Below, piece by piece: positions 1-52,566 of a stretch of 52,566 bases of DNA. Position numbers and translations under genes: made by a program. The DNA lies in IMG/VR virus record IMGVR_UViG_3300048588_000115, positions 1 to 52,566 of that record; one strand, 5' to 3'. Numbering within the stretch: the first letter of the stretch is position 1; every line of letters starts with the position of its first letter. This DNA is from a virus. Under the pieces are notes generated by a model. The model worked only from the letters and a program-made list of their open reading frames with translations, was not told where the DNA came from and made no database searches.

Positions 1-127
1 TAAGCGGATTAATGCCAAGCAGTTGATGCGACGCTTCGCATGTGATCAAGCGTTGTCTGTTGCACATCTGCGTGAGCCCAATGCCGTTGTGGATAAGTAT
101 CTGCAAACGGCTGACCCTGCTTTGCGG
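1..127. repeat. 127-nt exact terminal identity (1-127 = 52440-52566), consistent with a circularly closed contig
   Basis: Read directly. Identity ends exactly at the window end. The same 127 nt also occur at 51036-51162 inside the paralogous gene, so the closure runs through a repeat. Confidence 0.9.
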
Positions 128-340
128 TATGCGGCGCGTAGCGCGGCATGGAATGCGGCATGGAATGCGGCGCGGTATGCGGCGTGGAATGCGGCGCGGT
201 ATGCGGCGTCGAGTGCGGCGTGGAATGCGGCGCGGTATGCGGCGTGGAATGCGGCGCGGTATGCGGCGTCGAGTGCGGCGTGGGATGCGGCAATGGAAGA
301 ATTTGATAAGCGTGTGTATGCTGTGTTTGGCTTGAATTAA
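2..340 (+). CDS. Ala/Trp 4-residue-repeat protein, paralog B, 3' part (5' part is 52192..52566)
   Basis: Frame is open from the window edge. [42 protein letters not shown] is followed by [16 protein letters not shown] repeats. Near-identical to 51036..51387. TAA at 338-340. Confidence 0.75.
   Translation, partial: KRINAKQLMRRFACDQALSVAHLREPNAVVDKYLQTADPALRYAARSAAWNAAWNAARYAAWNAARYAASSAAWNAARYAAWNAARYAASSAAWDAAMEEFDKRVYAVFGLN
128..292 (+). repeat. Coding tandem repeats with 12-nt period (GCGGCNTGGAAT / GCGGCGCGGTAT / GCGGCGTCGAGT)
   Basis: Visible by eye. 181-223 is repeated exactly at 241-283, giving a 60-nt higher-order unit. Confidence 0.85.
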
Positions 341-342
341 TA

Positions 343-777
343 ATGATAAAACACGATATTATTAAGTACACAACGCGTGTTCCTATTAGTTCTGTGCATA
401 CACCTAACCGGAGTGTAAGTGCAGAGCCAGCCTTGCATTGCCAAGCTGATCTAGATAATTGGATTAAAGATACAGAATTTCAAATTGGTAAATGGGTAAT
501 ATTTGGTTCTTCACAATTACAACGAAGTTATGCACATTCTGCTAAGGAAATTATTGCCCATCAAACAGACTACGATCAACTCCAACGACGTGCCTATCAT
601 CCATATCAACCACTTGTTATGTTTGTGCAGCCACTTGGACTAGATGCAAAGGGGGTTAGACTGGCACCTTTCTGGGAAGATGTCCGTGGACTATACGTTG
701 TAAATGACATCGATTACTTACAATACATTAAACCATTGTATGATCAAATACGATATCATAGTCAACCATCCACATGA
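343..777 (+). CDS. hypothetical protein
   Basis: 144-codon ORF starting 3 nt after the upstream stop. No motif recognised. Confidence 0.6.
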   Translation: MIKHDIIKYTTRVPISSVHTPNRSVSAEPALHCQADLDNWIKDTEFQIGKWVIFGSSQLQRSYAHSAKEIIAHQTDYDQLQRRAYHPYQPLVMFVQPLGLDAKGVRLAPFWEDVRGLYVVNDIDYLQYIKPLYDQIRYHSQPST

Positions 778-1042
778 TCAAAAGAACACAAAAGTAATTG
801 TCAAACCAGGTGACACAAACTTCCATGAAATAGTATTTCAACGTAACTTAAAAGCATGTCAATATACCGCTGGTCAGCGTGTAAAACAGCGGGGTGGTCA
901 TATTCGTGGTACAATTTTGTCTATTGAGCGTGACATAACTAAAATTAATTGGTCTAAACATAAACCAATGTTTGTCGAAGTGTTATTTGACGATAAAACA
1001 CATGTTCTTTGTAACCCAAGTCAATTGAAAAGGACTAAATAA
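704..1042 (+). CDS. hypothetical protein (start uncertain)
   Basis: 112-codon ORF overlapping the previous ORF by 74 nt. The only in-frame ATGs are at 704 and 740. Its stop overlaps the next start (TAATG 1040-1044). Confidence 0.45.
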   Translation: MTSITYNTLNHCMIKYDIIVNHPHDQKNTKVIVKPGDTNFHEIVFQRNLKACQYTAGQRVKQRGGHIRGTILSIERDITKINWSKHKPMFVEVLFDDKTHVLCNPSQLKRTK

Positions 1043-1371
1043 TGTATACAGCTTTCCCATGGGCCGTAATTCTTATGGGCGATACCATGATACTCGCTAC
1101 AGATGGACGAGATAACCGTGGTAATCGCATGCGAATGAACCAGCAAGTTGGCAAAAACACCGAGGCGTTTGAGTATCTTGGTGATATCAACGGACGTGCG
1201 GCAATTCATTGGTGTGAATCTGAGGATGCTGCACAGGCGGCAATTCGGACACTAAATCGTCTATTCCCTGCAAACGAATATGCGATTGTTCAGACAAAAG
1301 AGGTATGGGCTATTCCTAAGACGCCAGCCGTGCGTGCGGTCTATACAGAAAATGGATTGCTGCCAGCATGA
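1042..1371 (+). CDS. hypothetical protein
   Basis: 109-codon ORF coupled at both ends (TAATG upstream, ATGA downstream). Confidence 0.6.
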   Translation: MYTAFPWAVILMGDTMILATDGRDNRGNRMRMNQQVGKNTEAFEYLGDINGRAAIHWCESEDAAQAAIRTLNRLFPANEYAIVQTKEVWAIPKTPAVRAVYTENGLLPA

Positions 1372-2027
1372 GATTAGCCTCGGCTGTCTATAACGGAGCA
1401 TATCCGTTTGAAAACATGAATGGTGTGGCGAGCGTTGCACAGGTCGATCATCCAAGTGATCTAACAACCAATGATATCTTGATTATTTGGGGTGGTGGTG
1501 ATATTCATCCATCGCTCTATAATAAACTAGCTGCAAGTAAATCTGGTGCATATTTGCTGCCATCTCGTCGTGATGTGTGTGAGTGGGATTTGCTTCAACG
1601 TGCTATTAAATTAGGCATTCCAACCATTGGTATCTGTCGTGGAGCGCAGATGCTATGTGCGGTTGCCGGTGGCTATTTAATCCAGGATGTTACTGGGCAT
1701 GCAGGAAACAATCACGCTATTACCACGGTTAATGGGGATAGGTTACATGTAAATTCTATCCACCACCAAATGATGGCTCCGTGGGGTGTTGAGCATGAGC
1801 TATTAGCGTGGTCTTCTGACACGCTAAGTCGGCATTATCTAGATGTTACAGATGATGGTGTAGACTCACACGTGTCAGTACCATGTGAACCAGAGTTAGT
1901 CTATTTTCCTAAAGTGCGTGGACTTGCAGCACAATGGCATCCAGAAATGATGGATGAAAATTCTGCTGCAACCCAATATTTAATGAGTCATATTTACGAT
2001 AAATTCATGGTGATGGAGCATGCATAG
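1368..2027 (+). CDS. class I glutamine amidotransferase-like / peptidase C26 (gamma-glutamyl hydrolase, PuuD-like)
   Basis: ILIIWGGGDIHP, GICRGAQML (nucleophile-elbow Cys), IHHQ and WHPE (His-Glu) match the GATase1/C26 pattern. Confidence 0.7.
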   Translation: MRLASAVYNGAYPFENMNGVASVAQVDHPSDLTTNDILIIWGGGDIHPSLYNKLAASKSGAYLLPSRRDVCEWDLLQRAIKLGIPTIGICRGAQMLCAVAGGYLIQDVTGHAGNNHAITTVNGDRLHVNSIHHQMMAPWGVEHELLAWSSDTLSRHYLDVTDDGVDSHVSVPCEPELVYFPKVRGLAAQWHPEMMDENSAATQYLMSHIYDKFMVMEHA

Positions 2028-2337
2028 AATTCAATTACACGTTTTTGATGTTGAAAATCCAACTAGTGTGGAAATCAATGATGGAGATGCGTTTGACAAT
2101 ACAGAAAAAGTTGATACTTGGGGATATGCACCAACAATAGCTGGTTGTTGCGGTAGTGTACAATATACTACAATTAAAACAAACATTAACAACAAGGGTT
2201 GTATGCTGTCAATTACCGACCAGTGTGAGCGGGTCCCTGATGGAGTTGATTCCACTGAAAAACCATATTTTGTTGATAATGTTCAAGTTGGTGATAAATG
2301 GATTAATTTTCTATTGAGAGGCTCTCGTGGTAATTAA
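2020..2337 (+). CDS. hypothetical protein
   Basis: 105-codon ORF overlapping the upstream stop by 8 nt. No motif recognised. Confidence 0.55.
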   Translation: MHRIQLHVFDVENPTSVEINDGDAFDNTEKVDTWGYAPTIAGCCGSVQYTTIKTNINNKGCMLSITDQCERVPDGVDSTEKPYFVDNVQVGDKWINFLLRGSRGN

Positions 2338-2764
2338 AAGTGTTTATTTCAATAGCTTATTTTCAATTTTTGGATATGAGCTAAGTTTTATATTTGGATC
2401 AGACACTGTTACCAATCTATATAATCTTAATCTGTGGAAAACTAACTCATTTATGGCAATGGGCCATAACTTTATTTCTCCCTTTAGTGTCAATAGTCTA
2501 GAAGATATCACTATTGAGCTTCTAAAAAGTAAGTTTCAAAAGCGGCTTATAAACTACTACAATTACTATAAAGGAAAAGATGAGGCGCACATTTTCATCC
2601 TACGTGATGAGCAATTAAACATATTTAATGAGTTTTGTTTTGATATTCCACTTAATTCTTTGATTACCTATCAAAGCGATAAATTTGTTAATCGTAATTA
2701 CGATATTGAAGGGCGTAAACCATATTTGACCGTTTTGGTATTGGATTTTTCAAAGGAGAAATAA
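2327..2764 (+). CDS. hypothetical protein (very AT-rich gene)
   Basis: 145-codon ORF. Hand count of 2401-2460 gives 30% GC. ATAATG coupling to the next gene. Confidence 0.5.
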   Translation: MVIKSVYFNSLFSIFGYELSFIFGSDTVTNLYNLNLWKTNSFMAMGHNFISPFSVNSLEDITIELLKSKFQKRLINYYNYYKGKDEAHIFILRDEQLNIFNEFCFDIPLNSLITYQSDKFVNRNYDIEGRKPYLTVLVLDFSKEK

Positions 2765-3543
2765 TGTTTACACTTGGTGCTGATCCAGAACTATTTTTAG
2801 CTGATGCTGCTGGAAGCTATATTGCTTCTTGCGGTTTGTTTGGTGGAACAAAACTAATGCCGTCACCTATGGGCATTGGTGATGGCTTCATGCTTCAAGA
2901 AGATAATGTCGCACTAGAATTCAACATCCCGCCGGGTGACTCAAAAGCACAATTTGTTAATGCAATTAATCGTGCAATGTCACATTTATCGGACTTAGCC
3001 GCAAAGCATAAATTACATTTGATTAATAAAGCATCAGCGGTGTTCGATGAGTCACAGTTGTGGCACCCGTTGTCACGTGAATTTGGATGTGATCCTGATT
3101 TTGATGCATGGAAAAATGGAGAGAAAAATCCAAAGCCATCTTCTGCAAATAAATATTTGCGCTCATGTGGTGGACACGTCCATGTTGGTTACAAATTTGA
3201 GCAATATGACGACATAATCCGCTTTATTAAGTACATGGATTTGTTTACTATTGGTGCTGTTATTCTTGATAATGACACCGCGCGTAGGCAGCTTTATGGC
3301 AAGCCAGGAGCATTTAGGCCCAAACGATATGGCTGTGAGTATCGTAGCCTATCGAATTTCTGGGTGTTTGATCCAGCTATTACTGGTTGGGTTTGGGATG
3401 CAACCTCGGCAGCCATGAACGCATGGCAGAATAACTCTATTAGCATTGATGAGTTGGGTTCTGAATTACAAGCAGTAATTAACAATAATGATAAGACAAC
3501 TGCACGCCAGTTTGTTGATGCATATCAATTACCAATGATCTAA
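2764..3543 (+). CDS. carboxylate-amine (COOH-NH2) ligase, GS/GCS fold, phiEco32-type
   Basis: GADPELF near the N-terminus, EDNVALEFNIPP, GGHVHVG and CEYRS. This is an E-x-E / H-x-H / R pattern typical of glutamine-synthetase-fold ligases. Family assignment is from memory of the phage COOH-NH2 ligase family. Confidence 0.6.
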   Translation: MFTLGADPELFLADAAGSYIASCGLFGGTKLMPSPMGIGDGFMLQEDNVALEFNIPPGDSKAQFVNAINRAMSHLSDLAAKHKLHLINKASAVFDESQLWHPLSREFGCDPDFDAWKNGEKNPKPSSANKYLRSCGGHVHVGYKFEQYDDIIRFIKYMDLFTIGAVILDNDTARRQLYGKPGAFRPKRYGCEYRSLSNFWVFDPAITGWVWDATSAAMNAWQNNSISIDELGSELQAVINNNDKTTARQFVDAYQLPMI

Positions 3544-4163
3544 TGAAAGACACTTTTTCTTCCACCAATTTTCGTGATTGGGCGGGCCGCTATGAAGGAA
3601 CATTTGGCTGGTTGCTACAAGGTGAGCACAAGCTGCTTGTACAGCTTATTGATCACTCGAACACACACGTATACTTCATAACGGAACCAGAAGGTATGCG
3701 TTTCCACGCAAAGATTGATAGTGGTGTGCAGTTTGAGTTTATGCAGGTCGATCATGCATGGATTAATACTGATAAAGAAGATGAAATTTATCTTCTTGCA
3801 CGTAATCCTCAAAAGCAGTGGAGACGCGGGGTGCACTCCAACAATACAATTATCCGTAAGCCATCTCCACGTGGATTACGTGATATTGCCGTGACATTAC
3901 CTCATCTACAGCGTGTTTATTCCGATGTGTCGAATAGTTATCGTCGGAAGTATCCTGTGACACCATCTTCATGCGTTGCAATATCACGTGCTTTTGCAAT
4001 TGCATATGGGGAACTATATCTTTATGAGAGAGTAATTGGGGCACTAGAAGGTCGTGTCCTAAAATTATTTGACACTGCAAGTATTGTGGCACAAGAATTA
4101 CGTGACGCGATTAATCGAAATAACTTTATTGATGAGTTTATGTTGGAGATAACTAGTGAGTGA
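3543..4163 (+). CDS. hypothetical protein embedded in the ligase cassette
   Basis: 206-codon ORF, TAATG-coupled upstream, overlapping the downstream start by 8 nt. Confidence 0.6.
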   Translation: MKDTFSSTNFRDWAGRYEGTFGWLLQGEHKLLVQLIDHSNTHVYFITEPEGMRFHAKIDSGVQFEFMQVDHAWINTDKEDEIYLLARNPQKQWRRGVHSNNTIIRKPSPRGLRDIAVTLPHLQRVYSDVSNSYRRKYPVTPSSCVAISRAFAIAYGELYLYERVIGALEGRVLKLFDTASIVAQELRDAINRNNFIDEFMLEITSE

Positions 4164-5160
4164 CACAATTATTAAGATTATGGGATTTGACCCGGTGGCT
4201 GCTTGGACTTCTAACAAAGTGACGCCACATCATAATCCTGTGCCATCATTGTTGTATGGTTTAGAGCTAGAGATCGAGAGCGCGAATCCAGAGTGGGTTG
4301 TACCGGGTATGCTTGTAGAAACTGATGGATCACTGCGGAATAATGGCTTTGAGTTTATTTTGAAGCCAATGACGTATAGTCATGTCCAATATGTTCTTGA
4401 GAACTTCTTTAAAAAGAGTAATGTTAATACTACAAACTATACAGAACGCTGCTCAACTCATGTGCATATCAATGTGCAAAACCTAACACTAGAGCAAGTG
4501 GCAAATATTTGTCTTGTGTACCAGGTGTTTGAGCGTGTATTGTTTAATTGGGTAGGCGAAGGACGAAGTAAGAATATCTTTTGTGTGCCTTGGTATGATA
4601 CGTTGCTTACATATCAAGCGTGCTACACTCTTGTTGAAAAGAAATCGATGCCCAATTGGCAGAAATACACAGCCCTTAATCTTCTTCCAATGAGTTCTAT
4701 CGGAACTATCGAATTTCGTCATTTGGAAGGTACAAATAATATTCCACGCATTATGTTGTGGTGCCGCTTGATTGGCTGTATCTATAAGATTGCTACCGAA
4801 CTCGATCATAAAACACTGCTAAATCGGTTTATGCTCCTAAATACTAATTCTCAATATGCAGATATGCTGCAAATTGTGTTTGGTGACGATGCAGCGGAAC
4901 TACGTATTGGTAATTTCCATGAATTAATGGAAGATGGTGTCCTCCGCATGAAATATTCAATGTTAAACCCATCCCCAAAAAAGTTAAGTAATAAAATTCA
5001 TATTGGTGATAATGAATTACATGATTGGATTGCTAATCTTAGTGTCGCACGGCCTGATCTAGTAATACGCAATAACTGGAATATTGAAGCACCAACGTAT
5101 ATACAGGAAACACCTACCGCAATGATTTTGGATGATTTTCATACTGAGGATAACGAATAA
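4156..5160 (+). CDS. putative amidoligase (Amidoligase_2-type, GS fold)
   Basis: Motifs GLELEIES, ETDGSLRNNGFEFILKP, STHVHINV and IEFRHLEGT. Confidence 0.65.
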   Translation: MSDTIIKIMGFDPVAAWTSNKVTPHHNPVPSLLYGLELEIESANPEWVVPGMLVETDGSLRNNGFEFILKPMTYSHVQYVLENFFKKSNVNTTNYTERCSTHVHINVQNLTLEQVANICLVYQVFERVLFNWVGEGRSKNIFCVPWYDTLLTYQACYTLVEKKSMPNWQKYTALNLLPMSSIGTIEFRHLEGTNNIPRIMLWCRLIGCIYKIATELDHKTLLNRFMLLNTNSQYADMLQIVFGDDAAELRIGNFHELMEDGVLRMKYSMLNPSPKKLSNKIHIGDNELHDWIANLSVARPDLVIRNNWNIEAPTYIQETPTAMILDDFHTEDNE

Positions 5161-6443
5161 TGTGTGGGATTGTAGGAATGCTTTCTCCATGGAAAAATGG
5201 TTTCCAAACGGATGAAATGGACACGTTTAAAGACATGTTATTTATTGACACACTACGTGGTTGGGATAGCACGGGTGTGTTTAGTGTGACAAATAATAAG
5301 AACGTACATATTGTTAAGGGAGCTATGCATGGCGCTGATTTTATCCGCAGCAGTGACTTCTCATCGTGGAAACAATCGACATTTTTGAATGGGCTATTTA
5401 TGGTTGGGCATAATCGTGCTGCCACAAAAGGCTCGGTGAGTGACGAAAATGCACATCCATTCTGGATTGATGATAAGATTGTATTAGTTCAAAATGGAAC
5501 ATACTATGGCGATCATAGTCATTTAAAGGATACTGAAGTTGATACCGAAGCGGTCGCACATGTAATTGCTGAACATGATGACATTGCTGAAGCATTACAA
5601 AAGATTAATGCCGCATATGTATTGGTGTGGTATAATGTCGACACTGGGTGTTTGCATATCATCCGTAACGATCAACGACCACTATATCTTGCTTACACTA
5701 GCACGAATGGCATCATTTTTGCATCTGAAGAGTCTACGATTATGTATGCGGCTTATCGTAATAAGCTTAAATTAAAGTCTCCGCCTAAGATGTTGGCGAC
5801 CAGTACTTTATATACATATCGTATTAATTCACGCAATACCTGGGAAGAGGAGGAAGAAGAAATTGATGCCAAATTTCGTCACTCCAATACGAAGACTTAT
5901 GAGAGCACTCCTATTAAAGAGTGGGACTGGGATGAGTGGACGAGTATGAGGTATGGACCTAATGCCCCAGGCCATCAAAGCACGCATAAAGATCCTATTG
6001 TGGATAAGCGTGATAATTCACAGATCACGATTTATGATATTATTCAGAAAGGCGACGCAAAAGATTTTGCACTTACACAAAAGCAGAAACTATATTGGTC
6101 TAACCACATTACTGAGAATCGTGCTGGCACACTGCCGATTGAATTCCATGATTATGTTGCATTAAATGATGAAAAGGATTGTCGTCGTTGGATGGTGATT
6201 GGTAAAATCATCTCGCCATATGAGGATGGAGAGATGGGGTCACCCTTGGTGTATGGTTTTATCTTTGATCAAGATGAAATGTATATGCTTGAGTATGTTG
6301 ATCATGCACTATATACTGGTCGCAGTCCTACTGCTGGTATAATTCACAATGTTAATTGGGGTCACCATGATCATTATCAGGTTTATACTGTGTTTGTCAC
6401 TGACCTAGTTCCTATTCAATTGGTCGATCACGTTGCACAATAA
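5160..6443 (+). CDS. class II (Ntn) glutamine amidotransferase-domain protein
   Basis: MCGIVGM N-terminus (Cys nucleophile exposed after Met removal) and HNRAATKG. TAATG coupling at both ends. The C-terminal ~200 aa are unassigned. Confidence 0.75.
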   Translation: MCGIVGMLSPWKNGFQTDEMDTFKDMLFIDTLRGWDSTGVFSVTNNKNVHIVKGAMHGADFIRSSDFSSWKQSTFLNGLFMVGHNRAATKGSVSDENAHPFWIDDKIVLVQNGTYYGDHSHLKDTEVDTEAVAHVIAEHDDIAEALQKINAAYVLVWYNVDTGCLHIIRNDQRPLYLAYTSTNGIIFASEESTIMYAAYRNKLKLKSPPKMLATSTLYTYRINSRNTWEEEEEEIDAKFRHSNTKTYESTPIKEWDWDEWTSMRYGPNAPGHQSTHKDPIVDKRDNSQITIYDIIQKGDAKDFALTQKQKLYWSNHITENRAGTLPIEFHDYVALNDEKDCRRWMVIGKIISPYEDGEMGSPLVYGFIFDQDEMYMLEYVDHALYTGRSPTAGIIHNVNWGHHDHYQVYTVFVTDLVPIQLVDHVAQ

Positions 6444-7159
6444 TGTACACAAAACCATTTTATATTGTTGTTAATCCCACTGGATCGAAGTTTGCTAAGA
6501 CACTACAGAGTGCACTAAGAGCTACTGTCACAAACTCGATTTATCGACGATTAACTCCACGACAATTACGCAATAATTTCATTGTTACTACTACCACACT
6601 AGATAAAATCCAACAATTAACACGTTTTAAGGAACATAATGTCCCACATCCAAGCTTTGAAACAGATCGCAGCCGACTGCGCGACACTGGCAAACAAATT
6701 TGGTTTGCGCGCACTCTCATCAAAGCCACTAACGGAAGAGGAATTGTGGAGTTTGATTTGCGAAGTGAACGAGATATCCCAGTCGCTCCTCTCTACACGG
6801 AATACATCCCAAAAAGAGCCGAGTATCGCTTCCACGTCTTCAACGGAAACGTAATTGATGTACAGGAAAAAAGAAAGAAGCGCGACTTTGGGGATGGTAG
6901 GAACACTCGCGTTCGGAATGTTAACAATGGTTATGTATATTGTCGTGATGCTGTCAATCCTCCTGATGGCGCTGCCGATATCGCTGTACGTGCAGTGCAA
7001 GCAGTTGGCTATCAATATGGCGCAGTGGATCTCATCTATAATGAGCATCGAAATCAGTGCTATGTCCTTGAAGTTAACTCGCGGCCTGGACTTATGGGTA
7101 CAACGATTGACAAATATGTTGAAGCGCTGATTAACCAGTATGATCTTAGGAGAAAATAA
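6443..7159 (+). CDS. ATP-grasp family ligase
   Basis: GRGIVEF, YTEYIPKRAEYRFHVFNG and YGAVDLIY...CYVLEVNSRPGL (E-x-N metal/ATP site). Confidence 0.75.
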   Translation: MYTKPFYIVVNPTGSKFAKTLQSALRATVTNSIYRRLTPRQLRNNFIVTTTTLDKIQQLTRFKEHNVPHPSFETDRSRLRDTGKQIWFARTLIKATNGRGIVEFDLRSERDIPVAPLYTEYIPKRAEYRFHVFNGNVIDVQEKRKKRDFGDGRNTRVRNVNNGYVYCRDAVNPPDGAADIAVRAVQAVGYQYGAVDLIYNEHRNQCYVLEVNSRPGLMGTTIDKYVEALINQYDLRRK

Positions 7160-7386
7160 TGTCGATGCATAAAGGTATGATTGGTAAGATTGGTCCTGCA
7201 AGTGTAGATGTGACTCTTGGTGATTACATTGCACGTAAGCAGCAAGCTGCCGCATTTGATTCTGTTGCACAAGAGAATAAGCTGTCATTTGAACAATGGT
7301 TTAAGCAAATTAATGAACAACATGGTTTGCCACCTGCATATACACTTGCTAAGTGGGCGTGGCGAGCCGGTCAGGAGAATAAATGA
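7159..7386 (+). CDS. hypothetical protein
   Basis: 75-codon ORF, TAATG-coupled upstream and ATGA-type overlap downstream. Confidence 0.55.
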   Translation: MSMHKGMIGKIGPASVDVTLGDYIARKQQAAAFDSVAQENKLSFEQWFKQINEQHGLPPAYTLAKWAWRAGQENK

Positions 7387-7601
7387 TGTATAAACTTCTT
7401 AATTTACTATTTGGATGGGATTATATCCATTGGTCGAATAGTGCCGCTAGTGGTATTGCACGTGTTATAGCGTTACCAAGTGGTGAAATAGCTTACTGGC
7501 GTTATCGAAACATTAGTGTAATGGATGTAATCGAGAAGCCAACACAAGTTCGCTGGCTGACATGTCCACCAACTAAATATTTTCCTACGGAGAATAAATA
7601 A
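7383..7601 (+). CDS. hypothetical protein
   Basis: 72-codon ORF. Its stop overlaps the next ATG (TAATG at 7599-7603). Confidence 0.55.
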   Translation: MMYKLLNLLFGWDYIHWSNSAASGIARVIALPSGEIAYWRYRNISVMDVIEKPTQVRWLTCPPTKYFPTENK

Positions 7602-7768
7602 TGCAGCATACATATACTCAATTTAATGGGAATCTTGAGCTATATAATGATCCTCGTTATATCGCTGCTAACAACGCGTTTTATGCTGCAATTGAGTTAC
7701 TAAAGCAGTGTGGTATGGAACATAATCAAGCCTGCAATTGGATGAAATCCTGGGGCTATCAGGACTGA
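7601..7768 (+). CDS. hypothetical small protein (55 aa, below the ORF-track cutoff)
   Basis: Hand-translated: MQHTYTQFNGNLELYNDPRYIAANNAFYAAIELLKQCGMEHNQACNWMKSWGYQD. It fills the gap and is coupled to the upstream stop. Confidence 0.5.
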   Translation: MQHTYTQFNGNLELYNDPRYIAANNAFYAAIELLKQCGMEHNQACNWMKSWGYQD

Positions 7769-7777
7769 GACTGAATA

Positions 7778-7948
7778 ATGGAATTGTTTATTCCATATGG
7801 GTACACACCATACGAAGGAAATATACATTACGGTGTGTTTAATACGCGAGAGCAAGCTGAGGCAGTGCTATCCGAAGAACGCTCTTATAATTACTATGAG
7901 TCATATGAAATTTTCGTCACCAAACTTAATATTAAGGATCTTTTCTAA
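7778..7948 (+). CDS. hypothetical small protein (56 aa)
   Basis: Hand-translated: MELFIPYGYTPYEGNIHYGVFNTREQAEAVLSEERSYNYYESYEIFVTKLNIKDLF. TAATG overlap with the next gene. Confidence 0.5.
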   Translation: MELFIPYGYTPYEGNIHYGVFNTREQAEAVLSEERSYNYYESYEIFVTKLNIKDLF

Positions 7949-8160
7949 TGCGCTGCCAATGTTGTAATTCTAATCTCTCTGACTATGAGAGTGTGCTAAG
8001 GCACCCTGAAACACTTGAGTATCTTGATATTTGTCGTAAATGTCTTAAAGATATTCCAATTAATCCTCTTGTTCCTGCCGATTTAGTTGAAACCAGCGAC
8101 CCAGATGAATTCAGCTTTGATGATGATATGTATATAGAGGATGATGAAGATGACGAATAA
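7948..8160 (+). CDS. small zinc-ribbon-like protein with a poly-acidic C-terminus
   Basis: CQCC...CRKC cysteine pairs. The C-terminus is DPDEFSFDDDMYIEDDEDDE. Confidence 0.55.
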   Translation: MRCQCCNSNLSDYESVLRHPETLEYLDICRKCLKDIPINPLVPADLVETSDPDEFSFDDDMYIEDDEDDE

Positions 8161-8512
8161 GCTTGAGATTAAATCGTGGCCTCGATTTTATGACTATCGT
8201 ACTAATTATAATGGTGATCCGGTTGAAGACTACGACTGGAAATATGATTGGGAAGAAAATTGGGAGATGGACTACGAGATTCCACACTTTTGTTACTGTT
8301 GTGGCGCTGCTATTAGGGGTGAAACTACAAATAAGTCGCAGCCATTACTTCGTCGTGGTATCACTATTCATGCTGGATTTTTAGGTAAACCTGGGATAAA
8401 AGAGGTTAAATCTACAGATTTTGAGACTAAAAAAGTAACTGTTGATATTCAGCATATTCAAACAAAGGCGGGGCCTTTGACGTGTGTAATTGCATTACCA
8501 ACGGAGAAATAA
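8141..8512 (+). CDS. hypothetical protein
   Basis: 123-codon ORF with a 20-nt overlap upstream. Confidence 0.55.
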   Translation: MMKMTNKLEIKSWPRFYDYRTNYNGDPVEDYDWKYDWEENWEMDYEIPHFCYCCGAAIRGETTNKSQPLLRRGITIHAGFLGKPGIKEVKSTDFETKKVTVDIQHIQTKAGPLTCVIALPTEK

Positions 8513-8778
8513 TGTCATTAATTTCTTGCTCATTTTACGATACGATTTTTCTTACATATCCTAAAATGACGCCTAGTTGGGCACATAATTTTGTAAAGAA
8601 TAATGTTGATACATATTGTTTAATTTTTGGACCAGCACAACATGATTGTTTACACAATGTCATCGAACTAATTAACAGTAGTAATGGTAAAGTGCTATAC
8701 CAATCACCACGCGCTATTAATTATAATTATGACTATGATATTGACCGTAACACGTTACTAATATTTGAATTTGACTAA
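8512..8778 (+). CDS. hypothetical protein
   Basis: The ORF track gives 8482. ATG 8512 overlaps the upstream stop (TAATG) and is preferred. Confidence 0.5.
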   Translation: MSLISCSFYDTIFLTYPKMTPSWAHNFVKNNVDTYCLIFGPAQHDCLHNVIELINSSNGKVLYQSPRAINYNYDYDIDRNTLLIFEFD

Positions 8779-9499
8779 AGCATATCATTATGAGCCATGC
8801 CCACGATGTCGTGAATTAGGTAATGATAATCGAGGAGATAATCTTGTTGTTTACTCCAATGGGCATAGCCATTGCTTTGCTTGTGGCTATCATAATTATC
8901 CAAAATATCATAAACCAACTACGCAAGAAGTATCTAATGTCCCAAAAAGTGTGCGCCCTTCTGACTTCACCAGAGAAGTCCCAGTTGAAGGATGGCAATG
9001 GCTCCTCCAATATGGACTCCCATACAGCCACTGGAAAGACTGTACCGGCTATTCTGAAGAAGCCGGACGAAGGCTTGTTTTCGAGGTTTCTGACAACGGC
9101 CGAGTGGCCTTTTCCATCGGACGACTGCTCGACGAAGCAACCAAACACTCAAGAAAATGGTATGTGTGGGGGGACTCACACAAGCACTGTCATGTTGTTG
9201 GACAAGGACGTGGTACAAGCACACTTCTGGTTGAAGACCTTATCTCTGCCCACAAAGTCGGAGAAGTAACCGAGGCGATACCTTTGTTTGGTACCACAAT
9301 TCACCCCTGTCATTTGTACTATTTAATGACAAATAACAGGCCCGTTGTGTTGTGGCTTGACAAAGACCAGGAGTTACATGTAAAGAAAAAAGCTCTACAG
9401 TTAGAGAGCTTGATTGATAAATCTGTTAAGATTATTACGACTGATAAAGATCCAAAAGCATTATCTTTTACACAAATAAAGGAATTAACAAATGAATAA
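8765..9499 (+). CDS. DNA primase (zinc ribbon + TOPRIM)
   Basis: CPRCRELG...HSHCFACGYH zinc ribbon, then TOPRIM-like LLVEDLISAHKV and VLWLDKDQ. Only TTG (8765 or 8771) is available as a start. Confidence 0.7.
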   Translation: MNLTKAYHYEPCPRCRELGNDNRGDNLVVYSNGHSHCFACGYHNYPKYHKPTTQEVSNVPKSVRPSDFTREVPVEGWQWLLQYGLPYSHWKDCTGYSEEAGRRLVFEVSDNGRVAFSIGRLLDEATKHSRKWYVWGDSHKHCHVVGQGRGTSTLLVEDLISAHKVGEVTEAIPLFGTTIHPCHLYYLMTNNRPVVLWLDKDQELHVKKKALQLESLIDKSVKIITTDKDPKALSFTQIKELTNE

Positions 9500-9740
9500 A
9501 TATACAAAATATCTTGGTGCACTACTTGTGCTTGTAGCAACAAATGCTGGTAATTTTTACTTCACAAAAAGCCATTATTATATGGCTGGAATGCAGGACT
9601 ACCATGGTGCTTGCTACTTTGTTCCTGGTGCAAGGCTTGACAACGACACAGGAACTGTGGTATACTGTTACCCGCTCGGTCAAGCAGACCCACGACAGCT
9701 TGAGCAAGAGCGTAAAAACACAGAGAAAAATACTACTTGA
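9492..9740 (+). CDS. small membrane protein, hypothetical
   Basis: The N-terminus YLGALLVLVATNAGNFYF is hydrophobic. ATGA overlap with the primase gene. Confidence 0.55.
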   Translation: MNKYTKYLGALLVLVATNAGNFYFTKSHYYMAGMQDYHGACYFVPGARLDNDTGTVVYCYPLGQADPRQLEQERKNTEKNTT

Positions 9741-9765
9741 CAAAGTAGGAAAAGTGTGTTATACT
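9737..9765 (+). promoter_or_regulatory. sigma70-type promoter: TTGACA-17 nt-TATACT with a TG extended -10
   Basis: TTGACA at 9737-9742 and TGtTATACT ending at 9765. AGGAG follows at 9782-9786. It lies at the start of a very AT-rich tract. Confidence 0.6.
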
Positions 9766-9794
9766 AAAAATATATAAACATAGGAGTATTATAT

Positions 9795-11054
9795 ATAATA
9801 CCTATTAAACAATTAATTATATTATTACTAAGTAAAGATAACTATAATAAATATAAAGACTTAGTAGATAATAAACATATAAAAGAAGTTTATAGAGAAT
9901 TAAGTTATATATATTCTTCTTTATGTGAATTACATGAGAAATATCCAAACAATGATATTTCCTTTGATGAGCTAGAAGCTTTCTTTTGGGTAAAGTACCC
10001 TACCGCTGACAAGGCTCTATACGCCAGCCTGCTTAAAAGCCTCTCAGAGCTGAAAATTTCGGATGAGGTAGGGCAGGGTATCATGTTGGAAATTAAAACG
10101 CGGGGTGATGCCTTAAAACTCTCGGAAGAGGCATACAAGGTAGCGCAGGGCCTTGCCGATCTAGAACATCTTCAGAATTTCTACTCTGAAGCCTTTGAGA
10201 AGGTCGATCACACAGCACTTGCTGATGAGATTACCGATGTTAATACTGTATTTATGGAGTTAATGTCTAATGCAGACACCAAACAAGGGATTAGATGGAG
10301 ACTTGACTGCCTTAACAAATCTTTGGGAAGTCTCAGGAGAGGTGATTTTGGATTCATCTTTGCACGCCCTGAGACTGGAAAAACTACTTTCCTTGCAAGC
10401 GAGGTATCTCACTTCCTTACAGACACAGGTGCGGCGCAGCGCGCGATTATCTGGCTCAATAATGAGGAGCAAGGATACAAAGTAATGTGTCGTGTGCTTC
10501 AGGCATACTTTGGCATTACTAATGATGTCCTTCTAAGTAATCTTAAACACTATTATGAGCGTTTTAATCACGAAACGTTCAACCGATTCAAACTATTTGA
10601 TGCAGCAACTATCAACAAAAGTGAAATCCTACGTCTTATCGAAAAATATGACCCCGGACTCGTGGTATATGATCAGATCACAAAGATTAAAGGCTTTAAG
10701 GCAGACCGCCAAGACCTTATGCTCGGAGAAATCTGTCAATGGTCTAGAGAACTTGCTAAAGGAGGTCACGCAGCCATCGGAGTATCACAAGCTGACGGAA
10801 CCGCAGAAGGTGTACGTTACCTCACTATGGAGCACGTTGCCAACGCTAAGACTGCTATGCAAGCTGAGGCAGACTTCATTCTAGGTATTGGTAAGATCAA
10901 CGATCCAGTGCAAGAATATATTCGCTTTCTTAACATCAGTAAGAACAAGCTATTTGGTGACACTGACTCTATTCCTGATCTTCGCCATGGTCGTTTTGAA
11001 GTGATGCTTGAGCCTCAAATAGCAAGATATAAGGACATTATTAAATTTGACTAA
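9795..11054 (+). CDS. DnaB/gp4-like replicative helicase (minimal ATG-initiated version is 10083..11054)
   Basis: Walker A GFIFARPETGKTTF and Walker B LVVYDQ. The frame is stop-free from 9768 with protein-like sequence, but has no ATG/GTG/TTG before 10083. ATA at 9795 lies 8 nt after AGGAG. The extended product is 419 aa. Confidence 0.6.
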   Translation: MIPIKQLIILLLSKDNYNKYKDLVDNKHIKEVYRELSYIYSSLCELHEKYPNNDISFDELEAFFWVKYPTADKALYASLLKSLSELKISDEVGQGIMLEIKTRGDALKLSEEAYKVAQGLADLEHLQNFYSEAFEKVDHTALADEITDVNTVFMELMSNADTKQGIRWRLDCLNKSLGSLRRGDFGFIFARPETGKTTFLASEVSHFLTDTGAAQRAIIWLNNEEQGYKVMCRVLQAYFGITNDVLLSNLKHYYERFNHETFNRFKLFDAATINKSEILRLIEKYDPGLVVYDQITKIKGFKADRQDLMLGEICQWSRELAKGGHAAIGVSQADGTAEGVRYLTMEHVANAKTAMQAEADFILGIGKINDPVQEYIRFLNISKNKLFGDTDSIPDLRHGRFEVMLEPQIARYKDIIKFD

Positions 11055-12190
11055 TGGAAAACATTTTAACATTTGACGTTGAAACCACTACATTTAACAA
11101 AGGACATCCTTTTGACAAAAGAAACAGTTTGGTCAGCTATGCTGAGCTATCTGGCAAACCCGATCCTAGTTTTAAATACTATCTCGATCCTGATTTTAAT
11201 AATTATCTCGCTGCTTGTGTGGATGATGCTGACATATGTGTGGGCTTTAACATTAAATTTGATTTTCATTGGCTATTTAATCTATTTCCTACGACAGATT
11301 TATCTAGAGTTAAAGTATGGGATTGCCAATTAGCAGAATTTATTTACTCTGGACAAGAAGCGCGTTATGCGTCACTTAATGAAACGTGTGAGAAGTATGG
11401 CCTACCAACTAAAATTGATTTGGTGGCGGATTACTGGTCACGCGGAATCGATACCAAAGACATTCCAGTGTCCATTCTTGAAGAGTACAATAAGTGGGAC
11501 GTGCAACTTACCAAAATGCTCTATGATGTACAACAACAACTGCTTAGTGAAAAGCAGAAAAGATTGGTGTGGTTACTAGGTGAAGACCTCAAGGCGCTAC
11601 AAGCTGCCGAGTATGCTGGTATTAAGTTTGATACTGACAAAGCACTTGCAACAATTGCGCAATATAAGGCTGACTTGGAAAGTATTGATCGTGATCTTTC
11701 TCAGTTTCTGCCTGATGGGATTCCTGAAGGCTGCTTTAATTACAATTCTGGGGATCATTTAAGTGTATTGCTCTACGGCGGGACGTTATCGTTTGATTGG
11801 GCCATTGAAGAACCAGCCGTATACAAGTCGGGGGAAAAGAAAGGTCAAGAATATATACGTCGACGGTGGCAAACTACACCCATTCAGTTTCAACAACACT
11901 TTAAACCGTTACCGGGAACAGAGGTTGCTAAAACTGCTAAACTCCCAGACGCGAAGCAACGCTTCTATCAAACTGACCAACCAACGTTCGCACAACTTAA
12001 GACGAAGAAACGTGAAAGTAAGTTACTATTGGAGTTGCTTACGATCCGTGCCAACAAGATTAAAGTGGTGGGAATGATTGAAAGTGTATTAAATTTGTTT
12101 GAAAATAAGCATTGGGCCGATGACTATATTCATGGGCAATTTAATCAAAATGTGGTAGTTACTGGTAGATTGAGTAGTTCTGCGCCTTAA
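11054..12190 (+). CDS. family-A DNA polymerase, exon 1 / N-terminal part (3'-5' exonuclease and start of the pol domain)
   Basis: Exo I motif FDVETT. It ends ...VVVTGRLSSSAP and then TAA, which is inside the conserved T-G-R-L-S-S-x-x-P-N-L-Q-N-I-P motif. Confidence 0.85.
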   Translation: MENILTFDVETTTFNKGHPFDKRNSLVSYAELSGKPDPSFKYYLDPDFNNYLAACVDDADICVGFNIKFDFHWLFNLFPTTDLSRVKVWDCQLAEFIYSGQEARYASLNETCEKYGLPTKIDLVADYWSRGIDTKDIPVSILEEYNKWDVQLTKMLYDVQQQLLSEKQKRLVWLLGEDLKALQAAEYAGIKFDTDKALATIAQYKADLESIDRDLSQFLPDGIPEGCFNYNSGDHLSVLLYGGTLSFDWAIEEPAVYKSGEKKGQEYIRRRWQTTPIQFQQHFKPLPGTEVAKTAKLPDAKQRFYQTDQPTFAQLKTKKRESKLLLELLTIRANKIKVVGMIESVLNLFENKHWADDYIHGQFNQNVVVTGRLSSSAP

Positions 12191-12886
12191 CAGATAGGGC
12201 GCTTTAAACCGTGTGAATTCATGGAAAGCCCAGAACGGGTAACCATGAGCCAAATTAACCAATCTACCTTCGGAGGTACATGTGGACATTAAGTATTTAA
12301 TTGAGAATACAGAATTAACACAAGCACAAATCGGTGCTGTGTTCGGATTATCACAAAAACAAGTGTCTAAATATATAAAAAGACACTATTCAAGCGAGTT
12401 TCGTAAGCACAGAAAAGTTAAATGCTATCGAAATTCAAAACTCGGAGATAAAAATCCGATGTTTAACATGCTTAAAGAAGATCATCACAATTATATCGGC
12501 GTTGTGTCAGACAACAAAGGTTATTGGATGATGTTGAAGCCAGAATGGTATACTGGTAGAAAGCGCAGCAAGCATGTGTTTGAGCATCATATTGTTGTTT
12601 GTGAGAATCTTGGTATTACAGAAATTCCGAAAGGGTTCTCTGTTCACCATTGTGACCATAATCCACGTAATAATTCCTTTAATAACTTAGTGTTGCTCCG
12701 TATGGGTGATCATACTCGTCTACACGGCGCATTAAAAGGTGCAACGACTATCTCGAAAGAGAGTACACTCAAGTGGGTGGAAGCGCACGGCACGCCTTGG
12801 TCGCGTGATGATATAGTCTCATCTGCATGGGGACATGCAGCAGCATATAGCGGGCAGGAAGTAACGACTCCTGCTGAAGATAAATG
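12188..12886 (+). mobile_element. putative group I intron carrying an HNH homing endonuclease ORF
   Basis: The 5' exon ends in U (12187). GCGCCU 12182-12187 pairs with GGGCGC 12197-12202, a P1 helix with a U-G wobble at the splice site. The last intron nt, 12886, is G. Joining 12187 to 12887 restores ...RLSSSAP-NLQNTP. Confidence 0.6.
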
Positions 12887-12887
12887 A
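12282..12887 (+). CDS. HNH homing endonuclease
   Basis: GTG start 5 nt after GGAGG. HHCDHNPRNNSFNNLVLLRMGDHTRLH is an HNH motif. The N-terminal HTH-like segment is LTQAQIGAVFGLSQKQVSKYIK. Confidence 0.8.
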   Translation: MDIKYLIENTELTQAQIGAVFGLSQKQVSKYIKRHYSSEFRKHRKVKCYRNSKLGDKNPMFNMLKEDHHNYIGVVSDNKGYWMMLKPEWYTGRKRSKHVFEHHIVVCENLGITEIPKGFSVHHCDHNPRNNSFNNLVLLRMGDHTRLHGALKGATTISKESTLKWVEAHGTPWSRDDIVSSAWGHAAAYSGQEVTTPAEDK

Positions 12888-12946
12888 ATTTACAGAACAC
12901 TCCACCCGAACTCGACGAATTACTTATTAGTAGATACCATGATTAA
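12887..12946 (+). CDS. family-A DNA polymerase, short middle segment (exon 2)
   Basis: NLQNTPPELDELLISRYHD followed by a stop. It begins exactly with the missing half of the PNLQN(I/T)P motif. Confidence 0.6.
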   Translation, partial: NLQNTPPELDELLISRYHD

Positions 12947-13103
12947 AACAATCGAAATTGCGCCGGATATCTTAGCAAAAGCTCTGGCACACCATTTATT
13001 TGATGAGTTTGGTACAATTCGTGACCGTGAAGGTCAAGATGTATTATTCGTCACTGACGTAGTGGATTTATATAATGTAATTAAGGAGTACTTGAATCGC
13101 TAA
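12939..13103 (+). CDS. hypothetical 54-aa ORF inside the second polymerase interruption
   Basis: Hand-translated: MIKTIEIAPDILAKALAHHLFDEFGTIRDREGQDVLFVTDVVDLYNVIKEYLNR. It lies in the +1 frame relative to the pol segments. Confidence 0.4.
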   Translation: MIKTIEIAPDILAKALAHHLFDEFGTIRDREGQDVLFVTDVVDLYNVIKEYLNR

Positions 13104-13813
13104 TCAATGCCGATGTAAAAAGCCTTGAGGTATTTGTAGCAGCAGATCGATATGATGATAAAACCTTACAGTCTGAGCTTCTTAACCGCTTGGACCTTCA
13201 TGCGCTCAACCAAGAAAAGTTTGCATTACCAGACCGAGTTACCGCCAAGCGTTTCATCTTCAAGCTCTTATATGGAGCGACTGCCTATGGCTATTCGGTG
13301 GATTCAGACTTTATCAACGTTGGCTTTAGTGAAAAGCAATGGCAACGAGTTATTGATGTGTTCTACACAAAATATGATGGGATCGCCAAAGGACATATCG
13401 CTGACATAAACTACGCTAAAGAAAACGGATATCTGGAAATTCCGTCCGGTAGATACTACAACTTTGAGCCAAAGAAAACATCTTATGGATATAAGTGGCC
13501 GTTAACACTGATTAAAAACTACCCTATTCAGGGGTTTGGCGCTGATCTTGTGATGCTTGCTCGTATTGAGTTTTTCCGTCGGCTTAAGGCGTCAGGTTTA
13601 CCAGCAGATTTTATTTGTACGGTGCATGACTCATTAGTAGTTGACACACCCGACGAACTGTGTTATAATATTAGTACGATGTTAAAAGATTCAATCGAAC
13701 TGGTTCCAACACTCTGCCGTCAGGAATTCGACTATGAGTTCAAGTTACCAATTTGGTGTGAGATAAGTGTAGGTCCAAACAAACGCGATCTACAAGAGAT
13801 TAAACTTAATTAA
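13085..13813 (+). CDS. family-A DNA polymerase, C-terminal part (palm and fingers)
   Basis: The frame opens at 13085. NADVKSLEVFVAAD resembles motif A, RVTAKRFIFKLLYGATAYG resembles motif B, and ICTVHDSLVVD resembles motif C. There is no ATG or GTG; the first TTG is at 13190, after motif A. Confidence 0.8.
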   Translation, partial: GVLESLINADVKSLEVFVAADRYDDKTLQSELLNRLDLHALNQEKFALPDRVTAKRFIFKLLYGATAYGYSVDSDFINVGFSEKQWQRVIDVFYTKYDGIAKGHIADINYAKENGYLEIPSGRYYNFEPKKTSYGYKWPLTLIKNYPIQGFGADLVMLARIEFFRRLKASGLPADFICTVHDSLVVDTPDELCYNISTMLKDSIELVPTLCRQEFDYEFKLPIWCEISVGPNKRDLQEIKLN

Positions 13814-13822
13814 AGGAAATTA

Positions 13823-14341
13823 ATGCAAATTCAAGTTCAAGAAGTTTCTGTTGAAACGGTTCAAAAAGGTCGTAACTCCTACCAGAAGTTATCAGTCGTA
13901 CATACTGCAAACGGACGCAATAGTACTAAGTTTCTTATGTCCTTTGCAAATCCTAGTGTCTTTAATCTATTTAAAGATGCACTGCCCGGATCTACATGGG
14001 AAGTAGAAACTAAAAAGAATGGTGAATTCTGGGAATGGGTATCAGCAGCACCTGTAGGGGATGCAACACCACCGGCAAAGAATGCCACTGCACCTATACT
14101 AGTTGGTAAAGTCACCGGATCAAATTATGAGACGGCTGAAGAACGTAAGATCAAACAGATGTACATTATCAAGCAGTCAAGTATTAGTAATGCTATCGAT
14201 TTGCTTGGCACTGGTGCTAAGACACCTCCCGCAGTAGAGCTTGTGTTGGATACTGCCCAACGATTTGTTGATTTTGTGTATGGTAATGAGACTGACCTGT
14301 TCAAACAACCAAACGACATCGACGCCGACATCCCATACTAA
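13823..14341 (+). CDS. putative ssDNA-binding protein
   Basis: It sits after the polymerase. The acidic C-terminal tail ...NDIDADIPY resembles the SSB-type D-D-I-P-F tail. AAGGAAA RBS. Confidence 0.45.
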   Translation: MQIQVQEVSVETVQKGRNSYQKLSVVHTANGRNSTKFLMSFANPSVFNLFKDALPGSTWEVETKKNGEFWEWVSAAPVGDATPPAKNATAPILVGKVTGSNYETAEERKIKQMYIIKQSSISNAIDLLGTGAKTPPAVELVLDTAQRFVDFVYGNETDLFKQPNDIDADIPY

Positions 14342-14366
14342 AAAGACATGGCTAAGGTGGTCACAA

Positions 14367-14609
14367 ATTCATGGCTCATTCCATGAAAATAAATACTACT
14401 TTAGCAAACACTTGAAAAAGGTAGGCGATTACGTTGTAACAGCTCCAATCGTGCAAGCAGATTATATTCGGATTAAGGATGCTGCCAAAGCGTGGGCCTA
14501 CCGCCACAACAAAAGAATTAAGACAGAGAAATTTCAATTACCGGACAACTTGTGCCGCGTAAAGATCATGCTAATTTCACAACATCGTCAACGAGAGTTT
14601 TCATTCTAA
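14367..14609 (+). CDS. hypothetical protein (non-ATG start; ATT 14367 or TTG 14412)
   Basis: This is the only long frame in the gap, with no ATG between the upstream stop and 14569. AAGGTGG at 14354-14360 lies 6 nt before in-frame ATT 14367. Confidence 0.35.
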   Translation: MHGSFHENKYYFSKHLKKVGDYVVTAPIVQADYIRIKDAAKAWAYRHNKRIKTEKFQLPDNLCRVKIMLISQHRQREFSF

Positions 14610-14610
14610 C

Positions 14611-14970
14611 ATGTCATTTCGGATAGCCGCTAGGCAAGCAATGAAATCGGAATTCAAGCAACATCGCCTTGGTGCCGTCATTGTTAAAGGTAATCGTATC
14701 TTGGCTACTGGCTTTAATAAGTATGGTTATAATTCTGTGACTAGACAGCCAACCATGCACGCTGAAGCATCAGCGGTATTGAAGTTATTAAAGCAACGGC
14801 GGCTAGCCGATCTTATGGGAGCAGAAATTTATGTCACTAGGTTTACTCGTGGTGGGCGTGTTGGGCTTGCTCGGCCCTGTATTGATTGCATGGCTATCTT
14901 GCGTAGTTGTGGAATTTCTAGAGTTCATTACACAACTAATGAAGGACTTACTCTAAGTGAGACACTTTAA
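14611..14970 (+). CDS. CMP/dCMP-type (cytidine) deaminase zinc-binding domain protein
   Basis: HAEASAV and PCIDCMAIL (the H-A-E and P-C-x-x-C motifs). Only 119 aa. Confidence 0.7.
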   Translation: MSFRIAARQAMKSEFKQHRLGAVIVKGNRILATGFNKYGYNSVTRQPTMHAEASAVLKLLKQRRLADLMGAEIYVTRFTRGGRVGLARPCIDCMAILRSCGISRVHYTTNEGLTLSETL

Positions 14971-15324
14971 ATGAAGGTAATTATTGCAGGAAGTCGTAGT
15001 ATCCTTGATAAATGGACAATCGTAGAGGCTGTTGGAGCAACTGATTGGATCATTGATGAGGTAGTTTCTGGTGGTGCTGTTGGTGTCGATAGGTTAGGCG
15101 AGGAGTGGGCAGCAACTCACAATATTCCTGTTAGACAGTTTATTGCAGAGTGGGATCGTTACGGAAAAGCCGCAGGTATTTATCGTAATAACGATATGGC
15201 ACAATATGCCGATGCACTTATCGCCGTTTGGGATGGTAAATCGCGTGGAACTCTACATATGATTAATAGTATGGTGACATTAAAGAAACCTGTGTATGTA
15301 TATTGTCCAACATGCGAGCATTAA
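14971..15324 (+). CDS. SLOG-fold (DUF2493/YspA-like) protein
   Basis: KVIIAGSR...VVSGGAVGVDRLGEEWA...ALIAVWDGKSRGT is a Rossmann-like SLOG pattern, assigned from memory of the family. Confidence 0.5.
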   Translation: MKVIIAGSRSILDKWTIVEAVGATDWIIDEVVSGGAVGVDRLGEEWAATHNIPVRQFIAEWDRYGKAAGIYRNNDMAQYADALIAVWDGKSRGTLHMINSMVTLKKPVYVYCPTCEH

Positions 15325-15995
15325 TTGATGCTGATAATGTAGCGATGGCAGCCGCATGGACTGCTGAAGACGAGTCTGAGGAAATCGCTATCTCTCGTGC
15401 CAATACATTTATTGAAAGTATCTTATTCGATGTAGGTGCCACGGAGTTCGAGCTATGGCTTTCTGGTGGTAATAACTTTCGCTATAACGTCTATCCAGAA
15501 TACAAAGCTAATCGAATTAGCCAAGCACGCCCTAAGTGGGAAAAACAAGTAAAACGTTTCTTTGAAACAGAATGGCATGCACATTATACTGAGGCAATTG
15601 AAGCAGATGATATGCTTGGTATTCGTCAACGAGAAGACACTATTATTTGTCACTTAGATAAAGACCTAAATCAAATAGCTGGGCATCATTTTAACTGGGA
15701 GCTACGACGACTTGGTGTAGTAATTCGTGAAAAATCTATTTACACACTTACTCAAGAAGAAGCAGATTATTGGTTTTTTTATCAGCTTCTGGTTGGTGAT
15801 ACAACAGATAACATTAAAGGCATCCCAGGAATCGGACCTAAAAAAGCGGCCGGCATTCTATACGGATGTGAAACAAATCAAGAGCGCTACGAAGCAGTCG
15901 CTGACCGCTATGGTAGCGAAGAAGAATTAGATATGAATGCACAGTGTGTATTTATATGGCGTAAAGAAAACGACAATTGGAGAAATATACTATGA
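15303..15995 (+). CDS. 5'-3' exonuclease / flap endonuclease
   Basis: PIN-like LIDADNVAMAA, EADDMLG, and the H3TH motif GIPGIGPKKAAGIL. Confidence 0.75.
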   Translation: MSNMRALIDADNVAMAAAWTAEDESEEIAISRANTFIESILFDVGATEFELWLSGGNNFRYNVYPEYKANRISQARPKWEKQVKRFFETEWHAHYTEAIEADDMLGIRQREDTIICHLDKDLNQIAGHHFNWELRRLGVVIREKSIYTLTQEEADYWFFYQLLVGDTTDNIKGIPGIGPKKAAGILYGCETNQERYEAVADRYGSEEELDMNAQCVFIWRKENDNWRNIL

Positions 15996-16180
15996 CTAAA
16001 TATCGTATTGTATCTTTTGTTAATCACAACAATGAAACAAAGTATCAACTACAAGCAAATAGCGATCCACTAGAATCTGATGCGACATGGACAAGCATCT
16101 TTACTTCAATGGATTTAGATGAAGTGCGCGACGCCAAGAAGCGTCGTGAAACTCCATTTAAGTTCACCGTTATTGAATGA
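15992..16180 (+). CDS. hypothetical protein
   Basis: ATG 15992 overlaps the upstream stop (ATGA) and is preceded by GGAG. The ORF track starts at 15977. Confidence 0.5.
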   Translation: MTKYRIVSFVNHNNETKYQLQANSDPLESDATWTSIFTSMDLDEVRDAKKRRETPFKFTVIE

Positions 16181-16515
16181 CCCCACAGTCGGCTAAGAGC
16201 AAAGGCCGTAACTTCCAGAAGCTGGTCCGGGATCGGCTTCTGAAGGCGTTTCCATCCTTAGAACAGGATGATGTACGCAGTACCTCGATGGGCGCTGGCG
16301 GAGAAGACCTACAATTAAGTCCGGCAGCTCGCAAACTGATTCCATATCAGATCGAGTGCAAATCCAAAGCAAAATCGCAGATTCATACCTATTATGATCA
16401 AGCAGCAGAACATGGCAAATATGAACCACTCGTTATTGTAAAGCGAGATAGGCACATCCCTTTGGCAGTAGTGAGACTTGATCACTTTATTGAACTGCTT
16501 CAAAGGAAAGAGTAA
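16177..16515 (+). CDS. PD-(D/E)xK nuclease, resolvase/endonuclease-like
   Basis: GRNFQKLV, GGEDLQL and IECKSK fit a D...E-x-K core. ATGA overlap upstream. Confidence 0.5.
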   Translation: MTPQSAKSKGRNFQKLVRDRLLKAFPSLEQDDVRSTSMGAGGEDLQLSPAARKLIPYQIECKSKAKSQIHTYYDQAAEHGKYEPLVIVKRDRHIPLAVVRLDHFIELLQRKE

Positions 16516-16694
16516 TGCAAATTATTGATGTACCTATCTACAACGAAGATGGTTCAGTGCAATTTACACAAAAGGTTTCACCAGCAGAAGCACAGCAGCT
16601 ACTGATGTTTGCCCTTAATTTTCTCGTGGCTACTGGTGTAGCTGTTTCTGGTGCCTCACCTGATAATGAGACGCCACCTGAGTTAAATGACTAA
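16515..16694 (+). CDS. hypothetical small protein (59 aa, below the ORF-track cutoff)
   Basis: Hand-translated: MQIIDVPIYNEDGSVQFTQKVSPAEAQQLLMFALNFLVATGVAVSGASPDNETPPELND. TAATG coupling upstream. Confidence 0.5.
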   Translation: MQIIDVPIYNEDGSVQFTQKVSPAEAQQLLMFALNFLVATGVAVSGASPDNETPPELND

Positions 16695-16878
16695 GTGGAT
16701 TTGGTATAACAGCCATGGATTTGGCCGCATCTATATAAAAAAAGAGGGTGGTAAACTTGATCCAGAAGCTTATTTAGTATTAAATGGCAAATATCCAAAT
16801 CCGCGATACTATACACCTGACGAAATTAAAGAACTTATAGATGATGGCTGGAGTTATGAAGCACTTTGTAATTCCTGA
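16687..16878 (+). CDS. hypothetical protein
   Basis: 63-codon ORF with an 8-nt overlap upstream. Confidence 0.5.
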   Translation: MTKWIWYNSHGFGRIYIKKEGGKLDPEAYLVLNGKYPNPRYYTPDEIKELIDDGWSYEALCNS

Positions 16879-17617
16879 TTGTCAAGTCAAGCCAGAGTAT
16901 GATACACGATACCTTAGAAAAATTGGTCAGTACATTGTCGACAAAAAGCCCGACGTTATCATCTGCATTGGAGATTTTGCAGATATGCCTTCTCTATCAA
17001 GTTATGATGTCGGTACAAAAGCGTTTGAAGGTCGACGATACCGAACTGATGTCGAGTCAGTTCATGCCGCTATGGACCAATTATTGGCTCCTATCACAGA
17101 GTATAATGAACGAGCTAAGAGGGATCATAGAGAACGCTACCGTCCCCGACTTGTACTTACTCTTGGAAACCATGAGAACCGTATCAACCGTGCAACAAAC
17201 TCGGACCCTAAGCTCGATGGAGTCCTCTCTATCCACGACTTAGGGTATTGTGAGAGAGGTTGGGAGGTCTATGATTTTCTTGATGTGGTGGTTATCGATG
17301 GTATTGCTTATAGCCATTACTTCACCAGTGGTGTCCTTGGTCGTCCTTGTACGTCGGCTGCGGCGCAGTTGGCAAAGAAACATATGAGTTGTGTTGCTGG
17401 TCATCAACAAGGCTTACAAATACATATGGCACAGCGCGCTGACGGCAAGCGATTAACATCTGTTATTGCGGGCTCTTGTTATGAGCATTCAGAAGACTAT
17501 ATGGGACCGCAGGGTAATAAACATTGGCGTGGTGCGATGATGCTACACAATGTCTCTGATGGTGAGTTTGATTTGGTGCCAGTTCCTTTACAATATTTAA
17601 ATTCAAAATATGATTAA
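16841..17617 (+). CDS. calcineurin-like metallophosphoesterase (Ser/Thr phosphatase-like)
   Basis: DVIICIGDFADM (GD) and LTLGNHENR (GNHE). The start may instead be ATG 16856. Confidence 0.7.
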   Translation: MMAGVMKHFVIPDCQVKPEYDTRYLRKIGQYIVDKKPDVIICIGDFADMPSLSSYDVGTKAFEGRRYRTDVESVHAAMDQLLAPITEYNERAKRDHRERYRPRLVLTLGNHENRINRATNSDPKLDGVLSIHDLGYCERGWEVYDFLDVVVIDGIAYSHYFTSGVLGRPCTSAAAQLAKKHMSCVAGHQQGLQIHMAQRADGKRLTSVIAGSCYEHSEDYMGPQGNKHWRGAMMLHNVSDGEFDLVPVPLQYLNSKYD

Positions 17618-17870
17618 CGAACACGATATTAAAGACATGAAAGATTTTCCACAACCATCTGCTAATAATATTCAAGTAGGTGGTGACCATTATAAGCAGT
17701 TTAAGGGACATGAGCCCTGGGATGTTATTACTGCGTGGGGCTTAGGTTATCTTGATGGCACCGCTGTAAAATATCTTGCACGCTGGCAACACAAAGGTGG
17801 AGTTGAAGACATTAAGAAAGCCATTCATTTTTTACAGAAGTTACTAGAGGTACAAAATGTCACTAAGTGA
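17610..17870 (+). CDS. DUF3310-like protein
   Basis: GGDHYKQ...EPWDVI...KYLARWQHKGG...DIKKAIHFL matches my recollection of the DUF3310 pattern. Confidence 0.5.
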   Translation: MINEHDIKDMKDFPQPSANNIQVGGDHYKQFKGHEPWDVITAWGLGYLDGTAVKYLARWQHKGGVEDIKKAIHFLQKLLEVQNVTK

Positions 17871-18279
17871 TCAGATTCGTCAATGTCGTCAAGGTGTTGT
17901 AAACAACCCTTATCAGGGTTCTGATAAGCGTGTGTTGTTTGTGTGTAGCATGGGTATTTTACGTAGTGCCACTGCTGCACGCATTTATGGTAATCGTTAT
18001 AATACACGGTCTGCTGGCTCATGGCATGATGCACTCATTCCATTAAGTAATAATCTACTTAGTTGGGCAGATGAGATTGTGTTTGTAAATAGGCATAATT
18101 ATGAGCAAGTACAAAAATATATGCGAGATGAAAATATGGACTTAGACAGCAACTTTAATGTTAAAGTCTTAGATATTCCAGACATGTATCCACATATGCA
18201 TCAAGAACTAATCAAGGCTTTCCATGAGCAATATGAACCAGTAGACAATATTGAGCAATATGAAAAAATGGATGTATGA
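17857..18279 (+). CDS. low-molecular-weight protein-tyrosine-phosphatase / ArsC-like protein
   Basis: VLFVCSMGILRSATAA is a C-x5-R-S P-loop near the N-terminus. Confidence 0.6.
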   Translation: MSLSDQIRQCRQGVVNNPYQGSDKRVLFVCSMGILRSATAARIYGNRYNTRSAGSWHDALIPLSNNLLSWADEIVFVNRHNYEQVQKYMRDENMDLDSNFNVKVLDIPDMYPHMHQELIKAFHEQYEPVDNIEQYEKMDV

Positions 18280-18311
18280 TCTTATGTCTTATATAAGAAT
18301 GTGGTACGAAG

Positions 18312-18464
18312 ATGAATCACCTTGAGCTATTAGAAAAACTAAGGCATCTAGATGAAGTCACATTACTGGAACTTCTAGAAATTAATTCAGACGATATTAT
18401 TGATCGCTTCCTTGACAAAGTATTAGAAAAAGATGATTACATTAGGAAAGAAATTCAAGACTAA
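18312..18464 (+). CDS. hypothetical small acidic protein (50 aa)
   Basis: Hand-translated: MNHLELLEKLRHLDEVTLLELLEINSDDIIDRFLDKVLEKDDYIRKEIQD. It overlaps the next ORF by 32 nt. Confidence 0.4.
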   Translation: MNHLELLEKLRHLDEVTLLELLEINSDDIIDRFLDKVLEKDDYIRKEIQD

Positions 18465-18618
18465 TAAACGTGAGTTGGATGACGACTCTTATCTCTCGAA
18501 GAATCATTCCAAGAGTGTTCGCTTTCGGTTGCGAGTGCAAGAAGAAGCAGAGGCGGAAGAAGAAATTAAAGATTATCAAGATTATGAGGATCAAGACGAT
18601 TATAACAAAGGAACTTAA
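18433..18618 (+). CDS. hypothetical small protein with an acidic C-terminus
   Basis: 61-codon ORF with ...EEAEAEEEIKDYQDYEDQDDYNKGT. TAATG coupling to the RNR gene. Confidence 0.4.
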   Translation: MITLGKKFKTNKRELDDDSYLSKNHSKSVRFRLRVQEEAEAEEEIKDYQDYEDQDDYNKGT

Positions 18619-20300
18619 TGCACGTTAACCGATTTAAAACAGAATTTGCAGAAACTATTTTTAGGACAAAATATGCTCAAGGACCAAACGACAGTTGGGA
18701 TGCACTCGCCGATAGGCTCGTTGAGGATGTCTGTGGAACTCGATGGGGAACTCAGCCAGCACTCATGTCCGACGGAGATCGCAAAGAGCTTGCTGAACAC
18801 ATTAAGAACATGCGGTTTCTTCCGGGAGGAAGATATCTATATTATGCCGGTCGCCCCTACAAAGCCTACAACAATTGTTATCTACTGCGAGCAGAAGAAG
18901 ACACCCGAGAAGAATGGAGCAACGTAACATGGCGTGCAATGAGTTGCTTAATGACTGGTGGAGGTATTGGAATTGACTACAGCCGACTTCGCCCGTCTGG
19001 AAAACCTTTATCACGAACTGGTGGCGTCGCTAGTGGTCCTATCCCTCTCATGGAAGCAATCAACGAAGTGGGCCGCCGAGTTATGCAGGGAGGATCTAGG
19101 CGATCCGCAATCTACGCTAGCCTCAATTGGCAACATGAAGACATTCCTGACTTCCTTAGAAGCAAGAATTGGACGGATGAAGTAAAGGCTCTTAAAGAAA
19201 AAGACTTTAACTTCCCTGCTCCACTGGATATGACCAATATCAGCGTTAATTATGATGATGCTGCCCTAGGCGATGTTGTTTATCATGGGGATAACTGGCC
19301 TGACGTTATACACGAACTAGCTGATAATAAAGTCTTTCTAGAAAACTGCCGTCAGGCTATGATGACTGGTGAACCAGGGTTCTCATTTAACTTTGGAGAT
19401 AAACAGAATGAAACGCTACGTAATGCTTGCACCGAGGTTACTTCTGAGGATGATTCTGATGTTTGTAATCTGGGTTCGATTAATCTTGGAAACATTACTT
19501 CATTGGATGAGTTCAAGACTGTCACCGCACTTGCTAGCAAATTCCTTGTATGCGGAACACTCCGAGCTGATCTCCCTTACGAAAAGGTCTATAAAGTCCG
19601 CGAGAAAAACCGTAGACTCGGTTTGGGCCTCATGGGCATTCACGAATGGCTCCTCCAACGAGGACAAAAATACGAGGTAACAGATGAACTTAAGGAGTGG
19701 TTAAATGTATATCGATCCGAGTCTGAAACAGCAGCAAATGAACATTGCGATAGATTCTATATTTCGCGCCCAGTGGCTTATCGAGCAATCGCTCCGACTG
19801 GAACTATCGGAATTCTCGCCAGTACAACGACGGGAATTGAGCCATTGTTTGCGGTGGCTTATAAGAGACGTTTCCTTACTGATGGAACGAAATGGAAATA
19901 TTCCTATGTCGTCGATGCAACCGCAGACCGACTCATCAAAGAGTACGGACTAAAACCAGAAAGTATTGACACAGCTTATAAGCTAAGTCACGATTATGAA
20001 CGACGAATCAAATTCCAAGCAGACATTCAAGATTACGTTGACATGTCAATTAGCTCTACCATCAACCTCCCATCTTGGGGTAGTAAAGGGAATAGCGAAT
20101 CAGATGTTGGTAGATTCACAGCTACTTTGGCACAATACGCTCCCAGACTGCGTGGATTTACCTGTTATCCAGATGGAAGTCGAGGAGGTCAACCAATTAC
20201 CGAGTGTGACTACGAAGACGCCATCAAACACAAAGGAGCCGTCTATGAGGAGCACGACATCTGTGACATCAGTGGGCACGGTGGAAGCTGCGGAGTCTAA
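18618..20300 (+). CDS. ribonucleotide reductase, probably class II (nrdJ-like)
   Basis: FLPGGR, GGGIGIDYSRLRPSG, GGVASGPIPLM, GGSRRSAIYASL, NACTEV, CNLGSINL and the C-terminal Cys pair CDISGHGGSCGV. There is no separate beta-subunit gene in the genome. Confidence 0.75.
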   Translation: MHVNRFKTEFAETIFRTKYAQGPNDSWDALADRLVEDVCGTRWGTQPALMSDGDRKELAEHIKNMRFLPGGRYLYYAGRPYKAYNNCYLLRAEEDTREEWSNVTWRAMSCLMTGGGIGIDYSRLRPSGKPLSRTGGVASGPIPLMEAINEVGRRVMQGGSRRSAIYASLNWQHEDIPDFLRSKNWTDEVKALKEKDFNFPAPLDMTNISVNYDDAALGDVVYHGDNWPDVIHELADNKVFLENCRQAMMTGEPGFSFNFGDKQNETLRNACTEVTSEDDSDVCNLGSINLGNITSLDEFKTVTALASKFLVCGTLRADLPYEKVYKVREKNRRLGLGLMGIHEWLLQRGQKYEVTDELKEWLNVYRSESETAANEHCDRFYISRPVAYRAIAPTGTIGILASTTTGIEPLFAVAYKRRFLTDGTKWKYSYVVDATADRLIKEYGLKPESIDTAYKLSHDYERRIKFQADIQDYVDMSISSTINLPSWGSKGNSESDVGRFTATLAQYAPRLRGFTCYPDGSRGGQPITECDYEDAIKHKGAVYEEHDICDISGHGGSCGV

Positions 20301-20337
20301 TTGGGGAAGTGATTGGGTAGATGATGGAGTATAAACT

Positions 20338-20784
20338 ATAACAACAATCGCAGTAAATAAGAACATGATGGCGGGAGACCGCCAGTTCACAAAGGATTCG
20401 ATTAAGCTTATTGGTCGTACTAAAATCTACGAAGTCCCTGGTGATATTGTTGGCGCTAAACGATTGTTTGTTGGCTTTGCAGGTAGGGCTGATCAGATCG
20501 GACCATCAGTTATGTGGCTATTAAATCCTGCTGAAAAACCACATAAGCTACGTGATACTGAGATTATTGGTCTTACAGACAAAGGTGAGATATTACACAC
20601 ACAGGACTTAGTTAATTGGATTGAGCTAACGCAAAAGTTCTTTGCAATTGGGAGTGGTGCTGGTTTTGCTATCAGCGCGATGGAGTGTGGTAAAGATCCT
20701 GTGGAAGCAATCAAGGTAGCAAGCAAGTATGACTTACAAACTGGAAAGGGTTATACGAAACTCATAATGAATGAGACAAAATAA
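20338..20784 (+). CDS. HslV-like Ntn (proteasome-type) peptidase (ATG-initiated version is 20365..20784)
   Basis: (ATA)-TTIAVNKNMMAGDRQ...KI...GFAGRADQ...AIGSGAGFA parallels E. coli HslV MTTIVSV..AGDGQ..KV..GFAGGTADA..AIGSGGPYA. GGAG at 20326-20329 lies 8 nt before ATA 20338. A stop lies two codons upstream. Confidence 0.6.
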   Translation: MTTIAVNKNMMAGDRQFTKDSIKLIGRTKIYEVPGDIVGAKRLFVGFAGRADQIGPSVMWLLNPAEKPHKLRDTEIIGLTDKGEILHTQDLVNWIELTQKFFAIGSGAGFAISAMECGKDPVEAIKVASKYDLQTGKGYTKLIMNETK

Positions 20785-20808
20785 AAGGGGCCTTTCGGCC
20801 CCTTTTTA
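20783..20808. terminator. bidirectional rho-independent terminator between the convergent arms
   Basis: AAAA-GGGGCC-TTTC-GGCCCC-TTTTT: a perfect 6-bp GC stem flanked by an A-tract and a T-tract. Confidence 0.85.
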
Positions 20809-21189
20809 ATAACTCCAAATGTTAGGTCGTATACTAGACTTCACCAAATCAAGATGTATGAATCTACTATTACCTTGTTGGCTCACACCAACACCTGTGA
20901 AGCCCATTGTAATGGCTAAACCAACTAGACGATGTGCATCGGCACCACGAACACTAATATCAGCCGCAAGCCCTTGAGCATGCGGCCCAATACCAGTCTT
21001 TGTACGCTCCTCAGGATGGTTTCGATTACGGAAACCAGACGTAATCTTCATAGGTTTGTTGTACACACTACGTAGCTGTTGTAACTTATCCATAAAGGCT
21101 TCCAGCATAAAGTTCTCACCAGAGAATTTACAATCAAACTCCGCCTTAGTAAAGTTTTTGTACTTTGACCAGTCTTTTACAACACTCAT
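20806..21189 (-). CDS. endolysin, zinc peptidase M15 family (VanY/M15A-like)
   Basis: SGFRNRNHPEE, GPHAQGLAADI and IHLD fit an H/D/H metal-binding pattern. It is the last gene of the late arm. Confidence 0.65.
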   Translation of the reverse strand: MSVVKDWSKYKNFTKAEFDCKFSGENFMLEAFMDKLQQLRSVYNKPMKITSGFRNRNHPEERTKTGIGPHAQGLAADISVRGADAHRLVGLAITMGFTGVGVSQQGNSRFIHLDLVKSSIRPNIWSY

Positions 21190-24100
21190 TGTTGATATCC
21201 TTCATAACGACGCACACCTTGTGGTGATTTTGGTATACCCTGGGCACGCTCTTTAGAAGTCTTAGCAGCTTCCATATGAATCTGCGGAATCTTCTTAAGT
21301 AGATGTGTTGGATCACCACCAAGCTTCTCATACTTTGTAAGTAGCTCTTGTTGTTGTTCGGGTGTACCTTTGTTAATAATTAAGTCAGACCATTGCTTTG
21401 ACAACTCAGTTAAGTTATCAATACGCTGGCGCTCATTCTGACGATTCTGATATAGCTCATTCCGCTTACGTGCTTCGTCTAGCGGTACTAAACCAGTTGT
21501 GGCTGCCTTCTTCCATTCCTGCTCAGTACGCGGAACATCTACCTGTCCTTGTTTGTTAAGTAGATTACCCTGCTCATCCCGCTTTACAGCCATCCGAGTT
21601 GCTTGCTTCCATCCTGATGGTGTTGCATCAACTGCAAGATTAGCAAACGAATTCTCATTTGGATTAGTAGCAGCGGTAACTGCACTCTCAGCAATATCAT
21701 ATGCACCAGATAAATGTGGGAACGCGCCCTTCATAAATGAGTCTGGGACCATATCGGCGGCACTAAACTTACCCTGCATATTAAGACCGAGTAAACTGGA
21801 AACAACACCAGTCTTCATATATTCGGGAACATCCTTCATAAAGTCTTGTGCAATCGTGCGACGCTCGTCTGTTACTTCTTCACGAAGTTGTTGATATAGA
21901 TAATCAATGCTATCATAGAATACAGTACCCGTAATACCTGCAAACATTAACATTTGTAAGGCCCCAAGCATTAATGGAATTGAGTTGCCTTTACCAGCTT
22001 CTTTAGCAAGAAGCACATGTGTTCCTGCATAGTTATGTTTAAACGTAGTAAGTCCGCCAGCGTGTGGTGCTAGTACACCAAGTCCACTATACATAAGAGG
22101 GCGCTCCCACTGATGATAATCAGCCATAATTTGGTTAGTGATATTTTCAGCAACTGGTAGCACCTTATTTAAATCAGGTTCAACTTGCTTCAACATATCA
22201 ACAACAGCCAAGAACATCGGTGGGCGGGTAATGTTTTCCCCCATCTGCATTGACCACTCAGCAACGTGATCATAAGCACGACCAACAGTTGTTTTATGTC
22301 CCTCATAAGCACGCTCTAGTTCAGTGAAGTCAAGAATTCCCCGGTCACGTGCCCATTGAAACACCTGTTGCAACTCAGCATCTACTGGAAATTGAAATTT
22401 CACTCCATTCTGTTTAAACATATTATTCATAGATAACTTGAAGAACTGTGGAACAGAATTCGCCATTGCTTTAGTGGCGGCATGTGGGGGCAGTCCAACA
22501 CGTTGGGCTAACATTGTCATCATGGGCACACCAGTTTGAACCGGCTGTGCTAGCTGGGAAGCTGTGAACATCCAGTTAAACCAACCCATGTACATTTGTG
22601 CCATTTTGTTTTTAACAGTGTTAGATAACTTAATAGCATTACCTGGACCAACATAGTTACGCACACCTGGAATACGGCTTGATACACCTTCAACTACAGC
22701 ACTACTCGCGTTAAAGATAGCATTCATAACACGGCCACCATCGTGGATATAACTACCTGTTACATTACGATAATAGTCATCTAAATACTTCTTTGCGTTA
22801 GGCATGTGTTGTGTGCTCTCATCAGCCGTAAGAAGACGTAGTTCTTCTGCTGGTTTTTGTAGGGCATGATGCTCTGCTGCTTCTTCAAAATAACGCACAA
22901 TCGCATCTAAGCGATCACGCGCATTCTTCTCCGGCGACAGCCAAGGCTTATTACCAAGATTCCCGGTAATGCCTTTCTTACGCATGTTATGCACATCGTG
23001 TCCAAACAACTCGGTGGCTGCACGAACGGCGTCAAGCTGAACTTTGTTCTGAAGTTTAGCAAAATCCCCATCAGCATTAGATAGTAGTTTAATCATAGAG
23101 CTTAGATCGCTATAGCGAATAGCTTTACGATTTCCACCAGATATACTACGACGAGCATCCTGCCATTTCTCAGCGCTAAACTTAGCGTCTGGATTACTTT
23201 TCTTGTAGTACTCCACTGCTAGCGCAAACTCCCCTGGACTTGACGCAGAAATAAATCCGATAGGATCACCATTCTTATCAAGAACAAGTGAGTGATAGTC
23301 ACCACTCCAAATAGAAGCTGTATATCCTTTACGCTTAGGAGCAGACTTAACGCCCTGCTCACCACGGATTTGACTAATCCAGTCCCACTCAGCATCGCTA
23401 GTCTTTTTCAGTTGCTCCATGAAAGCAACACCATTTTTAGAAAGACCAATCTGCTGTCCAATTTCAGGTGTAAAGTCCACCTGGTGCTTATCCATCATTG
23501 TAAGTAGCTCAGCAATCTTTACACGTTCTGTAGCATCCATGTTTGTGATTAAAGGACTTAAACCACCTTCAGCAGTAATATAGTCTTTTGAGAACTTTGC
23601 AGCGTCACCACGAGCTTTGTTAAATAAGTGCCGTGCATACTTAAGCAGTGAGTTATTGTGGTATGCGGCCATAAAGTTATTACCAGGTGCCACACCACGT
23701 GAATATGGATTAGACTTAATATCCTTCTCATTTTTAATTAAGCTGACCGCCTCTTCAAAAGTAGTAGGATCAGTCCACTCCGGCATTTTTGTACCTAGAA
23801 TATCAGAGGTCGCCTTTACTTTTTTAACCTTGTCTTGTTTTTCGGCAAGCATACTAGGTGTAACTGGTGTTTCAATAGAATCTTTCGGTGTACCAAAGCG
23901 ATTACGTAGATTCTTAATACCTTCTTCAATATCTTTGACACGTAAGGCACCAGCTTGTGATCGACCTATCCCTCCAGACATAGTGGCACGCACAGGCTCA
24001 TCATATAATGAGCGAATTTTATTATCATCCCATGTTACGAAGGACTTTGTGTATGCTTGATTAGCAGCCAGTGTGCGCGCACGTTGCGGTGTTTGATGCT

Positions 24101-25790
24101 CACCAGACCGTGCATACAATTTATTCTTAGGAGTCTCATATTTATTTTCGTACCAGAAGCCATCAATATCAAATTGATCTTTAAGCATTTGTGCAAAGCG
24201 TGTGTTATCAAAAGCATCACTACCCGGTGACTTACGAGCCCATTCCTGCATGATGTCTTGAACCTCATACATGCTATACTTACCATTCGTTGCACGTGCA
24301 ACATCTAATGCAAAAGTCTGATTGTTTGCAAGAATGTATGGTGCAAATGAACCATAGTCTTTCGACAGTGTAGGATAATTACCCTTACGAATAACAATAG
24401 GATACACAGCAGAACCTACTTCGGCACCTTGCATTGCAGCAGACGCAATATTAAAATCTAAGTTACCAATACGATAATCGATTTTATTACGTTTACGTAG
24501 TGCAGATTTTAAAGTTGCAGCCGACGCATAACCCGCATGTAGACCTTCCATACCAACTGCACGTGGTTGATCATTGAACGCCTCACGAGTCCCATGTAAT
24601 AGAATTGTTGGGGAACCATCTGTATTGCTTTCATAACGGCTTGCCGGGAATCGCTCGCGCACCCATGGCTGATCAGTTAGCCGTGAAAGCCAACGGTTTA
24701 GTCCACGGAATCCTTCTTTAAATACTTCGGGATCAAGTGCACCACGTTGTGATTTACTTAGTCCTTTAATTGGTTCCGGCGAGAAAGATGGTGTGTCCAT
24801 ATCCGCAGCCGCAGCCATTGCTGACTGTGCAATAGGATCGTCACCTTCAAATTGCTTTTGAATTTGTTGTCGTGTTTCCGTTAAGTTGCCAGGAACTTCG
24901 TCATTAAACAAAGCACGGCTAATCTCATAGCTACGATTATCCATCCCATCCCGTGCCAGATCAGGAGCATCTGTAACCATTTTATCAACAGCTTCCGGTA
25001 ATGTGCGCTCAGCTCCTTGGGCTGGTAGATACTCTTCACTAAACAAATCACGTTGTAGCGGATGTGTCGCAGCTTGGACATCCATTGAGCGCTCGGCACT
25101 AATAGGCATTCCATTTTCGTCAGTAACCCAATGTCCCGCATTATTGCTATGGTCAATACCGTATTGTGGGGCATTAGATGGAAGTAGCTCGGACTGTGTT
25201 GGCGGTACATAATCTTGTGACACTGAATCAGGTTGTGTTTTAGCTTCCTTTACAATCGCCTCGATATTACTCATAGGTGGATTATACTTATTAGCCGCCT
25301 TATCAATTGCTTTATTAATCGCACGAACAGGCTTAACCACACCAAGATGTAGTGGTAGAAAGTTTAGTGCAACTTCAGTTGGAAGCTCACCATAGATGGG
25401 ATCAAGGCCAAGTGCTTCAGCGCCTTTACCAGCATATTCTACAGGCTTACGCATAATCTCACCAGAAGCCTCTACAGCGCGTTTTCCAGGGTCAGTAGTA
25501 CCTTTGTATGTTCCCATGCCGAAGTTCTCCTCCTGGACACGTTTAGAGGCTTCTGCGGCCTTATCTAAACCCTGTCCAGAAGCAAGTGTTCCAAGACCAT
25601 ATAAACCACCAGCGATTTGTGATGGCAACGCAGACATCATAGAAAGTGCTGCTTCAGGTATACCCATATAGGTTGGAACCTTACGCTTCTGCACTTTCTC
25701 ATGATCGGATAACTTAACATCATTAAGCTCAAAAAGATCGCGCGGACCTTCTTGAGAAATGTTAGCTTGTTCAAATAGATCAATAGGCAT
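21186..25790 (-). CDS. large internal virion / DNA-ejection protein (1534 aa)
   Basis: Its size and its position after other internal-virion-like genes. It has hydrophobic segments, e.g. MAQMYMGWFNWMFTASQLAQPV. No enzymatic motif recognised. Confidence 0.5.
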   Translation of the reverse strand: MPIDLFEQANISQEGPRDLFELNDVKLSDHEKVQKRKVPTYMGIPEAALSMMSALPSQIAGGLYGLGTLASGQGLDKAAEASKRVQEENFGMGTYKGTTDPGKRAVEASGEIMRKPVEYAGKGAEALGLDPIYGELPTEVALNFLPLHLGVVKPVRAINKAIDKAANKYNPPMSNIEAIVKEAKTQPDSVSQDYVPPTQSELLPSNAPQYGIDHSNNAGHWVTDENGMPISAERSMDVQAATHPLQRDLFSEEYLPAQGAERTLPEAVDKMVTDAPDLARDGMDNRSYEISRALFNDEVPGNLTETRQQIQKQFEGDDPIAQSAMAAAADMDTPSFSPEPIKGLSKSQRGALDPEVFKEGFRGLNRWLSRLTDQPWVRERFPASRYESNTDGSPTILLHGTREAFNDQPRAVGMEGLHAGYASAATLKSALRKRNKIDYRIGNLDFNIASAAMQGAEVGSAVYPIVIRKGNYPTLSKDYGSFAPYILANNQTFALDVARATNGKYSMYEVQDIMQEWARKSPGSDAFDNTRFAQMLKDQFDIDGFWYENKYETPKNKLYARSGEHQTPQRARTLAANQAYTKSFVTWDDNKIRSLYDEPVRATMSGGIGRSQAGALRVKDIEEGIKNLRNRFGTPKDSIETPVTPSMLAEKQDKVKKVKATSDILGTKMPEWTDPTTFEEAVSLIKNEKDIKSNPYSRGVAPGNNFMAAYHNNSLLKYARHLFNKARGDAAKFSKDYITAEGGLSPLITNMDATERVKIAELLTMMDKHQVDFTPEIGQQIGLSKNGVAFMEQLKKTSDAEWDWISQIRGEQGVKSAPKRKGYTASIWSGDYHSLVLDKNGDPIGFISASSPGEFALAVEYYKKSNPDAKFSAEKWQDARRSISGGNRKAIRYSDLSSMIKLLSNADGDFAKLQNKVQLDAVRAATELFGHDVHNMRKKGITGNLGNKPWLSPEKNARDRLDAIVRYFEEAAEHHALQKPAEELRLLTADESTQHMPNAKKYLDDYYRNVTGSYIHDGGRVMNAIFNASSAVVEGVSSRIPGVRNYVGPGNAIKLSNTVKNKMAQMYMGWFNWMFTASQLAQPVQTGVPMMTMLAQRVGLPPHAATKAMANSVPQFFKLSMNNMFKQNGVKFQFPVDAELQQVFQWARDRGILDFTELERAYEGHKTTVGRAYDHVAEWSMQMGENITRPPMFLAVVDMLKQVEPDLNKVLPVAENITNQIMADYHQWERPLMYSGLGVLAPHAGGLTTFKHNYAGTHVLLAKEAGKGNSIPLMLGALQMLMFAGITGTVFYDSIDYLYQQLREEVTDERRTIAQDFMKDVPEYMKTGVVSSLLGLNMQGKFSAADMVPDSFMKGAFPHLSGAYDIAESAVTAATNPNENSFANLAVDATPSGWKQATRMAVKRDEQGNLLNKQGQVDVPRTEQEWKKAATTGLVPLDEARKRNELYQNRQNERQRIDNLTELSKQWSDLIINKGTPEQQQELLTKYEKLGGDPTHLLKKIPQIHMEAAKTSKERAQGIPKSPQGVRRYEGYQQ

Positions 25791-25792
25791 TA

Positions 25793-26722
25793 TTACATTC
25801 CTAAACGCTTTTTAACTTCTTCAACCGTGATACCATATTTCTTCGCTGTGAATTCGATGTCAGCCTGTGTCGGTGGGGCTTTAGCTGGTGACGCTGTTGG
25901 TGGAGCAGTGTCAGCAAGTTGTGTGCCTTGTGATGGTTTCCAATTACCACCAGCATCAGGTGCCATACCAATACGGTCACGACCACGATCAATCAATTCT
26001 TGTGCAACAGGTTGTACAGCGGTTTTCATTGCAATAAGCTTTGGAATACGCGGATCATCTGGATTTTCTGCCTGTACTTCAGCAATATAACGTACAATGG
26101 CCGTATACTGTTGTAGAGGATCTTTAATCTTATTAAAGTCGGGCATACCAGAACTACTAGGTGACTTCATACCTTGCACATTCTCACGAGACGTGGCAGC
26201 AATACGGGCGGCTTCAATCGTACGACGCGACGCTTCTCGTTCTTTTTCCATTGCTTGCTTATGCTTAGTGCGTGTATCAATTTGTGCCGGAAGTTGATCG
26301 TAAAGTGCTTGAGCTTGTGCACGTGCTTTCGGATCTTGACTTTGTAGTCCATTCTTGATTTTAGATTCAAATTGTGACCACTTATAATCATCAGCTTCTT
26401 TTGCAAACTTATCGAGCTTCGCTTGAATCTCTTGTGGTAATGTTTCTTTACGCACACGATTATCCATCCCCAAGCCTTCGTTCTGAAGTTGCCGGGCTTG
26501 ATTACCAAGTTGAGTGCCTGCGAGTGTAGCGCTCTTTTGTGCTAGATCGGCACCATGCATTTCTTGTGTGCGTTGACGAGCTTTCATTAGTTCTTCTAAT
26601 GTTGCTTGATCAGTTTGTTGATTTTGCTTTAGCAAACGAGCAGCATCCACAGTATACATTAATGGTAGTTGCCCTGCGGTTTGCATTGCTTGTGGCGTAT
26701 ATAGCATGCTTAGATCAGCCAT
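25793..26722 (-). CDS. internal virion protein, hypothetical
   Basis: 309-codon Q/A/K-rich ORF, tightly packed between structural genes. Confidence 0.45.
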   Translation of the reverse strand: MADLSMLYTPQAMQTAGQLPLMYTVDAARLLKQNQQTDQATLEELMKARQRTQEMHGADLAQKSATLAGTQLGNQARQLQNEGLGMDNRVRKETLPQEIQAKLDKFAKEADDYKWSQFESKIKNGLQSQDPKARAQAQALYDQLPAQIDTRTKHKQAMEKEREASRRTIEAARIAATSRENVQGMKSPSSSGMPDFNKIKDPLQQYTAIVRYIAEVQAENPDDPRIPKLIAMKTAVQPVAQELIDRGRDRIGMAPDAGGNWKPSQGTQLADTAPPTASPAKAPPTQADIEFTAKKYGITVEEVKKRLGM

Positions 26723-27990
26723 TAGTCACCCCAATCAAATAAGTCTTTATAGAAGTCAGACCCTTTAAAGTCCTTCCAGATATCGCTACCAATACCTTTA
26801 ATCGCATCACCAAATATACTGGATAGCCCAGAATCTTCACCAAGCTTAAGACCAGCTTGTAATTGTGAGGTTAATCCTGAATTACTCTTATCCATAAGCG
26901 CAGTCATAGTCGTAAGATTCTTAGTCATTTGATCAGCTAGCTTTGCTTGTAGTTCAACTTCACGTGGGCCATACTGGCTACGACGACCAGACGCCGCATC
27001 ACGCCGATCAAGCTCTTGTCGAAGCTGCTTCGCATAGGCGGAATCTGGACCAAACTGACTAGCTAACGAGTCATATAAACCTTTGGCTGACTCTTGCTGA
27101 CGATTACCTTGATATATCTGTGCAATATTTTGAAGTAATGAGCCTAGATCAAACCCACCGCTACCACCGCTATTCTTATTACCACCCACTAAATTTTTAA
27201 CAATTGACTGCCCTGTGTTGCTTTTCGCAATATCACCAAGTAAAGCGCTTAATCCTGTTCCTGCACCACCAGCAGTTGCTAATGCTCCACCAAGTATTCC
27301 ACCACCCTCAGCAAGTGCCCCAGTTGTTGGGACAAGGCCCGCGCCTGCGCTTGTAAGTGATGTCGAGCCAATTGCGCCAGATGTGCCAAAAGATCCACCA
27401 GATAGTGCATATGGGCTTCCAGCGGCCGTACCAGCGCCACCAGCAAGTCCATTGCCTGCAAGCTCTAATCCACCAAACTCACCTGGCATAACAGCCGTAG
27501 AACCAACACCACCACTACCACCGAGTGCACTTGCACCACCAGCGACAGCTAGTTGCAGTGCAATGCCTTTCATAACTTCAGTAAGAGTTTCTTTTGCTGG
27601 ATCATAGGAATAAGGTGAAGAGTTTGAAACAATATTCCCACTTGCATCACGCAATAGATTTATACGCCCATCATCCATTCCAGCATAACCAGTTCGTGAG
27701 CGTGTAAATCCTTTAAGTGCATCTTCGAGTGTAGCACCAAACTTTTTAGAATTATCTGAGAATTGAAAGTCACCCAATGCCTCAGAGTTCCAACCGAGGC
27801 TAGCACCGCGTTCTTTCATATAATTATCAAATCCGCCAGTGCCTCCAACTGCATCGAATAGTGTTGAGTTATTACCAACAAAATTACGATACATATCAGA
27901 GGTCTTTTGATTTACATCACCAAAAGCATTATAAGATGCAAAGTCTTTGCCAAGACTATTTGGATCGTAATTATATTGTGCCATATTCAT
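26722..27990 (-). CDS. Gly/Ala-rich internal virion protein, hypothetical
   Basis: 422-codon ORF with a long G/A/S/T-rich central tract (GGASALGGSGGVGSTA...). Confidence 0.45.
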   Translation of the reverse strand: MNMAQYNYDPNSLGKDFASYNAFGDVNQKTSDMYRNFVGNNSTLFDAVGGTGGFDNYMKERGASLGWNSEALGDFQFSDNSKKFGATLEDALKGFTRSRTGYAGMDDGRINLLRDASGNIVSNSSPYSYDPAKETLTEVMKGIALQLAVAGGASALGGSGGVGSTAVMPGEFGGLELAGNGLAGGAGTAAGSPYALSGGSFGTSGAIGSTSLTSAGAGLVPTTGALAEGGGILGGALATAGGAGTGLSALLGDIAKSNTGQSIVKNLVGGNKNSGGSGGFDLGSLLQNIAQIYQGNRQQESAKGLYDSLASQFGPDSAYAKQLRQELDRRDAASGRRSQYGPREVELQAKLADQMTKNLTTMTALMDKSNSGLTSQLQAGLKLGEDSGLSSIFGDAIKGIGSDIWKDFKGSDFYKDLFDWGD

Positions 27991-27997
27991 TTATTCC

Positions 27998-28744
27998 TTA
28001 ATTTTCTTGAACAGCATACAGCGTCACCGTACCAGTTCCAACAATAGTAACGCCACCAGAATCTGTCGCAATTTCAGCAGTAATAACACCTGTGGCTTCA
28101 CCTGAAGATGTGCTAATAGATAGTGATCTAGCCGAGTTTAATTGTAACCATGAACCAAATGTACCAGAGATTGTTGCCCCGGCTTCACTTACTTTTGTAA
28201 ATCTAATCCAATGTGTGTCACCAATAGAAGCAGTTGTTGGATTATACCAATTCCCATTTCCAATATAGCTCCCACCATTAACTCGGCGATCTTTAGTACC
28301 ATCATTATTATAGCGTACTTCAGCGGATGCTGTACCAGCCCCTAAAAATAGGGCAGAAGCACCACTAGATACATTATATGTATCCGGTGATAGGCTTTCC
28401 GATGATTGCTCTTGTGCTGCTACAGCTAGTGCTTGTGCTAAATCCGCCGCAGTCTGCGCAGTTTCTGCGGCAGTCTGTGCTGTTTCCGCCGCAGTCTGTG
28501 CTGTTTCTGCGGCAGTCGACGCAGTTTCTGCGACAGTCTGTGCTGTTTCCGCCGCAGTCTGTGCTAAATCTGCTGCGTCTTGCGCATCTTGTGCCGCAGT
28601 GGCAGCACTAGCAGCAACTGTATTTACTTCTAGTAATAACTCGTTTAAATAATCAACTACAACAGTGATTTGATTATACCAATCGATCCAGACATAACTA
28701 TTTGGATCGGCTCCGATTGGTGGTGATGGAATTAATTGTGCCAT
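27998..28744 (-). CDS. tail fibre / needle-like protein with heptad repeats
   Basis: AETAQTA heptads (coiled-coil-like) followed by a beta-rich C-terminal domain. Confidence 0.5.
   Translation of the reverse strand: MAQLIPSPPIGADPNSYVWIDWYNQITVVVDYLNELLLEVNTVAASAATAAQDAQDAADLAQTAAETAQTVAETASTAAETAQTAAETAQTAAETAQTAADLAQALAVAAQEQSSESLSPDTYNVSSGASALFLGAGTASAEVRYNNDGTKDRRVNGGSYIGNGNWYNPTTASIGDTHWIRFTKVSEAGATISGTFGSWLQLNSARSLSISTSSGEATGVITAEIATDSGGVTIVGTGTVTLYAVQEN
28440..28570 (-). repeat. about six 21-nt tandem coding repeats (AETAQTA heptads)
   Basis: gcagtctgtgctgtttccgcc-type units are visible by eye, in frame within 27998..28744. Confidence 0.8.
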
Positions 28745-30252
28745 TATATTTGTGCAATATTTAAGTTCAGATAAAATCCTTTAAGCCAGAATGGATAATT
28801 ATCGGCATATTCAAATCTAAAACTTCGTTTCCTAAAGCGACCAAGACGATATATTTGTGGTGAGATACTGAATACATTAATTGTGCGTGTGGCTCCACTA
28901 GCCGTCGACCAATCCTTATCGCTCCATGTAATCGTTAAATTACTTGTACCAGTCACTTCTTCTTGGCTACAATCCAGAGTCAATCTATTGCATATTTTCC
29001 AATTAATAGTCTCAGCATCGATTAATTCTGTTGTGTAACGACACGTAAAGTTAACACCAAAATCTTGATATAATGAAGATGATAATAATGACACATACGT
29101 TTGGTTGTTAATTGCAAGATACATCGAACCATTTTGCATCAACCAGGCACCTTCAATGGCTAGTGCTGTTCCACTAGAATTGCGCCATTCATACCATTCT
29201 TTTAATTCGATATCATAAATCCAAGTAGCACCGGTGATTGCTAGCACATAAAATGTGTGCCCATCAATCGAGATATGATAGCCGGCAGTATTTAAACTTG
29301 CACGAGATTTGGCATTATCAGTTGAGACATATGTTTGTATTGTTCGCTCAATGGCTGGATTTGATACTTTTTTGACTTCAAATTGATCGATAGTGTATAC
29401 ACCAACATTGTGTTTTTCATCCTGACCAACAAAGTAAGTAATATCACCTATTGTTACCAAACCGGTAATATATCCAACTTGTCGTACAGCCGACGCATTT
29501 CGTTGTAGTGGACTACCAGATGCAATACCAGCGTCATAAAAATATTCAACGCTAGACACACCTAATACTACGATATAGTTTCTCATTTTAACAAGACGTT
29601 TCGCATAATCTGGGTGGATCTCAGCATTAATAAAATCACCAGCAGTCCATGCTGTAGGATCATTTAAATTGCTATTATAAATATCCCCAGTATTAGCATC
29701 AATTAAAAATACATATCCGTCGACATAAACAGGTGACGGTTCATGTGGTGTGGGCATATCTGCATCTGTTACTCGTGCACAAGATGTTGCCACATAATCA
29801 TCTACCCATAAATCAGTGCCGTCAGAAATAAGAATATAGCGATCACTACTAACAGAGTCAAGAAAACTACAAAACCCGACGAGCCCAGACGATGTGTTTA
29901 ATGTTGCAACTGTTCTAATAGAAGTACCAGAATCTGGTTTTACGCTATACAACTTATTACCTACAGCCCAGTAAAATGCATTTTGGTCTACATCATAATA
30001 CGTGCCACGTAGTACATCTGAACTACTCGCTTTTGTTAAATTATAGGCTGTTGCGCGTAAACCAGGACGCTTCTTTAATCGCTTTAGTGCAACACGATTT
30101 TGGCTGTCTTGAATTGAAACATCGTAGTACATGTTAACAATTTGAAGATCACGCTCATCTGTTAAATCACCATTACGTGTATTAACACGACCATCAACCG
30201 AAATTGGTATCGTTTTATAAGTACTAATTTGTGGTGATTGTGTATAAGCCAT
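28744..30252 (-). CDS. tail tubular protein B / nozzle-like structural protein
   Basis: 502-aa beta-rich ORF directly after the adaptor-like gene. The call rests on synteny and size only. Confidence 0.4.
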   Translation of the reverse strand: MAYTQSPQISTYKTIPISVDGRVNTRNGDLTDERDLQIVNMYYDVSIQDSQNRVALKRLKKRPGLRATAYNLTKASSSDVLRGTYYDVDQNAFYWAVGNKLYSVKPDSGTSIRTVATLNTSSGLVGFCSFLDSVSSDRYILISDGTDLWVDDYVATSCARVTDADMPTPHEPSPVYVDGYVFLIDANTGDIYNSNLNDPTAWTAGDFINAEIHPDYAKRLVKMRNYIVVLGVSSVEYFYDAGIASGSPLQRNASAVRQVGYITGLVTIGDITYFVGQDEKHNVGVYTIDQFEVKKVSNPAIERTIQTYVSTDNAKSRASLNTAGYHISIDGHTFYVLAITGATWIYDIELKEWYEWRNSSGTALAIEGAWLMQNGSMYLAINNQTYVSLLSSSLYQDFGVNFTCRYTTELIDAETINWKICNRLTLDCSQEEVTGTSNLTITWSDKDWSTASGATRTINVFSISPQIYRLGRFRKRSFRFEYADNYPFWLKGFYLNLNIAQI

Positions 30253-30255
30253 TTA

Positions 30256-30390
30256 TTAAACTAGTTGAATAGATCCATTACCAATAATGGGCACACGTAC
30301 AGATGTAACGGTTGCAGCAGGAGTAATTCGTAAGGAAACATCAGTGGTAGCATCAATTACAGTACCGGCAATAAAATTAGTTGACGCCAT
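30256..30390 (-). CDS. hypothetical small protein (44 aa)
   Basis: Hand-translated: MASTNFIAGTVIDATTDVSLRITPAATVTSVRVPIIGNGSIQLV. GAGG RBS, and TAATAAATG junction with the next gene. Confidence 0.45.
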   Translation of the reverse strand: MASTNFIAGTVIDATTDVSLRITPAATVTSVRVPIIGNGSIQLV

Positions 30391-30391
30391 A

Positions 30392-31090
30392 TTAACCTCT
30401 CATTTTTGTATATGGCTGAATGAATAATGATCCTTCTTCATCACCATATGATGATGCTAAAGCCCAGTATTCTTTAGCTTCTTGCTTTAAGTCTTGACGA
30501 TCTTGGATTGGCATTCCAACTTCTGGGGCAAGTGCGACAGCCGTTTTATAAACAATTGCGCTAGTCCAATACGATGGGAAATCAAGTGTGTCAGTAGTTG
30601 TAGTTGTAAATCCATCAAATTTTTTCTGATAGACAACAACTATACTTTTAGTAGCCACTGTACCACTATCACTTAACATCGGCCAAATTCGTAATGTACC
30701 ACCAGTTATTGTAGGTTCAAACACCCAGTTCACAGGAATACCACTTGTATTATTTGGTAGACGATAATAGTCATATAATGACTTAACTTCTAGTTCATAC
30801 TGCACACCGCTAAGTGTGTCACGCAAAAAGACACCAGAAACTTTAACGGCGTTTGCTAACGTATAATTTTGTGATGTCGTTGACGGAGTTACCGTGGTCG
30901 TTGTTCTTTTCCATAATGGCATACCATCAGTTACTGCTAGCGCAATAACGCTGTTTAATGCAGTCGCTCCATCGGTATACTGGTCGGTGGATAATGTATT
31001 TCCATCACCTGGCAAACCTAGTTTGCGATAGGCTGTTTCAATCAACTCATTACGAGTTAGTTCCCAAGAAGTATTAGCAGATGTAGTCAT
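30392..31090 (-). CDS. head-tail adaptor / tail tubular protein A-like
   Basis: 232 aa. The N-terminus ELTRNELIETAYRKLGL...LNSVIALAVTDGMPLW resembles podovirus adaptor/tubular-A proteins. The call rests on recollection and synteny. Confidence 0.4.
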   Translation of the reverse strand: MTTSANTSWELTRNELIETAYRKLGLPGDGNTLSTDQYTDGATALNSVIALAVTDGMPLWKRTTTTVTPSTTSQNYTLANAVKVSGVFLRDTLSGVQYELEVKSLYDYYRLPNNTSGIPVNWVFEPTITGGTLRIWPMLSDSGTVATKSIVVVYQKKFDGFTTTTTDTLDFPSYWTSAIVYKTAVALAPEVGMPIQDRQDLKQEAKEYWALASSYGDEEGSLFIQPYTKMRG

Positions 31091-32763
31091 TATGCGCTCA
31101 GTACAATATGGCCGTCAAACCAAACAGTAAGTCTAACATCACTTAGTGCAAAAGATGTAAATACACGGCAACGTAAATTACCAGAGTCTTCTTCAATAAA
31201 CGTGTCGATAGAAGATGGTGAAATATCAAAAATAGAACTTACTGTAGTAGTTGCTCCATCAAAAGTTACTTCACTACGAATAGAAGCATAACGTGGGTTT
31301 GTGGCACTGTTTAAATATGTTGAAGCAAAGCCGTGAACACGACTATTCGCAGCTAAAGGAAATAGAATGTGGTTTACAGTTTCGTTTAATGCATAACTTC
31401 TATTTGCATACTCAAATACTGGTGATACAAGTACAACAGGAAAAGCAGTAGTAGCTGTAGCATTTGTAGTACAATTGACAAATCTGTGACGCACAAACGT
31501 ACCACCGTTAATAGTTTCTACACCAATGTCGCAGGTGTCAGAAACGTTGTTTTGCAGGTGGTGTGAAGTCGCACCACGCCAAGTGTATCCTTTAGCGCAG
31601 TTAATTGACAGGTTATTACTAACTGTAACAGCAGCACCGTTATTAGTTTCTCCAGCAAAGCCAGAATCAAAATTACTTACAATATTACTGGTAATTGTTA
31701 GGCGGCTGCCAGCTAGTTCTGGTGAAATATTATTAATAATCCACACACCAAACGTTGTTGCTGTTTTTGCAGTACCGTTTTGATGAATTGTGTTAGAAGA
31801 AACAACAATGTTTTCTGGGTTTGTCATAGAACCAGTTACGTTGTTCTCTAAGAAAGCAATTCCGGCGCCATTAGCGACAATGGCGCACTTAATGTTGTTT
31901 TGTGCACATACACCACGCAAGCAGGTTTCTTCCATATGAATTGCCTCGCGCACTGTACCTTCAAAAGTATTCTCAGTAACAGAGAAGTCTTTTACACTCG
32001 CAAGTGCTACATAAATAGAATCAACACCAGCAGCATTACCAGCATGGTTTTTAAAGTGGCAACCGTGTACTTTAACAAAAGATATTTCCCCAAGTGGGGA
32101 ATTAAATGATAAATCTTCACGGAAGTTTCCATCAAAAATACACTTAACATAGTTAATATTTTTTTGAGTACTGGTAGACCCGTTTTGTTTTAAAAATGGG
32201 AAGTGCAGTCTAGTAAAAATACTATTTTCAAATACGATATTTTCGTTGCTTCCAGTAGTAGGAATTAGTAAACCATATGATGTAAAATTAAAGCTACCAG
32301 AATGTACTACTTGACCATCAATTTTAACACGACTACCATAAAGATTATTTCCACCAACACGAATCGCGGCTGCTGATTGTCCTGCTACTGGCTCAACTTT
32401 AATCGTTAAGTTTTCAATATTTAAGTCCGCAGTTACGTTAATACCATTAAAATAAGTCGCGGTGCCTTTTAAAACAATAATAGTCTTATCAATGCCAGCA
32501 CCAACAATATTACAACTTGAGGCAATACTTAATAACGTAGCAGCAGAACTTGTAACTAAATATGTACCTGCTGGAATTACTAGAGTTTTACCAGCGGCGG
32601 CAATAATAGCGTTCTGTAACGCCAAAGTATCATTGGTAACACCGTCCCCTACAGCGCCAAATGTAGGCCACTTTAGATTTACTGTAGTAAACGTCGACTC
32701 GTTAACCTCATTAAGCCACCCAGGTAAAATCACTGTTCCATTAGAAAAAGTAGTATCACTCAT
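31090..32763 (-). CDS. tailspike / depolymerase, pectate-lyase-3-type right-handed beta-helix
   Basis: FGAVGDGVTNDTLALQNAIIAAAGKTLVIPAGTYLV is the signature, followed by N/G/V/T-rich beta-helix repeats. Backbone GC content. Confidence 0.65.
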   Translation of the reverse strand: MSDTTFSNGTVILPGWLNEVNESTFTTVNLKWPTFGAVGDGVTNDTLALQNAIIAAAGKTLVIPAGTYLVTSSAATLLSIASSCNIVGAGIDKTIIVLKGTATYFNGINVTADLNIENLTIKVEPVAGQSAAAIRVGGNNLYGSRVKIDGQVVHSGSFNFTSYGLLIPTTGSNENIVFENSIFTRLHFPFLKQNGSTSTQKNINYVKCIFDGNFREDLSFNSPLGEISFVKVHGCHFKNHAGNAAGVDSIYVALASVKDFSVTENTFEGTVREAIHMEETCLRGVCAQNNIKCAIVANGAGIAFLENNVTGSMTNPENIVVSSNTIHQNGTAKTATTFGVWIINNISPELAGSRLTITSNIVSNFDSGFAGETNNGAAVTVSNNLSINCAKGYTWRGATSHHLQNNVSDTCDIGVETINGGTFVRHRFVNCTTNATATTAFPVVLVSPVFEYANRSYALNETVNHILFPLAANSRVHGFASTYLNSATNPRYASIRSEVTFDGATTTVSSIFDISPSSIDTFIEEDSGNLRCRVFTSFALSDVRLTVWFDGHIVLSA

Positions 32764-32771
32764 TTTAAACC

Positions 32772-33110
32772 TTATAATTGATGGTTATTTCTTAACACAG
32801 AATATGGAACACTAACGTTTCCGGCTTGTGCACATCCTGCTGCGGCAAGTCCGGCATAACCGCTTTTAGTATCTAAAAAACAAATTTCTACAAAGGTGTC
32901 TTGTGGTTCATGCCGAATAAATGGAACTTGTTTTGGATCAGATTGGACGCGCAAGTATTTTTGTGGATGGTCAGCTTCCCAATCATTTTGGCAAACAATA
33001 AGACCATCCCATCTTTTTCTTACTTCATCAGATTTATAACGAACACCGCAGACATCACAGATAATATTCCATGAGCCGTGTTTGAAGTAATTATTACTTG
33101 CGTAACTCAT
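32772..33110 (-). CDS. hypothetical Cys-rich (zinc-ribbon-like) protein
   Basis: CDVCGVRY...GLIVCQNDWE. Confidence 0.5.
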   Translation of the reverse strand: MSYASNNYFKHGSWNIICDVCGVRYKSDEVRKRWDGLIVCQNDWEADHPQKYLRVQSDPKQVPFIRHEPQDTFVEICFLDTKSGYAGLAAAGCAQAGNVSVPYSVLRNNHQL

Positions 33111-33342
33111 TTAGCTGTGTAGTCCAATTAATTTCCATCTTATCAAGGCGTGTCCATAGTTCGTCTTTGAATTCACGGAAGTCTTCCTTTTTAAAGTAAG
33201 TATCTTTTACTTTATCCAGTTCGGTTTTATGTTCTTTAACTTGCTCTTTAAGGTCGCTATATGTTTGCTTCATAAACCATATTACTCCACCAAGTAAAAG
33301 ATTAATTACTACACCACCGATTGTCACTAATGAGGCATCCAT
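33094..33342 (-). CDS. membrane-anchored coiled-coil protein (holin- or spanin-like?)
   Basis: N-terminal TM segment VTIGGVVINLLLGGVIWF, then a charged helical region. Confidence 0.45.
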   Translation of the reverse strand: MDASLVTIGGVVINLLLGGVIWFMKQTYSDLKEQVKEHKTELDKVKDTYFKKEDFREFKDELWTRLDKMEINWTTQLNELRK

Positions 33343-34538
33343 TATATACTAATTCCAATTTGTAGACTAATTGTGTTACCATTATAATTTATTGTAGCAG
33401 GTTCTCCACTCCAACGCAATGTGGCATTACGCCCACTTAATGTGTATATTCCACGTTCCGCTGTTAATGCATAACTACCCGGAACACTATGAACAAATGT
33501 TACATCTTGCCCCGTTAGTGTGTATGTGCCGGTAAGAGCAATACGACCTAAGCTATAATATGCTTGTTGTCCACTAATACTATATGAACCACTATCGGCT
33601 GTGAGTGTGGAAACACCAGATGTGGTCGTGAACTGCGCCGACGTAACGATGTTGGAATCGTTCGCTGCCGCGTCCGTGTGGATCAGGTGCGCGTAGTAGC
33701 CGGTGCTCGCTGTCAGGCCGGTGGCGTTGAGCGTCTTGGCGCCCGTGCTGCTGACGGCCACAGAATCAGCCCACACGGCGCCCGTGCCGGCCTTCAGGTC
33801 CGTCGCGCTCGGCGGCGTGGCCGAGGTGCTGACGAAGGCGTACAGCGTGCCGTTGCCTTCGTCCGTCGTCGCTCCGACCGTCGCCGTCGTGCTGCCGGTG
33901 GCTGTGCCGGTGGGGCTGCTCAGGACGGGGGCGGTGGTGTCGCCGCCGCCAAGCGTCTCGGCTAGGAAATTGTCGTAGTGATATCCAGTGGTGTTGGTCG
34001 ACGCGGCGTTGTCCCGCAAGCCAGCCTTGCCAGCGGCGGTGATGGCTGAATCGGTGGCGCTGATCGCGGCCGACCCCTCGCCGAGCTTGTATAGCTCGAT
34101 GGCGCTGCCGTTGACTCGCAATTCCACAGCGTAACTGGTGCTCGTCGAGACGGTCTGTGCAACGTTCGAGCCCAATTGGGTATAGGTGCCCGCGACTCGC
34201 TTGTAGAGCTGCCAGTTAGCGCTGCTTCCAGACGAGAACGCAAGCCTGGCTTCGTAGTAAGTCAGCGCGCTTGTGTCCATGCGGGCGCACACCCCGGGGG
34301 CGTTTCCGCTGACGCCAGCGCCTGCCACGTAGATGTCTGCCTTGACAGAGTAGTCAGCGCTCGGTGGCGTCTCTGCCCGGTAGATCACGCAGTTGGTGCC
34401 GTTGCCGCGTGCGCGCTCGTCATTGGTGATGCGGAACCCGTTGCCGGCGCCCGGATGATTTACCCAGTTCGCGTCATGGTCCGGCAGGGTGTCTCCATCG
34501 GAACTTCCAGCGAATGCATCGGCGGCAATGACTGTCAT
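33342..34538 (-). CDS. chimeric structural / receptor-binding-like protein (GC-rich 5' part, AT-rich 3' part)
   Basis: 398-codon ORF. It has a T/S/A-rich Ig/Fn3-like middle and C-terminal repeats SGSYSISGQ / TGTYTLTGQ / GIYTLSGR. The composition step is near 33.62-33.66 kb. Confidence 0.5.
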   Translation of the reverse strand: MTVIAADAFAGSSDGDTLPDHDANWVNHPGAGNGFRITNDERARGNGTNCVIYRAETPPSADYSVKADIYVAGAGVSGNAPGVCARMDTSALTYYEARLAFSSGSSANWQLYKRVAGTYTQLGSNVAQTVSTSTSYAVELRVNGSAIELYKLGEGSAAISATDSAITAAGKAGLRDNAASTNTTGYHYDNFLAETLGGGDTTAPVLSSPTGTATGSTTATVGATTDEGNGTLYAFVSTSATPPSATDLKAGTGAVWADSVAVSSTGAKTLNATGLTASTGYYAHLIHTDAAANDSNIVTSAQFTTTSGVSTLTADSGSYSISGQQAYYSLGRIALTGTYTLTGQDVTFVHSVPGSYALTAERGIYTLSGRNATLRWSGEPATINYNGNTISLQIGISI

Positions 34539-35785
34539 TTTGTTCCCCGGATCGCTGTGGAGTACGACTCATACGACGAGTACACGCCAGCCCACCACAG
34601 GGCGCGCGTGCCACCGCTTACGCCACCATCAACGCCAATGGGCCGACAGTTGCGCATGCTTGACGCGCCGCCGCTGGTGACGTCGCGCAGTTTCGACCAC
34701 GACGATCCGCCGTCAGCCGTTGACCATTCGCTGAGTTCCCACGCACCGCCGGCCTGTTGGATGCTGGCGAACGCTTTGGCCGGATCGCCTCGATCCAGAG
34801 CCCCGCCGCCGGAGTAATAGGACTCCGATGAGTACAACCTCCCACCCATCGCGCACACTTCCGACGTTGACCACGAGCCGCTGACACACTTTGCGTAGCG
34901 CAGACGGTGGTCTGTCGTGGCGTTTGGAAATGTCGAATACAGCGCGTGGATCACGCCGTCCTTCACGAGCAGATCCCATACCCACGAGCGGTTCGCGCCT
35001 CCGGTGTGCACGAGCGTCGCATCTGCCGGCGTGATTGGACCGCTTCCAATGAGCGTGCCGTCGCTCTTGTAGAACAGCTCTGCGCCCGAGCCGTCAAGTT
35101 GCATGTAGACGTGGTAGACCGATGAATTCCCCTGGTTGGGATGCATATCGGTGAAGAACAGGTCGATCCTGTTCACGCCGTTGCCAACGCTCTTGACGTA
35201 AGGCCGCGTGCTGGCGTTGTCCAGCCAGGTGCGCTCCGCGTCCCACGTCCCGGCCGTCACGTCATACGCCCGAACGTTGATCGGGTTCGTCCCAACGCCT
35301 CCCGCGCCACTGCGGTAATGCAGGTACACCTTGTCGGTCTGGCTCAAGTAATATGGATTGCTGTACGTCGCAGGCGTCGTCACCGTCAGCGCCGCCGTAG
35401 AGCCCCACGCGCTGATGTCTTCTGCGTTCGTGCTGATGCGGTAGCGAGTGCCGCCCGTGTCGTTGTGCAGCGAGTAGGCTGAGAAAATGCGCCCGTCAGG
35501 CAAGAAGCAGAATCCTCCGTTGTTGTGGTCGTTCTGCTGCGTCAGTGCGTGAATTGTGGCTTCTGCTGTATCCCCGCTGGACTCGACACGCCTTGCCATG
35601 CACACGTTGCCATTGGCCTTGACGTACTGCGCGTATGTTGCGCCGTTGCGGTAGATCGCGCGCCGGTCTGAGAACCACGTCCAGATGCCGTCTGGCGCCA
35701 CCTCGTATTGAGCGGGTGCAGGCGCGTCCCTCCCCGCCCACAGGTCATCAGAATTCCTTACAAATAATGTATAATTATTCGCCAT
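34535..35785 (-). CDS. BNR/Asp-box beta-propeller-like protein (sialidase/lyase-like, depolymerase candidate)
   Basis: Asp-box TADGGSSW and repeated W/Y-rich blades. GC-rich body after an AT-rich first ~13 codons (MANNYTLFVRNSD). ATGA coupling downstream. Confidence 0.45.
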   Translation of the reverse strand: MANNYTLFVRNSDDLWAGRDAPAPAQYEVAPDGIWTWFSDRRAIYRNGATYAQYVKANGNVCMARRVESSGDTAEATIHALTQQNDHNNGGFCFLPDGRIFSAYSLHNDTGGTRYRISTNAEDISAWGSTAALTVTTPATYSNPYYLSQTDKVYLHYRSGAGGVGTNPINVRAYDVTAGTWDAERTWLDNASTRPYVKSVGNGVNRIDLFFTDMHPNQGNSSVYHVYMQLDGSGAELFYKSDGTLIGSGPITPADATLVHTGGANRSWVWDLLVKDGVIHALYSTFPNATTDHRLRYAKCVSGSWSTSEVCAMGGRLYSSESYYSGGGALDRGDPAKAFASIQQAGGAWELSEWSTADGGSSWSKLRDVTSGGASSMRNCRPIGVDGGVSGGTRALWWAGVYSSYESYSTAIRGTK

Positions 35786-36207
35786 TATGCTAGTGTGAAA
35801 ATACCGTTACTTGCATCAAAGTCAACAGAGAAAGATTCCCCATTGGCAAGTGTTAATGAACTAGCATAGTCCCAGAAAGCGATTAGTGGGGATGTGCTAG
35901 CGGTACCAGTATCCTTATATAAAACTGCATAACGGAATGGACCAACAGCACCAGATGCGTTCCATGTGACATCTGTGCCAACTACTTTTGCGGTACCAGA
36001 TGATGTGCTAACAGTAATTGTAGTTGCTGCACCGCCCGCAGTATAGCCATTACCTGCGGATATTTCCGTAATATCGTCAAAGAAGTCATCAGTTGCAGCA
36101 GTGGGGGCGGTATTGGTGAGTGCTACTTTAAATGTATCCGCATCCCAATCGATGCCACTGATGAGTTGTTTTTCTGTGAATGCTTGAAATTTAGTATATG
36201 TTGCCAT
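35785..36207 (-). CDS. hypothetical virion-associated protein
   Basis: 140-codon ORF with TAATG coupling. Confidence 0.5.
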   Translation of the reverse strand: MATYTKFQAFTEKQLISGIDWDADTFKVALTNTAPTAATDDFFDDITEISAGNGYTAGGAATTITVSTSSGTAKVVGTDVTWNASGAVGPFRYAVLYKDTGTASTSPLIAFWDYASSLTLANGESFSVDFDASNGIFTLA

Positions 36208-36218
36208 TATTCAAATCC

Positions 36219-36470
36219 TTAGTATAGTGCTAAAATGTCACTAGCCGAAGTAGCAGCTAATACTTTTGTCACTTGAATTGGTAAAAATTGTCCATTTGCG
36301 ACATTAGCAAATGTAATTGAAGACCCTTGATCTGCCATATCAACTACCACGTCACCCGCAGTCCCAACAAAAAGACCACGAGTAACTTGTAATGTCGTTG
36401 CATCAGATGGGGTCACTGCAACGGCACGTGAAGCTGGTCGCGTTGCGTCTGCATTATGATAGGATGCCAT
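36219..36470 (-). CDS. hypothetical protein
   Basis: 83-codon ORF with GGAG-like RBS context. Confidence 0.5.
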   Translation of the reverse strand: MASYHNADATRPASRAVAVTPSDATTLQVTRGLFVGTAGDVVVDMADQGSSITFANVANGQFLPIQVTKVLAATSASDILALY

Positions 36471-36480
36471 GAAATCTCCA

Positions 36481-36513
36481 ATAAAGAATAAATAGGGGGA
36501 CTTGCACCCCCTG
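36481..36513 (-). terminator. rho-independent terminator after the capsid gene block
   Basis: The minus strand reads GGGGG-TGCAAGT-CCCCC followed by TATTTATTCTTTATT. Confidence 0.7.
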
Positions 36514-36517
36514 TGTA

Positions 36518-36928
36518 TTAGTCGTCGACAGCTTCGCCAGCGCCAACCACATAAAAGTCAATAATCACATAACCAGTACCACCAGCCGTGGAAGAACCAA
36601 CGGTATATGTGGAAGTGATTTTACGATCTTCAGTCTGTTTAACAAGAACATCAGAACCAGCCGATGTACCTGCATTTACAAGACCTACTTTTGTGGTTGC
36701 CATTGAAAATGCTGTAAGAATTGCGTCTGCATCAGAGCCAAGACCAACTGTAAATGAACCAACGTCCGTGGTTGCGTCTACAACCTGTAATACATGTACA
36801 CCGCTAATAACTGCATCTTTTGGAAGAACAGCTTTAGTGGTGCCAGCATCAGTACGCGCAATTGGAATTACAATAGTCTGCTCACTACGACGCTTTGGAT
36901 AGCTAAGATTCGGATTTGATACCGGCAT
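36518..36928 (-). CDS. beta-rich head-associated protein (decoration-like?)
   Basis: 136-codon ORF immediately after the capsid gene and before the terminator. Confidence 0.45.
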   Translation of the reverse strand: MPVSNPNLSYPKRRSEQTIVIPIARTDAGTTKAVLPKDAVISGVHVLQVVDATTDVGSFTVGLGSDADAILTAFSMATTKVGLVNAGTSAGSDVLVKQTEDRKITSTYTVGSSTAGGTGYVIIDFYVVGAGEAVDD

Positions 36929-36988
36929 TGCTTAATCTCCTTAAAATTGGGGGCGGGCGGTTGTTATATGCCTAAGCCCCCGTTAAAA

Positions 36989-37897
36989 TTAAGCGCCAGG
37001 AGAACCAAAAAGACCACGGGGATCGGTCCAACCGAAGCTGTAACGAGCCGTTGCCTTGAACTTAGCGTTCTCGGTATCAAAGTCGTTGTCCATATCGAAG
37101 CTATCAGCCCGACGTTCAAAATGCTTCATACCATGAGGCACATCAGTACGTAGGAACCAGGCATCACTATCGGTTAGATAATGGTTAACCACAACTTCAG
37201 GAACAAGACCCATAGCCTTCATGGCGTTCACGTCGTTGGTATCAGTACCAGGACGGCCATCAGGAGCAGTGATACGCTTGGCTTCAAAGATCAGTTGGCG
37301 AGGAATAATCAATGTCTTAGGACGGACAGAGATTAGCAGACCACGATCATTGGTAAAACCAGCAATATCGATGTGTGCTTGCTCAAGTGCAGCTTCGGAA
37401 AGGTCAGCAGCAGTTGCAAGCTCGTTGGCAAAAGTACCACCAGCAAACAGAGGATGGTTAGTAGCGCATAGTTCCTTACCGTCACCACCAGCGTAAGCTG
37501 CGGTGAAAGCGCGGTTGTATACGTTAGCAGCCACAATCTCCTTCGTCTGACGCATTGAGAATGCAAGACCTTGCGCTTTCCGTTGACCAACCACATCATA
37601 CAGATCGTCATCCATGATTTCACGAGTGATCATGAAACCAAGAGCATACACAACGTGTGAATAACGTGTGATGTATGCTTGACGCTCAGAATCGTAGCTG
37701 ATTGGAGAGCCTTCAGGCTTCACAACTGCTAGACCAAATCCGCTTACACCAACATCTTCTTCAAACGCGCGATTTGACTTGCTCGTTTCAAAAAGTTTGG
37801 TGTATTCAACCGGATACTCATTATAAGCCTTGCCGTACCAAGCATTGACGCCAGGCCATAGGGCTTTTGCAAAACTGGAACTATTGATAATAGACAT
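36989..37897 (-). CDS. major capsid protein (HK97-fold, gpT-like)
   Basis: 302 aa. The N-terminus SFAKALWPGVNAWYGKAYNEY and its position after the scaffold resemble Mu gpT-like capsid proteins as I recall them. A strong terminator lies downstream. Confidence 0.6.
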   Translation of the reverse strand: MSIINSSSFAKALWPGVNAWYGKAYNEYPVEYTKLFETSKSNRAFEEDVGVSGFGLAVVKPEGSPISYDSERQAYITRYSHVVYALGFMITREIMDDDLYDVVGQRKAQGLAFSMRQTKEIVAANVYNRAFTAAYAGGDGKELCATNHPLFAGGTFANELATAADLSEAALEQAHIDIAGFTNDRGLLISVRPKTLIIPRQLIFEAKRITAPDGRPGTDTNDVNAMKAMGLVPEVVVNHYLTDSDAWFLRTDVPHGMKHFERRADSFDMDNDFDTENAKFKATARYSFGWTDPRGLFGSPGA

Positions 37898-37907
37898 ACT
37901 TTACTCC

Positions 37908-38513
37908 TTATACACCTGCAAGACCAGCGGCATTAAACGCATGCGTATTAATACGTACCAGAAGTTCAGCGGGGCGTGAGGTTGAAGTTACATCATTATC
38001 AGGAGATGCAACCACACCAACGATTTGAACAGGATCAGTTGCAGTAGTAGCAACTTCTGAACTGTCAACCATCATTGCGGAGGCATACGGAGCGGTTGAG
38101 GAACCAGAACCAATCACCAGTGAGCAGTTCAAACCAACAGACGCGGCGGCCACAACACCACCAGTGCCGTCTTGTGGACAAGCAAAGATGAGGTCTGGAG
38201 AGTCCGCGACAAGTGCCACACGTCGCGTTGATGCAGCGCGATAGTTACCTGTATTAAGGTTACTATAGTCTACTTCAAAACCGACGATTGCACCAACAAT
38301 TGCCGATGACGTAGCGGAAGCCGCACGTTCAACAGCAGGATAAACACCACCAGCGGCGTCCACCAGAGCGTCGTTATCCGACAGAACAACCAGATCGCCA
38401 ACGTTAGTTACCTGAGAATCAGACGCACTAATCATATAACGATTAACCTGGCCGTTGAATGGGGAACCATTCATGTGTTTAACAGGGCGAAAGCCCATTA
38501 GAACAGATGCCAT
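37908..38513 (-). CDS. hypothetical head-module protein
   Basis: 201-codon ORF between the scaffold and capsid genes. Confidence 0.45.
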   Translation of the reverse strand: MASVLMGFRPVKHMNGSPFNGQVNRYMISASDSQVTNVGDLVVLSDNDALVDAAGGVYPAVERAASATSSAIVGAIVGFEVDYSNLNTGNYRAASTRRVALVADSPDLIFACPQDGTGGVVAAASVGLNCSLVIGSGSSTAPYASAMMVDSSEVATTATDPVQIVGVVASPDNDVTSTSRPAELLVRINTHAFNAAGLAGV

Positions 38514-38545
38514 TTTAAAACTCCAAAAATAGCTCCCCTAACAGA

Positions 38546-38956
38546 TTATTCGCGTGTAATTTCGAGTTTACCCGAACGTAAATCATTGTTAGCAAGAGCG
38601 TCCTTCTTAATAGATTGCTCTAAGTCATTGACCTGTGCTTGCTTGGCTAGTTGGTCTTCTTCATACCATTCCTTACGGATACGCATGACGTATGCCTTCG
38701 TGCCTTGCTTGTCAACAGATACCATAGCTTTTGAGCCTTCAGCGGATGAGTTATTTACTCGACGGTCGCCGACTTTTACGTCTTTGTTATCGACTAACTC
38801 ATAACCCGCCTCTTCAAATTGTTGAATACGGTCACCAACAGCATTTACAATACGGTATACATAGTTGGGATCTTTCCCTGATACAGTAAGAATGTTACGG
38901 CCATTGATGGGTGTCCGCTGCGGACGTTGAACTCGGGGTTGTGCTTCTCGTACCAT
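38546..38956 (-). CDS. hypothetical head-module protein
   Basis: 136-codon ORF. Confidence 0.45.
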   Translation of the reverse strand: MVREAQPRVQRPQRTPINGRNILTVSGKDPNYVYRIVNAVGDRIQQFEEAGYELVDNKDVKVGDRRVNNSSAEGSKAMVSVDKQGTKAYVMRIRKEWYEEDQLAKQAQVNDLEQSIKKDALANNDLRSGKLEITRE

Positions 38957-38958
38957 GA

Positions 38959-39741
38959 TTAACCTCGGATTTTCTTTAGTTCTTCGATGTACTGTTCTTT
39001 AGTCATTACACCTGTTGAAATAAATTTATTCATTACACGACGCTCGTCGTCACTCATTTGAAACTCGGCTTGCGGAGACTTTGTACTACGTGTACTTGCC
39101 TCAACTGCCCCTGCTCGATCCCTCTTAGGATTGGTAAGCTTATGTCGGAACTCATCCCGTACTTCGCGTGTAACACGCTGAAGAATTTCATCAGGTGAGT
39201 ATCCTTGACCTGCAAGATCAACACCAAGGCGATCTGCAAAAGCGGTCATTGCACGGTCTTTACCATACCATGTATTTTCTGAGGTCCAGCGAACAAACTC
39301 TGGACGCTGTGTTGCGGGTTCAGCAACATTAGTGGCTGCTACGTCTTGCTCAAACTGATCCTTCTGCTCTGTAATTTCATCAATTTTATCTTCGATGACC
39401 AAAGCCCGATCAGTCTCACCATCTGATAGTGCGCGTCGCTTTTCAGCTTTTAGAGCCGCTAGAGCACGATTATATTCCGCTTCTTTTACTTTTGAGTGAT
39501 GCTGTTTAAAGGCATCAAACGCTTGCTTCATTGCTCGAATTTCTTTTGATTGATGTTCAATCTTTTCAAACAATGGTTGACGCCGTACAAATTCTTTTGC
39601 GTCAATAAAGTCTTCAGGAGCACCAGACCACTCTTCTTCTGGTCGCCATCCTAGTTCCGTGGCACGTTCAACAAAAGGATCTACTTCAGTCTTTTGTTCT
39701 TGAGTGTCACTAATATCTTTCTTAAGATCAGTTTCGTCCAT
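38959..39741 (-). CDS. scaffolding protein
   Basis: 260 aa, highly charged and helical (E/K/R/D-rich), located between the portal and capsid genes. Confidence 0.55.
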   Translation of the reverse strand: MDETDLKKDISDTQEQKTEVDPFVERATELGWRPEEEWSGAPEDFIDAKEFVRRQPLFEKIEHQSKEIRAMKQAFDAFKQHHSKVKEAEYNRALAALKAEKRRALSDGETDRALVIEDKIDEITEQKDQFEQDVAATNVAEPATQRPEFVRWTSENTWYGKDRAMTAFADRLGVDLAGQGYSPDEILQRVTREVRDEFRHKLTNPKRDRAGAVEASTRSTKSPQAEFQMSDDERRVMNKFISTGVMTKEQYIEELKKIRG

Positions 39742-39742
39742 T

Positions 39743-40087
39743 TTATTCCTTATCTAAGACTGCTACAAAGTCTTCGTCATTTAACACAACGCACTCTTCT
39801 TTAGTATAGGGGTTTGTAACTAATTTACCAGAACCCTTAACATATGTGACAATATTACCAACTTCAATTGGAATATCAATGTTAAAGTCACGGAATGCGG
39901 TACTACCAATTGCAAGAACTTCTCCTACATCAACACTCAATGCCGCACGATTTTTATCGGCGCCAGTCGACTCGATTGGGGCTAATTCTAGGCCCATAGC
40001 TTTTGCTCGGCGTCGGCCATCATCCCAATCATCCACACTTAGTGGTTTTACAGCTACACGATGTAGTAAAACTTTAATAGTTTTCAT
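39743..40087 (-). CDS. GroES-like co-chaperonin
   Basis: MKTIKVLLHRVAVKPL parallels GroES MKIRPLHDRVIVK. Later GEVLAIGS and EVGNIVTY, with a C-terminus DEDFVAVLD. The ORF track starts at TTG 40111. Confidence 0.5.
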   Translation of the reverse strand: MKTIKVLLHRVAVKPLSVDDWDDGRRRAKAMGLELAPIESTGADKNRAALSVDVGEVLAIGSTAFRDFNIDIPIEVGNIVTYVKGSGKLVTNPYTKEECVVLNDEDFVAVLDKE

Positions 40088-40243
40088 CTTGTTCTGAAGA
40101 CTCCTCTTCAATTAATTCCATCGATAAGAAATCGTTTACAGCGGCAATATAACCGCAACGAAAACGATCCTCGGCGGGGTTTTGTCCCGCATAAAGCATA
40201 AGGTACGTTGTCAGTTCCTCTGCTCTATTCTTCCACCCTGAAA

Positions 40244-42328
40244 TTACTTCCCTGGTGCACGCCGACTCTTTCCAGTCGACCCATTGCTCTTTGGTTGCGA
40301 TTGTGCTTTCTCCTTGCTTTGTTGCATCGCCTGCCGATGCTGCATATCACGTTGTGTCACACCTTGAATTGCTTTTGCTTTTGCATCCGCCGCAAAGATT
40401 TCACTCATTTGGATTTTACTTGCTGCTTCAAGTTGTGCACTCTGTGCTTTATTCTGCATTTCTTGGGCATGGGACTGTTGTTCCATTACCATTTTTTGTT
40501 CTGCACTACGACCCTCTAATTCCATTTTTTGCTGTGTGGACTGAGCATCAAGCGCAGCTTTTTGTTGGTCAGTTTGTGCTTTTGCCTGAATTGCTTGTAG
40601 CTTTGGATCAGGCGGTGGCTGAAATTGACCAGTCTGTTGTACTTCATCACTGAATAGCTCTTGCCAATTAGGTTGTTCTTGCGCCTCAAGAACACGTGAT
40701 ACAACCTTAACAGGATTAAGCATACCAGTTTGTAGCAGCTCCATCAGCCCCTGTGCTTTCATTAAGCGCTCAGACTGAGAAATTGCATTAGGATCAGCCC
40801 CTGGGCAAATATCATATAATGTATCATCAAAGTCTGCTGTAGTGACTTCACCATCAATTACTGTTTGGTACTCTGAGTAATCTACATATATACGGTTTAA
40901 CTCATAAAGCTTTTTAAATTCTTCTGTAAGAGCACGATAAATACGCTTATAAACCGCTGTAAATACTTTCATGCCCTGCTCAACGGTAGCCATTGTCGTG
41001 GTAGCTGGCGTATTTTGTCCAGGCATTTTACCAGTAAAGATTTCAGCAACTGAGGCTAATTCTTTTCCAGAACCAACTAAAACTTCCATAAGCTTTAGTA
41101 ACACGGCTGATGGCTCTTTAGTAGGTAATGGGATAATTTGCTTTTTAAGATCATCACCAATAGCTCCGGTTAGTGCTTTCCACTCACCAGGTTTAAAAGT
41201 ATTATCACCCATCTTCATTTTCAAGCCCTTACCTAAGAAGCCTGATTGTAAATTATATAAGTGACCTGAATCTAAAAGCTGATTAATTAGTGTGTTAACA
41301 GACTCATTTAATGGGCCAAGTAAAACACCAAATCCGATATCATAAAAAGAACCATCTGGATTTGGAATAAAACCATATTTCGTATAGTACTGAATTGGTT
41401 CAATTTCTTGAATTTTGCCCTTATCAGTTACATATACACCATCTTCGTCAAATCGTGCCACGACACGTAGAATCTTTTTGCTATAACGTTCAAATGTGAC
41501 AATATAAGGTTCTGGATAACCATCACCATCTTTGTCAAAGTAGCAGTGCTGCTCAACAATAAAATATGGGAGTGTCTCATCCTGTCGTATAATTGCAGGC
41601 TCGCTACGCTCAATATGAGCTTGTGGTTCCCCTAGATTAACATCATCAAAGATTTCAGCCGCGATACGAGAGGCCATAACACGTTGTGGCATCATAATAA
41701 TCTCAGATACACGATCAGCGTCTTCAAGAGATTTCGACCAATAATTCACTACAACATTTTTGGCTGGAATTAATTCAGACACGAATGTTTGTCTTACTGA
41801 GTTCCAGTAAGTTTTCTTAAAGGCCATACCAACAATCGGCAGCATAATAAGAAGCTTATCCATGTCCTCTTCCCATCCAGTCATTTTACGAAGGACTTGA
41901 TAGGACATATAGGTACTTACACGGTCGGCCTTATTCTTTTTCTCACCAGTAGAATCTTGACCAATTACAACAGCTTTTACAATGCGACCATCAGATGGCA
42001 CTAATGCAGGATAAGAACGAGCATTAAACTGCATTGCAGCAGTTGATAGTAATGGATATTTAACGTTTGCTGCACCGGGCCACGGATATGTTTTGTTTTC
42101 AACAACCTGAAGTGCAAGTTTAGTCCAGTCGTCTGCCGCTTTTTCCCAATCTTTGCGTGATAACAAATCATGCTCAAAGCCACTAGCGACTTGCTCTGCT
42201 AATTGTGCCAGTTGATCTTTACTAAACTTGTTAGTTAGGTTAGTAAATTCAACCAACTCACGAATAGACTCAGTATCCGGTTGCGACTGATCGGCCATCG
42301 TTTCCGAGGTTTGCTCTGTTAAGTTCAT
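40244..42328 (-). CDS. portal protein (start uncertain; the ORF track gives 42373)
   Basis: About 700 aa, directly downstream of TerL, with a Q/K-rich C-terminal tail. The call rests on synteny and size. Confidence 0.6.
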   Translation of the reverse strand: MNLTEQTSETMADQSQPDTESIRELVEFTNLTNKFSKDQLAQLAEQVASGFEHDLLSRKDWEKAADDWTKLALQVVENKTYPWPGAANVKYPLLSTAAMQFNARSYPALVPSDGRIVKAVVIGQDSTGEKKNKADRVSTYMSYQVLRKMTGWEEDMDKLLIMLPIVGMAFKKTYWNSVRQTFVSELIPAKNVVVNYWSKSLEDADRVSEIIMMPQRVMASRIAAEIFDDVNLGEPQAHIERSEPAIIRQDETLPYFIVEQHCYFDKDGDGYPEPYIVTFERYSKKILRVVARFDEDGVYVTDKGKIQEIEPIQYYTKYGFIPNPDGSFYDIGFGVLLGPLNESVNTLINQLLDSGHLYNLQSGFLGKGLKMKMGDNTFKPGEWKALTGAIGDDLKKQIIPLPTKEPSAVLLKLMEVLVGSGKELASVAEIFTGKMPGQNTPATTTMATVEQGMKVFTAVYKRIYRALTEEFKKLYELNRIYVDYSEYQTVIDGEVTTADFDDTLYDICPGADPNAISQSERLMKAQGLMELLQTGMLNPVKVVSRVLEAQEQPNWQELFSDEVQQTGQFQPPPDPKLQAIQAKAQTDQQKAALDAQSTQQKMELEGRSAEQKMVMEQQSHAQEMQNKAQSAQLEAASKIQMSEIFAADAKAKAIQGVTQRDMQHRQAMQQSKEKAQSQPKSNGSTGKSRRAPGK

Positions 42329-43769
42329 CTTGGTAGATTTCTTCCTCTTCTTCAGCCTTTGTAGGCGCTTCAATTAATGAGTCCAGCATTAAGCCTAAAT
42401 AAGCAAATGCATCAACTTGGTCATCCTTAGTTCCACGAGGAAACTTACAAAGTTCATCCTCAAATATCGGATACCAGTCAGAACTTTTGTCAAACTTTAC
42501 AGCATGTGCTCTTACACGAGCTTGTATAGACTTTGCACGTGCAATTTTATCTTTTCCACCATGCTTTAATGGCATTAAATTCAGATAAGTGCCAGTTCGC
42601 ATCATTTCTTCACGCAAGAATGGGCCAATTGCCTTTGAAACCTGCATTTCTTCGATGCCAACTAATTCTGGTGAGTAAATTCGCTGCAAACTAAGTAGTG
42701 TGTCAACAATTTCTCGACCATCTAAGCGATCACGAATCACATTTTTGGTGTGAATAATCTTATTTTCGTCAACACCCGCAATTAAGAACACAGAATAATC
42801 AGCAGTTTCTTTTTCTGAGATAGCTAAGTCAGCAGTAATATAGTAATTTAGCTTAATGCGCTTATCTTCAGTAGTTTCTGAAATAAAATCACCACGCTTA
42901 AAGTAGGCAACTGACTCATCAATCGGGCGATTGCGATATTCCTGTGAATAAACGTCAGCTAAACCACGATCAATATAGTCTTGTCGTTCTGCAATAAACC
43001 ACTCTTTCGTATATCGTGTCGGCCATAGGATGCTGGTAAAGTCATCATTATGTGCATCATACTTGAATGCTTGCCAACTAGCTCGTTTATTACGGCTATA
43101 TATCTTTAAATCAGTTACAACAGTTTGTTTATCCCACTCTGATGGCATTAAATTGTTAAGTAGACTGTCTTCATGCAGAATTGTACCAACAATCCGAATT
43201 ACACCACTTTGTGATAATGACGGTACCAGAGCACCATAAAACCACCGCTTAAACTTTGAACGTCGTTCTGAGTTTAGAACAATTTCATCATTTTCTAAAT
43301 CGTCACCAACAATAAGATCAGGTCTCTTGTTATTCCATTTTAAGCCACGAAGCTTTTGTTCAGAGCCTTTAGCAGTTAAACGAAATTGATAACCATCTTC
43401 ACATGTGACGATTACGTCATCTTCTCTATCTTTTGCAAACTCTTTAATTTTAAAGAGTGTATTAATCCGTTCGTTATCCGCTAGTTCTTTGATGATATCA
43501 CCAAGAAACTGTGTTGCCTGTGTAATAGTATCTGAAACAATCAGAACATATTGACGATTACGAAACAGAACAGCAGCGAGTACGTATGCTAGTGTTACCG
43601 CCGTACTTTTAGCGTGACGACGCGGTGCAGCAATAGCTACTTTAGAGTGCTTAGAGCTACAAAGATCCCACCACTCATAGTGGCAATCAGGGGATTCGAC
43701 AGCTTCGTCATAATTCTTTTGTAATAAGCTACTACTAAATCCCGCAATAATATCAGCGGTTAATTCCAT
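42270..43769 (-). CDS. terL: terminase large subunit
   Basis: Walker A-like AAPRRHAKST, Walker B LIVGDDLEND, and a C-terminal nuclease-like region. Confidence 0.8.
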   Translation of the reverse strand: MELTADIIAGFSSSLLQKNYDEAVESPDCHYEWWDLCSSKHSKVAIAAPRRHAKSTAVTLAYVLAAVLFRNRQYVLIVSDTITQATQFLGDIIKELADNERINTLFKIKEFAKDREDDVIVTCEDGYQFRLTAKGSEQKLRGLKWNNKRPDLIVGDDLENDEIVLNSERRSKFKRWFYGALVPSLSQSGVIRIVGTILHEDSLLNNLMPSEWDKQTVVTDLKIYSRNKRASWQAFKYDAHNDDFTSILWPTRYTKEWFIAERQDYIDRGLADVYSQEYRNRPIDESVAYFKRGDFISETTEDKRIKLNYYITADLAISEKETADYSVFLIAGVDENKIIHTKNVIRDRLDGREIVDTLLSLQRIYSPELVGIEEMQVSKAIGPFLREEMMRTGTYLNLMPLKHGGKDKIARAKSIQARVRAHAVKFDKSSDWYPIFEDELCKFPRGTKDDQVDAFAYLGLMLDSLIEAPTKAEEEEEIYQDELNRANLGNDGRSVATGY

Positions 43770-45343
43770 TATTCAGTTAAATAAGTTGCTTTACCGTATG
43801 CACCAATGTGATTCTTCGACTGGAATCCACGGATATCACGGCGATATCCGAGGTCGGCACCATCAGTCAACAGCGGAGAGCCTGCGAGCGGCACGCCGGC
43901 TGCGTTGACGAGCGGGTCGTCTGTTGAGCTGCTTCCATGCAGCGTGTGGCCGCTGGCCGCCGCCATGTCGTAGAAGCGGTTGTTGCTCTCGCCTGTCCAC
44001 GTCACGCCGCTGGACACGGCTGCTCCTGGCCCGGTGAACAGGTTGGCCTCAACGATGTTGTCTGTGGCTGCGTCAGCCTGTAGGCGCACTCCTGCCACGG
44101 TGCAGCCCGAGAAGGTGTTGCGCACGGCATGCAAGCTCTGGTTCGGCGACCCTCCGGTGTCGTTATGAGACTGCGCTCCGATGTAGATGCCAACGGCTAC
44201 GTCGTGACCATAATTGGCTTCCACCACGCAGTCTGTGCTGTCAAGCACCATCGCAGCACAGCCACTGTTTGTGGCGCCTGTTTTTCCGGGGATGTTCCTG
44301 AACTTGTTGGCCTCGACAATTGTTCTTTGGTTTCCGTGGTCAAGCAGTACGCCGTTGCCGTCGATGGTTTCGGTGTATATGCCGTCCATTTCGTTGTGGT
44401 GGACCCAATACTCGCCAAAGAATAAGTTGAAACCGCCATACTGCCCATAGACATCGCGCAAGATGTTGTGAGCAATCTCATTCCGGCCGAATCCTGGCGT
44501 CGTGCTTGGCGCAAACCCGCGCACCACATTGCCACCAAGCAGCGAACTGCCGACAGCGAACCCGCAGTTCCGCTCGATGTTGTGCCTGATCTTCAGGCCC
44601 GTGTTCAGGCCGTAGGTATTGAAGGCGCTGTTGACCTCGATAGGGATGCCGGCGCACCCCTCGAACACGTTGTGTTCGATGACGAGGTCGGCAATCGTGC
44701 GCGCAGTGACGCCAGTGTCTGACCGAAGATGGATGATTGAACGCGGAGATTCGCACTGATGAAACCTGTTGCCCGTGATCGTTGCGCGCGTTAGCGTGAC
44801 TGTTGCACTTGCGGCCGTCACAAACTGGCTGATGAACCCCTGCGAGCCGCACTCCCCGTAGAAGTCACAGCCATCAATGACCAGATCTGTAAGCGTGTTT
44901 CCGTTTGCAACCGGCAGGGCGACAACTTGTGTGCTTCCATCTCCAGTAATGGAACAGCGTATCACCCGCGTGTAGTGTGCGCCGTTACCGATGTTCAGCG
45001 CCCGCCCGCCGTTTCCGATCAGAGCCATGCCGATAATGTCGGTGTACTGCCTGCTGCCGTTGTTCAGGTAGTAGCCGCCTGATGGAGTTGACGTAATCGT
45101 TCCCGGATCTGGGTCGAAGCTTCCATCAATGACGCACCGGGTGGCGCCGCTGTTACCTCCATGTGCCCCAATGGCGGCATTCGCTGAAAGCGTATGTGTT
45201 CCGCAGACCTTGAGGGTGTCGCCACCCACGACGCCAGCGCCGCCCCAGACGATCTCTGTCCATCCGCCCCACGCCGTCGCGTAGCTAGTGCCGTCGCGCG
45301 TCCCGGCATGTGATGTATCAGGTCTGACGTACCAAGTCCCCAT
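43769..45343 (-). CDS. right-handed parallel beta-helix protein (pectate-lyase-like, depolymerase candidate), GC-rich
   Basis: N-terminus WYVRPDTSHAGTRDGTSYATAW and repeated N-x-x-G / H-N-I-type beta-helix rungs (HNIERN, HNILRD, HHNEMDG, EANKFRN). Hand count of 44521-44580 gives 62% GC. TAATG coupling to terL. Confidence 0.6.
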   Translation of the reverse strand: MGTWYVRPDTSHAGTRDGTSYATAWGGWTEIVWGGAGVVGGDTLKVCGTHTLSANAAIGAHGGNSGATRCVIDGSFDPDPGTITSTPSGGYYLNNGSRQYTDIIGMALIGNGGRALNIGNGAHYTRVIRCSITGDGSTQVVALPVANGNTLTDLVIDGCDFYGECGSQGFISQFVTAASATVTLTRATITGNRFHQCESPRSIIHLRSDTGVTARTIADLVIEHNVFEGCAGIPIEVNSAFNTYGLNTGLKIRHNIERNCGFAVGSSLLGGNVVRGFAPSTTPGFGRNEIAHNILRDVYGQYGGFNLFFGEYWVHHNEMDGIYTETIDGNGVLLDHGNQRTIVEANKFRNIPGKTGATNSGCAAMVLDSTDCVVEANYGHDVAVGIYIGAQSHNDTGGSPNQSLHAVRNTFSGCTVAGVRLQADAATDNIVEANLFTGPGAAVSSGVTWTGESNNRFYDMAAASGHTLHGSSSTDDPLVNAAGVPLAGSPLLTDGADLGYRRDIRGFQSKNHIGAYGKATYLTE

Positions 45344-45344
45344 G

Positions 45345-45464
45345 TCAGGCCGCGCCGATGATTGGCGTCACGGGCCAATGGCCGGCGAACGTGTTGTAAG
45401 CGCTACCCAAGGACGTGCCGTCTCCATTGCTAGATGCCTGCGGATTGACGTACTGAAGTGCCAT
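45345..45464 (-). CDS. 39-codon GC-rich ORF resembling a beta-helix protein N-terminus (possible remnant)
   Basis: MALQYVNPQASSNGDGTSLGSAYNTF... parallels the WYVRPD...RDGTSYATAW of the next gene. TAATG coupling upstream and TGAcATG downstream. Confidence 0.4.
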   Translation of the reverse strand: MALQYVNPQASSNGDGTSLGSAYNTFAGHWPVTPIIGAA

Positions 45465-45955
45465 TATTCAACCATTACATCAATAGTAGCAGTGCCAGAA
45501 ATAACTACGTGACAACCAGTTGAATTAATACGACGGCCACCAGTACCTACACCAGCAGTAGCATGATCACCATCCCAGTAATAAGTACCAGTCGTGATAT
45601 TAGCCACTGTCATGATGGCTGTGCCAGTGGCACTAGTTGCATCATAGATCGTAACATCAGCAGTACCACCAGATTCAGAGCGAACTACGAATCCACGGAA
45701 TTCACAGGCACCACTAACAGCGGTGTCAGTTGCAGTTAACGTAACAACGGCGACAGCTTCAGATAAAGCATATACGCCACCATCACCATCAAGCAAATAA
45801 CCACTACTATTGATGGTACCAAGGACATTCCAAGATGTACCATCAGAATGGTATAAAGCCCCAGTATCTAACGCTTGGGCCAGTGCACCCTTGTTTGCAG
45901 TAGCATCAGGGAAATCAGCGAATGTGGCTTTAACGTATTTACCGGAGCGAATCAT
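45464..45955 (-). CDS. hypothetical beta-rich protein
   Basis: 163-codon ORF. Confidence 0.5.
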   Translation of the reverse strand: MIRSGKYVKATFADFPDATANKGALAQALDTGALYHSDGTSWNVLGTINSSGYLLDGDGGVYALSEAVAVVTLTATDTAVSGACEFRGFVVRSESGGTADVTIYDATSATGTAIMTVANITTGTYYWDGDHATAGVGTGGRRINSTGCHVVISGTATIDVMVE

Positions 45956-45958
45956 AAT

Positions 45959-46117
45959 TTACTTCTTTGCGTCTTCAGACTTGGCTGCTTGTTTAGCAGC
46001 TTCATCCATTGCAACACCTACAGCGGCGGCAGTGTTTGCATCTTTATTTGAAGCACCAGCAGCTTTAGCCTGCGTTCGTAAATTCAAATACATTAGGAAT
46101 GTGTTCCAAAAACTCAT
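45959..46117 (-). CDS. hypothetical small protein (52 aa)
   Basis: Hand-translated: MSFWNTFLMYLNLRTQAKAAGASNKDANTAAAVGVAMDEAAKQAAKSEDAKK. AAGGAAA RBS. Confidence 0.45.
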   Translation of the reverse strand: MSFWNTFLMYLNLRTQAKAAGASNKDANTAAAVGVAMDEAAKQAAKSEDAKK

Positions 46118-46120
46118 TAT

Positions 46121-46405
46121 TTATTTTCCTTTTCTTGACTTCTGATTTCGGAGAGAACCATCAGGATTACGACTAAAACTGCGATTGGCGCCACGATCAA
46201 CGACACGTAGATTAGATTTAGAAGTGGTTCCACCTTTTGATAAAGGTGTTTTATGGTCGACATCTTTTCCGTCTCCCTTATGTACCTTACCTTCTTTTTC
46301 CATTAATCGACGTGCTTTATTTTGTTCAACACGTTTCTTTACAACTTCTGGGCGGGAAGTGTACTTAGCAACTTCCTTCTTATAATCTCGTTCACCATTC
46401 TTCAT
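46121..46405 (-). CDS. small basic HNH-like protein
   Basis: DVDHKTPLSKGGTTSKSNLRVVDRGANRS resembles an HNH core (D-H...N...N). It lies in the terminase region. Confidence 0.5.
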   Translation of the reverse strand: MKNGERDYKKEVAKYTSRPEVVKKRVEQNKARRLMEKEGKVHKGDGKDVDHKTPLSKGGTTSKSNLRVVDRGANRSFSRNPDGSLRNQKSRKGK

Positions 46406-46443
46406 GTATGGGATTTTGTCATCTCCTTGTCACCCTTACGGCA

Positions 46444-46965
46444 TTAGATTTCCTTAGATACTACGTCAATAACTTCAGTAGATTTCTTACGTGTAAGCTT
46501 TGCAAATTCCATTGCTAAATTCTTTAAGATTTCGTTTGCTGAGACTTCATCGCCACTACGAGTAGCCTGAAGCTTTTCGATTTCAGCTGAACGTGTCAGC
46601 AAGTTATTCATTGCGGAGTTTGCATCACGTAAACCCACAGGCTTACGCATAAGCTCGCCGGTCTTGTTATTGAGAATGTATTCGCCGTTGCGAAGCCGGT
46701 CATCCATGATGTCTAAAGACGTAGCCGCAATGGTATTGATTTTGGATTGAAGCTCTGCTCTGGCTTCCTGCTTGACTTCTTCCATGACAGCAGGCCACCA
46801 CTCAGCTTTCTTCCATTGAAGGATAGTGCCGTATGGGATATTTGTCAGCTCGCTTGCGAGGCGTATATTGCCTAGGCGAACGATATGCCTTGCTACTTCA
46901 TAGCGGGCTTCTTGTGGATGTGGCTCGTTATGGCGAACCTTAAGCTGTGTGTCTTCTGTAGGCAT
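46444..46965 (-). CDS. terminase small subunit-like / HTH DNA-binding protein
   Basis: It is the first gene of the late arm. HTH-like IRLASELTNIPYGTILQWKK. AGGAG RBS. Confidence 0.45.
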   Translation of the reverse strand: MPTEDTQLKVRHNEPHPQEARYEVARHIVRLGNIRLASELTNIPYGTILQWKKAEWWPAVMEEVKQEARAELQSKINTIAATSLDIMDDRLRNGEYILNNKTGELMRKPVGLRDANSAMNNLLTRSAEIEKLQATRSGDEVSANEILKNLAMEFAKLTRKKSTEVIDVVSKEI

Positions 46966-46982
46966 TGCGACTCCTTTCCTAT

Positions 46983-47011
46983 ATTATACCACAGAAAAGG
47001 CGATTTGTCAA
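46983..47011 (-). promoter_or_regulatory. consensus sigma70 promoter for the minus (structural) arm
   Basis: The minus strand reads TTGACA-17 nt-TGgTATAAT, followed by AGGAG and ATG 46965. Confidence 0.75.
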
Positions 47012-47070
47012 TAGCAAAAAGCATATTTATTAAAAATAAATAGAAATATGTAAAAAAGTAAGAAAAAGAC

Positions 47071-47098
47071 TTGACTTTTTTTCAAAAGACGATATAAT
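47071..47098 (+). promoter_or_regulatory. near-consensus sigma70 promoter for the plus arm
   Basis: TTGACT at 47071-47076, a 16-nt spacer, and TATAAT at 47093-47098. Confidence 0.65.
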
Positions 47099-47099
47099 T

Positions 47100-47220
47100 A
47101 AGTAATATATATATATATAAGTAATAAAAGAATATAAAAGTTATTTACTAATAAGTTTTATGTTCTTTTATATATAAGTTATTTATTTAATTAATTATAT
47201 ATAAGTTGATAAAAAGATAA
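47100..47220. repeat. extremely AT-rich tract with repeated TATATAAGT words (possible DNA-unwinding element)
   Basis: tatatataagtaat, tatatataagttatt and tatatataagttgat are read directly. No ORF. Confidence 0.5.
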
Positions 47221-48391
47221 AAAGACTAGGGACGCGTAGCGTCTGCGAGCATCAGCGAGCCAAGTTACATTTAAATAACCCCTAGGAAGGCTTTAAAGGT
47301 ACCTAGAAGGCGTTAAAACAGGTGAAGGTATACCAGGGTAGCCAGAAGACATCTTAAGGGGCTAGAATAGCCTCTAATCGAATAGCCCTATTATTTCCCA
47401 CCCCATAAAAATGGTATAAGAGGTGTTTCACACCAATTCAACCAGAGAAGTTTTCCCCCCACCCCCTCTTTGTGACAGGGAAGACTACTCAGTTCCATAC
47501 ACTACTGTATGGTCTATTCATCATATGATACTACGTAGGGGAACGTTACCATGTAGGGTATGATTAGGGTTAACACCTATACCCCCTCCCACTATATGGA
47601 AATGCCCGGGAAGCCCCCTAGCTGGGCGATACGGCCGTTTTCGCTGAATCTGAGGCCGACCCCTTCAAAAATATAGTTATGCGCCTGTAGGGTATCCCTG
47701 ATTAATACCCGGTATGGTATGCCGTCACCCAGGTAAACACATACCCATACCCCGTACCGTATATACCCATACCCGTTATCACCTTACTTGACAAATGGTC
47801 TTTATTCTGGTATTCGCGCAGCGCAGGCAGGCCGGCGGCCGATACCTGACTAATACCGTCGGATACCCTTGTCAGGGTCGATCATTCGTGTTACCCTACG
47901 TGCGCGCGTGCGCAGATCCAGCCAGCAGCCTAGGAATGAGAATCATTCGCATCCACCCAGGCCGGGAGGGTTATTAACCCTACTGTTGACATGGGTATTT
48001 TTAACAGGCATAATGCAGACATGCGCTGAGTAATCGGTGCTAGCGAGCTAGGTCGGCGTGCTGACCGAGGCGGCTATCTTTAACAATCGATAATTGCAGA
48101 CCACGCGGCGAAGGCCAATGAACGCAGCCGCGCGAAACGTCTAGGGCGAATGCAAAAGCGCACAGCATGTGAATGCTCGCTTGCGGATTCCGTCTCCCGA
48201 TGGCCCGTCACTGCAACGTAGTGGACTGGCAATGCCAGACGTTCGCCGAATGGAAAGGGCGACTATAAAAATTACCACTTCGATAATAGATGGGGATATG
48301 GTGTAATGGCACACACCTAACGGATTCAACCGGCTTGAATCCCCATATCCTTGTACATTAACGCCGTTAACCTAACTGCTAGTGTGCAAGG
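47221..48391. other. ORF-free, motif-rich segment (iteron-like repeats and many hairpins), function unknown
   Basis: No credible ORF in about 1.17 kb. CTAG(G)AAGGCnTTAAA occurs twice (47282, 47304). TGTAGGGTAT occurs twice (47551, 47686). ATACCC/GGGTAT words are clustered at 47690-47870, and ATCATTCG occurs twice (47881, 47942). Confidence 0.6.
47986..48014 (+). promoter_or_regulatory. sigma70-type promoter TTGACA-17 nt-CATAAT with an adjacent palindrome
   Basis: TTGACA at 47986-47991 and CATAAT at 48009-48014. The inverted repeat GGGTTA-T-TAACCC at 47968-47980 lies just upstream of the -35. Confidence 0.5.
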
Positions 48392-49033
48392 ATGATGGAG
48401 ATACAAATGCAACATGCAATGGAAACCATCCGCACCAGCGGCTCGCTGCCCATGAAGAAGGCACCGATCCGCCTGGAATCGCGGGATGACCGGCTTCAGG
48501 GTGAACTGCTGTCGGCCGAAGTGCTCGCCGCTGCCAAGGGTCACGACAACATCTGGTTGGCCTTCGCGTGGCGTGTCATCGACATGACCCCGGAAGCGCG
48601 GGATGTGTTCGTGAACCGCATCAAGGCGGAGAAGTCGGCCATGACCAAGGGTCAGACCGAGGCTGGCGTCGACGAGAAGACGGCCAAGTCCCGCACCGCC
48701 ACGTTCGGAGTGCAGGTGTCCCGCTTGACCGGCATCGCCAAGGCGTGGAACGCCGGGGGCAGTGTCGAGGGTCTGTGTGACTACATGAATCAGGGCTTCA
48801 CCGACAAGAGCAAGCACGCCAAGCCCGAGGACATGCGGGCACATGCATCCTTCATCGGGATCTACGAGTACGCCAAGATCCTGAACGGGTCCGGCCTTGG
48901 TCGCAAGCCTGATGCACTCGTGGTCAAGCTCGCCAAGTTCATCAAGGCGAACACCAGCACCGACGCCGACGCCAATGACACGGCGCTGATTGCCAAGCTC
49001 ACCGAACTCTACAAGGAGTTCAACAAGGACTGA
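48392..49033 (+). CDS. hypothetical protein, GC-rich (alternative start 48407 after GGAG)
   Basis: 213-codon ORF with a balanced K/E/A composition. The overlapping minus-strand 306-codon ORF is H/R/G/L/V-biased, typical of antisense to a GC-rich gene. Confidence 0.6.
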   Translation: MMEIQMQHAMETIRTSGSLPMKKAPIRLESRDDRLQGELLSAEVLAAAKGHDNIWLAFAWRVIDMTPEARDVFVNRIKAEKSAMTKGQTEAGVDEKTAKSRTATFGVQVSRLTGIAKAWNAGGSVEGLCDYMNQGFTDKSKHAKPEDMRAHASFIGIYEYAKILNGSGLGRKPDALVVKLAKFIKANTSTDADANDTALIAKLTELYKEFNKD

Positions 49034-49040
49034 GCATCCT

Positions 49041-49056
49041 CCCCCGTGTTCGGGGG
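49041..49056 (+). terminator. GC hairpin after the 213-aa ORF (weak terminator candidate)
   Basis: CCCCCG-TGTT-CGGGGG, followed only by TT. Confidence 0.35.
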
Positions 49057-49129
49057 TTAGCATCATTAATGGTGTTAACCCCTGCACATGCAGGTCAACG
49101 CGGTGATAACCGCAGAAAGGTCGATCATC

Positions 49130-49300
49130 ATGGCACGCAAGCACACCCACCTTGGCGTCTACACTGTCCATGGCTTCATGACGCCGGCAATGGCAAAAGC
49201 GCAGAAGCTCCAACCCATCACGGTGCGCCAATACCGTGGTATCCAAGGTGCACGAGCCCGTGCACTTAAACTCCTGAACAACCGCACAACGGTGCGTTAA
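49130..49300 (+). CDS. hypothetical small basic protein, GC-rich
   Basis: MARKHTHLGVYTVHGF...; AAAGG lies before ATG 49130. The ORF track starts at 49088. Confidence 0.45.
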   Translation: MARKHTHLGVYTVHGFMTPAMAKAQKLQPITVRQYRGIQGARARALKLLNNRTTVR

Positions 49301-49316
49301 CAGGAGTAAAGCAACT

Positions 49317-49463
49317 ATGACAAATCAAGAGCTACTTGAAATCCTCAAGAGCAAGATCATGCTTAATGAAATGTCCACAGAAGAATTAACTCTGCTAATG
49401 GACATTTGCGAGTGTGATATTATTAATCGCATGGCCGCCGCTGCTGGCTACATGGAAGATTAA
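49317..49463 (+). CDS. hypothetical small protein (48 aa)
   Basis: Preceded by the TAACAGGAGTAAAGCAA cassette. Hand-translated: MTNQELLEILKSKIMLNEMSTEELTLLMDICECDIINRMAAAAGYMED. Confidence 0.5.
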   Translation: MTNQELLEILKSKIMLNEMSTEELTLLMDICECDIINRMAAAAGYMED

Positions 49464-49476
49464 GGTCGATCATCAA

Positions 49477-49602
49477 ATGCTTCTAGTCAAGATCATCGGA
49501 ATCATCATTGGTGCTGTGGTTGTTGTTGTTGTTTGTGAATTACTCTGGCCCACTGAGGATGAGGTGCTTGATGAGTACGAGCGTGTAAATCGTGGGTGGT
49601 GA
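49477..49602 (+). CDS. small membrane protein (41 aa)
   Basis: MLLVKIIGIIIGAVVVVVVCELLW is a TM segment followed by an acidic tail. Confidence 0.4.
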   Translation: MLLVKIIGIIIGAVVVVVVCELLWPTEDEVLDEYERVNRGW

Positions 49603-49619
49603 CACCTAATTGAATTAAG

Positions 49620-49704
49620 CCCCGAATGGTGTAATTGGTAGCCACATCAGCCTTAAAATCTGATGCCGTAAGGCGTGCCGGTTCGAGTCCGGCTTCGGGG
49701 ACCA
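49620..49704 (+). tRNA. tRNA-Leu (anticodon UAA), type II with a long variable arm, CCA encoded
   Basis: Hand-folded. Acceptor CCCCGAA/TTCGGGG, D arm GTG..CAC with GG, anticodon loop CTTAAAA, variable arm GCCGTAAGGCGT, and T arm GCCGG-TTCGAGT-CCGGC, then ACCA. Confidence 0.8.
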
Positions 49705-49716
49705 ACAAGGTTCGAT

Positions 49717-49914
49717 ATGAAATGGGAATACATTGCCGCTGCTGATATTTATCGTTGTGGTACATACCAAATCGTGGTGTCGCACACACCGGATTTCAAC
49801 GAGCGAATGGACTTAAACTATCCACGAATTTCGTTGACAATTCCATGGGGTGCACATCAATATGGTTTGGTAGTGCTCGAAGCTGCAATTAAAGCACACG
49901 AAGACGTACCATAA
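49717..49914 (+). CDS. hypothetical protein (65 aa)
   Basis: ATG 49717 lies 6 nt after AAGG. The ORF track's upstream start lies inside the tRNA. Confidence 0.5.
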   Translation: MKWEYIAAADIYRCGTYQIVVSHTPDFNERMDLNYPRISLTIPWGAHQYGLVVLEAAIKAHEDVP

Positions 49915-49927
49915 ACAGGAGTAAAGC

Positions 49928-49984
49928 AATGGCAAAGAAAACAGTGCAAGAAATGATTACCGTGATATCGGGAGAAATCAAATG
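49928..49984 (+). CDS. 18-codon mini-ORF sharing its RBS cassette and MAKK start with the repeat-protein paralogs
   Basis: TAAACAGGAGTAAAGCAATGGCAAAGAAA is identical to the 50772-50799 context. ATGA overlap with the next gene. It may be a recombination remnant. Confidence 0.3.
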
Positions 49985-50326
49985 AAGCTAGCTGTGTATG
50001 GTACTTTACGTAGCGGTGAAGTACGCGGGCCTGTACTTGCTGATTACCCGTGTCTTGGGACATTCCGCACGGATTCATGTCACACTATGTACGACTTGGG
50101 TGCATATCCTGCTGTTAAAAACGAAGGGGATTCTCCTATCGTTGTGGAGTTGTATGAAGTTGATGACGATGCCATGGCAATCTGTGATAGGATTGAAGGT
50201 GTCTCGTTTGGGCTTTATAAACGAGACATTGCTTACGTAAACGGAGAACACGCAACGATCTACACCTATCTACACGATACAGCTGATGACCGTGTGATTG
50301 CATCAGGAGACTGGTGTAATCGTTAA
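49982..50326 (+). CDS. gamma-glutamylcyclotransferase (GGCT/AIG2-like) family protein
   Basis: N-terminal LAVYGTLRSGE and later VELYEV...IEG...Y.R fit the AIG2/GGCT pattern. Confidence 0.6.
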   Translation: MKLAVYGTLRSGEVRGPVLADYPCLGTFRTDSCHTMYDLGAYPAVKNEGDSPIVVELYEVDDDAMAICDRIEGVSFGLYKRDIAYVNGEHATIYTYLHDTADDRVIASGDWCNR

Positions 50327-50336
50327 TTGAAATAAT

Positions 50337-50412
50337 GTCACGTTAACTCAGTGGTTAGAGTAGCCGACTCATAATCGGTTGGTCGTTGGTTCGAGTCCAA
50401 CACGTGACACCA
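50337..50412 (+). tRNA. tRNA with CAU anticodon (elongator Met, or Ile2 if lysidinylated), CCA encoded
   Basis: Hand-folded. Acceptor GTCACGT/ACGTGAC, D arm ACTC-AGTGGTTA-GAGT, anticodon arm GCCGA-CTCATAA-TCGGT, and T arm GTTGG-TTCGAGT-CCAAC, then ACCA. Confidence 0.85.
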
Positions 50413-50433
50413 CTCAACAACCTTGGAGTAATC

Positions 50434-50616
50434 ATGATTTCATCTATTCGTCGTCCCACTGCACTTGCATTAGCGCTTGTTAATGCAGCCGCCAATGACC
50501 TTACAAAGCAGCAAGGCAAGGTCGATCATAAGCGCTGGGTTGCACGCCACGTGCGTGACAAAGTGGAAAACACACAACTCGGCACTAAAGTGGAATTGTC
50601 CACAAAGGTGTTCTAA
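50434..50616 (+). CDS. hypothetical protein (60 aa)
   Basis: ATG 50434 follows GGAG at 50425-50428. The upstream part of the track ORF overlaps the tRNA. Confidence 0.5.
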   Translation: MISSIRRPTALALALVNAAANDLTKQQGKVDHKRWVARHVRDKVENTQLGTKVELSTKVF

Positions 50617-50774
50617 TGGACTACTTGGTGTATCTAGGTGTCTATCCTTTCGATGAGATCATCGGTAAAGTGTCTGCGGACACACACGAAGAAGGGCTTG
50701 TAATTGCCATCAACCAATACAAACAAATTGGTGTTCCGTCACCTGTAATTGAGCCGATTAGCGCAACGCATTAA
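50616..50774 (+). CDS. hypothetical small protein (52 aa)
   Basis: TAATG coupling. Hand-translated: MDYLVYLGVYPFDEIIGKVSADTHEEGLVIAINQYKQIGVPSPVIEPISATH. Confidence 0.45.
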   Translation: MDYLVYLGVYPFDEIIGKVSADTHEEGLVIAINQYKQIGVPSPVIEPISATH

Positions 50775-50787
50775 CAGGAGTAAAGCA

Positions 50788-51387
50788 ATGGCAAAGAAAG
50801 AATTTGGCTGGCATTTCGTAGCTGATAAGCTGCGTGATGGCTCGCCTATCCCTGCTGATGGTGTACCGCTTGTGTATAGCGGTGCTATTCACATCTGCAC
50901 GTCAGGCTTGCACTTCTCAAGCAAGCCACACCAAGCGTTGCGGTATGCACCAGGCAATACGCTGTGCTACGTGCAGGTGGAAGATGTGCGAGAGCGTCAG
51001 GCAGACAAAGGTGTGTGCAGCAAACGTACAATTATTAAGCGGATTAATGCCAAGCAGTTGATGCGACGCTTCGCATGTGATCAAGCGTTGTCTGTTGCAC
51101 ATCTGCGTGAGCCCAATGCCGTTGTGGATAAGTATCTGCAAACGGCTGACCCTGCTTTGCGGGATGCGGCGCGTAGCGCGGCATGGAATGCGGCGCGGTA
51201 TGTGGCGTCGAGTGCGGCGTGGGATGCGGCGTCGAGTGCGGCGTGGGATGCGGCGTCGAGTGCGGCGTGGGATGCGGCGTCGAGTGCGGCGTGGGATGCG
51301 GCGTGGGATGCGGCGCGGTATGCGGTGTGGAATGCGGCATGGGAAGAATTCGATAGGCGTGTGTATGCTGCTTTTGGCTTGAATTGA
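50788..51387 (+). CDS. Ala/Trp 4-residue-repeat protein, paralog A
   Basis: ATG 50788 follows the AGGAG cassette. The N-domain is [61 protein letters not shown]. The C-terminus has AAWDAASS repeats. The antisense PHSTPH ORF was rejected. Confidence 0.75.
51165..51345 (+). repeat. coding tandem repeats (12-nt period; four 24-nt units encoding AAWDAASS)
   Basis: agtgcggcgtgggatgcggcgtcg is repeated four times around 51211-51300. Repeat number and order differ from paralog B. Confidence 0.85.
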
Positions 51388-51453
51388 TGCGGTATTTACG
51401 TGCTTGTGGCATTTGTGTTTTGTTCTTGATCCTCATTATTATTTGGAGTTAAT

Positions 51454-51618
51454 GTGAGTACCACATCTAGGCGCGTATGTGCAATGCGCAAAAAATCAAA
51501 ACCTAGTCGCACAAAGTCAAATCGTGCGATTATTTACATCGCTGTGCTACCACCAACTGGATGGCCTGCATTTACTGGTCAAAATTGGGCCGATCTTGGC
51601 CTGCGTAGGAGAGGGTAA
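51454..51618 (+). CDS. hypothetical small basic protein (GTG start)
   Basis: GGAG at 51445-51448 lies 5 nt before GTG 51454. TAATG coupling downstream. 54 codons. Confidence 0.35.
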   Translation: MSTTSRRVCAMRKKSKPSRTKSNRAIIYIAVLPPTGWPAFTGQNWADLGLRRRG

Positions 51619-51860
51619 TGACAATCGAAGCAAGACGTATTGACCACAACACCTATGATCTGTTCATTGGAACACAGTGGTCTGATTGGATTCGTGTGCG
51701 GCGTGGTCGTAATGGCACGTATCGCCTTGTAGGTATTCGCGTACCGAAAGCTGTATTGCATTGGCTTAACGATGTGCTCGCACCGAATATGCCCATAAAC
51801 TATGGGCAAGACATTGAGTGTATGCTCCACAACATTAACGCAATCAACGCAACAAGGTAA
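51618..51860 (+). CDS. hypothetical protein
   Basis: 80-codon ORF. Confidence 0.5.
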   Translation: MTIEARRIDHNTYDLFIGTQWSDWIRVRRGRNGTYRLVGIRVPKAVLHWLNDVLAPNMPINYGQDIECMLHNINAINATR

Positions 51861-51862
51861 TC

Positions 51863-52186
51863 ATGTTTAAACCATTTTATATTCATCGTCATTCTGGCTC
51901 AGGTTTCAATAATCCGCATCAGCGAACTCGTCGTGGCTTTACAATGTATGTGTCGCCTAATAAGGACGATCATCAATTAGCTGACGTTCGTGTTGCATGG
52001 TGCTCTGGTGCAGATAACTTTTGTCGCAAAACTGGGCGACAACAAGCAGAGGGCGCATCGGTCATCAGCGTCAATAAGCGTGATTTGCCTCGATTTGTTG
52101 CCCAAGCTGCAACTAAGATCGCGCGTTGTCAGAGGGTGCCTACGTTTATTACCGACTATTATTATCTTTACCGCTACATGCTGTGA
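51863..52186 (+). CDS. hypothetical protein
   Basis: 107-codon ORF starting 2 nt after the upstream stop. Confidence 0.5.
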   Translation: MFKPFYIHRHSGSGFNNPHQRTRRGFTMYVSPNKDDHQLADVRVAWCSGADNFCRKTGRQQAEGASVISVNKRDLPRFVAQAATKIARCQRVPTFITDYYYLYRYML

Positions 52187-52191
52187 TTACG

Positions 52192-52566
52192 ATGGCAAAG
52201 AAAGAGTTTGGCTGGCATTTCGTAGCTGATAAGCTGCGTGATGGCTCGCCTATCCCTGCTGATGGTGTACCGCTTGTGTATAGCGGTGCTATTCGCATCT
52301 GTCGATCTGGCTTGCATTTCTCAAGCAAGCCTCATCAAGCGTTGCAATATGCACCAGGCAATACACTATGCTACGTGCAGGTGGCAGATGTACGTGAGCG
52401 GGGGGCAGACAAAGGTGTGTGCAGCAAACGTACAATTATTAAGCGGATTAATGCCAAGCAGTTGATGCGACGCTTCGCATGTGATCAAGCGTTGTCTGTT
52501 GCACATCTGCGTGAGCCCAATGCCGTTGTGGATAAGTATCTGCAAACGGCTGACCCTGCTTTGCGG
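52192..52566 (+). CDS. Ala/Trp 4-residue-repeat protein, paralog B, 5' part (continues at nt 128 across the junction)
   Basis: ATGGCAAAGAAAGAGTTTGGCTGGCATTTC... runs open to the window end. It is roughly 90% identical by eye to 50788..51162. Confidence 0.7.
   Translation, partial: MAKKEFGWHFVADKLRDGSPIPADGVPLVYSGAIRICRSGLHFSSKPHQALQYAPGNTLCYVQVADVRERGADKGVCSKRTIIKRINAKQLMRRFACDQALSVAHLREPNAVVDKYLQTADPALR

Follow-up and report, generated by a model that had tools for sequence, protein, structure and literature searches.

A probable control region of conserved non-coding elements between the divergent operons of a phage related to Alcaligenes phage vB_Af_QDWS535

The locus and its conservation

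The DNA analysed here (the window: the whole stretch of 52,566 nt, IMG/VR virus record IMGVR_UViG_3300048588_000115) represents a phage of ~52.4 kb related to Alcaligenes phage vB_Af_QDWS535. Its assembly closes into a circle and carries no terminal repeat. A probable control region marks the divergence point of the genome, with a packaging and structural operon running leftwards and an early and replication operon running rightwards, and tRNA genes lie within ~1.2 kb of the segment under study (47221-48391). The first-pass annotation had seen no credible open reading frame (ORF) in this segment, and we agree: the longest frames have 60, 62, 54 and 50 codons, the small ORFs matched no family in PHROGs, and no genes were called in the homologous gaps of relatives, which were annotated independently. 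Because of the alignment of homologues and a GGAG 6 nt upstream, the first early gene probably starts at ATG 48407 and not at 48392, and the non-coding stretch would therefore extend to 48406. GC content is, as had been reported, above that of the backbone (50.0% in the segment versus 43.7% in the window and 9.8% in the adjacent AT tract, 47099-47220). It resembles that of the neighbouring GC-rich gene and would fit a decayed coding sequence, or one written in another genetic code, with the absence of ORFs as an artefact. We rejected this reading as extremely improbable given the empty homologous gaps, the lack of family matches, alignments rich in indels that are not multiples of three, and flanking genes that read normally in code 11.

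Upstream of the corresponding gene, parts of the segment are found again in over 40 related phage contigs and in the cultured vB_Af_QDWS535; this cultured phage (OK172329) also has the same layout of the control region. Iterated nhmmer searches yielded 87 matches in about 50 distinct related contigs (many loci being matched on both strands), with constant side and orientation of the matched element. Nucleotide identity of the segment to relatives L002 and L003 is 66-67% over 788-881 nt; the 173-aa neighbouring protein is 55-57% identical and the product of the first early gene 33%. The region is more conserved than the neighbouring genes and therefore appears to hold the central controls of the group, which is uncharacterised and is represented by a single cultured phage, on Alcaligenes, and by dozens of metagenomic relatives. 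A blastn search of the region against 50,697 phage records gave no match, the cultured relative being detected via its proteins alone. An exact scan for an invariant 22-mer found none in viral or metagenome collections, and the 213-aa protein, used as an anchor for related loci, had no relatives in viral contigs.

An iteron-type origin or partition site, operator arrays and a large structured RNA had all been put forward for the segment. Each of the readings as origin, operators or RNA suits another part of it and none suits the whole, while a partition site found no support, as no ParA/ParB-like protein was seen among the ORFs scanned with Pfam and/or PHROGs (45 plus-strand ORFs of the early and replication genes, and from the minus strand seven ORFs located at either end of the late operon). 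The best explanation, with a probability of about 0.6, is that the segment makes up most of a non-coding control region of ~1.4 kb (46966-48406). This region is best explained as a chain of separate elements, most of which would act as DNA and only the last ~385 nt as RNA. The elements are variants, not previously described, of known kinds of element. Directly shown are their conservation, the consensus promoters, the phasing and the word enrichment, the match to boxA, covariation in two leader helices and the lack of a conserved fold in the left element, whereas the functions named below are ones that we infer.

Left and middle modules

The left flank and left module carry the following features (strand given where one applies):

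46983..47011, minus strand: consensus sigma-70 promoter TTGACA-17-TATAAT with TG (12/12 matches), driving the 173-aa gene and the packaging/structural operon
47071..47098, plus strand: near-consensus sigma-70 promoter TTGACT-16-TATAAT (11/12 matches), pointing into the AT tract and the segment
47099..47220: AT tract of 122 bp (9.8% GC) made of (TA)n and A/T runs, a candidate DNA-unwinding element
47231..47243: hairpin GACGC-GTA-GCGTC at the left edge of the conserved element, followed on the minus strand by a T-rich run
47270..47388: helically phased repeat array, kept in more than 30 relatives, with a profile that matches both strands
47270-47291 and 47292-47312: units of ~21-22 bp, TTTAAA-N6-CCTAG-(G)AAGGC, with a degenerate third from 47313
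47329-47343: central TATACCAGGGTAGCC of the phased array, around which the repeat units are arranged
47353-47388: TTAAG..CTAG..TAAT, a further unit of the array
47389..47466, plus strand: ATAGCCC, an A/T-rich stretch, AAAATGGTATAAGAGGTG, a hairpin and then a C-rich motif, together the most conserved block of the family
47422-47434, plus strand: hairpin GGTGT-TTC-ACACC within this block
47451-47466, plus strand: near-invariant homopyrimidine (C-rich) motif TTTTCCCCCCACCCCC at the right end of the block

The minus-strand promoter lies outside the original segment and within the same control region; most relatives have an equivalent. More than 15 relatives, Alcaligenes phage QDWS535 among them, have a plus-strand promoter 320-580 nt to the left of the C-rich motif, and in about 16 of 23 relatives it is directly followed by 80-130 bp of 80-100% AT. 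Together with the early promoter described below, these promoters (11-12/12 matches) keep their relative positions across the family. Judging by its sequence, the hairpin at 47231..47243 looks like a terminator on the minus strand, and equivalents with other stems are present in L003 (GATGC-TTC-GCATC) and L015 (GCAGAC-TGTT-GTCTGC).

The pair of CTAG(G)AAGGCnTT(T)AAA words, originally listed as a direct repeat, is not significant in the window alone but is kept as helically phased units across 22 relatives. Within the phased array, CTAG is enriched 3.9-fold and TTTAAA 9.3-fold across the family, and 43 of 56 word pairs are spaced by 10-11, 21-22 or 31-32 nt compared with 7.9 expected (0 of 2000 random placements). 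The repeats are short and partly palindromic words; of the units in the window, two are clear (47270-47312) and the others degenerate.

Together with the promoter at 47071 and the AT tract, the left module (47230-47470) may be a replication origin, the likeliest reading of this module, which we hold tentatively and at somewhat less than even odds. Host polymerase transcribing from 47071 would open the AT tract, as at the primary origin of T7, the phased array of ~21-22-bp units would bind and wrap around a putative protein, and the T7-like primase and helicase of the phage would load after opening and wrapping. This reading draws on the phased repeats, the promoter-driven AT tract, clusters of DnaA boxes in relatives and the T7-like replisome of the phage (primase, DnaB-like helicase and family-A polymerase). 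T7 origins need a promoter (PMC8373140). For the iteron origin proposed at first, comparative support thus concerns the left part and the flank outside the segment, but the segment contains no DnaA box and no initiator gene was found: the flanking 173-aa and 208/213-aa proteins matched no Rep or initiator family, and none was seen among the 45 plus-strand ORFs scanned. The phased repeats are few and degenerate, which speaks against an origin, and in relatives ~500 nt separate the AT tract from the DnaA-box clusters, more than in classical origins. Cumulative GC skew has its minimum at 47-48 kb; this is not independent evidence for an origin because it coincides with the switch in gene orientation.

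A more specific proposal, which we regard as unlikely, is that the host promoter, the ~120-bp (TA)n tract, the phased CTAG/TTTAAA repeats and the invariant homopyrimidine motif TTTTCCCCCnnCCCCC make up an undescribed type of phage origin, joined to an early leader that mimics rRNA antitermination and has its own conserved RNA domain. In this scheme, host RNA polymerase would take the part that a phage polymerase plays at T7-type origins, and the end of a priming transcript or R-loop would be set by the homopyrimidine/homopurine motif. No minus-strand promoter right of the C-rich motif, sought as the source of a G-rich-RNA R-loop, proved to be conserved.

The middle module (47481-47960) is made up as follows:

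47495..47627: palindrome block, kept in the closer clade of L002, L003, L004 and L007
47495-47512: palindrome CCATACA-CTAC-TGTATGG, in place of which relatives have TTTATCA-nn-TGATAAA or TGAGAAT-n-ATTCTCA
47518-47540: TCATCATATGATACTACGTAGGG, within the palindrome block
47581-47592: second C-rich motif, within the palindrome block
47613-47627: CCTAG unit GCCCCCTAGCTGGGC, within the palindrome block
47686..47870: array of ATACC(C)/GGGTAT words, 12 copies in 185 nt (matched by 0 of 300 shuffles)
47898..47913: alternating purine-pyrimidine GC tract ACGTGCGCGCGTGCGC, with longer equivalents at the same place in relatives

All motifs and hairpins that had been listed for the segment are present in it, at the positions given. 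As to the short words said to recur there, the dense run of ATACCC/GGGTAT words is a genuine enrichment compared with dinucleotide shuffles and is specific to the region: the segment holds 18 copies of ATACC/GGTAT (4.6 in shuffles) and 10 of ATACCC (1.4 in shuffles), counts reached in 0 of 300 shuffles each, and 10 of the 19 ATACCC/GGGTAT copies of the whole 52.5-kb window fall in 47556-47993. The longer repeats, in contrast, are at chance level; TGTAGGGTAT and ATCATTCG, each present twice, are not significant (words of k = 7-8, equalled by 17-85% of shuffles). Words related to ATACCC recur at the early promoter of this phage.

In L004, L007, L015, L027 and L067, the alignment columns of the ATACCC array are occupied by DnaA-box clusters, with perfect boxes TTATCCACA in L004, L007, L027 and L067; the boxes of L015 have one mismatch and keep the same spacing. 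In L043, DnaA boxes cluster about as far from the C-rich motif, and L002 and L003 carry GTATCCACA at the array position. No DnaA box TTATCCACA with at most one mismatch occurs in 47221-48391. We conclude that the ATACCC array is probably a protein-binding array. The middle module would then serve as a binding platform for a sequence-specific factor, which in many relatives is, from the boxes they carry, evidently host DnaA.

Early promoter and leader RNA

To the right of the array, the following features were identified:

47986-48014, plus strand: early promoter TTGACA-17-CATAAT (11/12 matches)
around the -35 box, plus strand: inverted GGGTTA/TAACCC (47968-47980) and GGGTAT (47993), a candidate operator
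48021..48406, plus strand: structured untranslated leader of the early operon, ~385 nt
48053-48064, plus strand: boxB-like hairpin TCGGC-GT-GCTGA, upstream of boxA
48069-48089, plus strand: GGCGGC and boxA-like TATCTTTAACAAT
48104-48132, plus strand: helix P2, CGCGGC..GCCGCG, conserved with compensatory changes
48209-48223, plus strand: CACTGCAACGTAGTG
48226-48238, plus strand: hairpin P3, CTGGCA-a-TGCCAG; several relatives have a hairpin with a different stem at the same place
48300-48317 and 48322-48342, plus strand: two hairpins
48349-48391, plus strand: terminal hairpin CCTTGTACA..TGTGCAAGG with loop palindrome TTAACGCCGTTAA
48397 and 48407, plus strand: Shine-Dalgarno GGAG and ATG of the first early gene

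The early promoter is the best-conserved 43-mer, with 84% identity to L002, L003 and L007, and the arrangement CCC..TTGACA..GGG was found in 14 promoter copies in 11 loci. The ATACCC/GGGTTA words could plausibly be operator arrays, as suggested earlier; they are also found on either side of the -35 box of this promoter. The hairpin density ascribed to the whole segment holds for its right third, which folds better than shuffles (48020-48410, z = -3.0; 0 of 100 shuffles), but not for the left part (47222-47480, z = -0.18 on the plus and +0.17 on the minus strand) or the middle part (47481-47985, z = -1.35). In relatives, thermodynamic z-scores fail to separate the leader from the left element.

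The leader has a UGCUCUUUAACAA-like boxA downstream of its promoter, as in rrn-type leaders. At 48076, the window copy TATCTTTAACAAT matches CTCTTTAACAA in 10 of 11 positions and the longer UGCUCUUUAACAAU in 11 of 14, the three further mismatches to the latter all lying in the first three bases; likewise, the first three bases of this copy (cuaUCUUUAACAAU) are where it departs from the consensus of E. coli rrn, ugcUCUUUAACAAU. One of these three bases is the G whose change weakens lambda boxA (boxA5 mutation). About 20 relatives together have about 33 plus-strand boxA copies with at most one mismatch, 290-820 nt to the right of the C-rich motif; many of them are perfect GCTCTTTAACAATT, unlike the window copy, and in most relatives a hairpin precedes boxA by 2-12 nt. 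An exact scan of viral contigs for a boxA 14-mer gave at least 120 matches, which by estimate are mostly due to chance and thus uninformative. In E. coli rrnG, the boxA-spacer sequence is ugcucuuuaacaauuua, and boxC is not needed for rrn antitermination (PMC2724277).

Alignment of the leader with MAFFT followed by RNAalifold misaligned variable insertions and returned just 5 pairs, and a covariance model (R1) was used instead. All 17 matches of this model lie in leaders. Its helix 1, the hairpin before boxA, is 71% paired, with 4 of 5 pairs changing on both sides, and in the alignment, which was fitted to the model and so favours structure, 76% of cells are paired compared with 51% in shuffles and the covariation score is 0.171 compared with 0.062 (0 of 500). 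RNAalifold on a sequence-only alignment of the leader recovered P2 (0 of 100 column shuffles), and compensatory changes in L010 preserve pairing of the terminal hairpin. In case of P3, single stems were no better than shuffles, and its support is confined to its conserved position because five-bp stems are common in shuffles.

Based on these data, we have good confidence that the right module consists of an early promoter for host RNA polymerase and a boxA antitermination leader. The nascent leader RNA would fold the boxB-like hairpin and then present the boxA-like sequence, which would recruit host NusB/NusE with NusA/NusG. The resulting complex may keep polymerase Rho-resistant through the long structured untranslated leader and into the early genes. 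Because it adjoins the ribosome-binding site, the final hairpin may control whether the first gene is translated, and the inverted GGGTTA/TAACCC words around the -35 box could let a regulator close the early promoter. A structured RNA, as first suggested, is thus retained for the last ~385 nt, as a 5' leader with an rrn-type boxA, but not as a free-standing giant RNA.

Alternative readings and known systems

The segment, or its left two-thirds, might instead be a large structured non-coding RNA of the GOLLD or ROOL kind, transcribed from the promoter at 47071. This near-consensus promoter faces the segment, no plus-strand intrinsic terminator occurs before 48000, the sequence is highly conserved without coding, tRNA genes are near, and the left elements of relatives fold somewhat better than shuffles (z from -0.4 to -3.6). 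The left element is almost certainly transcribed from 47071, and its small local hairpins therefore have a possible role as RNA. An Rfam 15 scan of the window at gathering score, however, returned two tRNAs only, nothing credible appeared in 46900-48600 at E <= 10, and 12 relatives gave nothing beyond tRNAs at gathering score. RNAalifold found zero consensus pairs for the left element in 22-31 sequences, using both MAFFT and profile alignments and both strands, and the hairpin GGTGT-TTC-ACACC showed no covariation (48.9% of cells paired versus 47.0% in shuffles). The weak folding of the left and middle parts of the segment (z = -0.18 and -1.35) also argues against such an RNA, as do conserved words at helical spacing that are readable on both strands, a property of DNA, an initial ~120 transcribed nt of (UA)n, and the replacement of the middle part by DnaA boxes in relatives. 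The large ornate RNA proposed at the outset is thus improbable, and for a repeat- and hairpin-dense gap near tRNAs a giant RNA is not the necessary reading.

Packaging offers another explanation, in which 47230-47520 would be a pac or cos site or the edge of a direct terminal repeat and the 173-aa helix-turn-helix (HTH) protein a small terminase that oligomerises, wraps the phased repeats and positions the cut of the large terminase near the C-rich motif. The element is invariably found immediately upstream of the gene that opens the large terminase/portal operon, and its phased bendable words suit DNA wrapping. In the predicted structure of the 173-aa protein (AlphaFold, pLDDT 70), a three-helix HTH at the N terminus is followed by a long helical hairpin and a small beta-hairpin, a layout compatible with small terminases. 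It had no significant match in PHROGs, NCBIfam or a PDB sequence-profile search, though, and gave only a weak HTH_28 match in Pfam and a best E of 1 with Foldseek, and 2-6 genes separate its homologue from the large terminase in relatives (four in the window). The other flanking protein, the 208/213-aa product of the first early gene, had no family match. About half of the long contigs of relatives end inside the gap; five ends, among them those of contigs of 36, 51 and 53 kb, lie 0-60 nt to the right of the C-rich motif. The ends are scattered over ~500 nt, though, differ between the near-identical L013, L017 and L020, and coincide with two features at which assemblies break, the (TA)n tract and C homopolymers. 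A single physical terminus was rejected on account of this scatter. Nearby DnaA boxes would also be unexpected, and a packaging site is unlikely overall. Pure transcription control, with replication starting elsewhere, would make the phased repeats, palindromes and ATACCC words operators at which phage or host regulators, in relatives DnaA in the role of a transcription factor, set the timing of the divergent early and late promoters. Repeated words lie near all three promoters (a back-to-back consensus pair and the early promoter), GGGTTA/GGGTAT words flank the early -35 box, and the palindromes are of operator type, some relatives having the Fur-box-like TGAGAAT-n-ATTCTCA. This would leave unexplained the invariant homopyrimidine motif and a conserved tract of 80-130 bp and 80-100% AT that lies after, not before, its promoter, and the arrays are 200-700 nt away from their supposed target promoters. 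No repressor-like gene was recognised among the scanned ORFs of this phage; some relatives have a small divergent HTH gene inside the gap. Taken together, we judge control of transcription alone to be rather improbable.

If the preferred reading as a composite control region is true, the rRNA-type boxA leader would be a compact, protein-independent phage route to termination-resistant early transcription, and it would be useful as a component in the expression of long RNAs that are untranslated or structured. A promoter plus AT-tract origin that uses host RNA polymerase would extend the T7 model to phages without their own polymerase, and the presence of either DnaA boxes or ATACCC words at one and the same homologous site would illustrate how such a module changes its binding partner.

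The modules can be compared with several known systems. Like GOLLD, ROOL and HEARO, the segment is a long ORF-free phage region within ~1.2 kb of tRNA genes; it differs in that no covariance model matches, two-thirds of it have no conserved fold and the structured part is a 5' leader. With the T7-like non-coding left end, lambda cosB and SPP1 pac it shares a ~1-kb ORF-free stretch between genome landmarks, with short repeats and strong early host-type promoters. In lambda cosB and SPP1 pac, terminase-binding repeats lie beside the small-terminase gene, whereas the 173-aa neighbour is not demonstrably a terminase and the assembly is circular with no terminal repeat. As at iteron theta origins (lambda ori, P1 oriR, R6K, F, pSC101), phased direct repeats, here of ~21-22 bp, lie beside an AT-rich tract, and relatives have DnaA boxes in the same region. 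These boxes are ~500 nt away from the AT tract and absent from the segment; the units number no more than 2-3 plus 1-2 degenerate ones, with a central palindrome between them, and no adjacent Rep/O-like initiator gene was found.

At the primary origin of T7 (phi1.1A/1.1B plus an AT-rich stretch), as here, a promoter fires straight into AT-rich DNA, and both phages encode a T7-like primase, a DnaB-family helicase and a family-A polymerase. Here the promoter is a host-type sigma-70 one, a phage RNA polymerase was not found, the AT tract has about twice the length of that in T7, and T7 is without the conserved 240-bp repeat element and the homopyrimidine motif. Lambda nut sites differ from the leader, where neither an N-like protein nor the order boxA then boxB is evident. 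E. coli rrn leaders differ in that the operon here is a phage early operon and not rRNA, that the window boxA is degenerate in its first three bases, and that they have no counterpart of P2 with its GAAGGCCAAUGAA loop, of CUGCAACGU or of the terminal hairpin at the ribosome-binding site. In both, a strong sigma-70 promoter is followed within ~50-100 nt by a hairpin and then by (G)CTCTTTAACAATT, which in our leader matches the rrnG boxA and spacer ugcucuuuaacaauuua. The order, hairpin then boxA, is the same, and boxA heads a long RNA that is not translated, a context in which Nus-factor complexes oppose Rho (PMC4807359).

Setting and order of elements in the gap

Because bases 1-127 of the window are identical to 52440-52566 (127 nt), the assembly is circular, and the phage genome it represents measures ~52.4 kb. 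Rightward genes, which start at ~48.4 kb, continue over the contig junction and end at ~21 kb, form an early and replication set (primase, DnaB-like helicase, family-A polymerase, exonuclease, class II ribonucleotide reductase and a phiEco32-type amidoligase cluster), and leftward genes from 46965 to 21186 encode the large terminase, portal and others of the presumed packaging/structural module. The segment at 47221-48391 therefore sits in the divergent gap between two opposed transcription units. The gap itself most likely spans 46966-48406. Its left edge is set by the 5' side of the leftward gene, which ends at 46965, and its right edge by the predicted start of the first rightward gene, most likely ATG 48407 since a homologue aligns from that methionine and GGAG is found 6 nt upstream.

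The family-A DNA polymerase is encoded in two pieces (11054-12190 and 13190-13813) with an HNH endonuclease gene (12282-12887) between them. The early cluster at 1368-7159 is a peptide- or metabolite-modification module consisting of glutamine amidotransferase, COOH-NH2 ligase (phiEco32 type), amidoligase, second GATase and ATP-grasp genes. Paralogous genes at 143-291, 50749-51387, 51178-51344 and 52192-52566 (95% identity between 50788-51162 and 52192-52566) encode repeat proteins with AAWDAAS.. units specified by a 12-nt tandem repeat, GCGGCGTGGAAT, and match only function-unknown families in PHROGs. GC-rich islands (57-63%, genome 43.7%) at 33000-36000, 44000-46000 and 48000-49000 take in both the first early gene and a 524-aa ORF (43769-45343) without a PHROGs match, pointing to mosaic acquisition. 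No Pfam or PHROGs family matched the 1534-aa protein (21186-25790, minus strand) encoded at the distal end of the late operon; a minus-strand late-operon ORF contains a 21/63-nt tandem repeat, GCAGTCTGTGCTGTTTCTGCG, at 28434-28573.

Searching the gap DNA against phage records gave no match, and homologues were found for the 173-aa protein encoded by the adjoining leftward gene. The contigs of these homologues, together with matches from profile-guided scanning of viral and metagenome collections, yielded ~85 loci (numbered L001 onwards). Alcaligenes phage vB_Af_QDWS535, a relative that has been cultured, shares 54% identity in its large terminase. Wherever a relative's sequence extends far enough, a gene-poor gap of 1.2-1.6 kb occupies the corresponding position. 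Over 788-881 nt, the window gap is 66-67% identical to L002 and L003 compared with 55-57% for the neighbouring 173-aa protein and 33% for the first early gene, indicating that the non-coding DNA is more constrained than the first early gene.

The first-pass annotation had described the segment as free of credible ORFs, GC-richer than the backbone and dense in repeats and hairpins. Its longest ORFs (60 and 62 codons) match no phage protein family, and no genes are annotated in the corresponding gaps of relatives with independent annotation; a decayed coding sequence is disfavoured. GC content is 50.0% compared with 43.7% overall, and all listed motifs are present where reported. Repeat density held for the ATACC(C)/GGGTAT words, which alone are clearly over-represented (18 copies, 4.6 expected from dinucleotide shuffles, 0/300 reaching it), while the 8-10-nt repeats TGTAGGGTAT and ATCATTCG occur at chance level. 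Similarly, hairpin density applies to the right third, which folds better than shuffles (48020-48410, z = -3.0), and not to the left (47222-47480, z = -0.18 on the plus and +0.17 on the minus strand) and middle parts (47481-47985, z = -1.35). A single large ornate RNA is disfavoured for the segment. Multiple alignment, profile searches and promoter scans yielded the following order of elements, which is fixed across relatives:

Elements of the gap
47011-46983, minus strand: near-consensus sigma-70 promoter, 12/12 with TG
47071-47098, plus strand: near-consensus sigma-70 promoter, 11/12, back-to-back with the minus-strand promoter
47099-47220: AT tract (9.8% GC) straight after the plus-strand promoter
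47230-47470: universal element, ~50 distinct related contigs, orientation constant
47451-47466: near-invariant C-rich (homopyrimidine) motif TTTTCCCCCnnCCCCC
47495-47627: block of palindromes
47686-47870: variable array, made up of ATACCC words in the window
47986-48014: window copy of the early promoters (1-3, located 330-790 nt right of the C-rich motif), 11/12
After the early promoter: boxA-carrying leader

An AT tract of 80-130 bp (80-100% AT) follows the plus-strand promoter in ~16 of 23 relatives, and QDWS535 shows the same arrangement. In a subgroup (L001, ~480-330; L004, ~2640-2510; L007; L051; L067; minus strand of the loci) it is replaced by ~150 nt of ordinary GC content, ATATGCAAATGCTGGTGGAGCGGAACTCAACGCGTGGCTCCAG..., which appear structured and gave no Rfam match for L004 and L067. 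Loci ending in the gap upstream of the 173-aa gene are L005, L012, L017, L018, L022, L051, L066, L069-L072, L075, L076, L078, L081 and L084, with one group of ends in the AT-rich tract and another 0-140 nt right of the C-rich motif. Such ends may be physical termini or assembly breaks resulting from extreme composition.

Phased repeats and the word array

In the universal elements of 22 relatives, CTAG is enriched 3.9-fold and TTTAAA 9.3-fold. Spacings of 10-11, 21-22 or 31-32 nt were observed for 43 of 56 neighbouring word pairs (7.9 expected), a count reached by 0/2000 random placements. The repeat units, TTTAAA-N5-6-CCTAG-AAGGC, recur with a period of 21-22 bp and flank a central palindrome of the GCTACCCnnGTAGC type, and the repeat pair initially noticed at 47282 and 47304 turned out to be part of this family-wide array. 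Phased, bendable words on one helix face suggest a protein that would bind the array repeatedly or wrap the DNA. A partition site is disfavoured for the segment.

RNAalifold detected no consensus pairs in the universal element, neither for 22 sequences (MAFFT alignment) nor for 23-31 sequences on either strand (profile alignment). The hairpin GGTGT-TTC-ACACC was 48.9% paired and thus no better than shuffled columns (47.0%), and a profile for the repeat stretch matches on both strands. We infer that the universal element acts as DNA and not as folded RNA. In relatives it folds somewhat better than shuffles (z -0.4 to -3.6) because many units are small palindromes, and transcription from the promoter at 47071 almost certainly runs through it. 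Given both points, a function as an RNA of local hairpins is retained as an unlikely alternative.

Conserved within the closer clade, the palindrome block comprises the hairpin CCATACA-CTAC-TGTATGG, the palindrome ATCATATGAT, another C-rich motif and one more CCTAG unit. Other relatives carry TTTATCA-nn-TGATAAA or the Fur-box-like TGAGAAT-n-ATTCTCA at the first palindrome site. To its right, 12 of the 18 ATACC(C)/GGGTAT copies are packed into 185 nt (47686-47870), and 10 of the 19 ATACCC copies of the whole window fall in 47556-47993. The array aligns column for column with DnaA-box clusters of relatives: three perfect boxes (TTATCCACA) each in L004 and L007, two perfect and one with one mismatch in L027, and three with one mismatch each in L015, with the spacing x, x+34, x+56 common to all four. 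Two differently spaced perfect boxes occupy the homologous place in L067, six boxes (two perfect) lie about as far from the C-rich motif in L043, and L002 and L003 carry GTATCCACA at this position. No DnaA box with up to one mismatch was found in the window segment. With DnaA boxes in some relatives and other words elsewhere, the site seems to be a binding platform whose partner apparently differs by lineage.

An alternating purine-pyrimidine GC tract is located at 47898-47913, with counterparts at homologous columns of L002, L003, L004 and L007; these Z-DNA-prone tracts reach 27 nt (L002) and precede the early promoter by 70-150 nt. At 47968-47999, the words GGGTTA, TAACCC and GGGTAT surround the early promoter's -35 box, and the layout CCC..TTGACA..GGG recurs in 14 promoter copies from 11 loci, making these words a plausible operator.

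The early leader

Downstream of the early promoter, an untranslated leader RNA extends for ~385 nt. The window sequence has a hairpin (48053-48064) before GGCGGC-TATCTTTAACAAT at 48069-48089, and ~20 relatives carry (G)CTCTTTAACAATT at the same place with a hairpin before it, often twice with tandem promoters. E. coli rrnG boxA plus spacer reads ugcucuuuaacaauuua (PMC2724277). In the window copy, the first three bases depart from the boxA consensus, including the G whose mutation weakens lambda boxA, and the strength of this boxA is thus uncertain.

A covariance model spanning the hairpin, boxA and the helix that follows (P2, window 48104-48132) gave 17 matches, each lying 3' of an early promoter on the leader strand. 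In the resulting alignment, which was fitted to the model and is thus biased towards structure, 76% of cells were paired (51% in shuffles), the covariation score was 0.171 (0.062 in shuffles, 0/500; slid controls <=0.056) and 9 of 10 pairs changed on both sides. P2 was also recovered from a sequence-only profile alignment (energy -2.6 compared with -0.06 in column shuffles, 0/100), the opposite strand being weaker (-1.5). Its stems are diverse, including CGCGGC/GCCGCG, CACCCC/GGGGTG, CTATCAC/GTGATAG and GACACTC/GAGTGTC. The P3 hairpin (48226-48238), before GACGTT, recurs in position with differing stems, none of them significant when tested singly. In the last hairpin (48349-48391), compensatory changes in L010 (CAACACA/TGTGTTG) preserve the stem; the conserved loop contains the palindrome TTAACGCCGTTAA, and the hairpin ends 5 nt before the Shine-Dalgarno sequence.

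Proposed roles and comparison with known systems

We consider the right module (47968-48406) to be a Nus-factor (boxA) antitermination leader of the early operon, with a probability of roughly 0.7. Host polymerase would run early transcription, and a Nus-factor complex on the leader would provide Rho resistance. A factor binding the inverted words around the -35 box would regulate the early promoter, and the terminal hairpin would perhaps regulate translation.

The left module (47230-47470 with the promoter at 47071 and the AT tract) is tentatively read as a replication origin, because a strong promoter fires into the 122-bp AT tract, a phased repeat array is present, relatives carry DnaA boxes, a T7-like replisome occurs without a phage RNA polymerase and the GC-skew minimum is located there. 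Counting against an origin, this minimum coincides with the gene-orientation switch, an initiator gene was not found and the window segment is without a DnaA box. The main rival is a packaging or terminus site, in line with the left element preceding the terminase operon's first gene, a 173-aa product modeled as an HTH with a long helical hairpin, and the fact that about half of the long contigs of relatives end within the gap. However, the 173-aa protein matches no terminase, and the contig ends, besides being scattered, fall on (TA)n tracts and C runs.

The elements of the gap are individually of known kinds. Nothing specific was found in Rfam, phage records or literature for their particular combination, for the homopyrimidine motif or for the extra conserved leader domains, all of which are thus undescribed as far as our tools show. 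The order of hairpin and boxA in the phage leader is that of E. coli rrn leaders, where a boxB hairpin lies upstream of boxA (PMC2724277) and NusB/NusE on boxA, with NusA, NusG and SuhB, oppose Rho on untranslated rRNA (PMC4807359). T7-type origins need a promoter (PMC8373140), and the combination seen in the left module matches the logic of both T7-type transcription-activated origins and iteron origins.
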